A DNA stretch of 43,781 nt, taken from contig CAZHGP010000005.1 of assembly GCA_964532175.1 (NCBI GenBank), positions 1 to 43,781 of the forward strand. The letters run 5' to 3'. Below are positions 1 to 43,781 of the stretch, piece after piece (position 1 is the first letter of the stretch; each line of letters begins with the position of its first letter). The DNA comes from an uncultured Nitrososphaeria archaeon (GTDB lineage Archaea > Thermoproteota > Nitrososphaeria_A > Caldarchaeales > JAVZCJ01). The translations under genes were made by a program, and so were the position numbers. A model generated the notes under the pieces. That model saw only the letters and a program-made list of their open reading frames with translations, had not been told where the DNA came from and searched no databases.

Positions 1-194
1 TTAGTTTTTAATCCTTTCTCTTTTAATAAAATTGTTAAATCATCAAAATAATCATAAAAACCACAACTATAACAAAAACTTCCTTTAAATTCCACTTTAA
101 AATATTCTTTATTGAATGATATCAATCTTGCTTTTGCTTCTGGCACTCTATACTTATTATATTCTTGAATTGTTTCTTCTATTTTTTTCTTCAT
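1..194 (-). CDS. Conserved archaeal hypothetical protein with CxxC (partial, runs off the window start)
   Basis: Manual translation from ATG at 194: MKKKIEETIQEYNKYRVPEAKARLISFNKEYFKVEFKGSFCYSCGFYDYFDDL..., open to the window edge; not in the ORF track. Confidence 0.75.
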   Translation of the reverse strand, partial: MKKKIEETIQEYNKYRVPEAKARLISFNKEYFKVEFKGSFCYSCGFYDYFDDLTILLKEKGLKT

Positions 195-266
195 AATTTT
201 TATTATATTAAAAAATAATTTATTTAAAAACTTTTTTTTAAGGAAAGTTTCTTAATATTCTTTAGA

Positions 267-893
267 ATGAATAGAGAAAATAGAAAAATACTAATATTAA
301 AAGAGAAACTTAAGCAAATACCTAATTATTCAAAAGAACTTGGATTAAATTTAAAAAATGCTAATGATAGATTTAAATGGTTTATAGCCTCAATGCTTTT
401 TGCAAAAAGAATTTCTTCTAATATTGCTAAAAAAACTTTTGAAAAATTCATTGAAGAAGATTTAACAACTATTGATAAAATTTTAGATGCTGGTTGGGAT
501 AAAATTGTTGAAGTGCTTGATTCTGGAGGATATGTAAGATATGATTTTTCAACTGCAACAAATATTCTTGAAAATCTTAGGAAGCTTAAAGAAGAATATA
601 ATGGAAGTTTAGAAATATTACATGAAAAAGCGTTAGATAGCAAGGATCTTGAGAAAAGACTTTTAGAATTTAAAGGCTTTGGTCCAGTAGCTGTAAATAT
701 TTTCTTAAGAGAATTAAGAAATGTATGGAATAAAGCAAATCCAAAACCATCAAAATTAGCTTTAGAAGTAGCTAAGAAATTGAATTTTAAAAATATTGAG
801 AAATACGAATCAAGTTTAGTAAGAATAAATATTGAATATTGTAAAAAACATAAATGTAAAGAATGTTTAGTAAAAGAATATTGTAAGAAATAA
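267..893 (+). CDS. HhH-GPD/endonuclease III-superfamily protein with C-terminal 4-Cys motif
   Basis: FKWFIASML helix, HhH motif LLEFKGFGPVAVNIFLRE, C-terminal C-x4-C-x2-C-x5-C. Confidence 0.75.
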   Translation: MNRENRKILILKEKLKQIPNYSKELGLNLKNANDRFKWFIASMLFAKRISSNIAKKTFEKFIEEDLTTIDKILDAGWDKIVEVLDSGGYVRYDFSTATNILENLRKLKEEYNGSLEILHEKALDSKDLEKRLLEFKGFGPVAVNIFLRELRNVWNKANPKPSKLALEVAKKLNFKNIEKYESSLVRINIEYCKKHKCKECLVKEYCKK

Positions 894-992
894 AAATTAT
901 TTTTCTCTTATTATAAAAATAATGCATTAAAATAAAATTTTTGTAAAAATGAATATATTCAACCTAATACATTATATTAATGTAAAATAAAT

Positions 993-1145
993 ATGGAATA
1001 TGAATTAAAAGTTAAAAAATATAAGAGAATTATAAAGAAAAAAATTTTTAATAATGCTGAATGTATAAATTGCTCTCTAAAGGGGAGCTCCTATTGTTGG
1101 AGAAGTTGCCCATACAATTCTTGGAGAGGAAAACAAATAGAATAA
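993..1145 (+). CDS. 50-aa Cys-rich microprotein (putative Zn/Fe-S binding)
   Basis: Manual translation MEYELKVKKYKRIIKKKIFNNAECINCSLKGSSYCWRSCPYNSWRGKQIE; C-x2-C-x7-C-x3-CP; shorter than any ORF in the track. Confidence 0.55.
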   Translation: MEYELKVKKYKRIIKKKIFNNAECINCSLKGSSYCWRSCPYNSWRGKQIE

Positions 1146-1333
1146 TTTTCTTATATTTCTTATTAAAAAGTATCCTTTAATCTTTGATTAAAAAGCAATT
1201 AGAAATTTTATGCTTCTATTGTAAAAAATAGAGGAGTAAATATTCTTTAAGAATTTACATAATATATCAAAATATAAAAATGAAGCGATAAAACTTTTTT
1301 AAACTTATATTCTAGATTTTTTACTATTGTTTT

Positions 1334-1969
1334 ATGCTTCCCAAAATAATTTTAGCTTTGTTTATTATTATTTGTTTAATAGTCTTCTTCATTTTTAATT
1401 TAATAAATTTCATTAAGAATAGAAATGGAAGATTAAAAGCTTATGCTGAAATTGAAAGACCAAGTGGTATTGCTTTCGAGTTAACCGTTTTAGGAACATT
1501 TTTCTTTTTTATCGAATCTTTTTTATATCCCTTTTTAGTTTTTATAGGACATGCATCTTTAATTGATTTTCCACCTTTAAAACTTCAATTTGAATTTGAT
1601 TCGTATGTGCAACTTTTAGGAATGATTCTAACATTTTTTGGATACTTTATTTTTTTATGGAGTGTTTTTGCACGTGGTCGTTATGCAACTTCATGGGAAA
1701 TGCCTGAGAATCATAAACTTGTAACATGGGGGCCATATCATTATGTGCGTCATCCATCTTATTTAGCATATTTTTTAATGTTTTTTGGGTTATTTTTTAT
1801 GCTATTAAACTTGTTAGCTTTACTCCCTCTTATAGCAATTCCAGGATACATAAAAATTACTGAATATGAAGAAAAATTATTAATAAAAAGATTTGGTGAA
1901 AAATATATTGAATATCAAAGGAAAACTGGGAAATTCATTCCTAAGATATTTTCTTTAAATGAATCTTAA
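1334..1969 (+). CDS. Isoprenylcysteine carboxyl methyltransferase (ICMT/STE14)/PEMT-family membrane methyltransferase
   Basis: Several TM helices; signatures HKLVTWGPYHYVRHPSY and EEKLLIKRFGEKYIEYQRKTGKFIP. Confidence 0.9.
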   Translation: MLPKIILALFIIICLIVFFIFNLINFIKNRNGRLKAYAEIERPSGIAFELTVLGTFFFFIESFLYPFLVFIGHASLIDFPPLKLQFEFDSYVQLLGMILTFFGYFIFLWSVFARGRYATSWEMPENHKLVTWGPYHYVRHPSYLAYFLMFFGLFFMLLNLLALLPLIAIPGYIKITEYEEKLLIKRFGEKYIEYQRKTGKFIPKIFSLNES

Positions 1970-2490
1970 CTCAATTTAGTTCCTAATTTTTCTAAAACAG
2001 GTAAAACAATTTTCTCAACTTGATATTTTTTTATTCTTTCTTTAAGATATTCAAAATCTATTTCTTCATTTTTTATCATGCTTTTTATATCTTCTATATC
2101 ATGCTTACCTTCTTTTTCGCTTCTTTGTAATATTGCTTTAAGTATTATATTATCTTCTACAGGTATTAAAGGTACTTCTATATCAAAAAGTTTTCTATAT
2201 TTTATTCGTTTTATCATTTCATTATCCATTGAAAAGTAATAGGTTCTATTATTTTTTACTATTTTTAAATCAGATATAATATCGATCCCTTTAATATTTT
2301 TAAAAGCATTTTTAGCTTTTTCAAAATCTATATCTTTAACAAGAATATCAATATCAGTAATTTCTCTTTTACTTCCATAGCAATATGCTGCTACTCCTGC
2401 AAAAATCATCCATGGAATATCAATTTCTCTAAAAATATCCTTTATTTGGATTAATTTGGATCTAATATTCCTTGCTTCATAGCTTTCCAT
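1966..2490 (-). CDS. Pol-beta-superfamily nucleotidyltransferase
   Basis: IFAGVAAYCYG...TDIDILV (G...DxD) motif and C-terminal LK...R...KHDIEDI. Confidence 0.8.
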   Translation of the reverse strand: MESYEARNIRSKLIQIKDIFREIDIPWMIFAGVAAYCYGSKREITDIDILVKDIDFEKAKNAFKNIKGIDIISDLKIVKNNRTYYFSMDNEMIKRIKYRKLFDIEVPLIPVEDNIILKAILQRSEKEGKHDIEDIKSMIKNEEIDFEYLKERIKKYQVEKIVLPVLEKLGTKLS

Positions 2491-2653
2491 TTTTTATTCA
2501 AAAGATTAGTTAAATGAAAATATAAATCATTTTCTTTTATAATTAAGAAAAATGAATTTTTCTAATATTTAAATCATAGATACGAATAAGAAAATTAATC
2601 ATGAAAAATATCCTTATAAATGCTTTTCACTTCTTCTATTTAGGAAATATAAA
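2476..2653. repeat. Degenerate direct repeat, copy 1 (NTase start, divergent promoter, dead GNAT 5' fragment at 2552-2662)
   Basis: Aligns by eye to 4453-4637, e.g. ttcatagcttt..attcaaaaga..ttagtt.aatgaa.atataaat ... atgaaaaatatc.ttataaatg..tttcac; translation MNFSNI*IIDTNKKINHEKYPYKCFS. Confidence 0.75.
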
Positions 2654-2699
2654 GAATTATAGACATAATGACTTACTCAATTTGTATATGATGCTTGAA

Positions 2700-2875
2700 A
2701 TTTACTAAATATCCTATTTATAAGTTAAGTAAAGATAATGATATTTTAGTTTAGTCTCATAAAATACTCATGAATTAACTTATTTTTCATATCAGCAATT
2801 TCTTTCTATGAGGTTATTAGTATTTTTCTTTAATTTTCTGCTAAAAAATCTAAAAATTTTTGCCTTCTCTATTTT
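2700..2875 (-). pseudogene. Relic of HepT/DUF86-type HEPN ribonuclease toxin
   Basis: Minus strand 2808-2761 reads *KEIADMKNKLIHEYF, matching the family motif W-K-E-I-A-G-M-R-N-K-L-I-H-E-Y-F; flanked by stops. Boundaries approximate. Confidence 0.6.
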
Positions 2876-2910
2876 AAATGGCAAATATATAACTAATTGT
2901 TATTTATTTA

Positions 2911-3270
2911 ATGAAGAAGTTAAATAAGCATATGAAAGATAAAGTTATTCTTTCTTGGAGTGGAGGTAAAGATAGTGCATTTTCTTTATATAAAATTATA
3001 AATGAAAGTAAATTAGAATGTGTAGGATTATTGACAACGTTTACTAAAGAATATGATAGAGTTACTATGCATGGTGTAAGACGCTCATTAATAGAAAAAC
3101 AAGCATCATTGCTTAATATTCCATTAGAAAAAGTTTACATTCCAAAAAATTGTTCAATAGAAGAATATGGCATAATAATGAGAAGTGTTTTAATAAAATA
3201 TAAAGAAAAAGGAATAAAAGGATTTGTTTTTGGTGATATTTTTCTTGAAGATGGATATTATAGTTATTAA
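2911..3270 (+). pseudogene. Truncated PP-loop ATP pyrophosphatase (diphthine-ammonia ligase/Dph6-like family)
   Basis: SWSGGKDS PP-loop, RVTMHGV and VFGDIFLED, then a stop at 119 aa, about half the usual family length. Confidence 0.75.
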
Positions 3271-3507
3271 AATTAAGAAAATTGCAATATTTTTTAATTT
3301 TTTAAAAATAATAATTTATTTTTATGAGAAATACTAATTACCTTTAGAAACTTTCTTTTCTTAATTCGACTAATTTAATCTTAATTTTCTTCAATTATAG
3401 ATATATGTTTTCAGGAGAGTCTTATTCTAGCTAATTATCTTTTTTCAATATTATCAATTCTTACATTTAAAACCTTAGTTTCTTCCAGTTATTTCACTTA
3501 ATTAAGA

Positions 3508-3533
3508 AAAACTTTAAATACTGACTTTAGTAT
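3508..3533 (+). promoter_or_regulatory. vapBC BRE/TATA plus candidate autoregulatory operator
   Basis: AAAAC-TTTAAATA overlapping the imperfect palindrome ATACTGA-CT-TTAGTAT (3518-3533). Confidence 0.45.
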
Positions 3534-3556
3534 ATTCGGTATAGAAGGTAAATAAG

Positions 3557-3826
3557 TTGGCTAAGATAAAAACAAGCATTTACATAGATAAAGACTTATG
3601 GGAGAAATTAAAATCGGTTGCTTTAAAAAATGGGCTAGAAGTATCTCAAATGCTTGAGGAGATCATTAAGAACGAAATAATAGAGGATTTTCTGGAACAA
3701 GTTTTAGAGAGAATAGAGAATTTTGAAAGCTACGAAATAGATTTCGAACCTTTAGAACCTGAGAAAGGATTCGTGAGCGAACTCATTAGGGTCATGAGAA
3801 ATGAAAGAAGCAATAATATATCTTGA
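3557..3826 (+). CDS. vapB: Ribbon-helix-helix (CopG-like) antitoxin
   Basis: KTSIYIDKDLWEKLK RHH beta-strand/helix; C-terminal VSELIRVMRNER; overlaps the PIN gene. Confidence 0.8.
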   Translation: MAKIKTSIYIDKDLWEKLKSVALKNGLEVSQMLEEIIKNEIIEDFLEQVLERIENFESYEIDFEPLEPEKGFVSELIRVMRNERSNNIS

Positions 3827-4256
3827 CTCAAGCATTATAATAAAAAGGTATGTGAAAGAACCGGGAAGCGAATCTGTTAGAAATATTTTTTTGAAAACAT
3901 ATTCAGGAGAATTGACACTGACTTTTAGTAGTTGGAACATAGGTGAGGTTTTAGGGGCTCTTGATAGAGCTATGGTACAGAACAGGTTGAGTAAAGAGAA
4001 ACATGCAATTTCTAAAAAGCGTTTCTTATTTGAAACTAGGAGGCTTATAAAATTAGGTAGGCTAATGCTGATACCCATAAGAATAAGAATTCTTTCTGAA
4101 AGTTGGAAACTTATTGAGAAATATCATATACATCAAGCTGATGCTTTACAAATAGCTTCAGCAAAAAATGTAAATGCTTCACAATTCTTAGTAAGTGATA
4201 AGAAGCTTCATGAAATTGCTGAAATGGAAAACTTAAACAGTGTTTATATATCTTAA
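3801..4256 (+). CDS. vapC: PIN-domain toxin
   Basis: IYLDSSIIIKRY, GEV, ADALQIASA and FLVSDKKL PIN motifs. Confidence 0.9.
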   Translation: MKEAIIYLDSSIIIKRYVKEPGSESVRNIFLKTYSGELTLTFSSWNIGEVLGALDRAMVQNRLSKEKHAISKKRFLFETRRLIKLGRLMLIPIRIRILSESWKLIEKYHIHQADALQIASAKNVNASQFLVSDKKLHEIAEMENLNSVYIS

Positions 4257-4320
4257 AATAACACGATTTTCCCATTAGATAATGCTAATTCTTAGAACTA
4301 GCATTCGAGTCTTTCTTTTC

Positions 4321-4405
4321 AATCCCAATGCCAAAGGACATTAAGCCATAAGAGAATTGCTAAAGAGATAGAAAAAGTTAAAATAAGGAAAAGCCAGAGT
4401 CATAA
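4321..4405 (+). pseudogene. Possible relic of an SGNH/GDSL hydrolase C-terminus
   Basis: Reads NPNAKGH / HKRIAKEIEKVK across a small insertion, resembling the DxxHPNxxGHxxIAxxI block. Confidence 0.3.
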
Positions 4406-4452
4406 CTTTTATTTTTTAAAATATTATTTCTTTAATTATTTTTATTCTTTAA

Positions 4453-4637
4453 TTCATAGCTTTTCATAATATTCAAAAGAAATTTAGTTGAATGAAGATA
4501 TAAATATATAATTATTTTTCTTTATAATTAAGGAAGTGAGGCCTTCTAATTTAAAAATTATCGACATAACTAAGAAATTTAATTATGAAAAATATCTTTA
4601 TAAATGTCTTTCACCTATTCCATTTAGAAAATATAAA
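4453..4637. repeat. Degenerate direct repeat, copy 2
   Basis: Partner of 2476-2653; carries a dead NTase-like start on the minus strand (MKSYE vs MESYE) and the GNAT start on the plus strand. Confidence 0.75.
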
Positions 4638-5158
4638 AAGAGAAGTGAATATTTAGAATTAGCTATTCCAAAAGGTTTTCATAAAAAATTTAATTTTTAA
4701 TGGAGAAGTAGTTGGTCAAATTGAATATGCACCAGCTAAAGTGTCTGGTTACCCTATTATAGGGGATAACTTAATTGTAATGAATTGTATTTGGGTTTTA
4801 AGAAAAGCTAAGGGACATAATTTTTGGGAAGAAATTATTATTTAGCATGATAGAAGATAATAAAAGTGCATCTAGTTTTGCTACAATAGCATTAGAAAAT
4901 CATTGAGTGGATGGTTTAAAAAAAGAACAAATAATGAAACCTGAATTTAAACCAATAGACTATATTGAGTTTTCACATAAATTAAAACATAAAGATGAAT
5001 ATTTTAAAATTTATCTTATGTGGTTTCCAATAAATAAGAATGCAATAAAACCAAAATTTTATAAATCCAAACTTCTTGAAGGGATAGATTTTTGTATTGC
5101 TCATTCACTCTATCATTCAGAAAAATTAAAGTTAAAAGAAATACTTATAAAACATTAA
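4536..5158 (+). pseudogene. Frameshifted GNAT-family acetyltransferase (YoaP-like)
   Basis: From GTG 4536: RPSNLKIIDITKKFNYEKYLYKCLSPIPFRKY.../ IFNGEVVGQIEYAP...IVMNCIWVLRKAKGHNF / GKKLLFSMIED...; frameshifts near 4690 and 4825 and a stop near 4905. Track ORF 4907-5158 is the last piece. Confidence 0.75.
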
Positions 5159-5209
5159 TTTTAATAAAAATATATTAATTATTTTAATTATTATATTAAT
5201 GATGAAAAT

Positions 5210-5434
5210 ATGGTAATAGCTTGTATATTAATTTGTTGTGAAGCTGGAAAATATAAAGATATAGTATCAGAGATTAAGAAGATTGAAGGTGTAAAAGAAG
5301 CATTTGGTGTTCATGGAAGATGGGATGTTGTTGCTGAAGTAGAAGCTCCTGACCTTAAAGCACTTAGTGAAATTTCACTAAAGCTTCATGGATTAGAAGG
5401 AGTAAAAGCTACAGAAACTCTTATTAGTTTTTAA
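5210..5434 (+). CDS. Stand-alone Lrp/AsnC ligand-binding (RAM) domain protein
   Basis: GVKEAFGVHGRWDVVAEV...GVKATETLI; no HTH. Confidence 0.9.
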   Translation: MVIACILICCEAGKYKDIVSEIKKIEGVKEAFGVHGRWDVVAEVEAPDLKALSEISLKLHGLEGVKATETLISF

Positions 5435-5448
5435 GAGGTGTTAAAAGT

Positions 5449-5676
5449 ATGAGAGCTTGTATTTTAATTAGAATTCTTCCAAGAAAAGGGGCTGAAGTTT
5501 TAGAAAGCGTAAAAAAGTTTCCCGAAATTAAAAGTGCTTATTTTGTATTTGGAAGATACGACATTGTTGCTTTTGCAGAAGCTCCATCCTTTGAAGCTTT
5601 AAGCAGTTTAATATCTAAAATAAATGCAATTTCAGGAATTAAAAGCACAGAGTCGCTTATGGAAACTATCCAATAG
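5449..5676 (+). CDS. Stand-alone Lrp/AsnC ligand-binding (RAM) domain protein
   Basis: AYFVFGRYDIVAF...GIKSTESL; Shine-Dalgarno (SD) GAGGTG upstream. Confidence 0.9.
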   Translation: MRACILIRILPRKGAEVLESVKKFPEIKSAYFVFGRYDIVAFAEAPSFEALSSLISKINAISGIKSTESLMETIQ

Positions 5677-5760
5677 AAACTCAACTAATTAAATAATCCC
5701 CATTTTTTTTATTTTTTAGAAACTCGTATAGATTTTTTAATAAAAAACTATAGTGAAATT

Positions 5761-6573
5761 TCACACAAATTCATAAACCATATTAACATTCATAGATACT
5801 GTAAGTTCTTCTGGAGCTATTATAGGTGTTTCAGGTATTGTGATAGCTTCTTTCATTAATTCATACCTTATAGGAGAAACATATACTCCAATATCTATTT
5901 TCTTCGGACCTATAATCTTTACTCCTGCAGCTTTAGCAACAGTTTCAGCTTTTGTTTTTGCATCTTCAACAGCTTTAGTTAAAGCTTCAATTTTAAGCTT
6001 TTCGATAGTTTCTTCTTTTAAAGAAAATGTTATTGAAGAAACTTCATTAACTCCAGCTAAAACAGCTATATCTATTATTTTACCAACTTTATTCAATTCT
6101 TCTAATGTTACTTTTATAGTATTTACACATTGATAACCAACTAACACAGATCTTCTAATCCTTTCATCATATTCATATACTGGTTGTAAACTATATCTTG
6201 TAGTTTCTATTTGTTTTTCTTTTATTCCAGCATTTTTTAAAGCATTAATCGCATTATTCATTTTTTCAGCATTAAGTAATTGAGCATTAAATGCAGATTC
6301 ATCTTTAGTAATTACACTTAAATATACTATTGCGACTTCAGGTTTACTACTAGCAACTCCAGTTCCACTTACTGTTATAGTTTTTTCTCCTTCTGTAATT
6401 ATTTCTTTTGAAATAGTTGATTTTATAATATCTTCATTTTTTATTTCACTATATGACAAAGGTGCAGATTTTAAAATCGAATAAAACGGCATTAACATTA
6501 CTAGGTTTATAATCAATAAAGCTATTGTGATTACTACGAGTGCTATAAAAACTATTTTTCCTTTTTCAAACAT
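5761..6573 (-). CDS. SIMPL domain (DUF541/YggE) membrane-anchored protein
   Basis: N-terminal TM; TITVSGTG...PEVA, IETTRYSLQPVY, AVEDAKTKAE. Confidence 0.9.
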   Translation of the reverse strand: MFEKGKIVFIALVVITIALLIINLVMLMPFYSILKSAPLSYSEIKNEDIIKSTISKEIITEGEKTITVSGTGVASSKPEVAIVYLSVITKDESAFNAQLLNAEKMNNAINALKNAGIKEKQIETTRYSLQPVYEYDERIRRSVLVGYQCVNTIKVTLEELNKVGKIIDIAVLAGVNEVSSITFSLKEETIEKLKIEALTKAVEDAKTKAETVAKAAGVKIIGPKKIDIGVYVSPIRYELMKEAITIPETPIIAPEELTVSMNVNMVYEFV

Positions 6574-6730
6574 TTTTAACCACTTTTTCTATTTAAAATA
6601 TAGTGATGGTTAAATTTAATCGTATGCTTTAGAACGAATTGTCCATTATTTAGAACAGTAAGAAATAACATAAATTTTTTCAAAAATACTTTAAGAAACA
6701 TTTGAATATACGAGGAATAATTAAATATCA

Positions 6731-7951
6731 TTAATTGCTATCAAATTCTTCATTTCTCATTAAAATATAGAATATTATAACATAAAATATATAGAATACA
6801 GAAGTTGCATAAGGTGGTGAATCAACCATTATATTATCCATCATATACCCTCCTATCGGCATACCTAATGCATTTGAAATAGACCAGCTTAAATTTGATA
6901 AACTATTTACAGTGGCTCTTTCTTCTTCTTTAACAAGTTTCATAAGTAATGATCCTATAAGTGGATTTGCCATATTCATCATAGCTTGTCTATAAATATA
7001 AATTATTGAAGCTATTGTAAAATTTGGTGAAAATGTAATAAATATTAATCCTGGAATAGAAGCTAATTGTGTATATATTATAGTCATTAATGTTCCTATT
7101 CTTTTTGAAATTTTTGGAGCTATTAAGAAAGTTGGTGAACATGCGATATTTGCAATAAAACTAAGAGTGCCATATGCATCTTCTCTAATTCCAAACTTTT
7201 TATAAAAATAATAACCAAACATTTGAATAGTCATACCTGCACCAAAAGCAACAATAGCATTTGCTATCATATATTTTAAAGCTATTCTACTAGACTTTAT
7301 CTTAAGACTTAATCTTCTTTTCCCTTTTGATTGACCAATAGCTTTAACCATTAATATTGGAATAACAGATAAAAACATTAAAATTGCAATCAATCCAAGA
7401 GCAATTTTATAAGAATCGGTTAATTCATAATTAAATTTCGCATTAAGAATACTAGGTGTCCAACTAAGTATGCTTCCAATAGCAAATGAAAATGATTGAA
7501 AAAAAGCATTCACACTAAAACCAAAATCCATTTCTCTTTTATCTAATGTGTCCGCAAAAAGAGCTGAAAAAGTTGACCATGATAAAGCAGAGGATAGACC
7601 TAAAATTGCTGAAGAAAAAGCAACAATTGGAAAATATGTAGAAAAAAGAATTATTATTATGGGAGGTATACTTAATAAAGTACCAATTACTAATGTTCTT
7701 CTTCTTCCGTAATTGTCTGCTATTAATCCTCCAGGAATCATTGAGACTGAAGTTACTATATTTGTTATCATAAGTATCATTCCTAACATTGTACCATCGT
7801 AGCCTACATGTATAAGGTAAAATTGAAAAACAACAGAATAAAGTCCAAAAGCAATCCATGCGATAAAATCTGACAAAATCATAAGTTTTGCGTCTTTTCT
7901 AAGACGATTAATACCGCTTATTAATTCGATTGTTTTCTTTTTTGCATTCAA
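6731..7951 (-). CDS. MFS transporter
   Basis: About 12 TM helices; MFS motif A GGLIADNYGRRR. Confidence 0.92.
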   Translation of the reverse strand: MNAKKKTIELISGINRLRKDAKLMILSDFIAWIAFGLYSVVFQFYLIHVGYDGTMLGMILMITNIVTSVSMIPGGLIADNYGRRRTLVIGTLLSIPPIIIILFSTYFPIVAFSSAILGLSSALSWSTFSALFADTLDKREMDFGFSVNAFFQSFSFAIGSILSWTPSILNAKFNYELTDSYKIALGLIAILMFLSVIPILMVKAIGQSKGKRRLSLKIKSSRIALKYMIANAIVAFGAGMTIQMFGYYFYKKFGIREDAYGTLSFIANIACSPTFLIAPKISKRIGTLMTIIYTQLASIPGLIFITFSPNFTIASIIYIYRQAMMNMANPLIGSLLMKLVKEEERATVNSLSNLSWSISNALGMPIGGYMMDNIMVDSPPYATSVFYIFYVIIFYILMRNEEFDSN

Positions 7952-8190
7952 AGTTTATCACAATAATGTCAATTTTTCTTATTTAATGATTTTTAAAGAA
8001 GTTAAAAGAAAGATAAATATAAATTTTTTCAAATTTTATTTTCTTTTTGCCTTTTTAATAATTTTTCTTAAAAGTTGATGTTATGAATATATTCTCTAAT
8101 TTTAATCTTCTAATATTTGGATATATTAAAGGAGATAAGATCTCTTTTTTGGCTAAATCCTTATATTTAAATTTGATTATTTAATTTCTT

Positions 8191-8517
8191 ATGTCATTGG
8201 AAGATAAATTAAAAGACTTTCTTGAAAATGGAAAAGATTGGGAAAGGAGACAAACAACAATTGCAGGGGTATTCCTTTTAAAAATCCCTCAATTAAAAAG
8301 CAAGCCAGCAAATATAGCTGTAGAATTAAATCCAGTAGATGAATATGGAAATCCAACTAAAAGAAGAGGAGTAATATTAAGAAATTTAGAAGAATTAAAA
8401 GAATTTAGAAATTTAATAAATAATGAAAAATTAGAATATCTTTTAAAAGTTTTAGATGATGTTAATCCAAAAGCTATAAAAAGAGCTAGACCAAGTAAAG
8501 AAGCAATAGAGATATGA
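8191..8517 (+). CDS. Conserved archaeal protein, PC4/Sub1-like ssDNA-binding fold suspected
   Basis: VELNPVDEYGNPTKRRGVILRNLEELKEF resembles the PC4 signature; ATGA overlap with the helicase gene. Confidence 0.6.
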   Translation: MSLEDKLKDFLENGKDWERRQTTIAGVFLLKIPQLKSKPANIAVELNPVDEYGNPTKRRGVILRNLEELKEFRNLINNEKLEYLLKVLDDVNPKAIKRARPSKEAIEI

Positions 8518-10682
8518 GCCTCTATAATAACCCTCTTATTAGAAAAGAAGTTTTAGAATATAGAGAGTTTCAAGATAATATAGCTAAAGAATCGATTAAG
8601 AAAAATACTTTAATTGTTCTTCCAACCGCTTTAGGAAAAACAATAATAGCTGCATTAATTTCAGCTTATTTTTTATACAATTTTTATGATAAGAAAATAT
8701 TATTCATGGCTCCTACAAAACCTTTAGTTAATCAACATAGAGATGTTTTCTTAAAAATCTTAAAAATAAAGCCTGAAGATACACAAATAATAACTGGAAG
8801 GATGAATCCAGACTATAGATTACATTTATGGAATAAAAGTAAAGCAAAAATTTTCTTTGCTACTCCTGAAACTGTTAGAAATGATTTGGATGCAGGATTA
8901 AACTTAAAAGATTTTAGTTTATTAATATTTGATGAATGCCATAGAGCTGTAAAAGATTATGCTTATACAAAAGTTGCTAAAAAATATGCAAGTCAATGTC
9001 CTTATCCAATTATTATTGGTTTAACAGCTAGTCCCGGTGCTAATAAACAAAGGATAAAAGAAGTTTGTGAGGCACTTTTCATAGAACAAATCATAGCTAG
9101 AACAGAAGAAGATGAAGATGTAAAAAAATATATCAATCCAATAAAAATGGAAATTAAAATAGTTAAACAACCCGAATCTTATATAAATATTAGAAATATT
9201 TTAAAAGAGAGTTTGAATGAGAAACTTAAAGAGCTTCATTCTTTAGGTGTTATTAAGAAAGATCCAAAATATATTTATAGAAAAGATTTGCTTGAAATTG
9301 GGGAAGAGTTAAGAATTAGAATTGAAGAATCTATGCTTGATGAAGAAAGAGGGACTTTATATAATATTTTAGCTATTCAATCTATTGCTTTAATACTTTA
9401 TCATGCTCTTGAACTTTTAGATAGTCAAGGAATGCATGCACTTTTGCATTTTATGGAAAAAATTGCTGAAGGAGAAAAAAGAATCCATAAAATTCTTATG
9501 AAAGATCCATCATTTTATAAAGTTTTTCAAAAAATAAAAGAAGGACCTATTGAGGAGCATCCAAAAATTTATTTATTAAAAAGGATAGTAGAAAATGAAT
9601 TAACTTTAAATCAAAATGGAAGAATATTAATTTTTACACAATATAGAGATACAGCCTCTTTTATTTCATCTATTCTTAAAGAAAGTGGATTTAAAGCTGA
9701 AAAATTCATTGGACATGGTCAAAGAAATAAAGAAATTGAGATGACTCAAGAAGAGCAGATTGAAATACTAGAAAGATTTAGAAATGGGGAAATAAAAATA
9801 TTAGTTTCAACGAGCATAGGTGAAGAAGGATTAGATATACCTCAAGTAGATTTAGTAATATTTTATGAACCTGTTCCAAGTGAGATAAGGTATATTCAAA
9901 GGAGAGGTAGAACAGGAAGAGCAAGAATTGGAAAAGTAGTAATTCTTGCTACAGAAAATACACTGGATATGGCTTATCTTAGAACAAGTAAAAGAAAAGT
10001 TAAGAAAATGATTGAAATAATAAAGAATTTAAATATGGAACTCAAACCATTTAAAAGATTGGAACAATTTAAACCATGCATTATTCCAATGGAAAAAATT
10101 ATTGAAGCTGAAAAATTAATAAAATTAGAAATGCCATCTCATAAAGAAGAAGCTAAACCTATTTTAATTCAAAGTGTGCTAGATATAATTGATGAATATG
10201 ATGAAGTATTGGAAAAGTCTTTTTATAAAGAAGTAAATGCAATTTCAAAATATATTTTAAAGAAAGTTTTAGAAGCTGGTGAAAATGGAATAAGCATAAA
10301 ATCATTAATAGAAGAAGGTGAATATGAAGGTTTAAGTCCTGGAATAATAAATGCATCTATTAAGAAGCTTGAAAAAGCAAACCAAATATATTTAAAAGGA
10401 GGAAAAATTATGCCATATGGATATAGCTTTATGGAAAATATTTTAAGTGGAAAAACAAGTTATGAAGCTAATACTCATGAAATAGAGATTGAAAAAATAC
10501 TTCCTGGAAAAGCTATAGTAATAGTAGATGATAAATGGCATGCTATTTTGGAATCCTCAGAATACTATGGTCCAAGACAGCTTATAAAGAAAGGAAATAG
10601 ATTCAAAGCAGCAGCAAAATTATATCATTTAGATGGTAAATTATATATAAGAGTCTATGGTGTAACAGCATACTTAGATTAA
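8514..10682 (+). CDS. hef: Hef/FANCM/Mph1-type SF2 helicase without ERCC4 nuclease domain
   Basis: LPTALGKT, APTKPLVNQH, DECH, GLTASPG, GEEGLDIP, QRRGRTGR; C-terminus has no ERKxxxD. Confidence 0.88.
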   Translation: MSLYNNPLIRKEVLEYREFQDNIAKESIKKNTLIVLPTALGKTIIAALISAYFLYNFYDKKILFMAPTKPLVNQHRDVFLKILKIKPEDTQIITGRMNPDYRLHLWNKSKAKIFFATPETVRNDLDAGLNLKDFSLLIFDECHRAVKDYAYTKVAKKYASQCPYPIIIGLTASPGANKQRIKEVCEALFIEQIIARTEEDEDVKKYINPIKMEIKIVKQPESYINIRNILKESLNEKLKELHSLGVIKKDPKYIYRKDLLEIGEELRIRIEESMLDEERGTLYNILAIQSIALILYHALELLDSQGMHALLHFMEKIAEGEKRIHKILMKDPSFYKVFQKIKEGPIEEHPKIYLLKRIVENELTLNQNGRILIFTQYRDTASFISSILKESGFKAEKFIGHGQRNKEIEMTQEEQIEILERFRNGEIKILVSTSIGEEGLDIPQVDLVIFYEPVPSEIRYIQRRGRTGRARIGKVVILATENTLDMAYLRTSKRKVKKMIEIIKNLNMELKPFKRLEQFKPCIIPMEKIIEAEKLIKLEMPSHKEEAKPILIQSVLDIIDEYDEVLEKSFYKEVNAISKYILKKVLEAGENGISIKSLIEEGEYEGLSPGIINASIKKLEKANQIYLKGGKIMPYGYSFMENILSGKTSYEANTHEIEIEKILPGKAIVIVDDKWHAILESSEYYGPRQLIKKGNRFKAAAKLYHLDGKLYIRVYGVTAYLD

Positions 10683-10693
10683 TTTTTTAAATT

Positions 10694-11665
10694 TTAACTT
10701 TCTGCTACAGATGTTACTTCTTCCTTTACTTCTTTCTTTTCTTCTTTAGGAATTCTTTTCATATATTCTTCCAAATCTTTAGATCTATTTCTAATAGTAA
10801 CCAATGTGACTCCAGATGCTTTAGCAACATCTTTTTGCATAATATCTATATTGTTTTCTCTACATGCTAAATATAATGCTGCAGCTGCAATTCCTACAGG
10901 ATCTTTACCTATTGTTGCTCCAACTTCTTCAGCTTTATTTAATATTTTAATTGTTTCTTGAATAATATTTTGACTTAAACCAAGCTTTGAAGCAATTTTA
11001 TTAACATATATAGTTGGATCCGTTAATTGAACTTTAAGATTAAGATACTTCATTAATAATCTATAATCTCTTGCAATATCTTTTTTAGTAACAATTGGAT
11101 ACGCTTTTTCAAATTCTCTTAAATCTCTTGGAGTTCCAGAAATTCTACAAGCAGCATAAGTTGCTGCAGCTATAATATTTCTAATAGCTCTTCCACGTAT
11201 AAGGTCTTTTTTTAATGCTTCTTTATAAATTTGCATAGCTCCTTCAATAACATAATCTGGTAAATTAAGCTTATCAGCATATATTCTTAAAACATTTGCT
11301 GCTTGTTCAAGATTTCTTTTTTGAGCAATATTTACTTGAGACCTATAATCAGCTTTTCTTAATTCACTTAAGTGTTTTTTAGCTTCTTTTGGAAGAGCTT
11401 TTCCTTGAGCATCTTTTAAATCTTTAGAAATAGTAGTCGATAAGCCTAAATGTTCATACATAATTGATTGTGGAGGACCAACACGACTTCTACTTTTTTC
11501 ACTTTCTTCAAACTCTCTCCATTCAGGACCTTGATCTATAACTATTTCTGATAATACGTATCCACAAGATTGACAAGATACTTCTCCTGTTCTACTATCT
11601 TCTATTAAGTACTTACTTCCACATTGTGGGCACCTATATTTTCCCAAAAATTTTTCTTTTTCCAT
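10694..11665 (-). CDS. tfb: Transcription initiation factor IIB (divergent copy)
   Basis: Zn ribbon CPQCG...CQSCG, DQGPEWR B-reader, two cyclin repeats, VTIRNR; SD GAGGTGAG at 11681-11674. Confidence 0.95.
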   Translation of the reverse strand: MEKEKFLGKYRCPQCGSKYLIEDSRTGEVSCQSCGYVLSEIVIDQGPEWREFEESEKSRSRVGPPQSIMYEHLGLSTTISKDLKDAQGKALPKEAKKHLSELRKADYRSQVNIAQKRNLEQAANVLRIYADKLNLPDYVIEGAMQIYKEALKKDLIRGRAIRNIIAAATYAACRISGTPRDLREFEKAYPIVTKKDIARDYRLLMKYLNLKVQLTDPTIYVNKIASKLGLSQNIIQETIKILNKAEEVGATIGKDPVGIAAAALYLACRENNIDIMQKDVAKASGVTLVTIRNRSKDLEEYMKRIPKEEKKEVKEEVTSVAES

Positions 11666-11755
11666 TTTAAATACTCACCTCTATTTCCTAATAGTTCATA
11701 GCATTAAAATTATTCACTAAAAAATGCTCACTAATTAGGAAATTCAACCAGTACG

Positions 11756-11810
11756 AACTAATATATAAACTTTTCTCTTTAAAATTATACAAACTAATAT
11801 ATAAACTTTT
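11756..11810 (-). promoter_or_regulatory. Tandemly duplicated BRE-TATA promoter of tfb
   Basis: Exact 19-bp repeat at 11756-11774 and 11792-11810; the minus strand reads AAAAG-TTTATATA-TTAGTT. Confidence 0.75.
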
Positions 11811-11997
11811 TCATAAAAATACTAATATTTTGAAAAAAGTATTATGATAAGATATTTAATTCTTCGATTTTATTAAATTTTATGTTAATATTTTTTTATT
11901 TTTGACAAATTAATATTAAAAATTTTAATTTAAGAAAAATGAGAATATAATTATTTAAAGATAAAGACTTAAATATTCTTAAAAGAATTTTTCTCAT

Positions 11998-13626
11998 ATG
12001 AATGATTCTTCAATGCCGGAACCTTTTTTACGTTCATATCAATTACTAGATAAGCAAACTAAGTTGGAAAACTTATTTAGTATATCATATTGGCTTTGGC
12101 GATTAAACCCATCATCAATATTCCCTATAATGCTAGGTAGTGCTGTTGAAGTTTTAAAAGAATCTATAATAGTTATTACTCTTATATTTTCTTTATCCCA
12201 ACTTGCTGCAACAAACATTCTAAATGAGATTGCAAATGCACTTATAGCTAGTGATTTCTCAACATTATTTTCATTATTTTCTTTAATTATTCCAAAAATT
12301 ATAATTACTTTCATTATAGCAGCATTTACATTTTTTTTAGCTTCTATTATAGCCAGTGGTTTTTTAAATTCTGCAGAATATGGCTCTTATCTTCATTTAT
12401 TAAGAAATGGTACACTTTCAATATCAAATGTGTTAGAAGAAATGAAATTAAAATGGACTAAAATGACTTGGACAGTATTAGTAGTTGAAATTATAAAATA
12501 TGGGCCAATATTTTTAGTGCTTACTTGGATATTTTTTGATATTCTACATTTATCAACTATAGGTTTAGATCAATTAAAGTATCCATCATTTTTTAATAAG
12601 CTCTTTTTATGGGTAGGTTTTATATTAATTGCATTAATTTTCACACTAATTTTTACATTATTAACTCTTTATGCTTATCCTGTAGCTATGAATGGTCTTT
12701 ATGGATTTGCCGCAATAAGGAGAAGTATAATGGTATGTAAAGAGCTTCCTATTGATACATTAGCATACTGTGTTTTTAGAGTATTATCTTTAATATTTAT
12801 AAGCGTTATTTCATTTATAGCAAGCTTACTTGCTATTCAAATTTCATCAATCATAGCACTTATCTTAAGCTTTATTCTAACTCCAATTTTTCATATACTT
12901 AAGACTGCGATTTTCCTTAAATCACAACCTAATTCTATTATTATTTCATATTCTATCAATATTTCATTTTTAAAAGATTTCTTTTCATATATTTTGAAAA
13001 TAGGATTAGAAAAAATTAAGAAAGGATTAAATGAACTCATCATTTTTCTAACTAAACCTAAGAATATTATATTCCATATTTTTTCAATAGTTGCTTTTTC
13101 TTTAGGAGTATTAATTGGAGAATGGATTTCATATTCTGGCATTAGACAAATTTTCTACGCATTAGGATATGTACCAGGAAAAATGAATCCCTTATTTAAA
13201 GCCACGTATGGTTTGCCTTTTCTTGCTCTCGACATATCTTTTCATAATTGGCAAGTTTCACTAGCTACAGCTCTTTCTGGTGTGATATTTATTATTCCAG
13301 TTTTAACAACACTATTTTTTAATGGTTTCATTTTAGGGGTAATTATGGATATTATTCAAAACTTAACTTTACTCATGGCAGCAATACTCCCGCATGGAAT
13401 AATAGAGCTTCCTGCTTTTATAATTTCTGGTTCTGTTGGATTAAGATTAGGGTTTGATTTTCTTAAGGCTTTAAAGCAAGGTAACTTAAGTTCTAACATT
13501 GAATTTCATCAAGCTTTAAGAAGAACAATTTACATAATGCTTGGGTTAATTCCATTGTTCATCATAGCAGGAATTATAGAAACATTCATTACACCGTATA
13601 TAATGCGTGCATATGGTTGGGAATAA
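11998..13626 (+). CDS. Polytopic membrane protein with C-terminal SpoIIM domain
   Basis: ISFHNWQV...FFNGFILG...ILPHGIIELPA...AGIIETFITP; extra N-terminal multi-TM region. Confidence 0.85.
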   Translation: MNDSSMPEPFLRSYQLLDKQTKLENLFSISYWLWRLNPSSIFPIMLGSAVEVLKESIIVITLIFSLSQLAATNILNEIANALIASDFSTLFSLFSLIIPKIIITFIIAAFTFFLASIIASGFLNSAEYGSYLHLLRNGTLSISNVLEEMKLKWTKMTWTVLVVEIIKYGPIFLVLTWIFFDILHLSTIGLDQLKYPSFFNKLFLWVGFILIALIFTLIFTLLTLYAYPVAMNGLYGFAAIRRSIMVCKELPIDTLAYCVFRVLSLIFISVISFIASLLAIQISSIIALILSFILTPIFHILKTAIFLKSQPNSIIISYSINISFLKDFFSYILKIGLEKIKKGLNELIIFLTKPKNIIFHIFSIVAFSLGVLIGEWISYSGIRQIFYALGYVPGKMNPLFKATYGLPFLALDISFHNWQVSLATALSGVIFIIPVLTTLFFNGFILGVIMDIIQNLTLLMAAILPHGIIELPAFIISGSVGLRLGFDFLKALKQGNLSSNIEFHQALRRTIYIMLGLIPLFIIAGIIETFITPYIMRAYGWE

Positions 13627-13700
13627 GAATTTTATTTGAAAAAGTAAATTTAGAAAAATTATATAATATATTTTAAGTTAAAATTTTTTATAAAAAATGG

Positions 13701-14744
13701 GTGGTACAATTGCAAATTAGGATAGCTATTGTAAGATATAAAGGTCTTGAACTTTTTGGTATTTATACTGATGCTATTGAGAAATTGAAAAAATTTGGTG
13801 AAGTCAAAATATTGTATGGTTCAGATAATCCTATAGAGCTTGCAAATCAACTTCTTAATTTTCAAATTGTTATTACTGAAATCTTAAAACCAAAATTCAC
13901 ATCAGAATTCTTTGAAAGAAATAAAGATGTTCAAATGATTTTTGTTAATGGTAGAGGGTATGATAATGTTGATATAAAAGCTGCTGAGGAACATGGAGTG
14001 CTTGTTGCAAGAGTTCCAGGATGGTGTGAAGCTGAAGCTGTAGCAGAGCACACAATAGCTCTTTTGCTTACTGCTCTAAGGAAGCTTAGAGAAGCTGATA
14101 AATGGGTAAAAAATGGAGAATGGTGGAGAAAAGGATATGTTTCTATAGATTTTCTCACTAATAATATAAGAGATTTAACTATAGGAATAATAGGTTTTGG
14201 CTGGATTGGATCAAGAGTTGCTCATATACTTAAAAATGGTTTTAATGCAAAGAAAATCTTAATCTATGATCCTTATATCCCTGAAGAGAAAATAAAAGAA
14301 GCAGGCTTTCATTATATGAATAATTTTAATGATCTTCTACAAAAATCTGATGTAATACTAATTCATGCGGAGCTTACATCAGAAACATATCATATGATTG
14401 GAAAAAGAGAATTTGAGATAATGAAAGATAGAGTTATTATAATTAACACGGCCCGAGGGGCAATTATAGATAATGCTGCACTTATTGAGAATTTAAAACG
14501 TGGAAAAATAGGGTATATTTCTCTTGATGTTATTGAAGATGAACCAATAAATGAAGATCATCCATTGCTTAAATTTAATAATGTTTTCATAACACCTCAT
14601 ATAGCGTATGCAACACGGTATGCAATAAAATGTATGGATTACTCGGCTATTAATGCTGTTAAAAACTTTCTTAAAGGAAAAGAAGTATGGGAAACTATAG
14701 TTAACCCAAAGAAAATAAGAAAAACTTACGAATCATTATCTTAG
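13701..14744 (+). CDS. D-isomer-specific 2-hydroxyacid dehydrogenase
   Basis: GYDNVD, AVAEH, GIIGFGWIG, INTARG, LDVIEDEP, TPHIA. Confidence 0.93.
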   Translation: MVQLQIRIAIVRYKGLELFGIYTDAIEKLKKFGEVKILYGSDNPIELANQLLNFQIVITEILKPKFTSEFFERNKDVQMIFVNGRGYDNVDIKAAEEHGVLVARVPGWCEAEAVAEHTIALLLTALRKLREADKWVKNGEWWRKGYVSIDFLTNNIRDLTIGIIGFGWIGSRVAHILKNGFNAKKILIYDPYIPEEKIKEAGFHYMNNFNDLLQKSDVILIHAELTSETYHMIGKREFEIMKDRVIIINTARGAIIDNAALIENLKRGKIGYISLDVIEDEPINEDHPLLKFNNVFITPHIAYATRYAIKCMDYSAINAVKNFLKGKEVWETIVNPKKIRKTYESLS

Positions 14745-14857
14745 GGATTATTATTTTATGATAATTTCTACTAAGTATTTTTTCTCTTAATTTCAAAAAT
14801 TCTTTTTATATTAATAGTTATCATTGTTTTATAAATTAAGAATTGTATAATTTTATC

Positions 14858-14951
14858 ATGATTAATTTATAATTATTAATCATAAGCTTAAAATAGATAA
14901 TAGAATTTTAAATAAAAATCGAATTTTATGTAATATACATAATCATGATTA
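14858..14951. promoter_or_regulatory. Palindromic TAATCAT-based sites upstream of the P-type ATPase
   Basis: ATGATTAAT-N8-ATTAATCAT (14858-14883) and perfect TAATCATGATTA (14940-14951). Confidence 0.4.
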
Positions 14952-15050
14952 AAAATAATTTATTTTTTATTAATCCTTATATAATAGCTTATAAAAACAG
15001 TGATCTCAACAAAAATATTGGAGCTTAAACCATGAAAATAAAGCCGGGAA

Positions 15051-17831
15051 ATGGAAATGAGCACAAAGATAGCAAAAGAGAATCATACGAAAATCTATAT
15101 GTTATCAACCAAAGAAGTACTCAGGGAACTAAATACTTCAGAAAATGGATTAAGCGAACTAGAAGCAAGAAAACGATTAAAAGAATATGGACCTAATATT
15201 ATAAAAGAATTTAAGAAAAAATCAATAATCATAAGATTTTTTGAACAATTTAAAAGTTTATTTGCAATATTATTACTTATTGCAAGTTTACTTGCTGCTA
15301 TTCTAAATATGATAGAACTTAGTGTAGCCATTATATTAATAGTTATCATTAATGCTATTGTAGGATTATTACAAGAATATAAAGCTGAAAAGCTTATTAA
15401 AGAATTAAAGAAAATTATGCCACTTTACGCAAGAGTATGTAGGGATGGAATAGAAAAGAAAATACAAGCAAGTGAGCTTGTTCCAGGAGACCTTATTATA
15501 TTAGAAGAAGGAGATCGTGTACCTGCTGATGCTCGTTTAATTGAAAGTTTTGGAGTTACTGTTAGTAGTGTAACTTTAACAGGTGAGTCTGCACCTCAAG
15601 CAAAAAGTGCTGAACCATTTTTGGAAGAGAATGTACCTTGGACAGATATACCAAACATCATACTTATGGGAACAACAGTTGTGTCTGGTCATGGTAAAGC
15701 TATAGTATTTTCAACTGGAATGAGGACTAAATTTGGTTCGATTGCTAACCTTGCTCAAACTATTAAAGAAGAGTCGAGCCCTTTACAAAAGGAAATTTCT
15801 AAAACTGCTAAAACAATATCAATAATGGCAATAATAATTGGTACAATATTTTTCATTATTGGGATTCTATTAAAAATTAGTTTACTTGAAGCTTTTTTAT
15901 TTGGAATTGGAATAATGGTAGCATGTGTTCCGGAAGGTTTACAAGCAACAATATCTGTTTCATTAGCAATGAGTATTCGAAGGATGGCGCGTAAAAATGC
16001 TTTAATAAAACGTCTTTCAGCTGTAGAAACATTGGGGTGTGTTACAACAATATGTACAGATAAAACTGGAACAATAACAAAGGGGGAAATGACTGTAACA
16101 AAAATATGGATAAACAATAAAGTTTTGCAAGTTACAGGTATTGGATACGAACCTCGTGGAGACTTTATTTTAAATGGTAAAAGAATATCAATAAATGATT
16201 TGCCAGAATTAAATTTATTATTTGAAGCAGCAACATTTTGCAATAATGCAAAATTAATTCCTCCATCTGATAAAAAGTCTAAATGGGAAGCTATTGGAGA
16301 TCCCACTGAAGTTGCTTTACTTATTGCTTCTCAAAAACTTGATTTTAATATTAATTTAGCTTTAGCAAAAAAACCACGTATTCATATGATACCTTTTGAT
16401 CCAATTAGAAAAATGATGAGCTCAATCCATAATGCAAATGATAAAAAAGTAGTTTATGTTAAAGGAGCACCGATTGAGGTTTTATCTAAATGTAAATATA
16501 TTTTAATTGAAGGACTAAATAAAGAACTTTCATCTTATTATAAAGATAAAATAGTTTCACAAATAAATGAATTTGCAAAGGAAGGATTGAGGGTTCTTGC
16601 TTTTGCATATAAGGAAATACCTCAAGATATTTATGAATATACAATTGAAAATATAGAAAAAGACCTTATTTTTATTGGATTAATGGCAATGTACGATCCT
16701 CCTAGACCAGAAGTTAAAGAAGCTATTGAAAAAGCTAGGAGAGCAGGAATTAAAATAATAATGGTTACTGGAGATCATGAATTAACAGCTAAAACTATAG
16801 CTTTACAAACATCAATAATAAAAGATGATAAATGTAAAGTTTTTACAGGAGCCGACTTAGATAAATTAAGTGATGAAGAATTATTAAAAGAATTAAACAA
16901 TGATGGAGTAGTTTTTGCCAGAATTACTCCAGAACATAAGCTTAGAATAGTAAGGCTTCTTAAAAAGAAAGGTGAAATCGTAGCTGTTACTGGGGATGGA
17001 GTAAATGATGCACCATCATTAAAAGCAGCAGATATAGGGATTGCTATGGGTATTACAGGCACGGATGTAGCAAAGGAGTCAGCTGATATAATATTGCTTG
17101 ATGATAATTTTGCTACAATTGTTAATGCTATTGAAGAAGGTAGAGGTGTATATAGAAACATAAAAAGATTTACCACATACATTCTTTCTTCAAATTGGCC
17201 AGAGTTAATTCCATTTATTGCTTTTGTATTATTTAAAATTCCTCTCGCTCTTACAATTATGCAAATATTAGCTATTGATTTAGGAACAGATGTTTTACCA
17301 GCTTTAGCATTAGGAGTTGAATATCCTAAACCAATTTTAATGTTGCAACCACCAAGAAGCCAGAAAGAAAGGTTATTGGATTTAGGAATGATAGCACGTT
17401 CATTTTTCCTTGGAATAATAGAAGCTTTTGCATGCATGATTAGTGCAATTACAACATGGATATCTGGAGGATGGTATTTTGGGCATTTCTTGAATATGAA
17501 TGATTATTTATATAAAAAAGGCACAACTATGGCTTTTGCAAGTATAGTTACGTCTCAAATTGGTAATGTTTTTGCTTGTAGAACAAGTAGGACATCGATA
17601 TTTAAAGTTGGTTTTCTATCTAATAAATGGATATTTTTTGGTATTCTTGGTGAAATTATTATAACTTTATTTATAATTTATTTTCAACCATTGCAACATA
17701 TATTCAATACTGTTCCATTAAGTTTATATGATTGGCTCTTCTTATTTATATTTTCTCCAGTTATTCTTTTTGCTGAAGAAATAAGAAAATTCTTTGTAAG
17801 ACGCTTAAAGCCTATTGAAATTGAAATGTAA
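15051..17831 (+). CDS. Cation-transporting P-type ATPase (type II)
   Basis: TGES, CVPEGL, DKTGT phosphorylation site, KGA, DPPR, TGD, GDGVND. Confidence 0.95.
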   Translation: MEMSTKIAKENHTKIYMLSTKEVLRELNTSENGLSELEARKRLKEYGPNIIKEFKKKSIIIRFFEQFKSLFAILLLIASLLAAILNMIELSVAIILIVIINAIVGLLQEYKAEKLIKELKKIMPLYARVCRDGIEKKIQASELVPGDLIILEEGDRVPADARLIESFGVTVSSVTLTGESAPQAKSAEPFLEENVPWTDIPNIILMGTTVVSGHGKAIVFSTGMRTKFGSIANLAQTIKEESSPLQKEISKTAKTISIMAIIIGTIFFIIGILLKISLLEAFLFGIGIMVACVPEGLQATISVSLAMSIRRMARKNALIKRLSAVETLGCVTTICTDKTGTITKGEMTVTKIWINNKVLQVTGIGYEPRGDFILNGKRISINDLPELNLLFEAATFCNNAKLIPPSDKKSKWEAIGDPTEVALLIASQKLDFNINLALAKKPRIHMIPFDPIRKMMSSIHNANDKKVVYVKGAPIEVLSKCKYILIEGLNKELSSYYKDKIVSQINEFAKEGLRVLAFAYKEIPQDIYEYTIENIEKDLIFIGLMAMYDPPRPEVKEAIEKARRAGIKIIMVTGDHELTAKTIALQTSIIKDDKCKVFTGADLDKLSDEELLKELNNDGVVFARITPEHKLRIVRLLKKKGEIVAVTGDGVNDAPSLKAADIGIAMGITGTDVAKESADIILLDDNFATIVNAIEEGRGVYRNIKRFTTYILSSNWPELIPFIAFVLFKIPLALTIMQILAIDLGTDVLPALALGVEYPKPILMLQPPRSQKERLLDLGMIARSFFLGIIEAFACMISAITTWISGGWYFGHFLNMNDYLYKKGTTMAFASIVTSQIGNVFACRTSRTSIFKVGFLSNKWIFFGILGEIIITLFIIYFQPLQHIFNTVPLSLYDWLFLFIFSPVILFAEEIRKFFVRRLKPIEIEM

Positions 17832-17840
17832 AAAATAATA

Positions 17841-18356
17841 TTAATAATTCTCTTTAATTCTCTCAATTTTACGTGATAAGATCTCTATAAGTTGCTCTTC
17901 TTCAAGAGCATGTTTCTCATCTTGTGTAAGTTCCTCTGGTAACCATTTTGGCTTAGGTTTATCCTTAAAATATGCTCTTATGGCTCTTCTTAAGGCTCCT
18001 ACAGCAAGTATTCCACAATGATATTTGACAGCTGGGAGTCCTCCAAGCTCATCTGAAATTCTTTTCCAAGAAATTTGCCAAGCTTCTTCTAATGTTTTAT
18101 CTTTAATAATCTCAGTCAGTATGCTTGAAGCAGCTATATTTGCTGCACAACCATAACTTTCAAATGATGCTTTAATTATTTTTTGAGTATTTTTATCTAT
18201 TTTAAGATATATTGCAATCATATCTCCACAAGCTATACTTCCAGCTACAGCTGAAGCATCTGCATCTTCCATTTTACCTAAATTCTTAGGATTTCTAAAA
18301 AGTTCCAAAACTTTAGGATTATATGGTAAAGGAATTCTACTAGACATTTTTCTCAT
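17841..18356 (-). CDS. iscU: IscU/NifU-N Fe-S scaffold
   Basis: FRNPKNLG, ACGD, GCAANIAAS, LGGLPAVKYHC; three conserved Cys. Confidence 0.92.
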   Translation of the reverse strand: MRKMSSRIPLPYNPKVLELFRNPKNLGKMEDADASAVAGSIACGDMIAIYLKIDKNTQKIIKASFESYGCAANIAASSILTEIIKDKTLEEAWQISWKRISDELGGLPAVKYHCGILAVGALRRAIRAYFKDKPKPKWLPEELTQDEKHALEEEQLIEILSRKIERIKENY

Positions 18357-19581
18357 CTCCAGGTTTAATTGGACTAATCGAGCGTATTCTAGATACTACT
18401 TCAGGCATTTTCTCAATCACATATTTTATATCTTCTTCATTATGAAAAGGAGTAACTTTCATTAATAAACTTCCATGCGCTTCTTCATACTTTCTTCCTA
18501 TAGCTAAAAGAACATGGCTTGGCTCTAAAACTCTACTTGTACAAGCACTTCCACTTGAAACATATATTCCATTTAAGCTAAGCTCAACAGTTAATGCTTC
18601 ACCCTCACAATATAGAAAGCTTAAATTAGCATTATCAGATGAACGTTTATTCCCTTTTGGACCATTTAAAAACACATAATCTATTTTTTCAATTATATTT
18701 TTTATAAGCATATCTCTAAGATTAATCATTTTTGAATTATAAAATTCAAAATTAGAATATAAAATTTTAATTGCTTTAGAAAAACCAAATATGGAAGGAA
18801 TATTTTCTAAACTTGGCCAAAGTTTTTGAGTACTAAGTTGTCCATATATTATAGGTTCTAATTTTATTCCTTCTTTTACATAAAGTGCTCCTGCACCTTT
18901 TGGTCCATAAACTTTATGGCTACTGAAAGAAGCCAAATCTACATTCAATTTTCTTAAATCTATTTTAATTTTTCCAAAAGCATCACAAGCATCTGTATGA
19001 ATGAATGCTTCTGGATTTTTATCTTTTACTATATCAATTATTGCTTTTAAATCTTGTATTGTTCCTATTTCATGATTTACAGCTGCTATGCTTACTAAAA
19101 GAGTATCCTTATCAATATTTTTATCTATAAAATCTTTATTTACAAATCCTTCTTTATCTACTGGAATTTTAATAACTTTATATCCATATTTTTGAAGATG
19201 CTCGGCTGGAAAAATCACACTTAAATGCTCTATGCTTGAAACAAGTATTTTATTTCTCTCTTTATAAGATTCTGCTAATCCTAAGATAGCTAAATTATTT
19301 GCTTCAGTACCATTATGAGTATATATTATTTCTTCAGGATTACAATTTAAAACATTAGCTAATATATTACTTGATTCATAAAGTTTCTCGTAAGATTCCC
19401 ATCCAATTTTATGTGTTATAGATGGATGACCATATCCAATATTTTTGTAAGTTTCAATTAAAGCTTCTAAAGCTTCAGGAAATATTAATCCAGAATTTTC
19501 TGAATCAAGGTATACTTCCTTTTTAGGTTTACCATGAGATTCTAAAAGAGATCTTACATCTTTAATTACATCACTTGACAT
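18340..19581 (-). CDS. iscS: Group I cysteine desulfurase (divergent)
   Basis: GTEANN, SSIEH, SSHKVYGPKG (PLP Lys), SSGSACTS (catalytic Cys). Confidence 0.88.
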   Translation of the reverse strand: MSSDVIKDVRSLLESHGKPKKEVYLDSENSGLIFPEALEALIETYKNIGYGHPSITHKIGWESYEKLYESSNILANVLNCNPEEIIYTHNGTEANNLAILGLAESYKERNKILVSSIEHLSVIFPAEHLQKYGYKVIKIPVDKEGFVNKDFIDKNIDKDTLLVSIAAVNHEIGTIQDLKAIIDIVKDKNPEAFIHTDACDAFGKIKIDLRKLNVDLASFSSHKVYGPKGAGALYVKEGIKLEPIIYGQLSTQKLWPSLENIPSIFGFSKAIKILYSNFEFYNSKMINLRDMLIKNIIEKIDYVFLNGPKGNKRSSDNANLSFLYCEGEALTVELSLNGIYVSSGSACTSRVLEPSHVLLAIGRKYEEAHGSLLMKVTPFHNEEDIKYVIEKMPEVVSRIRSISPIKPGDEKNV

Positions 19582-19583
19582 TA

Positions 19584-19823
19584 TTATTTAACCTCCACAT
19601 ATATTTCATATACATCTTCATTTTTATCAATCTTTAAAATATTATGTCCTACATTAGAAGCCCATTCTTTTATATCAGAAGGGGCAGCTGGATCGGTAGC
19701 TAAAAGCTTAATTATTTGACCCGATTCTGCTTTACTAATTGCTTCAACTAATGCTAATAAAGGTCCTGGACAAAACTTAAATCTTGCATCAATTACTAAA
19801 TCTACTTTCATATTTTTATTCAC
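19584..19823 (-). CDS. tusA: TusA/SirA sulfur carrier
   Basis: DARFKFCPGP (CPxP), ATDPAAPSDIKEW. Confidence 0.92.
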   Translation of the reverse strand: MNKNMKVDLVIDARFKFCPGPLLALVEAISKAESGQIIKLLATDPAAPSDIKEWASNVGHNILKIDKNEDVYEIYVEVK

Positions 19824-19833
19824 TTTTTATTTT

Positions 19834-20244
19834 TTAAGAAATAAATAAGTTTATTTCAGAATCTTTAGCTTTAGATAGGAAAGTTGGAGCACCAACTATA
19901 TCATCTACAAAATCTTCAAGATTTTCTTTATTAATTTTAAATAAATCCATAGTAGTTGAACAAGCATAAATTTTAAGTCTACCAGTATTTTTAAAAGATT
20001 TAAGCATACTTTTCCATTCTGGAATTTTACCTAATTCTATCATTTTTATTAAAGATTCTTTATATTCATTATAATCTAAGCTTACATTTTTAGTTTCATG
20101 TCCTTTCTTTAAAGCTAGCAAACCCCAAAAAGTGAAAAATATTTCAGCATTCCATCCTAAGGCAACAGAACTAGTTGCAAGTATTATTGCTGGATAAATT
20201 TTATCTAATCTTTCAGATGCTAGTATGATAGATATTTTAGGCAT
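19834..20244 (-). CDS. DsrE/DsrF/DrsH-like (DsrE2-type) sulfur-relay protein
   Basis: IFFTFWGL, IYACSTTM, VGAPTFL. Confidence 0.88.
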   Translation of the reverse strand: MPKISIILASERLDKIYPAIILATSSVALGWNAEIFFTFWGLLALKKGHETKNVSLDYNEYKESLIKMIELGKIPEWKSMLKSFKNTGRLKIYACSTTMDLFKINKENLEDFVDDIVGAPTFLSKAKDSEINLFIS

Positions 20245-20262
20245 ATTTCCTCAAGAAATTAA

Positions 20263-20282
20263 ATATAACGGTGTTATATAAA
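20263..20282 (-). promoter_or_regulatory. TATA box of the dsrE-tusA-iscS-iscU operon overlapped by a 7-3-7 palindrome
   Basis: TTTATATA on the minus strand (20282-20275); ATATAAC-GGT-GTTATAT at 20263-20279. Confidence 0.6.
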
Positions 20283-20414
20283 GTTTTAAAAATATAAATG
20301 GAAATTTGAAAGTAAATTTTTAATTTTCTATTTTTTAGATTTAGATATAAATATTTAGATAAAAATTATCTAATGTATATTTGCATCATCTTTTCAGAAT
20401 TTTTTAAAGAATGT

Positions 20415-21011
20415 TTATTTCTTAGCTTCTTTTCTACGTATAGTCGATGCTACTAAACAAAGCAATCCTGAAAATAGAGCCATCCAAAATTTAAATGTAA
20501 ATTGAGATAATGTTTTGATTTTTAAAGAAGCATCAATATACAATATTGGATAAAGGTTTATAGTTAGATATTGGCTTGAATATGGCATTAATGCATCATT
20601 TAAGTTTGGTAAAACTTCAGCTACAATAGGTATGTATTGTTGTGCTGAAGATATTATTATAGTAATGCCAATCAAGATTAAAACAATAAATAATACTGGC
20701 ATTATAAATGGTCTGAGATTAAATAATCGTTGTGACCATGTTTTTTTATATAACAATGAGCCAGCAATTATAGTGATTGAACCAATTATAGCAAGCAATC
20801 TTTCGCATAAAAACAATCCAATTATTAAAGGTGGTGGTTTAAGGAACTCCAAACCTAAAATCTCGAACTTAAAGTCAAATGGAGAAAATCCAATGTATAA
20901 AAATGGTTTAGAAACTTCACCACCAATTAATTCCCACCAAGCACCACCAGCTATAGATATTATTAGGAAAATAATTCCACTAATTAGATATAAAATTCTA
21001 AATTTCTCCAT
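20415..21011 (-). CDS. Hypothetical membrane protein (about 4 TM)
   Basis: Hydrophobic segments; co-oriented with and 6 bp from the upstream gene. Confidence 0.7.
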   Translation of the reverse strand: MEKFRILYLISGIIFLIISIAGGAWWELIGGEVSKPFLYIGFSPFDFKFEILGLEFLKPPPLIIGLFLCERLLAIIGSITIIAGSLLYKKTWSQRLFNLRPFIMPVLFIVLILIGITIIISSAQQYIPIVAEVLPNLNDALMPYSSQYLTINLYPILYIDASLKIKTLSQFTFKFWMALFSGLLCLVASTIRRKEAKK

Positions 21012-21017
21012 ATTTTT

Positions 21018-21530
21018 TCACTTCGGAAATCTAAAATTGCTTATCGAGAATTCGAATGGAATTTCAATTGAATTTAAGATCAAAGTGACATTCCCTGAAA
21101 GATTAACAGGAGATCCTTTTTCAAGAATTATCATAAGATCTTCGATAGAGCCTTTCTCTAATAAGAACAAGATATGTACGCTCTCCTTCTCACCAGATTC
21201 TAAAATAAATGGAGCTTGAAGAATTATTTTTCCATCAATATTTGATGAAGGAACAGTTATCCTTGCATACAATTTATTTAAACCAACCTTATTATTCCCA
21301 CTATTAAACAATTCAACATTCAATAAGTATCTTCCATCAGTAGTAGTATAATTTATTGAGATTATACGAATTGAGCTTGGGTCAAAGGATATAAATTCTT
21401 GAGGAGGGTTTAAAACTGGCATAATGAAATTCGATAGAGATCCTGAAGTGAAATAGTAGAATGTTAGAGGTGCTATAATTGCTATAATTGTGATAAGTCT
21501 AGGTACCCATACTATGAGTCTTTCGTTCAT
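21018..21530 (-). CDS. Membrane-anchored beta-sandwich protein (LEA-2/WHy-like)
   Basis: One N-terminal TM, then LNVELFNSGN...LESGEKESVHI beta pattern. Confidence 0.6.
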   Translation of the reverse strand: MNERLIVWVPRLITIIAIIAPLTFYYFTSGSLSNFIMPVLNPPQEFISFDPSSIRIISINYTTTDGRYLLNVELFNSGNNKVGLNKLYARITVPSSNIDGKIILQAPFILESGEKESVHILFLLEKGSIEDLMIILEKGSPVNLSGNVTLILNSIEIPFEFSISNFRFPK

Positions 21531-21817
21531 TGTTTTGAATGCTTAATAGTAACTTATAAACTTTTCTGGATTTTTTGATTCTCTTTTATAATATTCCTTT
21601 TTAGAATTTTTATTTATTAAAAATCTAAGGTTTTTCTTTTTCTAAACTTATTTAATAACTTAAGATTTAGAAAATTGTCATATTAAAAATTTTATTAAAA
21701 AATTTAACAAGTAGTAAAAATTCTAATAAAAACAAAAGGAGGATTACATTTTTAAATTTAGAAGTGAAATGCTTAAAATAGACGAATTGTACTTTCTACA
21801 ATCTTTTTTATCCGATT

Positions 21818-22660
21818 CTATGTTTCTTGAATTATTTTTCTCCAATAATCATTTAATTCATATATTTTCTCATCATCCCCAACAAAGCCTTCTTCAGTCA
21901 TTTTAAGCTTTACTACTTTAGGGGTAGGCATAGCTATATGTTTTTCTAAAATTGCAAGACGTTTATAATCTTTCAAAATTAATAATCTTAATATTGTTTT
22001 ACTTATGTATTCAAGATGACTGCCACCAATTACTTCAAATCTTTTTGCATCAAAACCCAATTCTAAATCTAATAACTCTTGTTTTTTTAACATTTTGTTT
22101 CTTTCTCTATCTAAAAATGTTTTGTATGCAGCACTTTTAGTCCATGAAACAAGAATAACAGGCACATCATACTTTATAGCCAAACTCATCAACTTTCCAG
22201 CTTGATATGCAAGCTTACCTTGTAATTCTCTAGCTTCACTTGCTAAAAAAGAAGTTTTTGTAGCCAAGAGCTGTTTATGATATTGATTTACAAAACTATC
22301 AACTATAAAAGCTAATGGTTGAAGCCCCTCATTCTTTATTGTTTCTTCCCATTTATGAATAATAGTTTTATGTTGTTCACTTAAACTATCTACACGAGTT
22401 ATATACATACGATCTAAAATTGATTGATCAATATTAAGAGCTTTAGCCATTTGTAATAATCGAGATTCATGAAAACCTTGTTCTGTGTCTAAATAGAAAA
22501 ATTCCCCCTCACAATTCTTAGATAAATTGAGAATTGTTTGAAGTATTATTGTTGTTTTTCCACTCCCAGGATCTCCATAAATAAGATTTATTGCGCTTGC
22601 TAAAAATCCACCACCCATTAATTTATCTAAAATTTTGCAACCTGTAGAAATATATCTCAT
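21818..22660 (-). CDS. RadB/RadA-paralog RecA-family ATPase
   Basis: ISTGCKILDKLMGGG, Walker A GDPGSGKT, YLDTE, Walker B FIVDS, GGSHLEY, LEKH; lacks the RadA N-terminal domain. Confidence 0.88.
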   Translation of the reverse strand: MRYISTGCKILDKLMGGGFLASAINLIYGDPGSGKTTIILQTILNLSKNCEGEFFYLDTEQGFHESRLLQMAKALNIDQSILDRMYITRVDSLSEQHKTIIHKWEETIKNEGLQPLAFIVDSFVNQYHKQLLATKTSFLASEARELQGKLAYQAGKLMSLAIKYDVPVILVSWTKSAAYKTFLDRERNKMLKKQELLDLELGFDAKRFEVIGGSHLEYISKTILRLLILKDYKRLAILEKHIAMPTPKVVKLKMTEEGFVGDDEKIYELNDYWRKIIQET

Positions 22661-24741
22661 TTTCTTTTCCTCCTTAAAATACTTAATAAAACATTTTTTG
22701 CAATTTTTAATGCCCTTTCAGCTTCTTTTTCCCCTATGCTTAAATCTGCTTTTTCAGCTTTATTTTTTATTTCTTCTAACCATTCAACATCTTCTAACTC
22801 CATTGGTTTTAGGCCTTCAATGCATAAAGTTTCATATAATGCTTTAAATTTTTTCCATCTAGTTTTTTCCGGATCTGAAATTAATAATATCATTGCATGC
22901 CTAATCAAATTGTAACATAGAATAATCGATTGACACCATTCTTGATGTGAAAATTTCTTCTCTGCTTCAACTAATTTTTTGACAATTTTCTCATTAATTT
23001 TTAAATAAATTTCTTCTTCTTTAACATCTTCTTTCTTTTTTACAAATTTTCTTTCTTCCCATTCATCAATTGCAAACAACCCTTTCTCGGTTATTTCTAA
23101 TTTTTCTTCATTAATTGAAGATTGTTTTATATATTGTTTATTAATAAGTTCTTTGATTAATTCTTTTATATCATTTAATTCATATTTGTCTGAAAGATAT
23201 GCTTGAATTGTTGCTATATTTATATTTTTTAATTGATATATAAGCTTCATAATTTTATACGCTAATTCATCTTTATTAAAGAATTCTTTTTTAAGAAATG
23301 TAACATTTTCTCCTATTTCTTCTTCAAATATGTCTTCTTTACTTATATCTATATTAAAATCTGTTATTGGTGTAAGCATTAAGAAAGTTTTCATGCCTTC
23401 ATGCGTCATTACTTTTACTATACTTTCTTGAGGTGAAAGTTTTAGTATAAAATTTTCTCCCCCTCTTCCTAATGCAAATACTCTAGATACTTCATCTGCA
23501 ATGTATGGGTCTTCAATCGTCGTTATTATTAAATTTGGAGTTATACTATAAGCGTAGTTTGCTATCCATGTTGCAGAAGTATGCAATAATAAACTAATGT
23601 TTTTTGAAGCTTCTTTAAGCATATACATTAATCTTTCCATTACAGGTCTATAGTCATACGGTAAAAGATGTATTTGAGGTAAAAGATTTTGCAATTCATC
23701 TATAACCATAAGAATCTTTTCCCTTTCTTTTCTTAAAACTTGGTACAATATACCTATAAATAATATTAAAAGGAAAGTTTTTTGTTCTCTATCTATTCCA
23801 CCAACTCTTAAACATATTATTTCCCCTTTTTTTGGTAAAAAGCTTAGAATATTTTTTCCCTCATCAGAAAAAATTTTTGTTAATAAAAGTTTTTTAATAT
23901 CTGCTTTTAAAATATCTGCTCTCCTTTTTTCAAAAAATCTATTTAAACCATCACTCCATATATTCACTTGATCAACTCTTAATATATTTTCATATTCGTA
24001 TTGATTATAAAAGAAATCTGCTAATAAACTTGCTTCTTCAATATCCAATGTGCATGCAACAGAAATAGCCATTGCTAAAATATTTGTCCAAATTTTTAAA
24101 GGCAATGGTTTTGCATCCATTGGATTAATTAAAGTATCAATACCAATATTATAAACTTTGATTGAAGCAATATTCTTAGGAACTCCAATAATATTAGATG
24201 AATCAAAAATGATTATTCCAATTCTCTTCATAGCAGCTTCTTTAATTATTTTACGCATAATATTCAAACCATAAGATCCAAAAATTGTTATACCTCTTTC
24301 AAGATTTTCAAAAGTAATTCCTGTTTTTGATAAGTATCCAAAAAAAGATTTGCCAACCCATCTATATCCTAAAAATAAATCTGCTTTAACTTTATTATTA
24401 AAAGAGAAATTATTCAATTCTAAACTATCTTTAATAAATTTATTAATTATTTGCATTCTATTTTTTGAAAATAAGCTAGATATGAAAAGAGCTATTTTAA
24501 ATGAAAAGATAAATGGTAATTTTAAAAAATTTGCTATACTTTTTCTAATTCTTTTTGATAAAAGTGATAAAATTGCTATTATTGGTAATAAAAAAATTGC
24601 AATTGTTATAAAAGGAATAAATAATATAAAAATAAAAATCATTAAAAATATTGTAGTAAAAGGTAACATTTTCTTTATGAAATTTATACTTTCTTCATCC
24701 AACATTATATCAAATTTTTCTTTCGATAAACTCTTTTTCAT
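22657..24741 (-). CDS. Membrane-anchored degenerate HerA/VirB4-like ATPase fused to winged-helix and HEPN-like domains
   Basis: N-terminal TMs; LERGITIFGSYG (broken Walker A), IIIFD, INPM, MVIDELQNLLP (Walker B); wH ending EITEKG; helical tail EKEAERALKIAKNVL. Confidence 0.65.
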   Translation of the reverse strand: MKKSLSKEKFDIMLDEESINFIKKMLPFTTIFLMIFIFILFIPFITIAIFLLPIIAILSLLSKRIRKSIANFLKLPFIFSFKIALFISSLFSKNRMQIINKFIKDSLELNNFSFNNKVKADLFLGYRWVGKSFFGYLSKTGITFENLERGITIFGSYGLNIMRKIIKEAAMKRIGIIIFDSSNIIGVPKNIASIKVYNIGIDTLINPMDAKPLPLKIWTNILAMAISVACTLDIEEASLLADFFYNQYEYENILRVDQVNIWSDGLNRFFEKRRADILKADIKKLLLTKIFSDEGKNILSFLPKKGEIICLRVGGIDREQKTFLLILFIGILYQVLRKEREKILMVIDELQNLLPQIHLLPYDYRPVMERLMYMLKEASKNISLLLHTSATWIANYAYSITPNLIITTIEDPYIADEVSRVFALGRGGENFILKLSPQESIVKVMTHEGMKTFLMLTPITDFNIDISKEDIFEEEIGENVTFLKKEFFNKDELAYKIMKLIYQLKNINIATIQAYLSDKYELNDIKELIKELINKQYIKQSSINEEKLEITEKGLFAIDEWEERKFVKKKEDVKEEEIYLKINEKIVKKLVEAEKKFSHQEWCQSIILCYNLIRHAMILLISDPEKTRWKKFKALYETLCIEGLKPMELEDVEWLEEIKNKAEKADLSIGEKEAERALKIAKNVLLSILRRKRK

Positions 24742-24874
24742 TAATTTTTAATTAATATTTCTAAAATTTATTCATATCGTAAAGCATTTTTTTAAAAAAT
24801 AGCTTAACGTTCCTTAAAAATTGTTAAAAATAGAATATTTTTAATTAAATTATCTTAATTTTTCTTAACAATAT

Positions 24875-25327
24875 TTAACTCATCTTAAATTTACCTTTTA
24901 ACCATAAAGCAATTATCCATAATGGAAATGCGATGATAAGTCCACCTATTATTCTTAAAGGCATACTTTTCTCTATAGCACTATAAATTGTATAAAAAAA
25001 TATTATTATTCCTATAAATATAAGAGTGTATACTATTGTTTTTTCTAAAATATTTCTTATCTCAATTTTATGCTTAATTTCAATACTTTTTATTTCTTCA
25101 TGCTTTTCTTCAGGAATTTTTGATAAACAAAAAACAACTTTATTCTCAATTCTCTTTTTTACAATAACCCCTTTTGAAAGTAATTTATTTATTCTTACAT
25201 AAATTGAAGGTTTTGAGACATTTAAAGCTGAACTTAATTCCGCTGCACTCATGGGTTTATTTTCTAAAAGTTTAATTATTTTTACTTCTAATTCGTCAAT
25301 TATTTTATTTTCTTTTACTTCATTCAT
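24875..25327 (-). CDS. Winged-HTH protein with two C-terminal TM helices
   Basis: IIKLLENKPMSAAELSSALNVSKPSIYVRINKLLSKGVI, followed by two hydrophobic helices. Confidence 0.8.
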   Translation of the reverse strand: MNEVKENKIIDELEVKIIKLLENKPMSAAELSSALNVSKPSIYVRINKLLSKGVIVKKRIENKVVFCLSKIPEEKHEEIKSIEIKHKIEIRNILEKTIVYTLIFIGIIIFFYTIYSAIEKSMPLRIIGGLIIAFPLWIIALWLKGKFKMS

Positions 25328-25462
25328 CTATTATTAATAAGTTTTTCATAAAATAAATAATTATAAAACACAATGTATTTAAAGTTCCATCTTCAGGAAT
25401 TACTTTAAAAAAATAATAGAAACATTTTTATAAGGAAAAAAGTAATTTAAAATTATAGAAAA

Positions 25463-25750
25463 ATGTCTAATGAAGAAGAAGTAAAAAATAATATTGTAGC
25501 TATAGGTCGTAAACCAATAGATCGCTATATTACAGCATGCATAACTTTATTTAATGAAGGAAAAAAGGAAGTTATTTTTAGAGCAAGGGGAAAAGAAATT
25601 CCAAAATGCATAGCTGTTGTTGAATCTCTTCGAAAAAGCTTTATGAAAGATGCTATTATTAAGAAAATTTCTATTGGAAGTGATGAAAAAATATTAGAAA
25701 ATGGAGGAAAAAAATATATTAGCTATATAGAAATTATAGTTACACATTAA
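25463..25750 (+). CDS. albA: Alba-family chromatin protein (divergent)
   Basis: IGRKP...Y, EVIFRARG, ISIGS, ISYIEI. Confidence 0.85.
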   Translation: MSNEEEVKNNIVAIGRKPIDRYITACITLFNEGKKEVIFRARGKEIPKCIAVVESLRKSFMKDAIIKKISIGSDEKILENGGKKYISYIEIIVTH

Positions 25751-25816
25751 ATGTTTTTATCTTAAAGAATTTAAACCACTTCTCAATATAGATTCCATAA
25801 AAAATGGTGATTTTAT

Positions 25817-27172
25817 ATGAAATATCCAAATATTAAAGTTCCACCTCCAGGACCTATTGCTAAAGAAATTTTAAAAAGAGATGAAGAAGTAATTTCTCAA
25901 TCTTTTACAAGATATTATCCACTTGTAGTAAAATCTGGAAAAGGAAGTATAGTAGAAGATGTTGATGGAAATCAATATATAGATTTTAATTCTGGAATAC
26001 TTTGTTCTAATGTGGGGCATAGTCATCCATACGTGATTGAAAGGATTAAAAAACAAATAGAAAAATTTCTAAATTATTCATTAACAGATTTTTATTTTGA
26101 AAATGCTGTAACACTTGCTGAAGAACTTTGTAAAATAACTCCAGGTTCTTTCAAAAAGAGAGTTTATTTTGGAAATAGTGGAACCGAAGCAATTGAAGCT
26201 GCTATAAAAATGGCAAGATGGCATACACGTAAACCATATTTCATAGCTTTTATTAATAGTTTTCATGGAAGGACCATAGGAGCTTTAAGTTTAACTGCAA
26301 GTAAACCTGTTCAAAGGAAATATTTTTCTCCACTTATGCCAAATGTAGTTCATGTTCCTTTCTCTTATTGTTATAGGTGCGCATTCAAACAACAATATCC
26401 TGAATGCAATTTATGGTGTGTTGATTATATAAAAGAATATGTACTAGAAAAATATGTTCCACCAGAGGAAGTTGCTGCAATAGTTTTTGAACCTATTCAA
26501 GGGGAAGGTGGATACATATTTCCACCAGATGATTATTTTATAAAGTTAAAGAAATTAGCTGATGAATATGATATATTGCTTATAGATGATGAAATACAAG
26601 CTGGAATGGGTAGAACTGGAAAATGGTTTGCAATAGAACACTATAATATTTCACCAGACATTATTTGTATTGCAAAATCTTTAGCTTCTGGATTACCATT
26701 AGGTGCTACTGTAGCAGAAGAGTCTATAATGGATTGGGAAGTTGGGAGTCATGCAACAACTTTTGGAGGAAATCCTGTTTCTTGTGAAGCAGCTTTAGCA
26801 ACAATTTCAGTTGTAAAGAATGAAAATCTTTTAGAACGCGCTACTAAACTTGGAAGAAATGTTTTAAAAAGGCTTAAAGAAATGGAAGAAAAATATGAAT
26901 TAATTGGTGATGTGCGTGGAAAAGGGTTAATGATAGGTGTTGAGATAGTAGTTGATAAAAAAACTAAAAAGCCGGGTAGAAAAGAAGTTAAAGAAATTAT
27001 GATGAGATGTTTTAAACAAGGATTAGCAATAATTAGTTGCGGTATTTCTACTTTTAGAATAGCACCTCCACTTAATATAGAAGAAGAATATCTTGAAATA
27101 GGCCTTAATATATTTGAAGATGTTATTAAAGAGTATGAAAATGAATTAAAAATAAAGAATAAGATTACTTAA
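25817..27172 (+). CDS. Class III PLP aminotransferase (GabT/ArgD-like)
   Basis: DVDGNQYIDF, NSGTEAIE, FHGRT, EPIQGEGG, DEIQAGMGRTG, AKSLASG, TTFGGNP. Confidence 0.93.
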   Translation: MKYPNIKVPPPGPIAKEILKRDEEVISQSFTRYYPLVVKSGKGSIVEDVDGNQYIDFNSGILCSNVGHSHPYVIERIKKQIEKFLNYSLTDFYFENAVTLAEELCKITPGSFKKRVYFGNSGTEAIEAAIKMARWHTRKPYFIAFINSFHGRTIGALSLTASKPVQRKYFSPLMPNVVHVPFSYCYRCAFKQQYPECNLWCVDYIKEYVLEKYVPPEEVAAIVFEPIQGEGGYIFPPDDYFIKLKKLADEYDILLIDDEIQAGMGRTGKWFAIEHYNISPDIICIAKSLASGLPLGATVAEESIMDWEVGSHATTFGGNPVSCEAALATISVVKNENLLERATKLGRNVLKRLKEMEEKYELIGDVRGKGLMIGVEIVVDKKTKKPGRKEVKEIMMRCFKQGLAIISCGISTFRIAPPLNIEEEYLEIGLNIFEDVIKEYENELKIKNKIT

Positions 27173-28580
27173 TTACTTCAATCACACTATCTGAAGTAAC
27201 TTCTATTTCAAAATCTTTAAATCTCTTTTTTATATTAACCCATTTAATTTTTATTTTCTCTCCTATATTTATTTGATTTATTTTTAAAGCATTATCACGC
27301 CAAGCAATACCACTAATTATTTTCTCATTTCCTGAAATCCAGAAATAAATTTTTTCAACTAATCCATATTTTGTTTCAACAAGCGCTAATGGAGACTTTG
27401 ATTTTAAAAAACCATATATAATGATATCATTTTCTTCTTTAGTAATATTATCTGGAGTATATTCATTTGCTTTATAATATGGAAGATCTTCCATATCTTT
27501 TCTAAGAATTAAATAATCTTTCTCTTTCTCAATAATAATTTCTTCCCTATTACCTTTAATATTCTTTATTCCTCTTTTTATAAAAATGATATCATCTTTA
27601 TTAATATCTAAATTTTTTGTTAAAAAACATTTAATTCTTATAATTTTATTTCCATCATAACCAAGAATATTCTTAATATTCATTCCATGATCAATTATTT
27701 CAACAATCCTTAATTTTAAATTATTAACTATTTCATATTTTTCTTCTTTTATTTCCTCTATTTTATTTTTAGAATCGATTTTCATTATAAATGTATTATT
27801 GGTTGTATGCACTTCAGATTTTTTCATTTTTACTTCAAATAAAACTACTTCATCATTTAATTTGATATCATTGAATATATCTATTTTATCTCTCCATGCA
27901 ATCAATTTTGTCTCATAAGAATCATCCATTATAATTGCCTCTCTTAAATTTACCACTTCATTTTTTATATTAACAGTTCTTAATGGTTCAATAGATTTAA
28001 TTGTACATTTTATATCGAAAATTCCATCTTTATCTATAACTTCTTTAAGTGGAAGAACATGATATAATATATCTGGTTGCTCATATTCTCCTTCCAATTT
28101 TTCTATTTTTCCATTTTTTCCTATATTTATTTCTAATCTATCAAATCTTTGTTTTACATACCCACCTTCTATTTTAATAATATCTCCAGGCTTAAGATTT
28201 AATTTCTCTACATTTAAAGCAATTTCATCCCATAAAATTAAATTAATTTTTCCTGTTTTATCTCCAATTTTTCCAAAAATATATGAATGTTGACCAATTT
28301 TTCTTAAAGGAGTTATAAAAAGCAATCTTCCAATAATTGCAACATTTTTTAATCCAGAAACTAAATCTATTATTCTTGTTGTTAAAGTTTCTTCTTCAAT
28401 TTTTTCAATATTATATTCTGGAAAAATATTTAATTCTTCAGCTAGAATAAGTGCTGCTCCAAGTTTATTAAGAAAACGGCTTTCACGAATTTTTTCTTCT
28501 ATTTTTTTCTCTATTTCTTCTCTTGTTAAATCTTTCCTCTTATTAATTATTAAAGAAATGATTTCCTCATAATTTTTCAT
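27165..28580 (-). CDS. rpa: Replication protein A (multi-OB-fold ssDNA-binding protein)
   Basis: N-terminal AALILAEEL helix; repeated OB folds (GDKTGKINLILWD, DDSYETKLIAWRD, SGIAWRD). Confidence 0.8.
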   Translation of the reverse strand: MKNYEEIISLIINKRKDLTREEIEKKIEEKIRESRFLNKLGAALILAEELNIFPEYNIEKIEEETLTTRIIDLVSGLKNVAIIGRLLFITPLRKIGQHSYIFGKIGDKTGKINLILWDEIALNVEKLNLKPGDIIKIEGGYVKQRFDRLEINIGKNGKIEKLEGEYEQPDILYHVLPLKEVIDKDGIFDIKCTIKSIEPLRTVNIKNEVVNLREAIIMDDSYETKLIAWRDKIDIFNDIKLNDEVVLFEVKMKKSEVHTTNNTFIMKIDSKNKIEEIKEEKYEIVNNLKLRIVEIIDHGMNIKNILGYDGNKIIRIKCFLTKNLDINKDDIIFIKRGIKNIKGNREEIIIEKEKDYLILRKDMEDLPYYKANEYTPDNITKEENDIIIYGFLKSKSPLALVETKYGLVEKIYFWISGNEKIISGIAWRDNALKINQINIGEKIKIKWVNIKKRFKDFEIEVTSDSVIEVIK

Positions 28581-28754
28581 TTCTATTTATCCTACTACTT
28601 TATTGTTTTTAAGCTTCTCCTCTGGAAGTATAGAAAATATATATAATTATTAATATAAAAACTAAAATGATTAATCCATATAAACCAAAGTAAGTGGTGT
28701 TGAAAAAATCACTTATTGTCATTTTCTTTCCTCTTTTTTAAATTATTTAAAAAA

Positions 28755-29096
28755 TTATGCTTTCCACTCCTTAATTAATTTTTCATACCATGCATCTTCT
28801 TCTATTATTTCTTCATAAAGATTATTTTTTGAAGCTATTTTAACTGCTAATATATGATAACATAAATCATATTTTTTATCTAAAACATGAAAGAAAAAAT
28901 CATTACATGAGCAAAAATTTACTTCTGGTAAAACAAGATAATCTCTTGTATATCCAACTACTATCCAAAAATTAATATTACTAGGCTTAAAAATATATTT
29001 CTTTACTCTTTTTTCTTTAACGCATTTAATTGCCTCAATATATTTTTCTCCATATTTTTTCTTTAATTCTTCTAGATCGTTTTCATTTTTCTCCAT
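28755..29096 (-). CDS. SWIM Zn-finger protein, SWS1/ZSWIM7-like
   Basis: FWIVVG..DYLV....FCSCNDF...LCYHILA (CxC...CxH). Confidence 0.85.
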   Translation of the reverse strand: MEKNENDLEELKKKYGEKYIEAIKCVKEKRVKKYIFKPSNINFWIVVGYTRDYLVLPEVNFCSCNDFFFHVLDKKYDLCYHILAVKIASKNNLYEEIIEEDAWYEKLIKEWKA

Positions 29097-29149
29097 ATTC
29101 TCAAATATTTAATAATAATCATGAATATAAAAAATTATAATGGATTGGT

Positions 29150-29950
29150 ATGTTAAAAATAGTAGAAAATGAGCCAGCTTCAATATTAAATATAAAAAAT
29201 AGAAAAATACTTTTAGTAGCAGATTTGCATATAGGATTTGAATACGAATTATATGAATTAGGTATTAGAATTCCTCCTCAATCAAAAATAATTTCGCAAA
29301 ATTTTTTAAAACTTATAGAAAAAACTTCTCCTAATGAAATATTTATTTTAGGGGATTTAAAACATAATATCCCTAAAGCATCTAAATTTGAATGGAAAAT
29401 TCTTCCAGAATTAATAGAATCAATAAATGAAAAAGTTGATAGAATAAATTTAATAATTGGAAATCATGATGGCAATATTAAAAAACTTATTCCATCAAAA
29501 ATATTTTTTTATTCAAGCCAAGGAATATTGATAGAGAATAATGAAAAAATTGGTTTAATACATGGTCATGCATGGCCGTCTAAAAAAATATTGCTTGAAG
29601 CTGATACTATAATTCTTGCTCATATTCATCCAACAATACAATTTAAAACATCATTTGGTTTTTCTTTTAGACAAAAAGTTTGGATAAAATTTTTTTTAAA
29701 AAGAGAGAAAATTTTAAAAAAATTAATGATAAAAAATAAAAAGAAAATTAAAAAACCATTAATTAAAATGATAATCTTGCCTGCTTTTAATGATTTTCTT
29801 TCAGGAACTCCAATTAATGTTACTCAAAAAAATGAATATGTTAGTCCATTATTAAGAATGAATGAGAAAATAATAGAAGAAAGTGAAATTTTTCTTTTAG
29901 ATGGAACTTTCTTAGGAAAATTAAAAAATTTTAAAAAAATGGTTATTTAA
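29150..29950 (+). CDS. Calcineurin-like metallophosphoesterase (COG1407/MPE type)
   Basis: ADLHIG, GDLKH, GNHD, HGH, AHIHP, LPAFN. Confidence 0.9.
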   Translation: MLKIVENEPASILNIKNRKILLVADLHIGFEYELYELGIRIPPQSKIISQNFLKLIEKTSPNEIFILGDLKHNIPKASKFEWKILPELIESINEKVDRINLIIGNHDGNIKKLIPSKIFFYSSQGILIENNEKIGLIHGHAWPSKKILLEADTIILAHIHPTIQFKTSFGFSFRQKVWIKFFLKREKILKKLMIKNKKKIKKPLIKMIILPAFNDFLSGTPINVTQKNEYVSPLLRMNEKIIEESEIFLLDGTFLGKLKNFKKMVI

Positions 29951-29953
29951 AAA

Positions 29954-30042
29954 TGGGGCCGGCGAGATTTGAACTCGCGGCTTCGGGAAAATTTTCTCCC
30001 GGTTCCGAGCCGGGTATCATAACCATGCTAGACCACGGCCCC
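29954..30042 (-). tRNA. tRNA-Pro(CGG) with 14-nt non-canonical intron at 45/46 (29982-29995)
   Basis: Acceptor GGGGCCG/CGGCCCC-A; anticodon arm CCCGG-CTCGGAA-CCGGG; T arm GCGAG-TTCAAAT-CTCGC. BHB-type cleavage (helix CGGG/CCCG) restores the variable loop AGGCC and a 75-nt tRNA. Confidence 0.9.
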
Positions 30043-30096
30043 CCATTACGCATATGGAGTAATACTTAAATAAACTAAAAATATATTTCTAAATAT

Positions 30097-30116
30097 AAAA
30101 GTTTAAACAATTGTTT
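30097..30116 (+). promoter_or_regulatory. Candidate BRE/TATA with overlapping 12-bp palindrome upstream of the HTH-NrdD gene
   Basis: AAAAG-TTTAAA overlapping perfect AAACAATTGTTT (30105-30116). Confidence 0.45.
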
Positions 30117-30166
30117 GTTGTTAAAAAAGTTATCTTTTAAATGGTGAAGATAAGGAGGGATAAAAA

Positions 30167-32161
30167 ATAAAAGATTTTCGATTAGAAAAAATCGAAAAAT
30201 CTCAATTTTTAACAAATATTTTAGATGCTTTATCTTCACCTGTAAGATTAAAAATTGTTAAATCATTAAGAAATCAAAATTTAAGTTATACAGATTTAAT
30301 GAAAGCTATTGGTTTATCTAAAAGTCAAGATGCTGGAAAATTTTCTTATCATTTAAAAAAATTATTGAAAACAGGAATAATTACTATTGATAATGAAACA
30401 AAATTATATGCTATAACTCGCTTAGGAGATACTTTATTAAAATTTTTAGAAGAAATAGAAGAAATAGATACTACTCATTTATATGTAAGAAAGTCTCAAT
30501 TTGTAATAGAAGTTTATGATAAAAATAAAATTATAAATGCTTTAGTAAGAGAAGCTGGTGCTCCAGTTTCTTTAGCAAAACAAGTAGCCGATGTAATAGA
30601 TGAAAAAATTAAAAATTTAAAAATAGAATATCTTACAGCACCACTTATTAGAGAAATTGCAAATGCTGTATTAATAGATTTAGGGCATGAAAAATACCGT
30701 CATAAATTAACTAGAGTTGGTTTGCCATTATATGATATTTCAAAATTATTAAATTCAATATCAATAAATGAAATTCATAATATAATAAAAGATACTTCTG
30801 GAGCAGTTTTAAGAGAATATACTTTATTAGAAATTCTTCCAAGAAATGTTGCTGATGCACATTTAGCGGGAAAAATAAATATCGACAATTTAGATTTTTG
30901 GTTAGTAAAACCGTATAGAGCATTTTATTCTTCTAATTTATTAAATAATTTCATTAATGAAAATTTTTCGATCGAGAAATTCTTATTTTATATTAATAAA
31001 GAAACTGAAAAAATTGATTATGAACAATCTATAAATAATTTTTCATCTTTTCTATTAGATTTAAATAAAAATTCTGGAGAACAAAATTTTAAAAAGAATC
31101 TTTATAAAATATTTTATCTTTTATTATCTCAAAGAATAAAAGGAGCTCCTAGATTATTCATTTCTTTAACGGATCAAAATTTTTATGAAAAAATGGATTT
31201 TTTCAAAGAAATAATAGAAACAATTAAAAAAATAAAAAATGAAATTTCAGATAAAATAAATTTTATAGATAAATATAGATTTATGATACCATTCGAAGAA
31301 ATAAAAATAGAAGATGGAATAATAGAAAATATTAATTTAATAGATTTTCTTATTAGAAGGAATGAGAGAAAAGCACTTTATGGTGGAAGCGGTTTCACAA
31401 TATACTCTGGAGAACATGTTTATGGTTCTTTCACAATAAATATTCCAAGAATATTTTATGAAAGTAAAGGGAATGAAGAAAAATTCCATAGCGAAGTTGA
31501 AGAAGTTTTTAAAACATGCTATAAAGGATTTTTAAGTTTAGCTAAAGTATTGATTGATAAAGGTATAAATGAAAAAATTAATTTTTCTATATCCTTAGTA
31601 GGAGTTTATGAAACAATAAAAGCATTAACAAATGGAAATCCTGCTGAAAATAAAGATTCATTGAATTATCTTATTAAATTCTTCAGATGGATTGATACTT
31701 TTACACGTAAAAATTCTTCAAAAAATATAGAAATCCTTCTTTCGTCTACTTCTTCCATAAAACCAATGAAAAGATTTATTTTAAATGATATTCAACAATT
31801 TGGTATTAAAAAAGTTAGTCAAATTGCTTATAAAGGAGAAAATTTAACATATTCAAATTTTATTATACCTGCTGAAGAAGAAATTGATATAGAAAAAAGA
31901 TTAGAAATGGAAGCTATGCTTCATACTTATTTGAGAGGTGGACACTACACAAATATTCCAGTAGATGATATAGAAACAATACAAAAATTTTTTGAAAGGA
32001 AAAATTTATTTTCAAGTTTAGAAATAGTTAGTTTTGGCTACAATTTGTTTTTCTGTGAAAAATGTAAAACTTATAGCCTTTCTAAAAAATGTCCATTATG
32101 CAAATCTGAAAAATTATTAAAATATATTAAAGATGGATCGTATTTTCAATTACCAAACTAG
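30167..32161 (+). CDS. ArsR-type wHTH + ATP-cone + catalytically degenerate class III ribonucleotide reductase (NrdD-like) fusion
   Basis: The frame extends 44 codons upstream of the track start (ILDALSSPVRLKIVKSL, ArsR helices 1-2); ATP cone VRKS..IEVYDKNKI...LTAPLIRE; NrdD-like TRVGLPLYD, ADAHLAGKINI, GGH, CxxC-x8-CxxC; no RxxGY. Start position inferred. Confidence 0.8.
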   Translation: MKDFRLEKIEKSQFLTNILDALSSPVRLKIVKSLRNQNLSYTDLMKAIGLSKSQDAGKFSYHLKKLLKTGIITIDNETKLYAITRLGDTLLKFLEEIEEIDTTHLYVRKSQFVIEVYDKNKIINALVREAGAPVSLAKQVADVIDEKIKNLKIEYLTAPLIREIANAVLIDLGHEKYRHKLTRVGLPLYDISKLLNSISINEIHNIIKDTSGAVLREYTLLEILPRNVADAHLAGKINIDNLDFWLVKPYRAFYSSNLLNNFINENFSIEKFLFYINKETEKIDYEQSINNFSSFLLDLNKNSGEQNFKKNLYKIFYLLLSQRIKGAPRLFISLTDQNFYEKMDFFKEIIETIKKIKNEISDKINFIDKYRFMIPFEEIKIEDGIIENINLIDFLIRRNERKALYGGSGFTIYSGEHVYGSFTINIPRIFYESKGNEEKFHSEVEEVFKTCYKGFLSLAKVLIDKGINEKINFSISLVGVYETIKALTNGNPAENKDSLNYLIKFFRWIDTFTRKNSSKNIEILLSSTSSIKPMKRFILNDIQQFGIKKVSQIAYKGENLTYSNFIIPAEEEIDIEKRLEMEAMLHTYLRGGHYTNIPVDDIETIQKFFERKNLFSSLEIVSFGYNLFFCEKCKTYSLSKKCPLCKSEKLLKYIKDGSYFQLPN

Positions 32162-32257
32162 TTTTATTTAAAAATAATATTTAAATATTTCAAAATTGGG
32201 CAATAAATGAAAGTGATATCATTAAAGAGAAATTTTAATTAAAATAAATTACATTTT

Positions 32258-32638
32258 TCATTTTCTCGATTTTAGTAAAAGAATGGCTTTAGCTAAATCT
32301 CCATTAGTTTCTTGTAAAGCTTTCTTTGCTTCTTCCATAGAAACATTTGCTTGTTGAGCTACTAATATTATATCATCTTCTTTAATTTCTAAAACTACTT
32401 CTTCTTTCTCCTCTTCTAAAGGAAGCTCAATTTTTTCTTCAGAAATTTCTCCTCCAATTATTTGAAATACTTGCTCACCTTCTAATTTAATGGATGTAAT
32501 AGAAGGGGATTTTATAATTATTTTTTTATCATTAAAATTTATTATAACCTCATTAGCTGTGCCATAGTTTTTTAAATCTAATCCTTGAAGCATTTTCGAT
32601 TGTAATCTTCTTAATTCTCGCGGAGATAATTTCTTCAT
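32258..32638 (-). CDS. nac: Nascent polypeptide-associated complex protein
   Basis: PRELRR, FQIIG, UBA-like EDDIILVAQQANVS...GDLAKAIL. Confidence 0.93.
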   Translation of the reverse strand: MKKLSPRELRRLQSKMLQGLDLKNYGTANEVIINFNDKKIIIKSPSITSIKLEGEQVFQIIGGEISEEKIELPLEEEKEEVVLEIKEDDIILVAQQANVSMEEAKKALQETNGDLAKAILLLKSRK

Positions 32639-32696
32639 AAATATTTAACCTCTCTATATAAAAAAAGAATAGGTACTTGTACTTAACTCTTTATTT

Positions 32697-33857
32697 TTAA
32701 TGAATAACTTTTATTTTATTTTTATAATTTTCTATAATTATATCAGGATCTTTTAAACCACTTCCAGTTGCTATACAAACGATTCTCTCCTTTTTATCAA
32801 AAAATTTCTTTTTCGAAAGTTTTAATAAAGCAGCTATAGAAGCAGCAGAAGCAGGTTCAACAAAAATGCCTTCCTTACTTGCTAATAAATATTGTGCATT
32901 AATTATTTCTTTATCAGTAACGTCTAATATTTCTCCTTTAGATTCTTTTATAGCTTTAATTGCTTTAGGCCAGTTTACTGGCGCTCCTATTCTAATTGCA
33001 GTTGCAATTGTTTTAGGATTTTTAATTGGTTTTAAGCATTCTTCTTTATTTTTAAGCATTCTTACAATTGGATTTGCTCCTTTTGCTTGTACACCAATCA
33101 TTTTAGGTAATTCTTTAATAAATCCATATTCATAAAATTCTTTAAATCCTTTCCATATAGCTGAAATATTCCCAGCATTCCCAACTGGAACAATTACTTT
33201 ATCTGGCACATATCCTAATTGATCAAATATTTCATAAGCTATTGTTTTCTGCCCCTCTAATCTAAACGGATTAATTGAATTTAAAATATACATTTTAGAA
33301 CTTAAACTTAATGCTTTTTTTAAAGCATCATCAAAATTGCCTTTTATAGCAATTATTTCAGCTCCATAAACTAAAGCTTGAGCCAATTTTCCTAAAGCAA
33401 TTTTTCCATATGGTATAAAAACATATGCTTTAATTCCTGCTTTTGCAGCATAAGCAGCTAAAGATGCAGAAGTATTTCCTGTAGAAGCACAAACAACTTT
33501 ACTCATTCTTAATTCCAAAGCTTTTGTAACACCTACAGTCATACCTCTATCTTTAAAGCTTCCAGTAGGATTTGCCCCTTCATTTTTAACAAAAATATTT
33601 AAATTAAGTTCTTTAGAAATTCTTTGGCAAAAATATAAAGGCGTACCTCCCTCATTTAAACTTACAATCTTATTTTCTTCTATTATTGGTAAGAATTCTT
33701 TATATTTCCAAACATTAATTTTTCTCTTTTTAAAATTTTTAGAAATTTTTATATCTTCATATTTTACTTCAAGTAATCCTCCACAATCGCATTTATAAAT
33801 TACTTTCTTTGCATCATATTTTTTCTTACAATTAATACATTCAAGATAAAATTTCAT
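32697..33857 (-). CDS. thrC: Threonine synthase
   Basis: EGGTPL, NPTGSFKDRG, CASTGNTSAS, PVGNAGN, EPASA, TGSGLKD. Confidence 0.95.
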   Translation of the reverse strand: MKFYLECINCKKKYDAKKVIYKCDCGGLLEVKYEDIKISKNFKKRKINVWKYKEFLPIIEENKIVSLNEGGTPLYFCQRISKELNLNIFVKNEGANPTGSFKDRGMTVGVTKALELRMSKVVCASTGNTSASLAAYAAKAGIKAYVFIPYGKIALGKLAQALVYGAEIIAIKGNFDDALKKALSLSSKMYILNSINPFRLEGQKTIAYEIFDQLGYVPDKVIVPVGNAGNISAIWKGFKEFYEYGFIKELPKMIGVQAKGANPIVRMLKNKEECLKPIKNPKTIATAIRIGAPVNWPKAIKAIKESKGEILDVTDKEIINAQYLLASKEGIFVEPASAASIAALLKLSKKKFFDKKERIVCIATGSGLKDPDIIIENYKNKIKVIH

Positions 33858-34026
33858 TATAATCCACTTTTTTATATTCTTAATCGATTTCTTCTATACA
33901 TCGATTATAAAATATTTTTAAAAAGCTTAATTAATTTTTCTAATTCCTAAGATATTAAAAATAAAGAAACTATTTTATTTTTTCAATTATTGAAAGTTTA
34001 AATATTGATAATTATAAAGAAAAATA

Positions 34027-34392
34027 GTGTTGGCAAATAAGGAAAAAAAGCGAAAAAATAAAAAAGAACATTTGCTATTAGGTGAAGATTTAGATCTTGT
34101 AGAAAATTATGGAGAAATAATTCGTAATGCAAGGATAAAAATGGGAATTTCTCAAGAAGAATTAGCAAAACAAATTTCAGAAAAACTTACAATAATAAAA
34201 AAAATTGAGCAAGGATCATTTAAACCACCAATTGAATTAGCTAGAAAACTTGAGAAATTTTTAAAAATAAAAATTATTGAAAAAGTAGAAACTTTCCATC
34301 CTTCTACTTTAAAGCCATATATTCAATCTCCACATCCAAGTACTGTTCCACTTGGATATTTAATTAAAAAAAATAGAGGAGGAAAAAAATAG
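34027..34392 (+). CDS. mbf1: Archaeal multiprotein bridging factor 1, HTH domain only
   Basis: LVENYGEIIRNARIKMGISQEELA...IKKIEQG...ARKLEKFL; adjacent to hflX. Confidence 0.82.
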   Translation: MLANKEKKRKNKKEHLLLGEDLDLVENYGEIIRNARIKMGISQEELAKQISEKLTIIKKIEQGSFKPPIELARKLEKFLKIKIIEKVETFHPSTLKPYIQSPHPSTVPLGYLIKKNRGGKK

Positions 34393-35645
34393 TGAAAGTA
34401 GCAATAGTGCATAGAAGAGAGAAAGGGGAAGAATCAAATTTAGCCGAATTAAAAGAATTATGTAAAACAGCTGGTTATCAAGTAGTATATGAATTAACTC
34501 AAGTTAGGGAATCTCATCCAAAATATGATATTGGCCCTGGAAAAATTAAAATTCTAAAAGATGCTATAAAAAGATTTGGAATAGAAAAAGTAATTTTTGA
34601 AAATGATATTAAACCAGTTCAAGAATACAATTTAGCTAAAGTTCTTCAAGTTCCTATTATAAGTCGAATAAGACTTATACTTGAAATATTTTCCAAACAT
34701 GCCTCTTCAATTGAAGCTAAACTTCAAATAAAACTTGCAGAATTAATGTACGAATTACCAAGAGTAAAAGAAAAAGTTAGATTAGCTAAAAAAGGTGAAC
34801 AACCTGGTTTTCATGGATTAGGAATGTATGATGCTGAAGTTTATTATCTTCATATTAAAAGAAGAATAGCTATAATTAATAAAAAACTTGAGGTTATAAG
34901 AAAAAGGAGAATAAGATTAAGAGAAGGAAGAAAAATTAACGGAATACCACTTGTAACAATAACAGGCTATACTAATGCAGGGAAATCTACGCTTTTTAAA
35001 GCTTTAACTAAAAGTGAAGTAAAAATTAGCCCTTTACTTTTTACTACACTTTCACCTAAAACTAAAATGATTAAAATTGATGGTAAACCAGTATTTATTT
35101 CAGATACTATTGGTTTTATAAAAAATTTGCCAACATTATTAATTGAAGCTTTTCATTCAACATTAGAAGAAATATCTTACTCGGATTTAATAATTTTAAT
35201 AGTTGATATTTCAGAAAGTATAGAAGAAATATTGAATAAAATATATTGTTCACTTTCAATTTTAAGAGAAATAAATGTTTTTGAAACTCCAATATTGCTA
35301 GTATTAAATAAAATAGATAAAATTTCTATAGAAGAATTAAAGGAGAAAGAAGAAAAATTATCAAATTTAAATTTACCTTATGTAGCAATTTCAGCTCTTG
35401 AAAAAATAAATATTGAAGATTTAATTAATAAATTATCATTAATGCTTTCAAATAATTATGTAAAAATTCATGTAGTCTTAGAAAATTTAAAAGAAAATTT
35501 CTCAATTTTATCAAATATTCTTAAATATAGTAAAATAATATCATTTTCAAATAATGAAAAAGGTATAGAAGCAGAATTAGAAACATTGCCTTTTTTCGCA
35601 GAAAAACTTAGATCCATAGCAATATCATATAATATTATATCCTAA
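34392..35645 (+). CDS. hflX: Ribosome-associated GTPase HflX
   Basis: LILEIF..HA..EAKLQI, GYTNAGKST, LFTTL, DTIGF, NKID. Confidence 0.95.
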   Translation: MKVAIVHRREKGEESNLAELKELCKTAGYQVVYELTQVRESHPKYDIGPGKIKILKDAIKRFGIEKVIFENDIKPVQEYNLAKVLQVPIISRIRLILEIFSKHASSIEAKLQIKLAELMYELPRVKEKVRLAKKGEQPGFHGLGMYDAEVYYLHIKRRIAIINKKLEVIRKRRIRLREGRKINGIPLVTITGYTNAGKSTLFKALTKSEVKISPLLFTTLSPKTKMIKIDGKPVFISDTIGFIKNLPTLLIEAFHSTLEEISYSDLIILIVDISESIEEILNKIYCSLSILREINVFETPILLVLNKIDKISIEELKEKEEKLSNLNLPYVAISALEKINIEDLINKLSLMLSNNYVKIHVVLENLKENFSILSNILKYSKIISFSNNEKGIEAELETLPFFAEKLRSIAISYNIIS

Positions 35646-35726
35646 AATTTTTTAAATATTTTTTTAAATATGAAAAAGTAAATATTCTTCCTAATTTTAA
35701 CTTAATTATATAATAGGTGATGTTTT

Positions 35727-36248
35727 CTGCTTATTATTATAGATGAGCCTACTGCTATAAAAACTATAGAATTAGCAGCAGGTAAAGGAGCTGTTGAAAT
35801 TTTTAAATTGTTAATGAAAAAACCATGGTTAACAGATGAAGAAATAGCAAACATTCTTAAGATTGATATTAGAGAAGTTAGGAAGTTATTGCATAGATTG
35901 CATGAATTATCATTAATATCATATGATGTTGCTAGAGATGTTAAGCTTGGAAGAAGAGTATTTAAATGGAATGTACAAACAAGCCAAATGATTGGATTTA
36001 TTAAAGTTGCTCTTCAAAAAACTTTAGAGAGATTACGTTTAAAACTTGAATATGAACAATCTCATCAATTTTATTATTGCGGTACTCCTGGATGTAGAAA
36101 ATATACATTTGAAGAAAGTGTAAATAAATTATTTAAATGTCCAACTTGTGGAAAAATATTAGAATTATATGATAATAGTAAAATAATAGAAGCTATAAAA
36201 GAAAAAATTTCACAAATAGAGAAAGAATTAATTGAAGAACCAGGTTAA
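35727..36248 (+). CDS. tfe: Transcription factor E alpha
   Basis: LTDEEIA...VRKLLHRL wH and Zn ribbon CGTPGC...FKCPTCG; probable CTG start at 35727, 6 nt after SD GGTGA (track start 35808). Confidence 0.92.
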   Translation: MLIIIDEPTAIKTIELAAGKGAVEIFKLLMKKPWLTDEEIANILKIDIREVRKLLHRLHELSLISYDVARDVKLGRRVFKWNVQTSQMIGFIKVALQKTLERLRLKLEYEQSHQFYYCGTPGCRKYTFEESVNKLFKCPTCGKILELYDNSKIIEAIKEKISQIEKELIEEPG

Positions 36249-36251
36249 AAA

Positions 36252-36989
36252 ATGGAAATAGTATTATCGGAAAGAACAAATAGAAAAGATAAATATGAAG
36301 TTTTAAAAAATTTAATGGAAGAAATTAAAGAAAAATATTCAAAAACAGACGTTGAAATAAAAAATTTATTTTTTAATAAAAATGGATGGCTAATAATAGA
36401 TGTAAGTGAAGAGAAATTTTTTATAAATACAATAAATAAATTTACTATTTTCCCTCTTACAATTTTTAATAAGCAATTTTCAATAACTGGAAAAATAGAA
36501 GAAGTTGAAAATGATTATTTAAAAATAATTTTTCCAAATAATAAAGGAGAAACTTCTACATTAGATATTAAAATAAAAAATTTTATAAGAAAAATTGGTA
36601 TTTCTACTATGGATTTAGATAATTCTTTAAAAGGGTTACTTCATATAAAAAAATTATCACCTATTCATATTTATTTAGGAAGGGAGAAAAATATATCATA
36701 TTATCATGCAAATATAATTAATGAATGGTATAAGAAAGGGCTTAATGCAGTAAATGTGAACGATGTAACAATGAGAGAGTTAAAAAATATTATTTCTGAA
36801 AAAAATCTTGATAAAGTTATAATTAAAATTTATCCATTAACATTTTTATCGTATAGATTAGTTTTAAGGATAGGAGCAATACCAGAAGTAATAGAAAATG
36901 AGATAAAAAGAAGTTTTAAAGAAATAGGGATAGATATTGTTACATCGAGCTTTAATTGGAAAAAAGCAGCTTCGATTTTTTCTTATTAA
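36252..36989 (+). CDS. Hypothetical protein, possibly DUF2110-like
   Basis: Starts 3 bp after tfe, the usual position of DUF2110; NKNGWLIIDV and IYPLTFLSYRLVL are weakly reminiscent of that family. Confidence 0.55.
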   Translation: MEIVLSERTNRKDKYEVLKNLMEEIKEKYSKTDVEIKNLFFNKNGWLIIDVSEEKFFINTINKFTIFPLTIFNKQFSITGKIEEVENDYLKIIFPNNKGETSTLDIKIKNFIRKIGISTMDLDNSLKGLLHIKKLSPIHIYLGREKNISYYHANIINEWYKKGLNAVNVNDVTMRELKNIISEKNLDKVIIKIYPLTFLSYRLVLRIGAIPEVIENEIKRSFKEIGIDIVTSSFNWKKAASIFSY

Positions 36990-37020
36990 AAAACTGGAAT
37001 TAATAATAGATTTTTAAATT

Positions 37021-37033
37021 AAAAATTTATATA
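37021..37033 (+). promoter_or_regulatory. BRE/TATA of tRNA-Val
   Basis: AAAAA-TTTATATA ending 27 nt before the tRNA 5' end. Confidence 0.65.
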
Positions 37034-37059
37034 CTTTCTTTTAAAGCATAGAAAGGTAA

Positions 37060-37147
37060 GGGCCGGTCGTCTAGCCTGGTTGGGATAAAAATTCCCAAAA
37101 CCACCCTGACGCGGTGGGGGTCCCCGGTTCAAATCCGGGCCGGCCCA
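37060..37147 (+). tRNA. tRNA-Val(GAC) with 13-nt non-canonical intron at about 25/26 (37087-37099)
   Basis: Acceptor GGGCCGG/CCGGCCC-A; anticodon arm CCACC-CTGACGC-GGTGG; T arm CCCGG-TTCAAAT-CCGGG; BHB-like helix TGGG/CCCA with ATA and AAA bulges; spliced length 75 nt. Confidence 0.9.
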
Positions 37148-37305
37148 TATTTTTTAATGAATTAGTGATTTTTTATAAAAAAAGAAAATTGAATTAAGCT
37201 AAAAATAAAAAAATCTAGAATACATAAGAAATAATAAGATTTTTCTATTAAATAAAGAAATATTTTTTTATTGAATAGACTAATTGGAAAAACCCTCTAG
37301 ATAAC

Positions 37306-37325
37306 TTAACTAAGGCTTTAGTTAA
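37306..37325. repeat. Inverted repeat TTAACTAA-GGCT-TTAGTTAA
   Basis: Perfect 8-bp arms in the tRNA-Val/nrpR intergenic region. Confidence 0.55.
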
Positions 37326-37538
37326 ATTGATCGATGAATGTGTTTGATATATAATCTTATTTCTTCTCTTATTCTTTGGAATTATAATTAATATTTTTGA
37401 GTTACTTTAGTTTTCTTTATAAAAAATAGGAATAGGTATTACTACTATTTTAAGGTTTTTTATTGTAAAAATTTTAATTTTTTAAAAAAATCTGCGTTAA
37501 TGTTAAATATTTGAAAAAGCATTATTTTATATAGATCT

Positions 37539-38519
37539 ATGACTGAACCGTATGAGATTTCAAGAAAAGAAATTGAGATATTAAAAATATTAAGTGAATC
37601 AACAGAACCAATTGGTTCAACATTAATTCGACGAGAACTAGAGAAAAGAGGTTTTTTTCTTAGTGAAAGAACTATAAGATATCATCTTAGATCATTAGAA
37701 TTAAAAGGCTTGGTTTCAGGACATGAAAGAAGTGGAAGAACTATAACTAATAAAGGTTTAGAAGAACTAAGTAGAGCTTTAGTATCTCATAGACTTGGTT
37801 TTATTATTACTCGCTTTTTATCAATGGCTTATTCAGTTACATACGATCCAATTGTAGACTCTGGAATGGTAGTTGCTAATGTCTCAATTATAGATAAATC
37901 TTTCTATGATAAAACCATTGAAACAGTAAACTCTTTGCATAAAACTGGTTTATTATTAGCTCCATATATTAAAGTATTAGATGAAAATGAAGAATATCAA
38001 AACATAGTTGTTCCAGAAGGAAAGATTGCTCTTTTCACAGTTTGTGATTTGACTATAGATGGCGTGCTTATGCATGCTGGAATACCTTTATTCTTTAAAT
38101 ATGGTGGATTAGTTCAAATTGTAAATCATAAGCCAATACGTATTATTGAGTTAATATCATATGAGGGGACAACTATTCCTCCTCTTGAACTTTTTGTTCG
38201 AAGTAATCAAACTTCAATTGTTAAAGTGATGAAAACTGGTTCAGGCGTACTGCCTGCAGCTTTAAGAGAAATTGTTTCTGAAGCAAGAGAAAAAACACTT
38301 AGGATTCTTTCAACATTGAAAGATAGAGGATGGGGCGGTGTTTTAGCTCTAGGCGTTCCAAATGAAGCAATTCTTGGTGTTCCAGTAGCTATGGATAGAT
38401 TTGGTTTATGTATGATAGGTGGCCTTGCTCCAAGTGCAGCTCTTTTAGAAGAAGGTGTAAAAATTGAAACTTTTGCTCCTCATTGCCTAATCCCTCTTGA
38501 AGATATGAAAAGAATATAA
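37539..38519 (+). CDS. nrpR: NrpR-family nitrogen repressor (wHTH + single NRD/DUF128 domain)
   Basis: EILKILSE..PIGS...SERTIRYHL...GRTITNKG; VVANVS, TVCDLTIDGVL, ISYEGTTIPPLE, GGL. Confidence 0.88.
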   Translation: MTEPYEISRKEIEILKILSESTEPIGSTLIRRELEKRGFFLSERTIRYHLRSLELKGLVSGHERSGRTITNKGLEELSRALVSHRLGFIITRFLSMAYSVTYDPIVDSGMVVANVSIIDKSFYDKTIETVNSLHKTGLLLAPYIKVLDENEEYQNIVVPEGKIALFTVCDLTIDGVLMHAGIPLFFKYGGLVQIVNHKPIRIIELISYEGTTIPPLELFVRSNQTSIVKVMKTGSGVLPAALREIVSEAREKTLRILSTLKDRGWGGVLALGVPNEAILGVPVAMDRFGLCMIGGLAPSAALLEEGVKIETFAPHCLIPLEDMKRI

Positions 38520-38539
38520 TTATTGTATATTATGTATTT

Positions 38540-39928
38540 TTAATGTTTATTCATTAAATAATTATTTATTGATGTAGCTGCCCTTTTTCCAGCTTCTATA
38601 GCTTTTATTACAGTTGCTGCACCACTAACTACATCACCACCAGCAAAAATTCCATTAGAGGCTTCTAAAGTTTCTGGGTCAACAATTATAGTTTTTTGTT
38701 TATTTGAGATTCTAATATTTCTCGAGGTATTTGTTGCTGCTATAGTGTTTGGTATATGTTCCGTTGCTATGATAACAGTCTCAGCATTATAGAATATTCT
38801 TGAACTTTCTTCTGGGATTAGTTTAGGTTTACCAGTTCTACTGTTTACTACTTGCTTTAATCTTATAAGTTCAACTTGTTCTACCCATCTTTTTTCATTT
38901 CCGATCAATCTTATTGGCTTAATTAATGATTGAAGTTTTACACCTTCTTCTATTCCACGCCTAATATCATCTACTCTCCCTACAATTTTCCTTTGATAAA
39001 ATATGGAAACTTCTTCTGCTCCTAATCTAAGAGCACATCTAGCAGCATCCATTCCTCTAGCACCTAATACTGCAACTTTGCCTCTAACTTTAATTGGAGT
39101 TTTACTTTTATATGGAAAAGTATATGCATTCATTAAATTTATTCTAATAAGAAACTCGTTTAAAGAATAAACTCCACATAGATTTTCACCTGGAATTCCT
39201 AAAAGTTTAGGCAATCCTGCTCCTGTGCCTAGAAAAATAGCATCAAATCCTTCATCAAAAAGGTCATCTATAGTTAAAGTTTTTCCTATAATAATATTCG
39301 TCTTTATTTCAACTCCAATTTTCTTAATATACTCAATCTCTTGTCTAACAATTTTTTTTGGCAAACGAAATTCTGGTATACCATAAATTAATACTCCTCC
39401 TGCTTCATGCAATGCTTCAAAAATGACTATATGATGACCCATTTTCGCTAATTCTGTAGCTACACTTAAGCCTGCAGGACCACTACCAACGATTGCTACA
39501 CTTTTTCCAGTAAATTTAGGAATATCTGGAATTTTTATTCCTTTTTCCAGATTCCAATCAGCAATGAACCTTTCAAGAGCTCCTATATTAATTGGATCAC
39601 CTATAGTATTCTTACATCCCATAACGCATAATTTTTCTTGTGGGCACACTCTCCCACAGATTGATGGTAAACAATTCTTCTCGCGAATTTTCTCATTAGC
39701 TTCTTCATAAGCACCTTTTCTAATGAGTTTTATGAAGTTTTTTATATCTATATGAAGTGGGCACATCTCTATACATAATGGATTCTCACATTGAAGACAT
39801 CTAGATGCTTCAGCCAATGCTTGTTCTTCACTATATCCTAAAGCTACTTCACTAAAAGTTTTTAAACGTTCTTCTATAGATAATTCTGACATCGGGACTC
39901 TTTTTAATCTAATATCTAAAATTTGCAT
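38540..39928 (-). CDS. NfnB/SudA/GltD-family flavoprotein with degenerate NADP(H)-binding loop
   Basis: EASRCLQC..PLC..MCP, CGRVCPQEKLC, GSGPAG, YGIPEFRLPK, FAGGDVV; second Rossmann loop reads VLGARGMDAAR. Confidence 0.88.
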   Translation of the reverse strand: MQILDIRLKRVPMSELSIEERLKTFSEVALGYSEEQALAEASRCLQCENPLCIEMCPLHIDIKNFIKLIRKGAYEEANEKIREKNCLPSICGRVCPQEKLCVMGCKNTIGDPINIGALERFIADWNLEKGIKIPDIPKFTGKSVAIVGSGPAGLSVATELAKMGHHIVIFEALHEAGGVLIYGIPEFRLPKKIVRQEIEYIKKIGVEIKTNIIIGKTLTIDDLFDEGFDAIFLGTGAGLPKLLGIPGENLCGVYSLNEFLIRINLMNAYTFPYKSKTPIKVRGKVAVLGARGMDAARCALRLGAEEVSIFYQRKIVGRVDDIRRGIEEGVKLQSLIKPIRLIGNEKRWVEQVELIRLKQVVNSRTGKPKLIPEESSRIFYNAETVIIATEHIPNTIAATNTSRNIRISNKQKTIIVDPETLEASNGIFAGGDVVSGAATVIKAIEAGKRAATSINNYLMNKH

Positions 39929-40762
39929 TTAAATTTCCCTCATAATTTTTAGAGCAGCTTTCTCCTCTTCATCATACATATGGATTCTTGCTTTAAACTC
40001 TTCAAAATCTACAAGATGAGCATCAAAATCTGGGCCATCTATACATACAAACTTAGGTTTTCCATCAATGGTTACTCGACAGCATCCACACATACCTGTA
40101 CCATCAATCATTAAAGAGTTAAGACTAACAATTGTTTTAATCTTATAAGGTCTTGTAATATCTGAAATATTTTTCATCAATGTTGCTGCTCCCACAGCAT
40201 ATACCAAATCGAATCTTTCATTCGATTCAAGCAATTTTTTAAGAACATCACCAGCATATCCCTTAATTCCTTCAGAACCATCATCAGTAACTATGTAAAA
40301 ACTATCACTCAATTTCTCAAATTCTTCCTTGTAAATTAAGAATTTTGATGTTCGTGCACTTATAATGGTTGTTATATTATTACCAACTTCTTTTAGTTTT
40401 TTTGCTCTTTCATAAGCTGCTGCAATTGCTACTCCTCTACCAACAATGCATACTTTTCCATATAATGCTATTTCACTTGGTTTTCCTAAAGGACCTACTA
40501 AATCATGGATTACATCTCCAACTTCTAATCTTCCAAGCTCTCTTGTTGATGCCCCAACTTCTTTAAAGACCAATGTTATCGTTCCTTCTTTAGGATCCCA
40601 ATCTATGAGTGTTAAAGGGATTCTTTCACCATCCTCACTCACTCTTAAAATTACAAACTGTCCAGACTTAGTTTTCTTAGCAATCAATGGTGCTCTAACT
40701 TTTATAGTCTTAACTCCTGGAGCTATTTCTTTTTTAAAGATTATTTCATTCTCCATTTTCAT
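39929..40762 (-). CDS. NfnA/SudB-family FAD/[2Fe-2S] subunit
   Basis: GQFVILRV..GERIPLT, GPLGKP, TDDGS, MIDGTGMCGCCRV, CIDGPDF. Confidence 0.9.
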   Translation of the reverse strand: MKMENEIIFKKEIAPGVKTIKVRAPLIAKKTKSGQFVILRVSEDGERIPLTLIDWDPKEGTITLVFKEVGASTRELGRLEVGDVIHDLVGPLGKPSEIALYGKVCIVGRGVAIAAAYERAKKLKEVGNNITTIISARTSKFLIYKEEFEKLSDSFYIVTDDGSEGIKGYAGDVLKKLLESNERFDLVYAVGAATLMKNISDITRPYKIKTIVSLNSLMIDGTGMCGCCRVTIDGKPKFVCIDGPDFDAHLVDFEEFKARIHMYDEEEKAALKIMREI

Positions 40763-40773
40763 TTAGCTCCTAC

Positions 40774-41412
40774 TTATTTTCTGTAAAGACCTACTGAAAT
40801 TGCTTTAATAATTTCTTCAGGTTTTTTTCCAAAGTAAATCATATCCAAGAAAGCTTTTTTCAAATCTGTTCTCTCATTATAAAGATTAAATCTTTCTAGA
40901 GCAATATCCAGGATTTCTGATATGATAGGCATTTTTTGTTTATAAATCCTTCTTGCAATATTCCAGCATTTGCAGAAATTAGAGTAGTCCAATCCTAGAT
41001 TAAAATATTCTGCTAATATTGCATATACAATTTCTTGATTTGAAAGTTTCTTAAAAAAACGTTTCTCAAAGTATCCTTTTATCTCTTCATTTTTGCTAAT
41101 GCTATAAAGATAACTCCAATAAATGTAATTGTAGAATATATCTGTAGTTCTATCTTGAAAGTCTGGACAACTAATACCTGGGTTATGTCCTTTAGCACAG
41201 ACTATATTACCATCTATATCTCTCCTATCTTCAAAGTTTTTGCACTCGATACAGAATCTTGTCTTAGATGCTGTATTTCTTACGCCTTCAAACTTATCTT
41301 GAAAATCTGGACAACTAACGCCGGGATTATGATTTTTAGCACAGACTATATTACCATCTACTTCCATTCGGTCTTCGAAATTTTTACATTCAAGACAGAA
41401 TCTTAAAAACAA
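40774..41412 (-). CDS. Uncharacterized protein with two tandem 4-Cys repeats and a helical C-terminal domain
   Basis: RFC.ECKNFEDR...DGNIVCAK.HNPG.SCPDFQD occurs twice; lies within the operon. Confidence 0.8.
   Translation of the reverse strand: MFLRFCLECKNFEDRMEVDGNIVCAKNHNPGVSCPDFQDKFEGVRNTASKTRFCIECKNFEDRRDIDGNIVCAKGHNPGISCPDFQDRTTDIFYNYIYWSYLYSISKNEEIKGYFEKRFFKKLSNQEIVYAILAEYFNLGLDYSNFCKCWNIARRIYKQKMPIISEILDIALERFNLYNERTDLKKAFLDMIYFGKKPEEIIKAISVGLYRK
41152..41403 (-). repeat. Intragenic tandem duplication (two 108-bp units, 144-bp period)
   Basis: aa 4-39 (41403-41296) and aa 52-87 (41259-41152) are near-identical in protein and DNA. Confidence 0.9.
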
Positions 41413-41422
41413 ATCTCATCAC

Positions 41423-43030
41423 TTATGATAGCATATTTTCCAAAATATTATCTGCTCCTTCAATTAATGGTATACCAGTTACTTTTGCAGCTCTTTCAGA
41501 TAATGCTACTAGATCATGCCTATCGAGCAAATTAAGTTTCCACTTTCTTGCTCCGGCCATTAATTGTTGTAAGCCAACCTTAATTCTATCCATGTATGTG
41601 TATAATCCAATGGCTCCCCAAGGTATATCTTTAAATTTCTCATGAAAAATTGCTTTTAGATCAGGAACGCTTATGAAAAATTTTTCTGGTGAATCACCAA
41701 AGAGTTCTTCAAAGTACTTTGGCAATAACCCTTTTCCAGCTAGTTCAGCAAAATAAGTTGATTTCATTACAGCAGTTAATGGTGCTCTACCCATTAATAT
41801 AGCTTTTACGTATGGCCCATTACCAAAATTGCTCATAGCAATAGCTTTAAATATTTGTGTTTCATCTATGAAACCTCCAGCAATTACTATATCTGGTACA
41901 TACCTCCCTTTTTTATTAAGAAGTACTGCACATTTTAATACTTGAGCTTCAAGATAAACTGTTGGTGTACCCATTTCATTCATCATTGGCACAGGACTCA
42001 TTCCAGTACCACCACCAGCACCATCAAAAACTACATAATCAATTTTTGCTTCTGAAGCAACTTTCATTGTAAAAGCTACTGCTTCTGGACTATAAGCTCC
42101 AGTTTTCAAGCTCACTTTTTTAGCACCTTGTTCTCTTAACCATTCTATATCTTCAATGAAGTTTTTCTCTTTTGGCATACCAACTCGACTATGTCTCTCA
42201 AAAGTCCTAAAAACACCTTGTTTATAAGCCTCTTGAACATTTTTATCTTCTGGATCTGGTATAACGATATAGCCTCTTTTCTTTAAGAGAATTGCTTTTT
42301 CTAGATCATTTATTCTAACTTCTCCTCCAATTGCTTTTGCTCCTTGACCCCATTTTCTTTCTATAACATTTACTTCAAGTTTAGAAATTGCATAGATATC
42401 TACTCCTAGTCTTTGATCCTCAACATTTGTTTGAACTGCAATATTTCCATATTTTCCATCCCAAAATTTTCGAAATGCTTCAACTCTCCTTTTCAATTCT
42501 GGCGAATGAGTAACTTTTCCATTCTCAATCTTTGCTTCAGGATCCATTCCACAAACATTTTCTCCTATGGTAACTATTATTCCAGATAAAGCTCCACCAA
42601 TTGCTAATCCATCCCAATTTACTTTAGCTACATCTGTAGAACCATAAGCACCTATCATGACTGGTATTTTAAGAGGGATACCCCCAACATTTGTTTCTAT
42701 ATTTACATTTGGAAAAATTGCAATATCAGAATCTTCATCTATACCCATAGTGCCTAAAAGTCTAGATTGAATATTAAAATGAGACCAATCTAAACCATAA
42801 TCTTTTAAAGCTCCTGCTGTGCTATTTCCAAACATGCTAGGATCTGGATAAAGTGCTTCTCTTCCTCTGAATGCAGATAATGAAACTTGACATAGAAATG
42901 GGCATTCCTTAATACATAATGGACATAAACCGCTAGTTGGGCAAACATCCTCAACCCTAGTTTTAGTTCTGGTTGTAGACATAGAATTTAAATATGAAGA
43001 ATTCTTATGAATAGGATTAGGCATAATCAA
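41423..43030 (-). CDS. Stand-alone FMN-binding glutamate synthase domain protein (GltB2-like)
   Basis: ERKWGQGAKAIGGE, FDGAGGGTGMSP, IAGG, MGRAP; N-terminal Cys cluster CPTSGLCPLCIKECPFLC. Confidence 0.87.
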   Translation of the reverse strand: MIMPNPIHKNSSYLNSMSTTRTKTRVEDVCPTSGLCPLCIKECPFLCQVSLSAFRGREALYPDPSMFGNSTAGALKDYGLDWSHFNIQSRLLGTMGIDEDSDIAIFPNVNIETNVGGIPLKIPVMIGAYGSTDVAKVNWDGLAIGGALSGIIVTIGENVCGMDPEAKIENGKVTHSPELKRRVEAFRKFWDGKYGNIAVQTNVEDQRLGVDIYAISKLEVNVIERKWGQGAKAIGGEVRINDLEKAILLKKRGYIVIPDPEDKNVQEAYKQGVFRTFERHSRVGMPKEKNFIEDIEWLREQGAKKVSLKTGAYSPEAVAFTMKVASEAKIDYVVFDGAGGGTGMSPVPMMNEMGTPTVYLEAQVLKCAVLLNKKGRYVPDIVIAGGFIDETQIFKAIAMSNFGNGPYVKAILMGRAPLTAVMKSTYFAELAGKGLLPKYFEELFGDSPEKFFISVPDLKAIFHEKFKDIPWGAIGLYTYMDRIKVGLQQLMAGARKWKLNLLDRHDLVALSERAAKVTGIPLIEGADNILENMLS

Positions 43031-43047
43031 TCCCTCAATATGGTTGA

Positions 43048-43063
43048 CGGCTACCTATTGCCG
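43048..43063 (-). promoter_or_regulatory. Candidate NrpR operator
   Basis: Minus strand CGGCA-N6-AGCCG, a GC-rich dyad with the geometry of the methanococcal GGAA-N6-TTCC operator, at the predicted start site. Confidence 0.55.
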
Positions 43064-43082
43064 ATAAACGTAAACTTTCTTA

Positions 43083-43097
43083 CTTATAAATTTTTCG
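43083..43097 (-). promoter_or_regulatory. BRE/TATA of the glutamate synthase operon
   Basis: Minus strand CGAAAAA-TTTATAAG. Confidence 0.7.
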
Positions 43098-43200
43098 GAT
43101 TATCCTATTATGAGAATTTAATCTTTCTTTATCAATTATTTTAGAAAAATAATAAAATTATAGAACATATTTTATATTATTGTTAATTTGTAATAAAAAA

Positions 43201-43360
43201 GTGAAAAGTTTAGCTAATATTGGATTAGCGATGCAAAACATTTGTTTGAGAACTCTTGGTCTTTATTTAAGAAGTTATATAATTGGAGGATTTAATAAAG
43301 AAAAAGCAAGAAATTTTCAATAAGGAAGGAACTTGAAAAAAAATGTTTATGAAGAATGGG
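43201..43360 (+). pseudogene. Nitroreductase-family gene relic
   Basis: NIGLAMQNICLRTLGLYLRSYIIGGFNKEKAR*, then a broken VYEEWG; matches the degraded D.G.A.QN..L.A..LGL....IG.F motif. Confidence 0.6.
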
Positions 43361-43482
43361 GCTTCAATTCAAAAAGTAAGATATCTTAGCTTTGTAAAGA
43401 AATTTCATAAATTAAGCTTTAATATTTATAAGAAAAATTAATTATTATTTTTTAAATAGTTTAATTTTTTTTACTTATTTAA

Positions 43483-43781
43483 TTATAGAGTAAGGCTTTC
43501 AATATCTCTTGGATAGTTTGTAATTATTTCGCATTTCTCTTTATGAACAATTACTGTATCCAAATGCCTAAAGCCACCAATATTTTTAATATATATTCTT
43601 GGTTCAATTGTAAATACCATATTTTCTTGTAATATCAAATCCTCATCAAATCTTAAATATGGTTCTTCATGAACACCTATTCCTATTCCATGTCCTGTTC
43701 TATGAATTGCATATTTTCCATATCCATTTTTTTGAAAGATAGACCTGGCTTTAGCATCAACTTCTTTTGCTTGAATACCTG
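43483..43781 (-). CDS. M24 Xaa-Pro peptidase/creatinase-like protein, C-terminal part (partial)
   Basis: Manual translation EVDAKAR...HRTGHGIGIGVHEEPY...FTIEPRIY...GGFRHLDTVIV...LTL*. Confidence 0.85.
   Translation of the reverse strand, partial: GIQAKEVDAKARSIFQKNGYGKYAIHRTGHGIGIGVHEEPYLRFDEDLILQENMVFTIEPRIYIKNIGGFRHLDTVIVHKEKCEIITNYPRDIESLTL

Follow-up and report, generated by a model that had tools for sequence, protein, structure and literature searches.

What does a membrane-anchored protein related to DNA pumps do when its P-loop has been lost and its gene is joined to that of a RecA-family ATPase? The question was raised by one locus in the window, the whole 43,781-nucleotide stretch of DNA analysed here, which comes from an uncultured Nitrososphaeria archaeon. 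The loading and control of archaeal RadA are still unsettled, RadB and aRadC being no more than candidate mediators (PMC4080772); work on the Ced and Ted systems calls for a link between membrane DNA handling and recombination (PMC9905601). Many archaea of the phylum keep a "dead pump" paired with a RecA-family ATPase, an arrangement hitherto undescribed.

Locus organisation

ORF calls placed the three core genes (150, 694 and 280 aa) on the minus strand in a common orientation, and the stop of the 694-aa gene overlaps the start of the 280-aa RadB-like gene by ATGA, in agreement with a preliminary description of the locus (Table 1). A gap of 287 nt separates the 170-aa gene from the RadB-like gene.

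Table 1. Features of the locus, in positions of the window
Feature	Position	Strand	Evidence
150-aa wHTH protein, 2 C-terminal TM helices	24875..25327	-	Pfam TrmB, HTH_24; Kyte-Doolittle
694-aa predicted membrane-anchored pseudo-ATPase (TMs, HerA/FtsK-type core, winged helix, HEPN)	22657..24741	-	Profile comparisons
N-terminal hydrophobic region, residues 21-91, 2-3 TM helices	24469..24681	-	Kyte-Doolittle
HerA/FtsK-type core without P-loop, ~residues 133-448	23398..24345	-	hhalign
Degenerate Walker A site GSYGLN, residues 155-160	24262..24279	-	hhalign, family alignment
Walker B VIDE, still present, residues 346-349	23695..23706	-	hhalign
Family-specific motif LLPYDYR, residues 359-365	23647..23667	-	Invariant alignment columns
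Winged-helix-like domain, ~residues 483-563	23053..23295	-	Weak Pfam scores, alignment to sister-family tail
HEPN (PF05168-type) domain without Rx4-6H, ~residues 585-686	22684..22989	-	hhalign, relatives' Pfam scores
280-aa RadB-like RecA-family ATPase	21818..22660	-	Pfam, NCBIfam, tree, solved-structure matches
170-aa protein with no assigned family; a single TM or signal anchor at its N-terminus	21018..21530	-	ORF, Pfam, hydrophobicity
198-aa polytopic membrane protein, no family	20415..21011	-	ORF, Pfam, hydrophobicity

Domains and motifs of the 694-aa protein

The 694-aa protein was assigned to no Pfam or NCBIfam family at or above cut-off. Kyte-Doolittle windows gave hydrophobic stretches at residues 21-66 and 69-91, and a hydrophobic N-terminus is present in every full-length relative in the family alignment. 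Using hhalign, the core of the family (query 133-443) was aligned with six genuine HerA-type ATPases over 307 columns (98.4%, E 6.6e-15), and the profile of a sister family matched the solved HerA entries 9x1l, 4d2i, 8xau and 8wiv at E 1.6e-4 to 1.6e-3. By these profile comparisons the core is homologous to HerA/FtsK-type ATPases; the assignment, on which the preliminary description had staked its interpretation, was upheld. The Pfam DUF87 model gave no match at threshold on the protein, and Atlas feature matches of the core to DUF87 clusters (0.84-0.88) were taken as a lead only.

At the P-loop 'ITIFGSY---GLN' lies opposite the HerA template 'VIAQTGAGKSYT', a three-residue deletion relative to GxxGxGK[ST], while at Walker B 'MVIDELQ' lies opposite 'VVIEEAH'. 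The ExRK position reads 'KEASK' against 'AEGRK', with the arginine gone, and the TQ sensor 'LLLHTSAT' against 'LILVTQRPS', with the glutamine gone. These column matches bear out the earlier account of a lost Walker A (GSYGLN, residue 155), KEASK (376) and HTS (387) and a kept VIDE (346). Among relatives Walker B is variable (VIDD, VIHE, LIDE, VFDS, VFDG, VLED); in LLPYDYR the residues L360, D363 and R365 are invariant and P361 and Y362 almost so. A loose P-loop pattern is matched by 'GYRWVGKS' at residue 125, just N-terminal of the aligned core and confined to the window's genus. Together with the retention of VIDE, it leaves a small chance of non-canonical nucleotide binding.

The C-terminal winged helix is weakly supported by scores to Penicillinase_R (E 0.021) and eS19 (E 0.34), by a MarR_2 score of E 0.0024 in the relative P0011, and by alignment of the region to the winged-helix-like tail of the soluble sister family; these comparisons suggest such a domain. 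Residues 585-686 were aligned, as a family profile, with three stand-alone Pfam HEPN proteins (hhalign, 95.2%, E 2.8e-8). The Pfam HEPN model scored 25.8 bits in relative P0012, above the cut-off of 22, and 17.2 bits in P0009, and gave no match on the window copy itself. A motif scan of residues 565-694 found no R-x(4-6)-H, and the HEPN part of the 10-row family alignment has no conserved R or H and no conserved polar residue. The domain plan first proposed is borne out by the TM stretches and by hhalign to HerA, is supported for the HEPN domain by the family profile and the relatives' scores, and is weakly supported for the winged helix.

The RadB-like ATPase

The 280-aa protein has the intact Walker motifs first ascribed to it (Walker A GDPGSGKT at residue 29; Walker B FIVDS) and was matched by Pfam Rad51 (PF08423) at 4.5e-15. 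Alignment with RadA revealed an enlarged L2-region insert, a C-terminal tail and no N-terminal HhH domain. The best NCBIfam model was TIGR02237 radB (104 bits, under the cut-off of 172.4). For the profile of the RadB-like subfamily, the best single-domain solved chain was RadB of T. kodakarensis, 2cvf (E 3.9e-32; RadA, E 3.5e-20), and no aRadC structure was present among the best 60 of 98 PDB matches. The RadB-like proteins form one group in the tree, and the split between them and RadA has 100/99 support. Another contig of the window genome encodes a further, 242-aa paralogue, which lies outside this group on a long branch of unsure placement.

RadB is reported to act as a recombination mediator (PMC5480776) and is described as euryarchaeal (PMC4080772). 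The 280-aa protein resembles it in the missing HhH domain, the Walker motifs and the 2cvf match; it differs in its occurrence in Thermoproteota, the longer L2-region insert, the C-terminal tail and the dead HerA-like gene that always lies nearby. It is likewise comparable, as a short RecA-family ATPase without a dsDNA-binding domain, to aRadC (RadC1-RadC2), crenarchaeal KaiC-like RadA paralogues implicated in regulating RadA (PMC4080772).

Linkage across the phylum

A sample of 401 genomes of the phylum was searched by profile, and near-full-length RadB-like copies (E <= 4.2e-69) were found in 32 of them. Genomes of one genus are not independent, and the 32 reduce to 8 taxonomic families. An ORF for a HerA-like/winged-helix protein without Walker A directly adjoins the RadB-like gene in 29/32: 17/17 genomes of family f10 (by coordinates, with the ORFs read in locus L108), 5/5 of f17, all three of the window's genus, and G044, G248, G112 and G202. 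In the other three, of genus g5, the two genes share a strand at a distance of about 5 kb. The linkage of this pair, which had been proposed for checking by synteny, is conserved well outside the genus. On metagenome contigs (GC 0.56) this pair is all that is kept of the window locus, with a 35%-identical homologue and a 58%-identical RadB-like protein between an upstream AlaRS and a convergent, downstream amidohydrolase-like ORF. Membrane anchoring recurs in RadB-like-linked forms (G248, 535 aa; G044, 698 aa), and in G082 a separate 355-aa TM protein is followed by a soluble, RadB-like-linked form of 404 aa. The public name of the listed cluster members is "hypothetical protein", the sole exception being P0012, "HEPN domain-containing protein".

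Comparison by hhalign joined the 694-aa family to the soluble sister family over 428 columns (99.7%, E 4.6e-27). Full-length RadA was located two genes downstream of the soluble sister gene, as part of one operon, in 21/30 loci returned by the search; the P-loop was checked in 20 of these 21 (L088 was left out) and was present in 0/20. In all, dead HerA-like genes adjoin RadA (8 families) or the RadB-like paralogue (8 families) in 16 taxonomic families of the sample, and the 694-aa protein is the membrane/HEPN branch of a broad dead HerA-like, winged-helix family that pairs with one or the other. Such a family is a concrete, testable candidate partner for RadA or a private RadB-like paralogue, and through its membrane branch recombination might be physically connected to the handling of DNA at the membrane.

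The wHTH/TM gene and the 170-aa and 198-aa genes were found in the genus only, at 4/14 compared loci, the 150-aa homologues being restricted to L002, L003, L021 and L022. The three-gene system at first envisaged is not supported beyond the genus, and membership of the two membrane genes at 20415-21530, which had been left undecided, is doubtful. From the earlier interpretation the dead HerA-type core and the linkage are kept; the three-gene system and, for this genome, the analogy with Ced import are not supported as first put, and the wider RadA/RadB-like family had been missed.

Comparison with known systems

HerA, of the archaeal HerA-NurA end-resection helicase (DUF87/PF01935), has a homologous core by profile, with the P-loop site, Walker B, ExRK and TQ in the same order, and a shared functional neighbourhood in homologous recombination. 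The 694-aa protein differs in lacking the P-loop, the ExRK arginine and the TQ glutamine, in its added N-terminal TMs, C-terminal winged helix and HEPN, and in having a RecA-family gene, not NurA/Mre11/Rad50, as its partner. FtsK/SpoIIIE combines an N-terminal membrane anchor, an FtsK/HerA-superfamily core and a C-terminal winged helix, the last being the gamma domain of FtsK, and the 694-aa protein, with its predicted TMs and winged-helix-like tail, has a comparable putative layout. The 694-aa protein had no FtsK_SpoIIIE or gamma-domain Pfam match, and differs as a dead motor with an extra HEPN domain in an archaeal, lineage-restricted family. Its C-terminal ~100 residues align to stand-alone HEPN proteins of the minimal HEPN/MNT type (PF05168), whereas its own HEPN is fused to a large protein, without Rx4-6H, and in the window copy is below Pfam detection.

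Proposed role

We give a probability of about 0.55 to the reading that the 694-aa pseudo-ATPase is a membrane-tethered scaffold and an obligate partner of the RadB-like recombination ATPase. It would keep the oligomer-forming HerA/FtsK core without catalysis; the winged helix would contact DNA or a partner, and the non-catalytic HEPN bundle would close the C-terminus. Made together with the RadB-like protein through the overlapping stop and start, the scaffold may hold or position this recombination mediator, and probably DNA too, at the cytoplasmic face of the membrane, with the RadB-like protein supplying the nucleotide-dependent step. The domain homologies, the family-wide P-loop loss, the purifying selection and the conserved pairing of the genes are observed; ring formation, binding between the two proteins, DNA binding by the winged helix and a role in recombination are what we infer from sequence. 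The membrane pair would be a branch of an older soluble module, a dead HerA-like, winged-helix protein with RadA, for recombinase loading or control. In some relatives, whose cluster also encodes Hel308, ParB-N and a pair of active, TM-anchored HerA/VirB4-like ATPases, the membrane form could pass membrane-crossing DNA to recombination; for the window genome DNA import is no more than a conjecture.

A generalisation that we hold to be possible, if on balance doubtful, is that the winged-helix pseudo-ATPases derived from HerA make up an ancient class, so far unrecognised, of partners dedicated to the recombinases of Thermoproteota, the soluble form loading RadA and the membrane form docking DNA. 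If true, the missing loader or mediator between end processing of the HerA-NurA type and the formation of RadA filaments would be the soluble form, which is co-transcribed with RadA. The membrane form with the RadB-like ATPase would couple DNA held at or crossing the membrane to recombination, an FtsK-shaped protein having been converted from a pump into a docking ring.

Gene neighbourhoods and DNA transfer

The gene for the membrane form belongs, in Caldarchaeum-like relatives, to a long cluster that also encodes Hel308, ParB-N and two active HerA/VirB4-like ATPases with TM anchors. The co-directional cluster of G006, G015 and G024 encodes, in order, a 694-aa unknown protein, a 105-aa 2-TM protein, a 936-aa VirB4/TraG-like ATPase with TMs, a 172-aa secreted or anchored protein, a 771-aa HerA/TrwB-like ATPase (~4 TMs), a 114-aa 2-TM protein, the pseudo-ATPase homologue, a Zn-ribbon protein, Hel308, a ParB-N protein and the RadB-like protein. 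G017 has genes for a VirB4-like ATPase, a 172-aa protein, a HerA-like ATPase, a 92-aa TM protein and a 454-aa pseudo-ATPase homologue. This genome is 96% complete and contains no RadB-like copy at E <= 1e-25, so the pseudo-ATPase can exist without a RadB-like partner. Only 3/12 genomes of genus g5 carry the cluster, a patchy distribution, and its flanks (ORFans, a methylase, an MCM-like AAA fragment and a gene resembling that of the primase large subunit) look like those of a mobile element rather than of core repair.

These neighbourhoods speak for an explanation in which the pair belongs, as a remnant or as a functioning accessory, to a DNA-transfer apparatus of conjugation, Ced or Ted type that is mobile or has been domesticated. 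The dead ATPase would then be a structural paralogue in a membrane complex of FtsK/HerA/VirB4-type motors, and the RadB-like protein would protect, pair or establish transferred DNA rather than act in chromosomal repair. CedB/CedD and TedB are HerA/VirB4-type proteins of the membrane with links to DNA exchange and recombination (PMC9905601, PMC11868833 and PMC11823120), and Ted loci are reported alongside HerA-like and Rad50 genes (PMC9905601). The relatives' two active ATPases are a further likeness; the Ced/Ted ATPases, however, are described as powering import, and the 694-aa protein cannot use a canonical P-loop. Ced and Ted systems combine an active VirB4-like ATPase (CedB/TedB) with a polytopic channel (CedA/TedA) and a pilin (CedA1/TedC), and no such channel or pilin came to light here. 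Against a transfer role, the pair in the window genus and the P0009 lineage is surrounded by housekeeping genes (Alba, IscS/NifU, AlaRS), and a transfer ATPase does not adjoin it. The window genome (G000) gave no AAA_10/VirB4 match and no homologue when the 936-aa VirB4-like ATPase was the query, so that a transport role there would be without a visible motor nearby and the proposed Ced analogy is not supported for this genome. Moreover, tblastn of the 694-aa protein against 72,556 plasmid and 50,697 phage records returned nothing, purifying selection on both genes is strong, and the genes with which the soluble sister family is linked are those of RadA itself and not transfer genes. We consider the transfer explanation unlikely.

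Regulation, defence and decay

The 150-aa protein was matched by Pfam TrmB (2.6e-8) and HTH_24 (8.9e-7) and, below the NCBIfam cut-offs, by the Sta1 family (7.2e-8) and ArnR (0.0029). Its two hydrophobic stretches within residues 92-145 (Kyte-Doolittle scan) agree with the membrane-tethered wHTH protein described at the outset, and it is probably a membrane-bound one-component regulator of TrmB/Sta1/Lrs14-like type. Such a genus-specific gene upstream would fit a signal-responsive unit, in which the dead ATPase is a negative regulator that sequesters the RadB-like protein (RadA, for the soluble form) off DNA, for instance at the membrane, until released by a signal, as an anti-recombinase or checkpoint. 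The gene-pair evidence is equal to that for the scaffold, and some archaeal RadA paralogues are reported to have antirecombinase activity (McRobbie et al. 2009, cited in PMC4080772). The sequence does not separate loading from sequestration; a winged helix and a HerA-type core point to a protein that touches DNA and does not simply store its partner, and no signal-sensing domain was found in the Pfam and NCBIfam scans; sequestration is judged improbable.

Defence systems repeatedly include HerA-like platforms and HEPN domains, and with PADLOC 2.0 the relatives' active ATPases matched HerA, DndH and mad8 models and Hel308 matched HamB models. The RadB-like P-loop gave a weak mad8 match and the 150-aa protein generic HTH matches. 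An anti-virus or abortive-infection module, with a HerA-like platform and a HEPN effector triggered by foreign DNA, is nevertheless very improbable: the 694-aa protein and its G006 homologue matched 0 PADLOC families each, the HEPN domain has neither the Rx4-6H motif nor a conserved polar residue, an ATPase of the recombinase family is the partner throughout and housekeeping genes lie around the locus.

That the 694-aa gene is a decaying, function-less HerA-type copy, as the loss of Walker A, the ExRK arginine and the TQ sensor might suggest, is scarcely credible, being contradicted by family-wide P-loop loss and by dN/dS. Orthologs with an intact Walker A, a concern of the preliminary description, were found neither among the family rows (GxxxxGK[ST] is missing in 10/10) nor among the 20 RadA-linked sister proteins, and the loss is common to relatives from two archaeal classes. 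Because the P-loop is lost in 10/10 aligned family members and selection is purifying, the protein is, to judge from sequence, an old pseudo-ATPase and not a decaying copy. The family offers a clean case of a pumping ATPase become a pseudo-enzyme and maintained under selection. In five genus-level copies of the pseudo-ATPase gene, all with intact reading frames, dN/dS was 0.13-0.23, compared with 0.035-0.07 for the RadB-like gene, 0.04-0.16 for Alba and 0.20-0.38 for the wHTH gene.

Gene layout

The window has a very low GC content (0.21-0.35) and carries mostly housekeeping archaeal genes, including TFB, P-type ATPase, NifU/IscS, DsrE, Alba, NrdD and HflX. The ORFs considered here are listed in the table. 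The 694-aa ORF stops, and the 280-aa ORF starts, within a common ATGA; the other intergenic gaps are 133 nt (150 aa/694 aa), 287 nt (280 aa/170 aa) and 6 nt (170 aa/198 aa). Among 14 loci compared, homologues of the 150-aa winged HTH (wHTH) gene and of the 170-aa and 198-aa membrane genes were confined to four loci, all low in GC and from the window's genus, and the system of three (to five) genes proposed in the preliminary description thus shrinks to a core of two, the 694-aa and 280-aa genes.

Positions of the genes, gene groups and motif considered (feature, sequence, coordinates, strand, remark)
150-aa ORF	window	24875-25327	-	first of three consecutive ORFs
694-aa ORF	window	22657-24741	-	second of three consecutive ORFs
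280-aa ORF	window	21818-22660	-	third of three consecutive ORFs
170-aa ORF	window	21018-21530	-	downstream of 280-aa ORF
198-aa ORF	window	20415-21011	-	downstream of 170-aa ORF
GYRWVGKS string	window	24346-24369		residues 125-132 of the 694-aa protein
Sulfur-relay/Fe-S gene group	window	17841-20244	-	NifU-like, IscS-like (413 aa), TusA-like (79 aa), DsrE-like
471-aa OB-fold gene	window	27165-28580	-	two genes from the module
Caldarchaeum-type cluster	L009 (G006:C2:428000-446000)	2136-17897	-	order repeated in L014 (G015)
Sister operon	L092 (CP130488.1, Candidatus Methanosuratincola petrocarbonis)	2387-5618
Sister operon	L056	6692-10796
Sister operon	L058	5018-8921
Sister operon	L059	7131-10361
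Split arrangement	L113 (G082:C44)	2976-5254	-	355-aa, 404-aa and RadB-like genes

The N-terminus of the 150-aa protein is a winged HTH (Pfam TrmB 2.6e-8, HTH_24 8.9e-7), and residues 92-145 form two hydrophobic helices. The NCBIfam models Sta1, Lrs14 and ArnR matched below their cut-offs, with the Sta1 family best. Sulfolobus Sta1 is reported, in the portion of PMC2175319 consulted, as an activator of the radA paralogue sso0777. Since the likeness to Sta1 is limited to the HTH, a parallel in the regulation of a radA paralogue is only a lead.

Domain organization of the 694-aa protein

No Pfam, NCBIfam or PADLOC family matched the 694-aa protein at threshold. Among 5.8 billion proteins searched with a word index, only eight matched, all 87-100% identical. 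A full HMMER scan covering the representatives of 1.84 billion clusters returned seven at E <= 0.001 (one was the query protein, another was 35% identical to it, and a few were 22-26% identical). The matches were labelled Nitrososphaerota, Candidatus Caldarchaeum or Bathyarchaeia, one being titled "HEPN domain-containing protein". As a single query against 41 related genomes the protein found matches in eight, namely three of its own genus and, weakly, five from three other families of the same order. Searches of the PDB with phmmer and with A1, a profile of ten family members, gave nothing significant (the top matches were eS19 with E 0.34, AF0298 with E 0.6 and an artefact due to a PPR repeat). 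Residues 470-694 had no usable match in the Atlas, and tblastn of the entire 694-aa protein against plasmid and phage records found no match.

The core was placed by profile comparison. Six genuine HerA-type ATPases from the same genome searches, each matching Pfam DUF87 and carrying GxxGxGK[ST], were aligned with A1 using hhalign (probability 98.4%, E 6.6e-15, 307 columns, query residues 133-443). The alignment places "ITIFGSY---GLN" at the P-loop strand and loop, "MVIDELQ" at Walker B, "KEASK" at the ExRK motif and "LLLHTSAT" opposite "LILVTQRPS". The motif-by-motif anatomy and the HerA/FtsK-type core of the preliminary description are thereby borne out at the level of profile homology, the motifs named there falling on the P-loop, Walker B, ExRK and TQ sites. 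As a lead, all named language-model neighbours in the Atlas were DUF87 clusters (0.84-0.88).

The C-terminal HEPN domain was recognized in three ways. The A1 profile retrieved stand-alone proteins of about 120 aa encoded by other genomes, and the three that were scanned matched Pfam HEPN (1.5e-29, 1.8e-8 and 4e-7); hhalign aligned A1 with these three over the C-terminal 100 residues (95.2%, E 2.8e-8); and the relative P0012 scored above the Pfam HEPN cut-off. The Rx4-6H motif is absent from this region of the 694-aa protein. Between core and HEPN lies a segment resembling a winged helix (Penicillinase_R E 0.021, eS19 E 0.34, MarR_2 E 0.0024 in a relative), which is also conserved with the tail of the soluble sister family described below; the putative winged helix is the weakest of the assignments. 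The N-terminus is hydrophobic at residues 21-66 and 69-91, and the Caldarchaeum homologues have about four such stretches. These comparisons show a predicted TM-anchored protein whose HerA-type core should be unable to bind ATP canonically, followed by the winged-helix-like segment and a HEPN domain of predicted non-catalytic type.

The RadB-like partner and its linkage

The 280-aa protein belongs to the RecA family of ATPases. It matches Pfam Rad51 (4.5e-15) only at model positions 7-172 of 244 and scores 104 bits against TIGR02237 (radB; cut-off 172.4). GDPGSGKT and FIVDS are present and the HhH domain is absent; compared with RadA, the insert in the L2 region is longer and there is an extra C-terminal tail. 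In nearly all of the 41 relatives it found ordinary RadA at E of about 1e-11 to 1e-15, and near-full-length matches (1e-30 to 1e-34; BLASTP 32% identity, 1e-39) only in G006, G015 and G024. In these three genomes the gene shares its strand with the pseudo-ATPase homologue and follows it downstream at a distance of about 5 kb. On metagenome contigs (GC 0.56) of the 35%-identical lineage, a 709-aa homologue overlaps the next gene, which encodes a 303-aa RadB-like protein 58% identical to that of the window. The flanks there differ from those of the window: AlaRS lies upstream, and the ORF on the downstream side is convergent and amidohydrolase-like.

We searched 401 genomes of the phylum with A7, a profile built for the RadB-like subfamily. 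Matches at E <= 1e-25 were found in 35, and 32 were near full length (E <= 4.2e-69), from families f1, f4, f8, f10, f17, f26, f34 and f39. All 17 genomes of f10 have a HerA-like ORF of 407-457 aa that ends about 0.5 kb or less upstream of the RadB-like gene on the same strand; at L108, one of these loci, it lacks Walker A and B, has a winged-helix-like tail and is followed at once by the RadB-like start. In 5/5 genomes of f17 a related ORF of about 400 aa overlaps the RadB-like start. Genome G202 has an active 670-aa HerA-like gene, a 513-aa dead form and the RadB-like gene in that order; in G248 and G044 the gene that overlaps the RadB-like one encodes a dead form with a TM anchor (535 and 698 aa, respectively); and in G112 the two genes are adjacent in reversed order at a contig end. 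They are adjacent in three genomes of the window's genus and about 5 kb apart on the same strand in three of genus g5. The conserved linkage expected by the preliminary description is thus found as adjacency in 29/32 genomes and at about 5 kb in 3/32, counts to be read per taxonomic family (eight RadB-like, eight RadA) because kin genomes are not independent. Genome comparison shows both signals predictive of co-expression with the RadB-like ATPase and a deep conservation of the pairing.

At L113 a gene for a 355-aa protein with N-terminal TM helices comes directly before the genes for a soluble, dead HerA-like protein of 404 aa and for the RadB-like protein. Here the TM-fused architecture seems to be divided between two genes. 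The Bathyarchaeia proteins P0023 (pseudo-ATPase homologue) and P0085 (RadB-like) are both recorded on an 8,943-base contig, which suggests that linkage of the pair extends to this lineage.

In a tree of 21 RecA-family rows, 13 RadB-like rows were split from seven RadA rows with support of 100/99; a second paralogue from the window's genome (242 aa) fell outside the RadB-like rows on a long branch of unsure placement. Among single-domain solved chains, the best match of A7 was T. kodakarensis RadB. Public names of these proteins are generic ("ATPase domain-containing protein", "RecA/RadA recombinase").

A soluble sister family linked to RadA

The A1 profile also matched soluble proteins of 437-522 aa that lack Walker A and have the same winged-helix-like tail. 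Their profile (A5) aligned with A1 at 99.7% (E 4.6e-27, 428 columns; hhalign) and reached solved HerA structures (9x1l 1.6e-4, 4d2i 4.4e-4, 8xau 9e-4, 8wiv 1.6e-3) and the STIV B204 packaging ATPase (7.9e-3). The genes lie in a tight operon encoding a protein of about 205-265 aa, the dead HerA-like protein, a protein of about 105-134 aa and full-length RadA (HhH and Rad51, E 1e-80). Both small proteins lack a Pfam family, and conservation of the middle one extends over several families (BLASTP down to 3e-4). Among 30 loci for A5, RadA was next door in 21 (families f12, f27, f29, f37, f45, f46, f47 and f53), a RadB-like gene in one, and one was at a contig edge. The seven others were partial matches with RadA not nearby, four having a Walker A pattern in the chosen ORF and three being a short ORF only. 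The pattern [AG]x4GK[STA] occurred in none of 20 RadA-linked sister proteins checked (of 21). Those with database names are "hypothetical protein" in Thermoprotei, Verstraetearchaeota/Methanomethylicia and Culexarchaeum.

Judged on these sequence data, the feature is real, and its conserved two-gene core is part of a family on the scale of the phylum.

The Caldarchaeum-type cluster

In G006, G015 and G024 the membrane-form homologue lies within a long co-directional cluster of 11 listed genes. These encode, in order, an uncharacterised 694-aa protein, a 105-aa 2-TM protein, a 936-aa VirB4/TraG-like ATPase with TMs, a 172-aa signal/anchor protein, a 771-aa HerA/TrwB-like ATPase with about four TMs, a 114-aa 2-TM protein, the dead homologue of the window's 694-aa protein, a Zn-ribbon protein, Hel308, a ParB-N protein and the RadB-like protein. 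Locus L009 holds two active FtsK/HerA-type paralogues and a dead one, all three TM-anchored, as well as two RecA-like ORFs, and its repeated small 2-TM proteins have an acidic N-terminus and an RR tail. In G017 the ATPase part is accompanied by a homologue of only 454 aa, the RadB-like copy being absent; G031 was left out of this judgement because its contig is too short. The cluster is patchy (3/12 genomes of g5, 1/8 of g3, 1/7 of g4). Bordering it in G006 are ORFans, genes that resemble those for an XPD helicase and a primase large subunit, a fragment of an MCM-like AAA gene and an N6-methylase gene. This gives it the look of an integrated element or of machinery acquired recently; an integrated element for DNA transfer in Caldarchaeales is one possibility.

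The window's genome has four DUF87-type ATPases elsewhere. In its assembly (97% complete, 104 contigs; absence is not proof) no AAA_10 match was found, nor any homologue of the 936-aa ATPase; the cluster's Zn-ribbon protein (218 aa) found none, and ParB-N gave one weak match (E 0.0057). The analogy drawn earlier with Ced-type import is not supported for the window's genome, which gave no AAA_10/VirB4-like match; VirB4- and HerA-like ATPases occur beside the homologue in some relatives only. That the pair is an accessory of a transfer element is the strongest of the alternatives and still rather unlikely.

Proposed role

As the most likely mode of action, we propose that the core of the 694-aa protein still oligomerises, like HerA/FtsK proteins, and that its winged helix would contact DNA. 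The RadB-like ATPase would dock on it and provide a nucleotide switch, so that the unit could keep a recombination mediator positioned at the membrane. In genomes with active membrane ATPases, it might hand the DNA from these to the recombination machinery. A dead ATPase acting instead as a negative regulator that sequesters the recombinase is an improbable role, and a defence module, for which no PADLOC defence model matched, is a very improbable one. Some evidence speaks against each of the alternatives, including the transfer-element accessory and decay.

Decay of the ATPase is scarcely credible. No P-loop was present at the aligned site in any of the ten A1 rows, and the pairwise dN/dS of the 694-aa gene among five genus-level copies with intact reading frames was 0.13-0.23, which excludes a merely decaying copy and agrees with the pseudo-ATPase of the preliminary description, whose loss of Walker A is not private to the window. 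The corresponding values were 0.035-0.07 for the RadB-like gene, 0.04-0.16 for the neighbouring Alba gene, 0.20-0.38 for the wHTH gene and 0.22-0.35 for the 170-aa gene. The Walker B aspartate is kept in most A1 rows, and a family-specific LLPYDxR motif immediately past it is invariant or nearly so. A chance ORF was likewise rejected on the A1 conservation and dN/dS. The string GYRWVGKS fits [AG]x4GK[ST] and lies upstream of the aligned core and P-loop site. It occurs only in the window's genus, being missing from the 35%-identical homologue and all other A1 members, and is read as a probable chance P-loop-like string, kept as a caveat.

Comparison with known systems

The 694-aa protein is homologous to the HerA/FtsK superfamily but is not an active HerA-, FtsK- or Ced-type member, because it lacks Walker A and, when these were checked, the ExRK arginine and the TQ sensor; it resembles FtsK in its apparent layout, without the active motor motifs. 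Ced/Ted-type systems lie near its homologues in some relatives only. In the portions consulted, PMC9905601 describes Ced/Ted components, with HerA-like and Rad50 genes near Ted loci, and PMC11868833 and PMC11823120 describe CedD as a second VirB4/VirD4-like ATPase. The 280-aa partner is similar to RadB, yet falls below the RadB equivalog cut-off and outside Euryarchaeota; RadB and aRadC are treated in PMC4080772. In this literature and the consulted parts of PMC2643942, PMC5480776 and PMC5928155, no description was found of a Walker-A-less HerA-like protein tied to radA or radB, although Ced/Ted supplementary tables might list such loci. The pair is within known superfamilies, but its pairing is a previously undescribed, testable link to an archaeal recombinase.

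Neighbouring genes

Directly downstream of the two membrane genes (170 aa and 198 aa) lies the sulfur-relay/Fe-S gene group. On the other side, past Alba and an aminotransferase-like gene, is the gene for a 471-aa protein with OB-fold matches (tRNA_anti-codon 4.5e-8; weak CDC24_OB3), which may be an RPA-like ssDNA-binding protein.

Follow-up and report, generated by a model that had tools for sequence, protein, structure and literature searches.

A probable nucleotide-sensing regulator derived from a class III ribonucleotide reductase in an uncultured Nitrososphaeria archaeon

A protein of 665 residues is encoded at positions 30164-32158 of the forward strand of the window, that is, of the whole stretch of 43,781 nucleotides analyzed here, and the balance of the sequence evidence favours its being a nucleotide-sensing transcription regulator derived from class III ribonucleotide reductase (RNR), NrdD. 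Because the catalytic residues of the enzyme have been lost and a DNA-binding domain has been gained, a nucleotide-sensing gene regulator is the most likely function. The gene is, as the family searches described below indicate, one member of a phylum-wide family and no one-off invention of its host. Little is known of how archaea match the synthesis of deoxynucleotides (dNTPs) to need. A wider proposal is put forward here only tentatively: across Thermoproteota, and perhaps elsewhere among archaea, the supply of deoxynucleotides and pyrimidines may be governed chiefly by this family, an RNR catalytic subunit turned transcription factor which would sense ATP/dATP via its ATP-cone and dNTPs via retained effector-site helices, would control the genes for RNR, glutaredoxin and PyrBI and its own gene, and would thus take the role that NrdR has in bacteria, including in lineages that do not have a class III RNR.

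The reading frame is open between the TAA codons at 30161-30163 and 32159-32161, and the first-pass annotation of this DNA rightly called it intact, for its 665 codons are unbroken in five genus members, namely the window gene and its counterparts in the genomes L088, L089, G333 and G130. The earliest ATG, GTG or TTG codon in frame lies at 30299 and gives 620 amino acids, and translation from there would leave only half of the winged helix. A start that retains this domain whole has to be non-canonical; it is probably the ATA at 30167-30169, where the first-pass annotation also placed it, and this codon follows the in-frame TAA and an AAA codon (30161-30169, + strand). All five genus members have a stop codon and then AAR ATA AAA GAY at the beginning of the gene, and at the homologous position the protein of a 76%-identical relative (P0006) begins with MEGKKIKD. 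A Shine-Dalgarno-like GGAGGG (30154-30159, + strand), 8 nt 5' of the ATA, is unchanged in L088, L089 and G333; in G130 it is GGGGGG. Over codons 1-45 there are two synonymous and one non-synonymous differences from L088, and two and none, respectively, from L089. A small upstream ORF that overlaps the ATA was rejected, as it is not conserved in L088 or G333.

The absence of a canonical start before the winged helix and the low scores of NrdD models might suggest a decaying pseudogene or a misread ordinary NrdD, a reading whose probability is negligible and which is refuted by the data on selection and conservation: the frame is intact in the genus, hundreds of species carry the gene, and dN/dS across orthologues, a check that had been proposed beforehand, is 0.10-0.22. 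For the whole gene the ratio is 0.215 against L088 and 0.103 against L089, for the body alone it is 0.218 and 0.105, respectively, and it peaks at 0.35-0.60 in the vestigial glycyl-radical loop. As these ratios indicate, the gene is under purifying selection and not decaying.

The protein had been read earlier as an ArsR-like winged helix, an ATP-cone and an NrdD-like body, and both the Pfam domains and the fold found by Foldseek agree with this architecture. The winged helix-turn-helix (residues about 12-102; 30197-30469, + strand), placed from Pfam and the secondary structure of the model, matches HTH_5 at residues 25-73 (E 1.8e-8) and DUF7347 at residues 20-90 (E 9.4e-8), and the N-terminal 100 residues match HTH_5, HTH_20 and the solved structures of NolR (E 3.6e-4) and NmtR (E 4.5e-4). 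Its probable recognition helix is DAGKFSYHLKKL, and G58, F60, H63, Y82 and G88 are invariant in the family. The ATP-cone (PF03477, residues 107-178, E 3.7e-5; 30482-30697, + strand) scores 24.6 bits in hmmscan, just under the cut-off of 25.8, and 29.5 bits for the same protein in a six-frame search of the genome, above the cut-off; a conserved linker then extends to about residue 190. Invariant residues of cone and linker are V108, R109, E116, I123, Y156, L157, R163, E164, R179, H180, R184, G186 and P188. Conservation in the family alignment is strongest in the winged helix and the cone, and of the columns conserved in true NrdDs, 15/20 are retained in the cone versus 24/112 in the barrel. A search of solved structures with the sequence of the cone by itself matched nothing except designed helical repeat proteins and thus gave no map of its ligand residues.

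The remainder of the protein is an NrdD-like α/β barrel whose active site has been eroded (residues about 200-625; 30761-32038, + strand). The Pfam NRDD match (residues 413-650, E 2e-21) spans just profile positions 272-531 of 562, and the NCBIfam NrdD equivalog model gives 77.1 bits, below its cut-off of 326.35. The AlphaFold2 model (pLDDT 84.7, pTM 0.73) contains the ten-stranded α/β barrel of the RNR/PFL type by Foldseek, and among the matches listed against solved structures all down to rank 35 are class III RNRs (E 1.9e-19 to 2.6e-12, TM 0.49-0.62), class I RNRs beginning at rank 37. The barrel is followed by a Cys4 zinc ribbon (C631, C634, C643 and C646; 32054-32101, + strand), which aligns with the four cysteines of true NrdDs, and by the vestigial glycyl-radical loop KYIKDGSYFQLPN with the stop codon (32111-32161, + strand).

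Predicted from the residues at its active site, the protein is a dead enzyme: it has kept neither of the active-site cysteines and has no radical glycine, NxN flap or HxHD motif. These roles were taken from the relevant passages of PMC11226230, and 113 family members were compared with 14 true NrdDs. The first-strand cysteine is found in 14/14 true NrdDs versus 0/113 family members (R252 in the window protein), and the finger-loop cysteine in 14/14 versus 7/113; the finger loop of the window protein, GGSGFTIYSGE, contains no cysteine, the column falling on F411 (S409 in a first alignment). The five cysteines of the protein are the four of the zinc ribbon and one in KTCYK, in line with the earlier statement that the catalytic positions are empty. 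The radical glycine of the C-terminal RxxG[YF] loop, likewise present in all 14 true NrdDs, is kept in seven of the 113 relatives. The earlier claim that this loop is lost is thus borne out with a corrected position, because the column holds S659 and not G658, the latter being variable among orthologues (G, G, V, S, E). The columns of the NxN flap are retained in 0% of the family and the flap is deleted in the window protein; HxHD reads NIDN there, and its second histidine is found in 0% of 59 long and 6% of 51 short members. Retention of the glycine and the catalytic cysteines by orthologues had been named as evidence that would refute the reading as a regulator, and these counts show that most of the family has lost them.

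It is highly improbable that the protein has remained a radical enzyme, one of a non-canonical type that carries Ser, Ala or Thr in the radical-glycine position like the aminoacyl radical enzymes. In the family the radical-glycine column does hold A (15), S (13) and T (5), and such substitutions in the PFL branch are described in a portion of PMC11528403, but the same portion has the substituted PFL-branch enzymes keeping their catalytic cysteine and class III RNRs of IPR012833 with the canonical glycine only. The window protein, moreover, has lost both cysteines, the NxN flap and HxHD; the glycine column is a gap in 61/113 members; and the zinc-ribbon cysteines, retained in 59/113, are absent in 54/113. 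The search for an activase likewise speaks against such an enzyme. The first-pass annotation had noted no nrdG nearby, and the host's own genome, which is 97% complete, holds no NrdG over the cut-off anywhere (best scores, 56.5 versus 131 bits for TIGR02495 and 28 versus 126 for TIGR02491). No other NrdD was found in it. It carries a class II-type RNR with two inteins, and this RNR and the window protein have the only two ATP-cones of the genome.

The three-part architecture of a DUF7347 winged helix, an ATP-cone and an NrdD-like body, with the conserved blocks DAGKFxYHLKKL and YLTAPLIRE, marks the family. The window protein contains both blocks, and patterns derived from these two blocks were used for the search of GTDB species genomes. 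Relatives are encoded in 581/593 matched stretches, hence in at least 581 species genomes. In one alignment (A1) the window protein shares 25-91% identity with the other 33 members, and in the tree a single branch with an SH-like support of 100 splits the family from true NrdDs. The N-terminal 235 residues match 291/401 sampled genomes of the phylum, the weakest matches (E 1e-6 to 1e-9) of which may be cones of ordinary RNRs. At least 97 of the 291 matching genomes have no true NrdD, and in the taxonomic families f1, f2, f3 and f5 the dead-NrdD gene is present in 101/101 genomes and true NrdD in 4/101. The dead-NrdD family is found alongside class II-type and class III RNRs alike. Among shorter proteins (14 matches) no stand-alone protein of winged helix and cone turned up; six of the 14 are labelled partial by the sources and several others lie on contigs of 1-3 kb. 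As a separate observation, leads point to relatives in the Asgard and DPANN groups.

In the host's own genus the neighbours of the gene are housekeeping genes, namely those for tRNA-Pro, NAC, threonine synthase and an HflX-like GTPase. Among 80 related loci, 16 have a true nrdD at most three ORFs away, downstream and on the same strand, and in 10 a glutaredoxin gene stands between the dead-NrdD gene and the true nrdD; pyrB or pyrI is found at a distance of three ORFs or fewer in 42, and one locus has a class I/II-type RNR directly downstream. Taken together, a true nrdD or pyrB/pyrI lies within three ORFs in 53/80, although the loci come mostly from related Bathyarchaeia, so these counts and the promoter statistics given below are not independent. 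This proximity supports a role in nucleotide metabolism, and the presence of nrdD, the glutaredoxin gene and pyrBI beside the gene in relatives fits a regulator of nucleotide supply.

A dead RNR that serves as a DNA-binding regulator could also answer to another signal or serve targets other than nucleotide supply, as would a redox, metal or stress regulator of the ArsR type or a chromatin or replication factor. The match of the winged helix to ArsR-type models, the absence of nucleotide genes adjoining the window gene, the lack of an RNR-linked operator in the genus search and the co-existence of the family with NrdR in f15 would all suit such a regulator. This is regarded as rather unlikely, for no part of the family is more conserved than cone and linker, nrdD, the glutaredoxin gene or pyrBI is a neighbour in 53 of the 80 loci, and the ArsR metalloregulator model NF033788 gives 34.6 bits, below its cut-off of 55.

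The promoter of the gene contains the palindrome AAACAATTGTTT (30105-30116, no strand assigned), which sits shortly 3' of the TATA-like TAAATATAAAAG (30090-30101), overlaps TTTAAAC and is a candidate operator only. Its proposed role as operator did not hold up: it is kept in three of four close relatives (L088, L089 and G333), but in G130, of the same genus and 95% identical in the N-terminal part, another sequence takes its place. A scan of promoters for the same motif, suggested as a way to a regulon, was equally negative, with nothing resembling it in the conserved RNR promoter block or in the region upstream of pyrI. Six exact copies occur in the host's genome, including that in the gene's own promoter, against roughly one expected from a rough estimate by base composition. 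Four of the five others are inside genes, one of them in the RNR gene, and the one remaining intergenic copy has as its flanking genes, read from translations, those of a GTPase and a protease-like protein. As a regulon motif AAACAATTGTTT was consequently rejected, the copies being mostly intragenic and the one intergenic copy unrelated to nucleotide metabolism.

In addition, no motif was common to the gene's own promoter and the RNR promoter block conserved in three genus genomes, nor to the own promoter and the region upstream of pyrI, that of pyrB being cut off by the contig end, and no NrdR-box-like paired sites were seen in the genus's conserved RNR promoter block. Two further candidates were discarded. 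Matches of TAATTTTTGAAAC in pyrI were read as the coding sequence of a conserved V-x-K-I stretch and not as sites, and the best inverted repeats in 81 upstream regions are the stems of tRNA-Pro, whose gene is upstream in 17, and not operators. In Bathyarchaeia the promoters of grx-nrdD share an element of 19 nt, TATACAGAATTTTATACTA. A matrix from 11 such sites scores the family's own promoters above others (Mann-Whitney p 8.6e-6, n = 62 versus 464), and what the promoters share may amount to hardly more than a TATA box.

For the nucleotide-sensing regulator favoured here, DNA binding, the ligand, the targets and the sign of regulation are presumed, and a mechanism can be outlined as follows. 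A paralogue of NrdD would have acquired a winged helix of the ArsR type at its N-terminus and given up the radical chemistry. Its ATP-cone, first core helices and barrel scaffold would have stayed in place, as would the zinc ribbon in this clade. The NrdD-like body may join two or more subunits in the fashion of the RNR dimer, so that paired winged helices would be offered to DNA. Binding of ATP or dATP to the cone would alter the oligomeric state or the domain arrangement and thereby DNA binding, and this response may also draw on a dNTP bound at the helix block that is retained behind the cone. Probable targets would be genes that supply deoxynucleotides and pyrimidines (RNR, glutaredoxin and pyrBI) and the gene's own promoter.

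The same features allow for a protein that has no role in transcription and is a regulatory or scaffold partner of a real RNR or of the replication machinery, the winged helix serving protein contacts or general nucleoid binding. The residues of the RNR dimer-type helices that follow the cone (L222, P226, D231, H233 and G236) are retained in 39-100% of members, by length class, and purifying selection acts on the whole barrel, seemingly beyond the needs of a mere dimerisation module. Such a partner is nonetheless improbable, given that the ArsR-type recognition helix is near-invariant in the family and that the family coexists with class II-type and class III RNRs alike.

The putative regulator has a functional likeness to NrdR, which like the window protein combines an ATP-cone with a DNA-binding domain; ATP/dATP on the cone setting the oligomeric state and DNA binding, with RNR genes as targets, is a likeness presumed for the window protein. 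Unlike NrdR, whose N-terminal DNA-binding domain is a zinc ribbon, the window protein has an ArsR-type winged helix, it continues after the cone into a complete NrdD-like barrel (about 450 residues), and its cone derives from NrdD's own. NrdR is described as rare in archaea in parts of PMC9110341 and PMC12176259. A search of the host's genome with TIGR00244 gave no match, and 24/401 sampled genomes of the phylum have NrdR over the cut-off, all in one taxonomic family, f15, where 24/25 genomes have NrdR and 25/25 have the dead-NrdD regulator family. Because of this co-occurrence, the dead-NrdD family is not simply a stand-in for NrdR. The proposal of the first-pass annotation that the protein is an archaeal NrdR analogue therefore stands in part: it is favoured by the architecture, by the dead enzyme, by the lack of an activase over the cut-off, by purifying selection, by the absence of NrdR from the genome and by the nrdD, grx and pyrBI neighbours in relatives. 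The proposed operator and a regulon are not supported.

With NrdD the window protein has in common the ATP-cone, the linker, the barrel fold and the zinc ribbon, and it differs from NrdD in its N-terminal winged helix and in the loss of both cysteines, the radical glycine, the NxN flap and HxHD. With ArsR/SmtB regulators it shares a winged helix of the HTH_5 type, whereas its sensor is an RNR remnant of 560 residues and not a metal site in the dimer, and its winged helix is also matched by DUF7347. MocR/GabR are regulators with a winged helix and an aminotransferase-like domain, and there too a DNA-binding domain sits on a catalytically altered enzyme fold that is ligand sensor and dimerisation module; the window protein differs from these in its ten-stranded RNR barrel, its other class of ligand and its archaeal range. 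In the main texts of the openly accessible literature searched, no description was found of a fusion of winged helix and ATP-cone/NrdD, of DUF7347 or of a Bathyarchaeota NrdD. If the protein is a regulator, it would represent a second, independent wiring of the ATP-cone to DNA binding, the first known reuse of an RNR catalytic subunit as a transcription factor in that literature, and a clear example of a pseudoenzyme retained as a sensor.

Many genomes would then need re-annotation as well. The sources label many relatives "anaerobic ribonucleoside-triphosphate reductase", that is, as the enzyme, so that metabolic reconstructions may attribute to organisms a class III RNR which they lack; in f1, f2, f3 and f5, 97/101 genomes have the dead-NrdD protein but no true NrdD.

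P0001, the 665-residue product encoded at 30164-32158 (+), combines a winged helix, an ATP-cone and a body resembling the class III (anaerobic) ribonucleotide reductase (RNR) NrdD, and this architecture, already proposed in the first-pass annotation, is real. Pfam places HTH_5 at residues 25-73 (E 1.8e-8), DUF7347 at residues 20-90, the ATP-cone at residues 107-178 (E 3.7e-5, 24.6 bits against a cut-off of 25.8) and NRDD at residues 413-650 (E 2e-21, profile positions 272-531 of 562 only), and the NCBIfam NrdD equivalog gives 77 bits, below its cut-off of 326. In addition, an AlphaFold2 model made from a 34-row alignment (pLDDT 84.7, pTM 0.73) was compared with solved structures by Foldseek; the listed ranks to 35 were all class III RNRs, including those of S. 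thermophilus, P. copri, T. maritima and phage T4 (E 1.9e-19 to 2.6e-12, TM 0.49-0.62), and class I RNRs appeared only from rank 37 on.

The relatives of P0001 (the family, n=113) comprise the 116 matches of a protein search plus P0001, minus a truncated duplicate (P0002) and the true NrdDs P0114, P0116 and P0117. They were aligned with 14 true NrdDs, namely P0114, P0116 and 12 of the 16 NrdDs encoded beside family members, all longer than 650 aa, the intein-bearing P0117 being omitted. Residue roles are assigned as published for P. copri NrdD (PMC11226230). The Cys of the first barrel strand is present in 14/14 true NrdDs and 0/113 family members (R252 in P0001), and the finger-loop Cys in 14/14 and 7/113, P0001 having none in GGSGFTIYSGE. 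The radical Gly is likewise found in 14/14 and 7/113 (61 gaps, A 15, S 13, T 5, N 5); P0001 has S659 in this column, and its close orthologues share the Ser but differ at the adjacent G658 (G, G, V, S, E). The NxN flap, conserved in true NrdDs, has 0% retention in the family and is deleted in P0001, and the equally conserved second His of HxHD is kept by 0% of 59 long and 6% of 51 short members (NIDN in P0001). The proposed loss of the catalytic Cys and Gly residues is thus confirmed, and on this alignment P0001 is a dead enzyme. A published survey of the class III RNRs in IPR012833 reported no residue other than the canonical Gly (PMC11528403). A small subclade (P0092, P0104, P0107, P0110, P0111) retains a finger-loop Cys (SSDGCMFV) and a tail Gly (KYAGRL), with the first-strand Cys absent, and may be a transitional form.

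Across 151 columns, each conserved in at least 13 of the 14 true NrdDs, P0001 retains 15/20 for the cone and linker, 24/112 for the barrel and 5/19 for the zinc ribbon plus tail. P0001 and 59/113 family members have all four zinc Cys; those without them have lost the entire C-terminal part. The winged helix (invariant G58, F60, H63, Y82, G88) and the cone (invariant V108, R109, E116, I123, Y156, L157, R163, E164, R179, H180, R184, G186, P188) are the best-conserved parts of the family protein. Unlike the active site, the helices that open the core behind the cone (residues 218-236, EY.LL..LPR.VADAHL.G) have been retained from true NrdDs; they would correspond to the segment that provides class III RNRs with their dimer interface and their effector site.

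Translation of the window gives an open frame bounded by two TAA codons, 30161-30163 and 32159-32161 (+), 665 codons uninterrupted by any stop, in agreement with the long intact frame noted before. A mechanical ORF list starts at ATG 30299 and yields 620 aa, and the 45 codons upstream of this ATG encode the first half of the winged helix. Their amino acids are conserved family-wide, with 2 synonymous and 1 non-synonymous changes against the metagenome orthologue L088 and 2 and 0 against a second one, L089. In all five genus members (the window, L088, L089 and the genomes G333 and G130) AAR ATA AAA GAY comes after an in-frame TAA or TAG, and GGAGGG, or GGGGGG in G130, lies 8 nt upstream of the ATA. 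P0006 (76% identical) begins with MEGKKIKD at the homologous position; its Met codon is AAG in the window, and one Lys codon has become a stop. The simplest reading of these codons is that translation initiates at a non-canonical codon, probably ATA 30167. Source gene callers cut the protein at the ATG in P0002 and P0004 and began it at the I19 codon in P0003 and P0005.

The window's gene is kept by selection. Its dN/dS against L088 (92% amino acid identity over the aligned length) and L089 (97%), the comparison across orthologues that had been suggested, is 0.215 and 0.103, respectively, for the whole protein, 0.218 and 0.105 for the barrel, 0.085 and 0.037 for the cone, and 0.143 and 0.047 for the winged helix. 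The C-terminal 40 codons, with few sites, are the least constrained (0.35 and 0.60).

The assembly carrying the window (1.47 Mb, 104 contigs, 97% complete) contains no other NrdD, no NrdR and no NrdB-type small subunit. The absence of a nearby gene for the activase NrdG extends to the whole genome, in which nothing exceeds the cut-offs (best 56.5 bits vs 131, and 28 vs 126). The only RNR (contig C43:652-5796, locus L126) is encoded by a 1714-aa frame with a TTG start after GAGGAG. It is a large subunit of the PF02867 type that carries an ATP-cone and two inteins (Intein_splicing and LAGLIDADG_3, two each), and is most likely class II. Its cone and that of P0001 are the only two in the genome. 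The congener G333 has a second ATP-cone RNR-type frame (L123, contig C15), which is without counterpart in the window's genome.

Cone-bound dATP moves P. copri NrdD dimers toward tetramers and causes disorder in regions far from the cone (PMC11226230), and the oligomer and DNA binding of the bacterial RNR repressor NrdR are set by nucleotides in its cone (PMC9110341). By analogy, the dead barrel would be retained as an oligomerisation and signal-transmitting scaffold through which nucleotide occupancy governs how the paired winged helices are arranged, a reading that we regard as moderately probable. Its main rival, a regulator of the same kind with a different signal or different targets, seems unlikely. 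The family protein would be an ATP-cone regulator like NrdR and would also join the known regulators that are built on an enzyme fold. Full-text searches of openly accessible articles, and main-text passages on RNR and NrdR, gave no description of a protein with winged helix, cone and NrdD-type body.

The family has a wide reach and is widely mislabelled as an enzyme by sources. The 116 matches came from 5.8 billion proteins; named sources are all archaeal metagenome bins or unassigned bins, nearly all matches have DUF7347 or HTH_5 plus an ATP-cone, and sizes fall at about 570-650 aa and about 680-770 aa. At least 581 relatives are encoded in GTDB species genomes, out of 593 pattern-matched stretches among the matches listed. 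The N-terminal 235 residues (winged helix and cone) match in 291/401 evenly sampled phylum genomes at E <= 1e-5 (237/334 high-quality ones), of which those at 1e-6 to 1e-9, the weakest, may be ordinary RNR cones; true NrdD exceeds the model cut-off in 192 of the 401. In the sampled families f1, f2, f3 and f5 the family protein occurs in 3/3, 17/17, 25/25 and 56/56 genomes and true NrdD in 0, 0, 4 and 0, so that at least 97 sampled genomes have the family protein without a class III RNR. In closed genomes of f5 and f58 the family protein, with longest frames of 719 and 689 aa, stops right behind the zinc ribbon and lacks a radical domain. NrdR exceeds the cut-off in 24/401 genomes, all of family f15, in which the winged-helix family is present in 25/25. 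This f15 NrdR is of the bacterial type (24/25 genomes; e.g., G148 contig C2:113579-116100) and, in G148 and several others, is separated from a true nrdD by no more than about 400-900 bp according to the listed coordinates. A FastTree tree of the 14 true NrdDs and 55/113 family rows (alternate rows among those with 540 aa or more, and P0001 in addition), winged-helix columns excluded, separates the two by one branch with SH-like support of 100; with a small true-NrdD sample and long branches, it is compatible with one origin of the family. A protein atlas gave similar clusters in Promethearchaeota and Nanobdellota (scores 0.84-0.87), as leads only.

Neighbours were surveyed at 80 loci, mostly of Bathyarchaeia, with some Nitrososphaeria and Caldarchaeales and one Methanosuratincola, by crude ORF calls, three ORFs on each side being clustered by BLASTP and representatives named with Pfam. 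Since the loci are kin, and 6/80 have no downstream ORF on the contig, the counts are descriptive. The aspartate carbamoyltransferase genes pyrB (catalytic chain) or pyrI (regulatory chain) lie within three ORFs at 42/80 loci, a true NrdD gene (482 bits, full profile) is downstream on the same strand at 16/80, with a glutaredoxin gene between at 10, and either pyr or nrdD is near at 53/80. A class I/II-type RNR directly follows the family gene at one further locus, L084, and pyrB is divergent from it at three Caldarchaeales loci (L009-L011).

The palindrome AAACAATTGTTT (30105-30116), directly after the TATA-like TAAATATAAAAG and overlapping TTTAAAC, had been put forward as a candidate operator. 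Together with about 55 surrounding nt it is identical or nearly so in L088, L089 and G333, and it is kept in L088 even though the upstream gene context differs. G130, however, whose N-terminal part is 95% identical, keeps the flanks but differs in the 25-nt block that holds the palindrome. Four of the six exact copies in the genome are intragenic, one of these in the RNR gene, and the other intergenic copy adjoins unrelated genes; nothing similar occurs in the 105-nt conserved block upstream of the RNR gene in three genus genomes. The operator claim is therefore unproven.

In Bathyarchaeia, the family gene has TAATTTTTTAAAC 5' of it: this position accounts for 14/14 exact and 9/20 one-mismatch copies across 1.03 Mb of loci. 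A 19-nt element with the consensus TATACAGAATTTTATACTA recurs in the promoters of the grx-nrdD operons there. Where grx is called, it sits about 70-100 nt 5' of the grx start (L028, L029, L034, L044, L062, L069, L072, L074 and others); CTAAAAAATTAAATA follows, a second TATA-like box coming after the element, and three additional unbiased matches lie just 3' of the family gene at contig ends. A matrix from 11/15 listed sites (L017, L042, L053 and L061, with at least 5 mismatches to the seed, omitted) gives higher scores to upstream regions of the family gene than to other upstream regions (Mann-Whitney p 8.6e-6, n=62 vs 464; >=9 bits in 5/62 vs 8/464, Fisher p 0.012), the rows being kin, and the part common to both kinds of promoter (T-rich run and TAWAC) may be mostly TATA box. 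This points to possible autoregulation and nrdD control, as a lead short of proof. No site of at least 9 bits lies upstream of pyrB or pyrI (0/45).

The window-lineage neighbours (a SWIM-type gene, metallophosphoesterase, tRNA-Pro, NAC, threonine synthase and an HflX-like GTPase) are uninformative as to the function of the family gene. The tRNA-Pro(CGG) directly upstream (29954-30042, -) is called at 89 nt, a length that leaves room for an intron. An opposite-strand tRNA-Pro precedes the family gene by no more than 220 nt in 17/81 regions and is absent in L088; it is a conserved synteny over distant lineages. An ARAGORN call of tRNA-Phe (37060-37147, +; 88 nt, anticodon AAA at position 29) is probably misread and suggests an intron-bearing tRNA because of its length and odd anticodon position. 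Furthermore, GC is 0.33 at 38001-42000, against about 0.25 in the rest of the window.

Follow-up and report, generated by a model that had tools for sequence, protein, structure and literature searches.

The locus described here raises the question of whether a relative of the FMN subunit of glutamate synthase (GOGAT, GltS) could support glutamate formation when it is encoded apart from the glutaminase subunit GltB1 and the GXGXG subunit GltB3. The DNA analysed is a stretch of 43,781 nucleotides (hereafter the window) from a hot-spring archaeon. Within it, the gene for an FMN protein forms one minus-strand operon with genes for a Cys-repeat protein (CysRep), an NfnA-type protein and an NfnB-type protein, and this operon is convergent with nrpR (Table 1). 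Gene coordinates and family assignments agree with the original prediction of a four-gene operon whose genes are separated by 10, 11 and 0 bp; the stop codons of nfnB and nrpR face each other at a distance of 20 bp. Homologues of the FMN protein align from its residue 3, and therefore the ATG at 43024 is likely to be the true start of its gene. The nrpR product matches PF01995 (E = 1.8e-74) and PF08461 (E = 3.6e-21).

Table 1. Genes and candidate control elements of the locus, numbered from the first nucleotide of the window
Feature	Position	Strand	Description
nrpR	37539..38519	+	Nitrogen repressor homologue with winged-helix and NRD1/2 domains; its 3' end faces that of the operon
NfnB-type large subunit gene	38540..39928	-	Predicted sites for FAD, NADPH and two [4Fe-4S] clusters
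NfnA-type small subunit gene	39929..40762	-	Predicted FAD and [2Fe-2S] sites, PyrK-like; 0-bp gap to nfnB
CysRep gene	40774..41412	-	212 aa; two Cys4 repeats and a C-terminal helical domain
FMN gene, ORF as listed	41423..43030	-	
FMN gene from likely start	41423..43024	-	533-aa predicted FMN/[4Fe-4S] (beta/alpha)8 protein with N-terminal CX2CX3CX3C
Operator-like dyad	43042..43062	-	Core GGCAATAGGTAGCC at 43049-43062; 24 bp upstream of the FMN-gene ATG
TATA-like box TTTATAAG	43083..43090	-	Upstream of the operator-like dyad; read straight from the sequence

The FMN protein is a distant relative of archaeal GltB2

The sole Pfam family matched by the FMN protein is PF01645, with a score of 41.6 bits against a cut-off of 20.4, and this match joins residues 289-399 of the protein to profile positions 189-296 of 369. 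Alignment of the FMN family with the conventional GltB2 of another genome (G079) by using hhalign covers 257 columns and the whole barrel, including the GQGAK block, at a probability of 97.4% and an E value of 1.1e-11. Both share the motifs GE(N/G), VQ..R(L/F)GV, IE.K.GQGAK, DG..GGTG..P and GG...KA(I/L)ALGA. The SP.P.HDIYSIEDL block and the GG.LPG tail of conventional GltB2 are replaced in the FMN family, only half of the synthase-site motifs are retained, and an Arg residue that we take to bind 2-oxoglutarate in GltB2 aligns to Ile or Leu. Other residues are invariant in the family and particular to it (FERHSR, R493 and D504). Comparisons of the family profile with the solved GltS structures 1ea0 and 2vdc (E = 0.076) and with E. 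coli GltB (probability 64% across 91 columns) are marginal.

An N-terminal CX2CX3CX3C motif is conserved across the FMN family, and no Cys is found after GRAPLTAVM, where the GltB2 of G079 and E. coli GltB carry Cys motifs. The N-terminal Cys cluster that was originally noticed in a single protein, in place of the usual C-terminal motif, proves to be a property of the family.

An AF2 model of the FMN protein (pLDDT 79.3) can be superposed on the GltS alpha chain 6s6s_A (residues 792-1189) with a Z score of 22.6 and an rmsd of 4.2 over 347 residues. The fold does not single out GltS: 2-hydroxy-acid oxidases (Z 25.9) and IDI-2 match it at least as closely. Enzymes acting on mandelate, lactate and glycolate lead the structural comparison (Z 24-26; Foldseek E values of about 1e-10), and GltS is not among the 50 best Foldseek matches. 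The resemblance to these enzymes is one of fold only, since PF01070 (FMN_dh; FMN-dependent 2-hydroxy-acid oxidase/dehydrogenase) yields no match to the FMN protein at E <= 0.01. Judged from the sequence alignments, the FMN protein is genuinely, though distantly, related to archaeal GltB2.

The partner proteins are NfnAB and an unclassified Cys-repeat protein

By their profile and homologue scores, the last two genes of the operon encode true NfnA and NfnB, nearer to Nfn than to GltD, although electron bifurcation by these proteins is putative. The NfnB-like protein reaches 478.5 bits with TIGR01316 (cut-off 471.75), carries full-length Fer4_20 and Pyr_redox_2 domains, and scores 430.5 bits against T. 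maritima NfnB (4ylf_B; residues 9-459) and 406 bits against P. furiosus NfnI (5jca_L), as compared to 202 bits against GltD (6s6s_G). The NfnA-like protein has a PF10418 Fe-S domain and scores 374 bits with NF004862 (cut-off 220), 293.9 bits against 5jca_S and 261.7 bits against 4ylf_A. A second NfnB paralogue is present elsewhere in the genome.

CysRep carries two C-x2-C-x14-C-x9-C repeats, and all eight Cys residues are invariant in its family, whose 67 members are without exception labelled hypothetical. No Pfam or NCBIfam family was matched. In the AF2 model of CysRep the helical domain is confident and the Cys repeats are not, and a Foldseek search with this model returned no match at E <= 0.001. 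From these comparisons, CysRep appears as a new and so far unclassified protein. Its relatives are also located at the head of conventional GOGAT operons.

The genome lacks recognizable GltB1 and GltB3

The absence of gltB1 and gltB3, which the original prediction reported for the module, extends to the genome (1.47 Mb, 97.13% complete). The PF00310 (GATase_2) profile has no matches in it, and a tblastn search of the genome with the GltB1 of G079 recovered GlmS at 21% identity and no GltB1. GltB3 was likewise not found in the genome: the single GXGXG ORF (276 aa, contig C42) is situated between genes for a FwdA-like amidohydrolase and Mch, and therefore looks like fwdC. Both glnA and gdhA are present. 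The same lack of a GATase_2 match extends to the FMN-family carriers of the class, nine genomes in all. Elsewhere, the FMN family occurs alongside a complete conventional GOGAT (G079 and loci L125/L126), which argues that it is not a simple GOGAT replacement. The original interpretation is supported in part: its anatomy and the lack of gltB1 and gltB3 hold for this genome, whereas the reaction that it proposed is putative.

The module and a candidate operator are conserved

Both genomes that belong to the same genus, as well as several Bathyarchaeia contigs, repeat the five-gene layout, a recurrence that is more than chance. The FMN-CysRep-NfnA-NfnB order recurs in G038, G039, L012, L017 and L112, and is retained across classes at 62-86% identity. 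Archaeoglobaceae-type contigs (L118-L120) have the FMN gene paired with an NfnB-like gene, with CysRep alongside. Genes for nitrogen metabolism are frequent neighbours of the FMN family: a GDH gene lies within 41 of the 80 FMN-family loci, mostly directly downstream, and glnA is immediately upstream of the module in L017.

A conserved operator-like motif, GGYAAYNGGYWRCC, overlaps the putative promoter of the operon, and its only match in the 1.47-Mb genome is the operon dyad. It is kept at the same position in 9 of 78 related FMN loci, and CTTATAT boxes directly precede it in relatives; the TATA-like box of the present operon is presumably a promoter element. The motif also precedes CysRep-nfnAB operons that are unlinked from the FMN gene (L111, L113-L115), and a single metagenome-assembled genome has it both at the FMN gene (L010) and at the CysRep-nfnAB operon (L113), which are unlinked there. 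G079 carries it ahead of the conventional operon fdx-pyr_redox-gltB1-gltB2-gltB3, and the only three sites in that entire genome are the FMN-gene promoter, the conventional GOGAT promoter and one intragenic site. The motif was not found before glnA, gdhA or nrpR of the genome that includes the window.

The canonical NrpR operator consensus is GGAAN6TTCC (PMC2723118). This consensus has no match in the promoter region (43031-43482), and three matches elsewhere in the window as compared to 0.77 expected by chance. The 14-bp element in the promoter differs from the consensus and shares its GG-N10-CC outline. nrpR adjoins the module in 15 loci (14 besides the present one) in four arrangements, and it is only from this adjacency that we infer NrpR to be the regulator of the putative operator. 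The link to nitrogen that had been proposed on the basis of nrpR is thus favored by conserved adjacency, by an operator in common with one GOGAT operon and by glnA and GDH neighbours, whereas the lack of GGAAN6TTCC in the promoter speaks against it. The conserved operator and the recurrent nrpR linkage, both new, strengthen the case for nitrogen control far beyond what the first reading could show.

A possible NfnAB-fed synthase and its alternatives

Our best explanation, to which we assign a probability of about 45%, is that the module is a putative NrpR-type-controlled, glutaminase-independent glutamate synthase fed by NfnAB. The four gene products would form one iron-sulfur flavoenzyme system under nitrogen control, in which NfnAB accepts electrons from NAD(P)H. 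Single electrons would then travel via the [4Fe-4S] clusters of NfnB, and probably the metal sites of CysRep, to the N-terminal [4Fe-4S] cluster and FMN of the 533-aa subunit, where 2-oxoglutarate would be reductively aminated by free ammonia to form glutamate. Should electron bifurcation proceed as in characterised NfnAB, the overall equation would read 2 NADPH + NAD+ + 2-oxoglutarate + NH4+ -> 2 NADP+ + NADH + glutamate. A repressor, most probably the product of the adjacent nrpR, would act on the operon via the conserved dyad over the transcription start and release it as 2-oxoglutarate rises. Such a module may offer a route from free ammonia to glutamate and, if bifurcation is true, the extra redox drive could pull ammonium assimilation at low ammonium without ATP. 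In favor of this explanation are the GltB2 homology, the lack of a glutaminase partner, the linkage to CysRep and nfnAB, the shared operator, the nitrogen-related neighbours and the precedent of NfnB-type modules that feed FMN barrels. Against it count the marginal match to solved GltS, the unspecific fold, the replaced GltB2 block with Ile or Leu in place of Arg, the lack of GGAAN6TTCC in the promoter and of the new motif before glnA, gdhA and nrpR, the coexistence with a complete GOGAT elsewhere and the second NfnB paralogue. In addition, amination of 2-oxoglutarate requires no low-potential electrons, and therefore the Nfn partner is not thermodynamically needed.

A possible though somewhat unlikely alternative is that the FMN subunit acts on another 2-oxo, 2-hydroxy or imino acid (e.g. 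another amino acid/oxo acid pair, 2-hydroxyglutarate or a cyclic imine), or oxidizes glutamate, with Nfn connecting it to the pools of pyridine nucleotides and ferredoxin. The mandelate, lactate and glycolate enzymes at the top of the structural matches are consistent with this, as are the partly kept GltS motif set and the invariants particular to the family, and the GDH neighbours in Bathyarchaeia could indicate catabolism. However, PF01645 is the sole Pfam match and FMN_dh gives none at E <= 0.01, the profile alignment to GltB2 spans the whole barrel, and both the nrpR linkage and an operator in common with an anabolic GOGAT operon suit assimilation. Glutamate oxidation, whose potential is about -140 mV, could not substitute for reduced ferredoxin in the Nfn reaction.

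It is quite unlikely, in our estimate, that the enzyme is a variant GOGAT with an Nfn reductase that still depends on glutamine, its ammonia being released by an unrecognised glutaminase (a class-I amidotransferase, a stand-alone glutaminase, or GltB1 where present). GltB1 is absent from this genome and from the nine genomes of the class with the FMN family; where present it adjoins its own conventional GltB2, and no amidotransferase gene is conserved next to the module across the loci examined. What speaks for glutamine is that FMN-family genes lie beside complete gltB1-gltB2-gltB3 operons in G079, L125 and L126, that the FMN gene and the conventional GOGAT operon have an operator in common in G079, and that single loci carry a GATase_2 gene divergent from CysRep-nfnAB (L116) or a class-I GATase gene divergent from the FMN gene (L109). 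Moreover, the genome has glnA, and net assimilation through glutamine synthetase depends on a step that turns glutamine into glutamate. The four proteins might also be co-transcribed without forming a complex, where NfnAB is an ordinary NADH-dependent ferredoxin:NADP+ oxidoreductase that tunes NADPH and ferredoxin under nitrogen limitation, the FMN protein uses free ferredoxin, and CysRep is a regulator or a zinc protein. This arrangement would accommodate NfnA and NfnB proteins that are full length and close to characterised NfnAB, the CysRep-nfnAB-nrpR clusters with no adjoining FMN gene (L113-L115), and the 74 of 80 FMN-family loci with no CysRep or Nfn genes nearby. We nevertheless consider it improbable given the very short intergenic gaps, the gene order kept across classes, the independent FMN-NfnB pairing in Archaeoglobaceae-type contigs, and the operator borne by both the unlinked FMN gene and the CysRep-nfnAB operon of one genome.

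Relation to known enzyme systems

The proposed NfnAB-fed synthase resembles NADPH-dependent glutamate synthase (GltB alpha/GltD beta; 1EA0, 2VDC, 6S6S) in its predicted FMN (beta/alpha)8 barrel with an adjacent Fe-S cluster, in the motifs GQGAK, GGTG..P and GG...KA.ALGA, in its fold, and in an adrenodoxin-reductase-like FAD subunit with two [4Fe-4S] clusters that would feed the barrel. The module differs by having no PurF-type glutaminase domain, central domain or GXGXG beta-helix, by its N-terminal Cys cluster, which in the known enzyme is located within the C-terminal barrel part ([3Fe-4S] in bacterial GltB), by NfnB plus NfnA in the place of GltD, and by the additional Cys-repeat subunit. 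Archaeal split GOGAT (GltB1 + GltB2 + GltB3; G079, L125) likewise has a stand-alone FMN subunit of ~500 aa and is found in the same genomes, even in the same gene islands, as the FMN family. However, PF01645 matches to conventional GltB2 reach 467-479 bits; that subunit bears a ferredoxin domain at its N-terminus and a Cys cluster at its C-terminus, and is always beside GltB1 and GltB3.

NfnAB/NfnI (T. maritima 4YLF, P. furiosus 5JCA), the electron-bifurcating NADH-dependent ferredoxin:NADP+ oxidoreductase, is matched by close homologues of both subunits from adjacent genes, but the known enzyme uses free ferredoxin, and its genes are not known to accompany those for an FMN barrel or a Cys-repeat protein. 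In the accessible portions of PMC3448663 and PMC9012536, FGltS(I/II/III) are putative F420-dependent glutamate synthases that join a GltB2-type to an FrhB-type subunit. They are similar to the module in the concept of an exchangeable source of electrons for a stand-alone GltS FMN subunit; that source is FrhB/F420 there rather than NfnAB. Those portions mention neither a CysRep subunit nor nrpR linkage, and the reaction proposed for FGltS(I) is written with L-glutamine as nitrogen donor (PMC3448663).

PMC8097209 treats GltD, NfnB and the N-terminal module of dihydropyrimidine dehydrogenase (DPD) as one common module that feeds FMN barrels via [4Fe-4S] clusters. DPD, with its NfnB-like module, and dihydroorotate dehydrogenase B (PyrK-PyrD), with its NfnA-like PyrK, both feed an FMN TIM barrel via Fe-S clusters (PMC8097209). 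They differ from the module in their PyrD-type barrel that reduces pyrimidines, in their fused or two-subunit organization and in having no link to nitrogen regulation; DPD and PyrK are among the matches of the NfnB- and NfnA-type proteins of this operon.

Organization of the NrpR-linked operon

A strong genomic case can be made for a nitrogen-regulated, amidotransferase-free glutamate synthase-like system in this archaeon, and it is from gene sequences and their contexts that we infer a possible chemistry for its FMN subunit. The anatomy described in the original prediction, in which nrpR is accompanied by four minus-strand genes, was borne out exactly. The operon genes are separated by gaps of 10, 11 and 0 bp, and the convergent stop codons of nfnB and nrpR lie 20 bp apart. 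Because homologues of the FMN protein align from residue 3, and because the ATG at position 43024 is preceded by a GAGGG box, the protein is probably 533 amino acids in length.

Features of the nrpR-FMN region and neighboring genes in the window
Feature	Coordinates	Strand	Match or remark
HflX-like GTPase gene	34392-35645		
TFE-alpha-like gene	35808-36248		
245-aa ORF	36252-36989		no Pfam family; between TFE-alpha-like gene and nrpR
nrpR	37539-38519	+	PF01995, E 1.8e-74
NfnB-like gene	38540-39928	-	NfnB/GltD family TIGR01316, 478.5 bits (cut-off 471.75)
GGAAN6TTCC match, GGAATTTTTATTCC	39528-39541		perfect match inside nfnB coding region
NfnA-like gene	39929-40762	-	NfnA/SudB family NF004862, 374 bits
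CysRep gene, 212 aa	40774-41412	-	no family match
FMN gene, 535 codons as called	41423-43030	-	partial PF01645, 41.6 bits, residues 289-399
Operator motif, GGCAATAGGTAGCC	43049-43062		24 bp before FMN-gene ATG, downstream of a TATA-like box

Judged by sequence comparison, the two reductase genes are a genuine nfnAB pair, to the exclusion of GltD. The large subunit scores 430.5 bits against NfnB of T. maritima versus 202 bits against GltD of A. brasilense, and the small subunit, which is a PyrK homologue, scores 293.9 bits against the small subunit of P. furiosus NfnI.

The FMN protein resembles the synthase domain of archaeal GOGAT

The FMN family is large and tightly conserved. It matches more than 8000 proteins in the database; among representatives clustered at 50% identity, 865 reach E <= 0.001 and 115 reach E <= 1e-30. 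Members from Bathyarchaeia, Methanomethylicia and Nezhaarchaeales share 70-96% identity with the protein, and carry only the database name 'glutamate synthase-related'.

An AlphaFold2 model of the protein (pLDDT 79.3) displays a confident (beta/alpha)8 barrel and leaves the cysteine-bearing N-terminus unmodelled. The 50 best Foldseek matches are hydroxy-acid oxidases and IDI-2 proteins, with no GltS among them. Structural alignment with VIA-align yields Z scores of 25.9 for mandelate dehydrogenase, 25.1 for IDI-2 and 22.6 for the glutamate synthase alpha chain (6s6s_A), the last giving the longest alignment (347 residues). The modelled fold is thus that of a generic FMN barrel, which by itself does not discriminate affiliation.

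Assignment to the glutamate synthases is instead drawn from sequence, because PF01645 is the sole Pfam match and because profile comparison with hhalign links the family to the conventional archaeal GltB2 (FMN synthase part) of a relative, G079 (probability 97.4%, E 1.1e-11, 257 columns spanning the barrel). Synthase-site blocks common to the two include GE., VQ..R.GV, IE.K.GQGAK, DG..GGTG..P and GG...KA.ALGA; in the same comparison the FMN family lacks the SP.P.HDIYSIEDL block. The unusual placement of cysteines that had been noted earlier also stands, as evident by the CX2CX3CX3C motif conserved at the N-terminus in an alignment of 18 family members and by the absence of the C-terminal cysteine cluster of GltB2.

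The G079 protein replaced E. coli GltB as the hhalign reference; the latter aligned over only 91 columns with a probability of 64%. A sequence search with the single FMN protein matched nothing relevant among solved structures, and the family profile reached 1ea0, 2vdc and 6s6s only at E 0.076, ranked below designed TIM barrels. Any sequence link to the solved bacterial GltS enzymes is therefore marginal.

CysRep is a conserved eight-cysteine protein

The second operon gene encodes a protein with two C-x2-C-x14-C-x9-C repeats, in which all eight cysteines are invariant, and a helical C-terminal domain. Its 67 database relatives are all labelled hypothetical, and shorter forms (129-135 amino acids) have only the repeats followed by a short tail. 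CysRep matched no Pfam or NCBIfam family, and Foldseek found no fold match at E <= 0.001; an Atlas features search gave scores of at most 0.77, which serve as leads only. Translation must begin at the TTG used here for repeat 1 to keep its first CxxC, a pair conserved in 17 of 18 aligned homologues. Database entry P0303, like the Atlas record, begins at an internal methionine (residue 16) and so loses this CxxC, suggesting that some gene calls in the family are probably truncated.

A shared operator precedes the operon

The motif upstream of the FMN gene sits within a dyad of ~21 bp, and in locus L019 this dyad is perfectly palindromic. When the whole genome was searched with GGYAAYNGGYWRCC, the FMN promoter site was the one match, and no copy of the motif was seen ahead of glnA, gdhA or nrpR. 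Among 78 related FMN loci it occupies the same position in nine, which are exactly the closest relatives. It also precedes the FMN gene in both genomes of the same genus as this archaeon (G038 and G039) and at loci L109 and L112, and CysRep in L111 and L113-L115. In G079, where the FMN gene is closely preceded by glnA, there are three copies of the motif. One precedes the FMN operon, another the conventional fdx-pyr_redox-gltB1-gltB2-gltB3 operon, and the third is intragenic. This third site, which has no TATA context, was set aside as a chance occurrence. From the motif's placement before FMN, CysRep and GOGAT operons, it follows that the FMN gene, CysRep-nfnAB and conventional GOGAT apparently share one control element in this lineage.

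Adjacency of nrpR is the basis on which we infer that NrpR may bind this operator. The consensus operator for M. maripaludis NrpR given in passages of PMC2723118, GGAAN6TTCC, is absent from the operon promoter; the motif found here differs in sequence but has the same GG-N10-CC outline. Three GGAAN6TTCC matches are present in the window (0.77 expected; at least three in 5 of 100 shuffles), and that in nfnB probably reflects chance in AT-rich DNA.

Distribution of the module and its neighbors

Contexts were tallied for 80 FMN loci, and a CysRep search returned 23 loci. The FMN-CysRep-NfnA(-NfnB) arrangement occurs in six of the 80. A GDH gene is present in 41, mostly ~100 bp downstream on the same strand; nrpR and glnA are each found in four, and conventional GOGAT genes in three. 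The full FMN-CysRep-NfnA-NfnB-nrpR layout recurs in some CysRep loci and is identical in G038 and G039. Other loci present CysRep-NfnA-NfnB-nrpR with no adjoining FMN gene (L113-L115), nrpR-FMN-CysRep on one strand (L121), or, in Archaeoglobaceae-type contigs (L118-L120), FMN followed by an NfnB-like gene, lacking NfnA and convergent with CysRep. In genomes G056 and G067, nrpR is directly upstream of the FMN gene. Overall, there are 15 loci at which nrpR adjoins the module, and they fall into four arrangements.

A short CysRep gene also heads the split GOGAT operon CysRep-fdx-pyr_redox-gltB1-gltB2-gltB3 at L125, as confirmed by Pfam, and an FMN-family gene follows. L123, L124, L126 and L127 share the same series of ORF sizes, with an FMN-family gene again after the operon in L126. 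CysRep is a new candidate for a subunit with a redox or adaptor role in glutamate synthases more generally.

Several neighboring genes were also observed. A compact nitrogen island spans positions 1-12500 of L017 (contig C2 of G079), with conventional gltB2, gltB1, pyr_redox and fdx on one strand, then an Lrp/AsnC regulator, then glnA, FMN, CysRep, nfnA, nfnB and convergent nrpR. In Bathyarchaeia, a gene for a ~365-aa protein with AbrB/MazE-type and PhoU domains (L125:79-1185, L126:1567-2655, L123:4779-5879, L122:1747-2847, L027:5727-6842) is divergent before operons of short CysRep and conventional GOGAT and also ahead of some FMN genes, and may serve as an alternative regulator in the absence of nrpR. 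On another Bathyarchaeia contig (L116:3183-5523), genes for a 320-aa GATase_2 protein and a CCG/Fer4 protein (HdrD- or GlpC-like) diverge from CysRep-nfnA-nfnB. In one metagenome-assembled genome from Methanomethylicia, an operator-bearing FMN gene has a gene for a 647-aa molybdopterin oxidoreductase upstream of it (L010:3908-5851), and CysRep-nfnAB-nrpR is on another contig (L113).

A possible route for assimilation of free ammonia

Textbook routes from ammonium to glutamate are two: GDH and the ATP-consuming GS-GOGAT cycle. The original prediction held that the module operates with no glutaminase partner, and examination of the genome (1.47 Mb, 97.13% complete) agrees with this view. A PF00310 profile search of its contigs found nothing, and GltB1 of G079 matched only GlmS (21% identity). 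The sole GXGXG ORF is most likely fwdC-like rather than gltB3, since it is flanked by an FwdA-like amidohydrolase and Mch; glnA and a 417-aa gdhA are both present. Across 76 genomes of the class, the FMN family occurs in nine (two as fragments) and GATase_2 in five, none of which is among the nine.

In passages of PMC8097209, one common device is recognized in GltD, in NfnB and in DPD (its N-terminal module): NAD(P)H supplies the electrons, which two [4Fe-4S] clusters relay to an FMN barrel. The simplest reading of the operon is a predicted complex in which NfnAB would reduce both the N-terminal cluster of the 533-aa subunit and its FMN, CysRep would act as carrier or adaptor, and the FMN subunit would aminate 2-oxoglutarate with free ammonia. 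If bifurcation were retained, NADPH oxidation might be split between NAD+ and the synthase, adding driving force at low ammonium, although this pull is speculation. We give a probability of about 0.2 to the proposal in full: an ATP-free, high-affinity system in which low-potential electrons from NfnAB bifurcation would pass through CysRep to a glutaminase-less glutamate synthase, so that redox energy instead of glutamine synthetase ATP would pull free ammonium onto 2-oxoglutarate when nitrogen is limiting, with an NrpR-type repressor acting on a new operator and a wide distribution in Bathyarchaeia, Methanomethylicia and some Archaeoglobaceae.

Among other explanations, the enzyme might act on another substrate, or in the oxidative direction; with a barrel fold that is generic and a sequence affiliation that points to glutamate synthases, we consider this possible but doubtful. 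A hidden glutaminase partner, set beside the genome searches for GltB1, seems improbable. We likewise think it rather unlikely that the tightly spaced genes are co-transcribed and form no complex; a complex prediction for FMN and CysRep, made from family alignments with controls not run, scored 0.00 and weighs neither way.

A full-text literature search outside subscription journals returned no description of FMN-family function, an Nfn-linked glutamate synthase, CysRep or the operator. The nearest published ideas, in passages of PMC3448663 and PMC9012536, are putative F420-dependent glutamate synthases. The combination of a glutaminase-free GltS-type Fe-S flavoenzyme, an Nfn reductase and an additional, previously undescribed subunit would appear to be new. 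Many uncultivated anaerobic archaea, this organism included, have GS and GDH with no recognizable GOGAT glutaminase and still retain the flavoprotein, highly conserved across classes. If an NfnAB-wired FMN protein does fix free ammonia, it would represent a third assimilation route and a new use of an electron-bifurcating module, and would change reconstructions of nitrogen metabolism for Bathyarchaeia and Methanomethylicia. Nitrogen regulation outside Euryarchaeota could also be tested directly in the compact setting offered by the conserved operator and adjoining nrpR.

Additional features of the genome

A second FMN paralogue (76% identical) is carried on a 2.8-kb contig (C74; L001:124-1728). 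Contig C13 has, stopping 83 bp short of its end (L128:5329-6723), another NfnB paralogue (52% identical), which is of the kind found with FMN in Archaeoglobaceae-type contigs. The two could be adjacent in the real genome as a second FMN-NfnB module, one lacking NfnA. Because the genome contains clusters for the FwdA-like amidohydrolase, FwdC-like protein and Mch (contig C42, L005) and for CdhD and a RACo-type activase (contig C13, L128:34-2845), the organism carries parts of the H4MPT/Wood-Ljungdahl pathway.

The GC content across the operon (window positions 38001-42000) is 0.33 versus 0.22-0.30 in the rest of the window, and its proteins share as much as 86% identity with homologues from Bathyarchaeia. 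Together with the presence of the FMN family in only nine of 76 class genomes, these observations could reflect either lateral transfer or strong constraint.

Follow-up and report, generated by a model that had tools for sequence, protein, structure and literature searches.

Does an NfnAB-like enzyme whose two pyridine-nucleotide sites are both altered still use NAD(P)H and, if it does not, with which carriers would it exchange electrons? The question is raised by a locus on a stretch of 43,781 nucleotides from an uncultured Nitrososphaeria archaeon, hereafter the window. NfnAB, which reduces NADP+ in an NADH- and ferredoxin-dependent reaction, offers the simplest model for flavin-based electron bifurcation; by definition, one of its flavins works with NADPH and the other with NADH. 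An initial annotation of the window had described both sites of the pair as degraded and had proposed a rewired module that couples ferredoxin or another carrier to an FMN synthase. The genes concerned form a four-gene operon in the order FMN glutamate-synthase-like enzyme, Cys-repeat/helical protein, small subunit and large subunit, consecutive genes lying 10, 11 and 0 bp apart and the two subunit genes abutting on the minus strand. A regulator gene converges with it:

37539..38519, plus strand: NrpR-type regulator, 326 aa, winged helix and NRD domain, convergent with the operon and 20 bp from its end
38540..39928, minus strand: large subunit, NfnB/SudA/GltD-like, 462 aa, with two [4Fe-4S] motifs, FAD motifs and a remodelled NADPH domain
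39929..40762, minus strand: small subunit, NfnA/SudB/PyrK-like, 277 aa, with an FAD barrel, a remodelled NAD domain and a [2Fe-2S] domain carrying CGCCRV
40774..41412, minus strand: Cys-repeat/helical protein, 212 aa, directly upstream of the variant pair
41423..43030, minus strand: FMN TIM-barrel protein, 535 aa, labelled 'glutamate synthase-related / FMN-binding glutamate synthase family'

Remodelled nucleotide sites in an NfnAB-like pair

The pair has the architecture of NfnAB/SudAB, an FAD/[2Fe-2S] small subunit side by side with a GltD-like FAD/two-[4Fe-4S] large subunit. The large subunit is recognised by Pfam Fer4_20 (1.5e-39) and Pyr_redox_2 (2.8e-19), and its best PDB matches are 4ylf_B (8e-128) and 5jca_L (2e-120). 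It passes TIGR01316 (gltA) marginally, with 478.5 bits against a cut-off of 471.75; the name of this model presupposes NADPH use, which the motifs described below would not support. The small subunit matches DHODB_Fe-S_bind (9.6e-12) and NF004862 (4e-112) and, in the PDB, 5jca_S (8e-87) and 4ylf_A (6e-77).

Both subunits were aligned to the sequences of the solved structures of T. maritima NfnAB (4ylf), P. furiosus NfnI (5jca) and P. furiosus NfnII (5vj7), and both nucleotide fingerprints differ. The altered segments, whose DNA coordinates were confirmed by translation, are the following:

39053-39064, minus strand: GARG, large-subunit residues 289-292, glycine loop of the presumed former NADPH site, two residues shorter
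38987-38998, minus strand: YQRK, large-subunit residues 311-314, in place of YRR(T/S)E and followed by a three-residue deletion
40400-40441, minus strand: GRGVAIAAAYERAK, small-subunit residues 108-121, altered NAD(H) glycine loop
40175-40195, minus strand: VGAATLM, small-subunit residues 190-196, in place of VGPxxMM

In the large subunit, VAVLGA--RGMDAAR stands against VAVIGAGNTAMDAAR, with two residues lost inside GxGxxA, and IFYQ/R---KIVGRVDD against IVYRRTEREMPARREE, with three residues lost after YQR. The changes originally read in the glycine loop and at YRR are thus real (LGAR--GMDAAR, YQR and both deletions), and the NADPH fingerprint (GxGNxAMDxAR; YRR..EMPAR; DExGRRR loop) is absent. 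The description of EMPA as lost was right as to the shortening of this region and incomplete otherwise: EMPA is also replaced, by KIVG, and only the first Arg of YRR has become Gln, the second (equivalent to Arg325 of P. furiosus NfnI-B) being retained. The canonical sequences are nearly uniform at these sites, with G at the position of R291 in 66/66, R at Q312 in 66/66, P at V316 in 65/66 and A at G317 in 66/66.

The small subunit agrees with its first description, with GRGVAIAAAYERAK and VGAATLM at the expected places. Aligned to the solved proteins, 'CIVGRGVAIAAAYERAK' corresponds to 'LLVGGGVGIATLYPIAK' and 'AVGAATLMK' to 'AVGPTIMMK'. The NAD(H) fingerprint GGGVG(I/T)A..YP, GAR and VGPxxMM is represented here by GRGVAIAAAYE, SAR and VGAATLM. 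Canonical rows have G at the position of R109 (58/58), G at A112 (54/58), P at E118 (53/58) and P at A192 (58/58).

The rest of the redox machinery is present, as had been proposed for both subunits. The FAD motifs GSGPAG and FAGGD and the cluster motifs RCx2Cx4Cx3CP and GRVCPQExxCx3C, as these are defined in excerpts of PMC6405883, occur in the large subunit, and the small subunit carries DGTGMCGxCRV...C, with D220, C225, C228 and C240; these motifs are invariant in the clade of variant pairs described below. To judge from the motifs, both nucleotide pockets (NADPH in the large and NADH in the small subunit) are rebuilt, and both FADs, the [2Fe-2S] and the two [4Fe-4S] clusters are predicted to be kept. 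The rebuilt glycine loop is itself strongly conserved, with G289, A290, G292, D294 and R297 invariant and R at position 291 in 47/48. Equivalents of several NADP(H)-contacting residues of P. furiosus NfnI-B, as given in the accessible part of PMC12221290, survive in the variant: Arg325 as R (39/48), Arg253 as K, Arg382 as K and Arg333 as R. In the loop that includes Arg382, D, G and R each occur in 66/66 canonical rows; among the variant proteins this loop varies.

Origin and conservation of the variant

Both large-subunit deletions, together with the substitutions, are found in 53 of the 120 homologue clusters listed, at cluster identities of 60-95%. Of 120 full-length small-subunit rows in the alignment, 62 have the changes of that subunit, 54 of them with GRG and 8 with GGG. 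In trees restricted to large subunits of 430-520 aa (7/122 rows were dropped by this filter in one tree, the same filter being applied in the other), the variant proteins occupy one side of a single branch, which separates 53 rows from 68 with an SH-like support of 99 and implies one change, and their sister group consists of two canonical sequences; the alignment retained the trait columns (5/472). The variant pair is therefore a monophyletic offshoot of NfnAB (SudAB) with a single origin. It is distributed over Bathyarchaeia, Nezhaarchaeales, Methanomethylicia and the hot-spring genus studied here. Orthologues in similar operons thus share the changes, a point left for checking when they were first noticed, as the fixed signature of a subfamily under purifying selection. 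No description of the variant was found in a literature search.

Column entropies were compared between variant and canonical rows (48 and 66 for the large subunit; 62 and 58 for the small subunit, each of at least 250 aa). For the large subunit, the variant/canonical ratio is 0.66 in the Fe-S region, 0.70 in the N-terminal FAD region, 0.89 in the C-terminal FAD region and 1.03 in the NADPH domain, which is the only part where conservation is relaxed relative to canonical proteins. The NAD domain of the small subunit is barely relaxed (0.70 versus 0.60 and 0.66), and a Methanomethylicia-type branch of small subunits retains GGG and VGP.

Decay, or changes private to this genome, had been named as an outcome that would undo the initial proposal. 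Within the genus, dN/dS lies between 0.09 and 0.24 for all four operon genes and for NrpR. A canonical large-subunit paralogue does occur elsewhere in the genome, on contig C13 (52% identity, with GAGNVAMDSAR and YRRTFEEMPAR), beside which the present pair might be a redundant copy, and in one Bathyarchaeota locus (L020) the large-subunit frame is broken. Against this, the frames are intact in 8/8 variant genomes from six families, the new residues are invariant across the clusters and the genome has no other NfnA-type small subunit, its second match being a PyrK adjoining PyrC. That the pair is a decaying or relaxed NfnAB copy is scarcely credible, the deletions being shared by so many clusters of one clade and dN/dS being low within the genus.

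Gene partners of the variant pair

The Cys-protein, small-subunit and large-subunit genes are adjacent in all eight variant genomes. The FMN gene lies directly upstream in 5/8, 2.8 kb away in one and elsewhere in the genome in two, and NrpR adjoins the pair in 7/8 loci. Among the 401 genomes of the phylum sampled, 93 encode the FMN family and 8 the variant pair, all eight of the latter also encoding the FMN family. A related-locus search of genome contigs returned three loci. Canonical pairs provided a control: with the canonical sister P0051 as query (best match 67% identity, P0051's own contig not being recovered, which makes this a control for canonical pairs only), the large subunit was canonical at 80/80 metagenome loci retrieved. 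A small-subunit gene was alongside in 71 of these, many of the remainder being cut by contig ends, and no match to the FMN, Cys-protein or NrpR genes was found near canonical NfnAB at any of the 80 loci within the stretches available.

In one genome (G277), small-subunit, large-subunit and FMN genes lie together, the NAD(P)H motifs are canonical throughout and a Cys-repeat gene is missing; the appearance of the Cys protein thus coincides with the loss of the nucleotide motifs. NrpR directly follows the FMN gene in six loci which have no pair, and directly follows the pair where this is present, as if three genes had been inserted between the FMN gene and NrpR. The tie between the pair and an FMN synthase-like gene, which had been proposed for the window, thus holds as genetic linkage and extends to a dedicated Cys-rich protein.

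This Cys-repeat/helical protein, which appears as an obligatory fourth component, and the NrpR link were absent from the initial annotation. The protein comprises two repeats of Cx2C-KNFEDR-x8-C-x3-H-x5-C (residues 1-90) followed by a helical domain (90-206). It matched no Pfam or NCBIfam family above cut-off, and a protein-atlas feature search gave no match above 0.77. Its AF2 model is confident only at residues 90-206, the repeats having a pLDDT below 50, and Foldseek found no match in the PDB at E <= 0.001. Complex prediction with the large subunit, the small subunit and the Cys protein, the last as partner, gave 0.60, 0.67 and 0.67, with 0.70 for an unrelated-protein control, values that speak neither for nor against an interaction. 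In one relative (P0374), the same helical domain carries a 2x[4Fe-4S] ferredoxin domain where the Cys repeats would otherwise be, an argument for electron transfer as the role of the repeats. In two genomes, the gene of a short Cys-repeat protein immediately precedes a canonical split archaeal glutamate synthase operon; in three further genomes (G154, G056 and G063), such a gene lies between the same FMN family and a tungsten-type aldehyde:ferredoxin oxidoreductase, once with NrpR. The long Cys-protein matches P0396, P0401 and P0407 are Cna_B/Ig-type repeat proteins and were set aside as compositional matches.

The FMN protein, whose true start is likely to be the ATG at 43024 to judge from its sequence, has an N-terminal Cx2Cx3CPx2C motif at residues 36-47, in which C36, C43 and C47 are invariant and C39 nearly so. 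It matches Pfam Glu_synthase (PF01645) at 1.2e-10 over residues 289-399 only (profile positions 189-296), matches nothing in NCBIfam, and shares only 84 aligned columns with the FMN subunit of a true archaeal GltS. Its AF2 model has a mean pLDDT of 61.8, and the top Foldseek matches are alpha-hydroxy-acid oxidases, generic FMN TIM barrels; with TM values of 0.35-0.5 (mandelate dehydrogenase, glycolate oxidase) these are too weak to name a substrate. A phmmer search of PDB sequences returned nothing relevant. GATase_2 (PF00310) has no match in the 97% complete genome, whose only GXGXG match is FwdC, beside FwdA and Mch; the operon thus lacks the full glutamate synthase domain set (GATase_2, FMN synthase and GXGXG). 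The protein is a distant relative of glutamate synthase. Of the initial proposal of a rewired module, the conserved change of the NADPH site and the FMN linkage stand; loss of NAD(P)H binding, ferredoxin as the carrier, bifurcation and a glutamate synthase activity of the FMN protein would be candidate properties.

The regulator matches NRD1_2 (1.8e-74) and HTH_12 (3.6e-21), and is of a nitrogen/2-oxoglutarate regulator type. The operator consensus of NrpR in Methanococcus is GGAA-N6-TTCC. This pattern has three matches in the window against 0.77 expected, one of them within the large-subunit gene and none upstream of the FMN gene, a result that is neutral as to regulation by NrpR.

Possible electron donors and related systems

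The reading that we favour, with a confidence somewhat short of even, is that the pair is an Nfn-derived flavin/Fe-S module which has given up NAD(P)H and serves the FMN enzyme by exchanging electrons with Fe-S carrier proteins. Both pockets are rebuilt, and the Cys protein and FMN enzyme travel with the pair; therefore it is probably not NAD(P)H but another carrier that supplies the FMN enzyme with electrons. The pair would cease to exchange hydride with NAD(P)H and become a pure, possibly electron-splitting, electron-transfer module. Its distal [4Fe-4S] cluster might exchange with ferredoxin, and the Cys-repeat protein, held by its helical domain, could connect the module with the catalytic subunit, at its Fe-S cluster and FMN; this subunit may reduce or oxidise a 2-oxoacid/iminoacid-type substrate at the glutamate/2-oxoglutarate node. 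This reading has its counterpoint in the Rossmann domains, which are retained, and in the high conservation of the rebuilt loops, which might point to a novel ligand or an unusual mode of nucleotide binding rather than an empty pocket. Two flavins, moreover, seem needless if ferredoxin is the sole donor. In the other input modules of the FMN family the reductant is evident (aldehyde, NAD(P)H), and by analogy the pair, too, would be expected to oxidise something.

Continued use of NAD(P)H, in a non-canonical mode or at just one site (such as that of the small subunit, with NADH), the pair acting as a GltD-like module for the FMN enzyme, is unlikely but deserves appreciable weight. NAD(P)H-driven versions do exist, since the canonical NfnAB of G277 adjoins the same FMN family. 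The four contact equivalents are kept as R or K, YRR to YQR could move the preference from NADPH to NADH, and the small-subunit NAD domain is well conserved, one branch even keeping GGG and VGP. These points have to be set against the loss of two residues inside the GxGxxA turn and of three at the 2'-phosphate loop, the replacement of at least seven positions invariant in the 58-66 canonical sequences, the relaxation of the NADPH domain relative to the remainder of the protein, and the occurrence of the Cys protein only with the altered pair. Distinctly unlikely, in our estimation, is that the rebuilt NADPH pocket binds F420H2, as the deazaflavin-dependent thioredoxin reductases of methanogens do, the complex being an F420H2-driven and possibly bifurcating reductase for the FMN enzyme. 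Strongly conserved rebuilt loops would suit a new ligand, and genes for CofE (F420 ligase), an FrhB-like protein and, from the H4MPT pathway, Fwd/Mch are present in the genome. NTR homologues which use F420H2 are described in excerpts of PMC8154056, and those of PMC9012536 propose that ANME archaea have glutamate-synthase-type clusters linked to F420. The pair is not known to resemble any F420-binding motif. This leaves the co-inheritance of a dedicated Cys-rich protein unexplained, however, and the loop around 363-369 became variable instead of being newly fixed.

The neighbourhood might also be incidental and the pair a stand-alone ferredoxin-linked oxidoreductase ('Xfn') acting on a small molecule, independently of the FMN enzyme. 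The FMN gene is non-adjacent in 3/8 genomes and its family is far more widespread than the pair, and the P. furiosus NfnII is itself thought to use a partner X (parts of PMC12221290 and PMC8097209). We nevertheless regard this as quite improbable: every variant genome encodes the FMN family, the spacers in the window are minimal, the three genes appear inserted between FMN and NrpR, and other architectures, too, combine the FMN family with Cys-repeat proteins.

A more specific proposal, which we advance as a long shot, is a nucleotide-independent Nfn descendant whose large-subunit FAD would be loaded and unloaded only via protein-bound metal centres, as in HdrA, while still splitting or merging electron pairs between a low-potential ferredoxin branch (the two [4Fe-4S] clusters) and a high-potential branch made up of [2Fe-2S], small-subunit FAD, Cys protein and FMN enzyme; the FMN enzyme would then be an NrpR-controlled, ammonia-dependent, glutamate-forming reductase. 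If true, this would follow the 'Xfn' logic, 2-oxoglutarate plus ammonia taking the part of X, and uncultured TACK archaea would possess a new flavin-based electron-bifurcating class linked to their nitrogen assimilation.

To return to the favoured Fe-S-linked module, its lineage would be a natural experiment, an Nfn scaffold without pyridine nucleotides and with a dedicated Cys-rich partner. The variant shares with NfnAB the two-subunit architecture and all FAD and Fe-S motifs. It differs in its rebuilt fingerprints (the 2-aa and 3-aa deletions; GRG, YE and GA for GGG, YP and GP) and in its gene neighbours, which always include a Cys-repeat/helical protein and in most cases an FMN enzyme and NrpR too. 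The labels 'NADPH-dependent glutamate synthase' and 'FAD/NAD-binding protein' are probably wrong for the clade.

A close parallel on the small-subunit side is P. furiosus NfnII (Xfn, 5VJ7), whose NAD(H) site is obstructed or changed and which may use a high-potential partner X, according to excerpts of PMC8097209 and PMC12221290; its sequence (5vj7_B) departs from GGGVG. The NfnII large subunit, in contrast, is canonical (GAGNTAMDAAR, YRRGREDMTAR) and NfnII oxidises NADPH (PMC12221290, in the part available), whereas the large site of the variant is changed too; the window protein therefore departs from the Xfn pattern, in which the small NAD site is off and NADPH binding by the large subunit is kept. 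The accessible parts of PMC8097209 and PMC12221290 report no Cys-repeat or FMN partner of NfnII, and the variant is a concrete candidate for the kind of partner discussed for it.

As in GltB-GltD, a GltD-like Fe-S flavoprotein gene lies beside an FMN/Fe-S TIM-barrel Glu_synthase gene with a nitrogen regulator nearby, and the analogy would have the [4Fe-4S] pair pass electrons on to the FMN subunit. The GltD-like class is defined, in excerpts of PMC8097209, as oxidising NAD(P)H and feeding its partner through [4Fe-4S]. The variant has the Fe-S path and the FMN partner gene but lacks the NAD(P)H fingerprint; it also has an extra PyrK-like subunit, and its FMN protein is only remotely GltB-like. 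A similar evolutionary move in a two-Rossmann flavoenzyme is seen in the ferredoxin- and F420-dependent thioredoxin reductases (FFTR and DFTR), where the motifs of the NADPH cavity are altered, the domain is kept and the donor is ferredoxin or F420H2 (PMC8154056, in part); these belong to a different family and serve as an analogy only.

The Bathyarchaeia operons that combine FMN, Cys4-repeat and tungsten AOR genes contain the same FMN family and the same Cys-repeat domain, with NrpR in one of them. They differ in their input, an aldehyde:ferredoxin oxidoreductase, and in that the Cys-repeat protein has no C-terminal helical domain there. The variant pair would add a fifth electron-input module to this widespread FMN family, which sits beside NrpR, and the FMN enzyme may be a missing piece of nitrogen/glutamate metabolism in Bathyarchaeia, Methanomethylicia and their relatives.

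A four-gene operon with rebuilt nucleotide motifs

Four genes are packed on the minus strand (window 38540-43030) with spacers of 10, 11 and 0 bp, and a regulator gene lies at the operon end:

First gene, minus strand: FMN TIM-barrel protein, 535 aa (Pfam Glu_synthase, residues 289-399, E 1.2e-10; no NCBIfam match)
Second gene, minus strand: Cys-rich protein, 212 aa, two Cys4-His repeats and a helical domain (no Pfam or NCBIfam family)
Third gene, minus strand: small subunit, 277 aa, NfnA/SudB/PyrK-like
Fourth gene, minus strand: large subunit, 462 aa, NfnB/SudA/GltD-like
20 bp from the operon end, convergent: NrpR-type regulator gene (Pfam NRD1_2, 1.8e-74)

A mechanical ORF call places the FMN gene start at TTG 43030; ATG 43024, two codons downstream and following GAGGGA, is more likely the true start, and homologues start nearby. 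The window (G+C about 25%) belongs to an archaeal genome of 1.47 Mb, 97% complete, and its DNA was found in hot-spring metagenome runs. Close homologues carry the source labels Nitrososphaerota, Bathyarchaeia, Nezhaarchaeales and Methanomethylicia. The genome also codes for FwdA, FwdC and methenyl-H4MPT cyclohydrolase (Mch), whose genes lie in a row (L042, G000:C42:6706-10014); the H4MPT C1 pathway is therefore present in this organism. Genes for CofE and for an FrhB-like protein lie elsewhere (L164, L166).

The initial annotation had described changed nucleotide motifs beside intact FAD and Fe-S motifs, and alignment to the structures of T. maritima NfnAB (4ylf) and P. furiosus NfnI (5jca) and NfnII (5vj7) confirmed this. 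In the large subunit, the glycine loop reads VAVLGA--RGMDAAR against VAVIGAGNTAMDAAR in the structures, and IFYQR---KIVGR stands against IVYRRTEREMPAR. The small subunit has GRGVAIAAAYERAK in place of GGGVGIATLYPIAK and AVGAATLM in place of AVGPTIMM. All cluster ligands and FAD motifs are present in both subunits. Two details needed amendment: EMPA, described as lost, adjoins a 3-residue deletion but is itself substituted (KIVG), and the YQRK said to replace YRR has Gln for the first Arg but keeps the second. The retained residue is equivalent to Arg325 of P. furiosus NfnI-B, which the available part of PMC12221290 gives as an NADP(H) contact; the Arg253 and Arg382 equivalents are Lys.

Distribution of the variant pair and its neighbours

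These changes, which might have been private to one decaying genome, are shared by orthologues. Among the best 120 clusters of large-subunit homologues, 53 have both deletions and 67 are canonical; a FastTree tree of 121 rows places all 53 variant rows together on one side of a branch (support 99, one change), and their sister consists of two canonical sequences, P0051 and P0052. VAIAAAYE(R/K) is common to 62 of 120 full-length small-subunit rows; GRG and VGA occur in 54 of these, and GGG and VGP are retained in the other eight, which are of the Methanomethylicia type. Comparison with two further species of the genus (84-86% identity) gives dN/dS values of 0.09-0.24 for each of the four operon genes and for NrpR. 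On these sequence comparisons the variant pair is a subfamily, and decay is a highly improbable explanation.

In a Bathyarchaeota contig (JANXET010000020.1, L020, 160-1328) the variant large-subunit gene lies in overlapping frame pieces (tblastn 160-537, 300-593 and 492-1316; a 346-aa ORF) adjoining an intact NrpR; a frameshift or an assembly error could explain this, as could real decay confined to that one genome. The [2Fe-2S] motif of the small subunit, DGTGMCGCCRV (window 40070-40105, residues 220-231), includes an extra Cys, C227, invariant in the variant clade and mostly A, G or S in canonical sequences; a changed cluster ligation or potential is possible.

The host genome has just one other NfnA-like match, PyrK beside PyrC. 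Its canonical large-subunit paralogue (52% identity, GAGNVAMDSAR, YRRTFEEMPAR) lies alone on a different contig, at L002 (G000:C13:27837-30806, ORF 1492-2886), and is of the stand-alone 'GltA' type. In genome G001 (L016), the canonical large-subunit gene has an ABC-2 permease on one side and a CooC-like ATPase on the other, without a small-subunit gene.

The full-length Cys protein occurs in 8 of 401 genomes of the phylum, from six families, and the variant small and large subunits directly follow it in all eight. Five of these have the FMN gene directly upstream, one has it 2.8 kb off, and two have it elsewhere in the genome. NrpR adjoins the variant locus in seven, and likewise in the contig with the broken frame. 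The FMN family is much commoner (93/401 genomes), and in 6 of the 29 loci inspected NrpR directly follows the FMN gene, with nothing intervening. The trio of Cys, small and large genes looks like an insertion between the two. As a control, metagenome loci were obtained with a canonical sister protein: all 80 carried a canonical large subunit, 71 had a small-subunit gene alongside, and in none did the retrieved DNA stretch match the FMN protein, the Cys protein or NrpR. That the pair is independent of the FMN enzyme seems improbable. A second FMN protein copy (77% identity; L005, G000:C74, ORF 124-1728) has no Nfn-like, Cys-repeat or NrpR neighbour in the 3.2-kb stretch retrieved around it.

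The FMN enzyme and its possible alternative partners

Just 84 columns of the FMN protein can be aligned with the FMN subunit of a true archaeal GltS, and a model of mediocre pLDDT (61.8) places alpha-hydroxy-acid oxidases first among its matches. Its Cx2Cx3CPx2C Fe-S motif is invariant. The genome has no GATase_2 domain, its sole GXGXG protein is FwdC, and it encodes glutamine synthetase and glutamate dehydrogenase. Because NrpR adjoins and Cys repeats accompany genuine GltS operons, we infer that the enzyme is tied to the glutamate/2-oxoglutarate node. Related gene rows are:

L082 (G277:C40), 6426-10558, minus strand: NfnA-like (272 aa), NfnB-like (478 aa) and FMN family (535 aa, 73% identity); no Cys-repeat gene
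L049, 6636-11729: FMN family, 108-110-aa Cys-repeat and aldehyde:ferredoxin oxidoreductase (AOR) genes; divergent NrpR
L050, 6294-10090: the same three genes
L051, 7399-11208: the same three genes
L083, 5626-9543: adjacent FMN and AOR genes; no Cys-repeat detected
L047, ~7993-11869: Cys-repeat gene ~160-200 bp upstream of split glutamate synthase genes
L048, ~8172-11277: the same arrangement

The G277 pair precedes the FMN gene and is fully canonical (GGGNVAMDAAR, YRRTEKEMPAR; AGGVGVAEAYPIA), and its large subunit is not near the variant clade in the tree. Nfn-type modules have thus been recruited to the FMN enzyme at least twice, once with and once without nucleotide motifs, and the variant operon has in this row a natural control. 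In three genomes short proteins consisting of the two Cys repeats only are encoded between the FMN family and AOR genes, with a divergent NrpR once. In two others such a protein lies directly upstream of canonical archaeal operons for split glutamate synthase (GATase_2; ferredoxin-FMN subunit, PF01645 1e-141; GXGXG); a PhoU/AbrB-type regulator gene is found divergently upstream there. The 178-aa protein P0374 is related to the Cys protein and shares its helical domain (residues 79-192 of the window protein), but has a 2x[4Fe-4S] ferredoxin domain where the Cys protein has the repeats. Together, these architectures and P0374 suggest that the repeats are a small electron-transfer domain serving glutamate-synthase-type FMN enzymes, that the helical domain, seen with the variant pair only, is an adaptor to that pair, and that the FMN enzyme takes electrons from exchangeable input modules.

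Proposed route of electrons and comparison with known systems

The variant/canonical entropy ratio is 0.66 for the Fe-S domain, 0.70 and 0.89 for the FAD segments and 1.03 for the NADPH domain, and three DExGRRR loop positions, invariant in 66/66 canonical rows, vary in the variant clade; both fit loss of the old ligand. In contrast, the rebuilt GARGMDAAR loop and FYQRKVVGR are almost invariant there, which suits a new role in structure or binding rather than an empty pocket. These signals diverge, and neither proves NAD(P)H binding impossible.

The reading we tentatively favour, at slightly less than an even chance, is an Nfn-derived electron-transfer module. The variant pair would have abandoned hydride exchange with NAD(P)H, electrons would enter or leave through its [4Fe-4S] clusters on the ferredoxin side, and the Cys-repeat/helical protein would link it to the catalytic subunit's FMN and Fe-S cluster (Cx2Cx3CPx2C). 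Retention of NAD(P)H use in some unusual mode, compatible with the kept Arg325 equivalent and at odds with the relaxed NADPH domain, is rather unlikely. F420H2 as a new donor would agree with the conserved rebuilt loop; we consider it less likely still.

In the literature searched, as far as the available portions go (PMC6405883, PMC8097209, PMC12221290, PMC12506544 and PMC9012536 among them), we found no pair of the Nfn type in which the two nucleotide fingerprints are both changed, and no account of its Cys-repeat partner or of its NrpR link. Precedents for the variant pair do exist. According to the accessible parts of the reports, the NAD(H) site of P. furiosus NfnII is obstructed (PMC8097209, PMC12221290), and thioredoxin-reductase homologues with an altered NADPH cavity have ferredoxin or F420H2 as their donor (PMC8154056).
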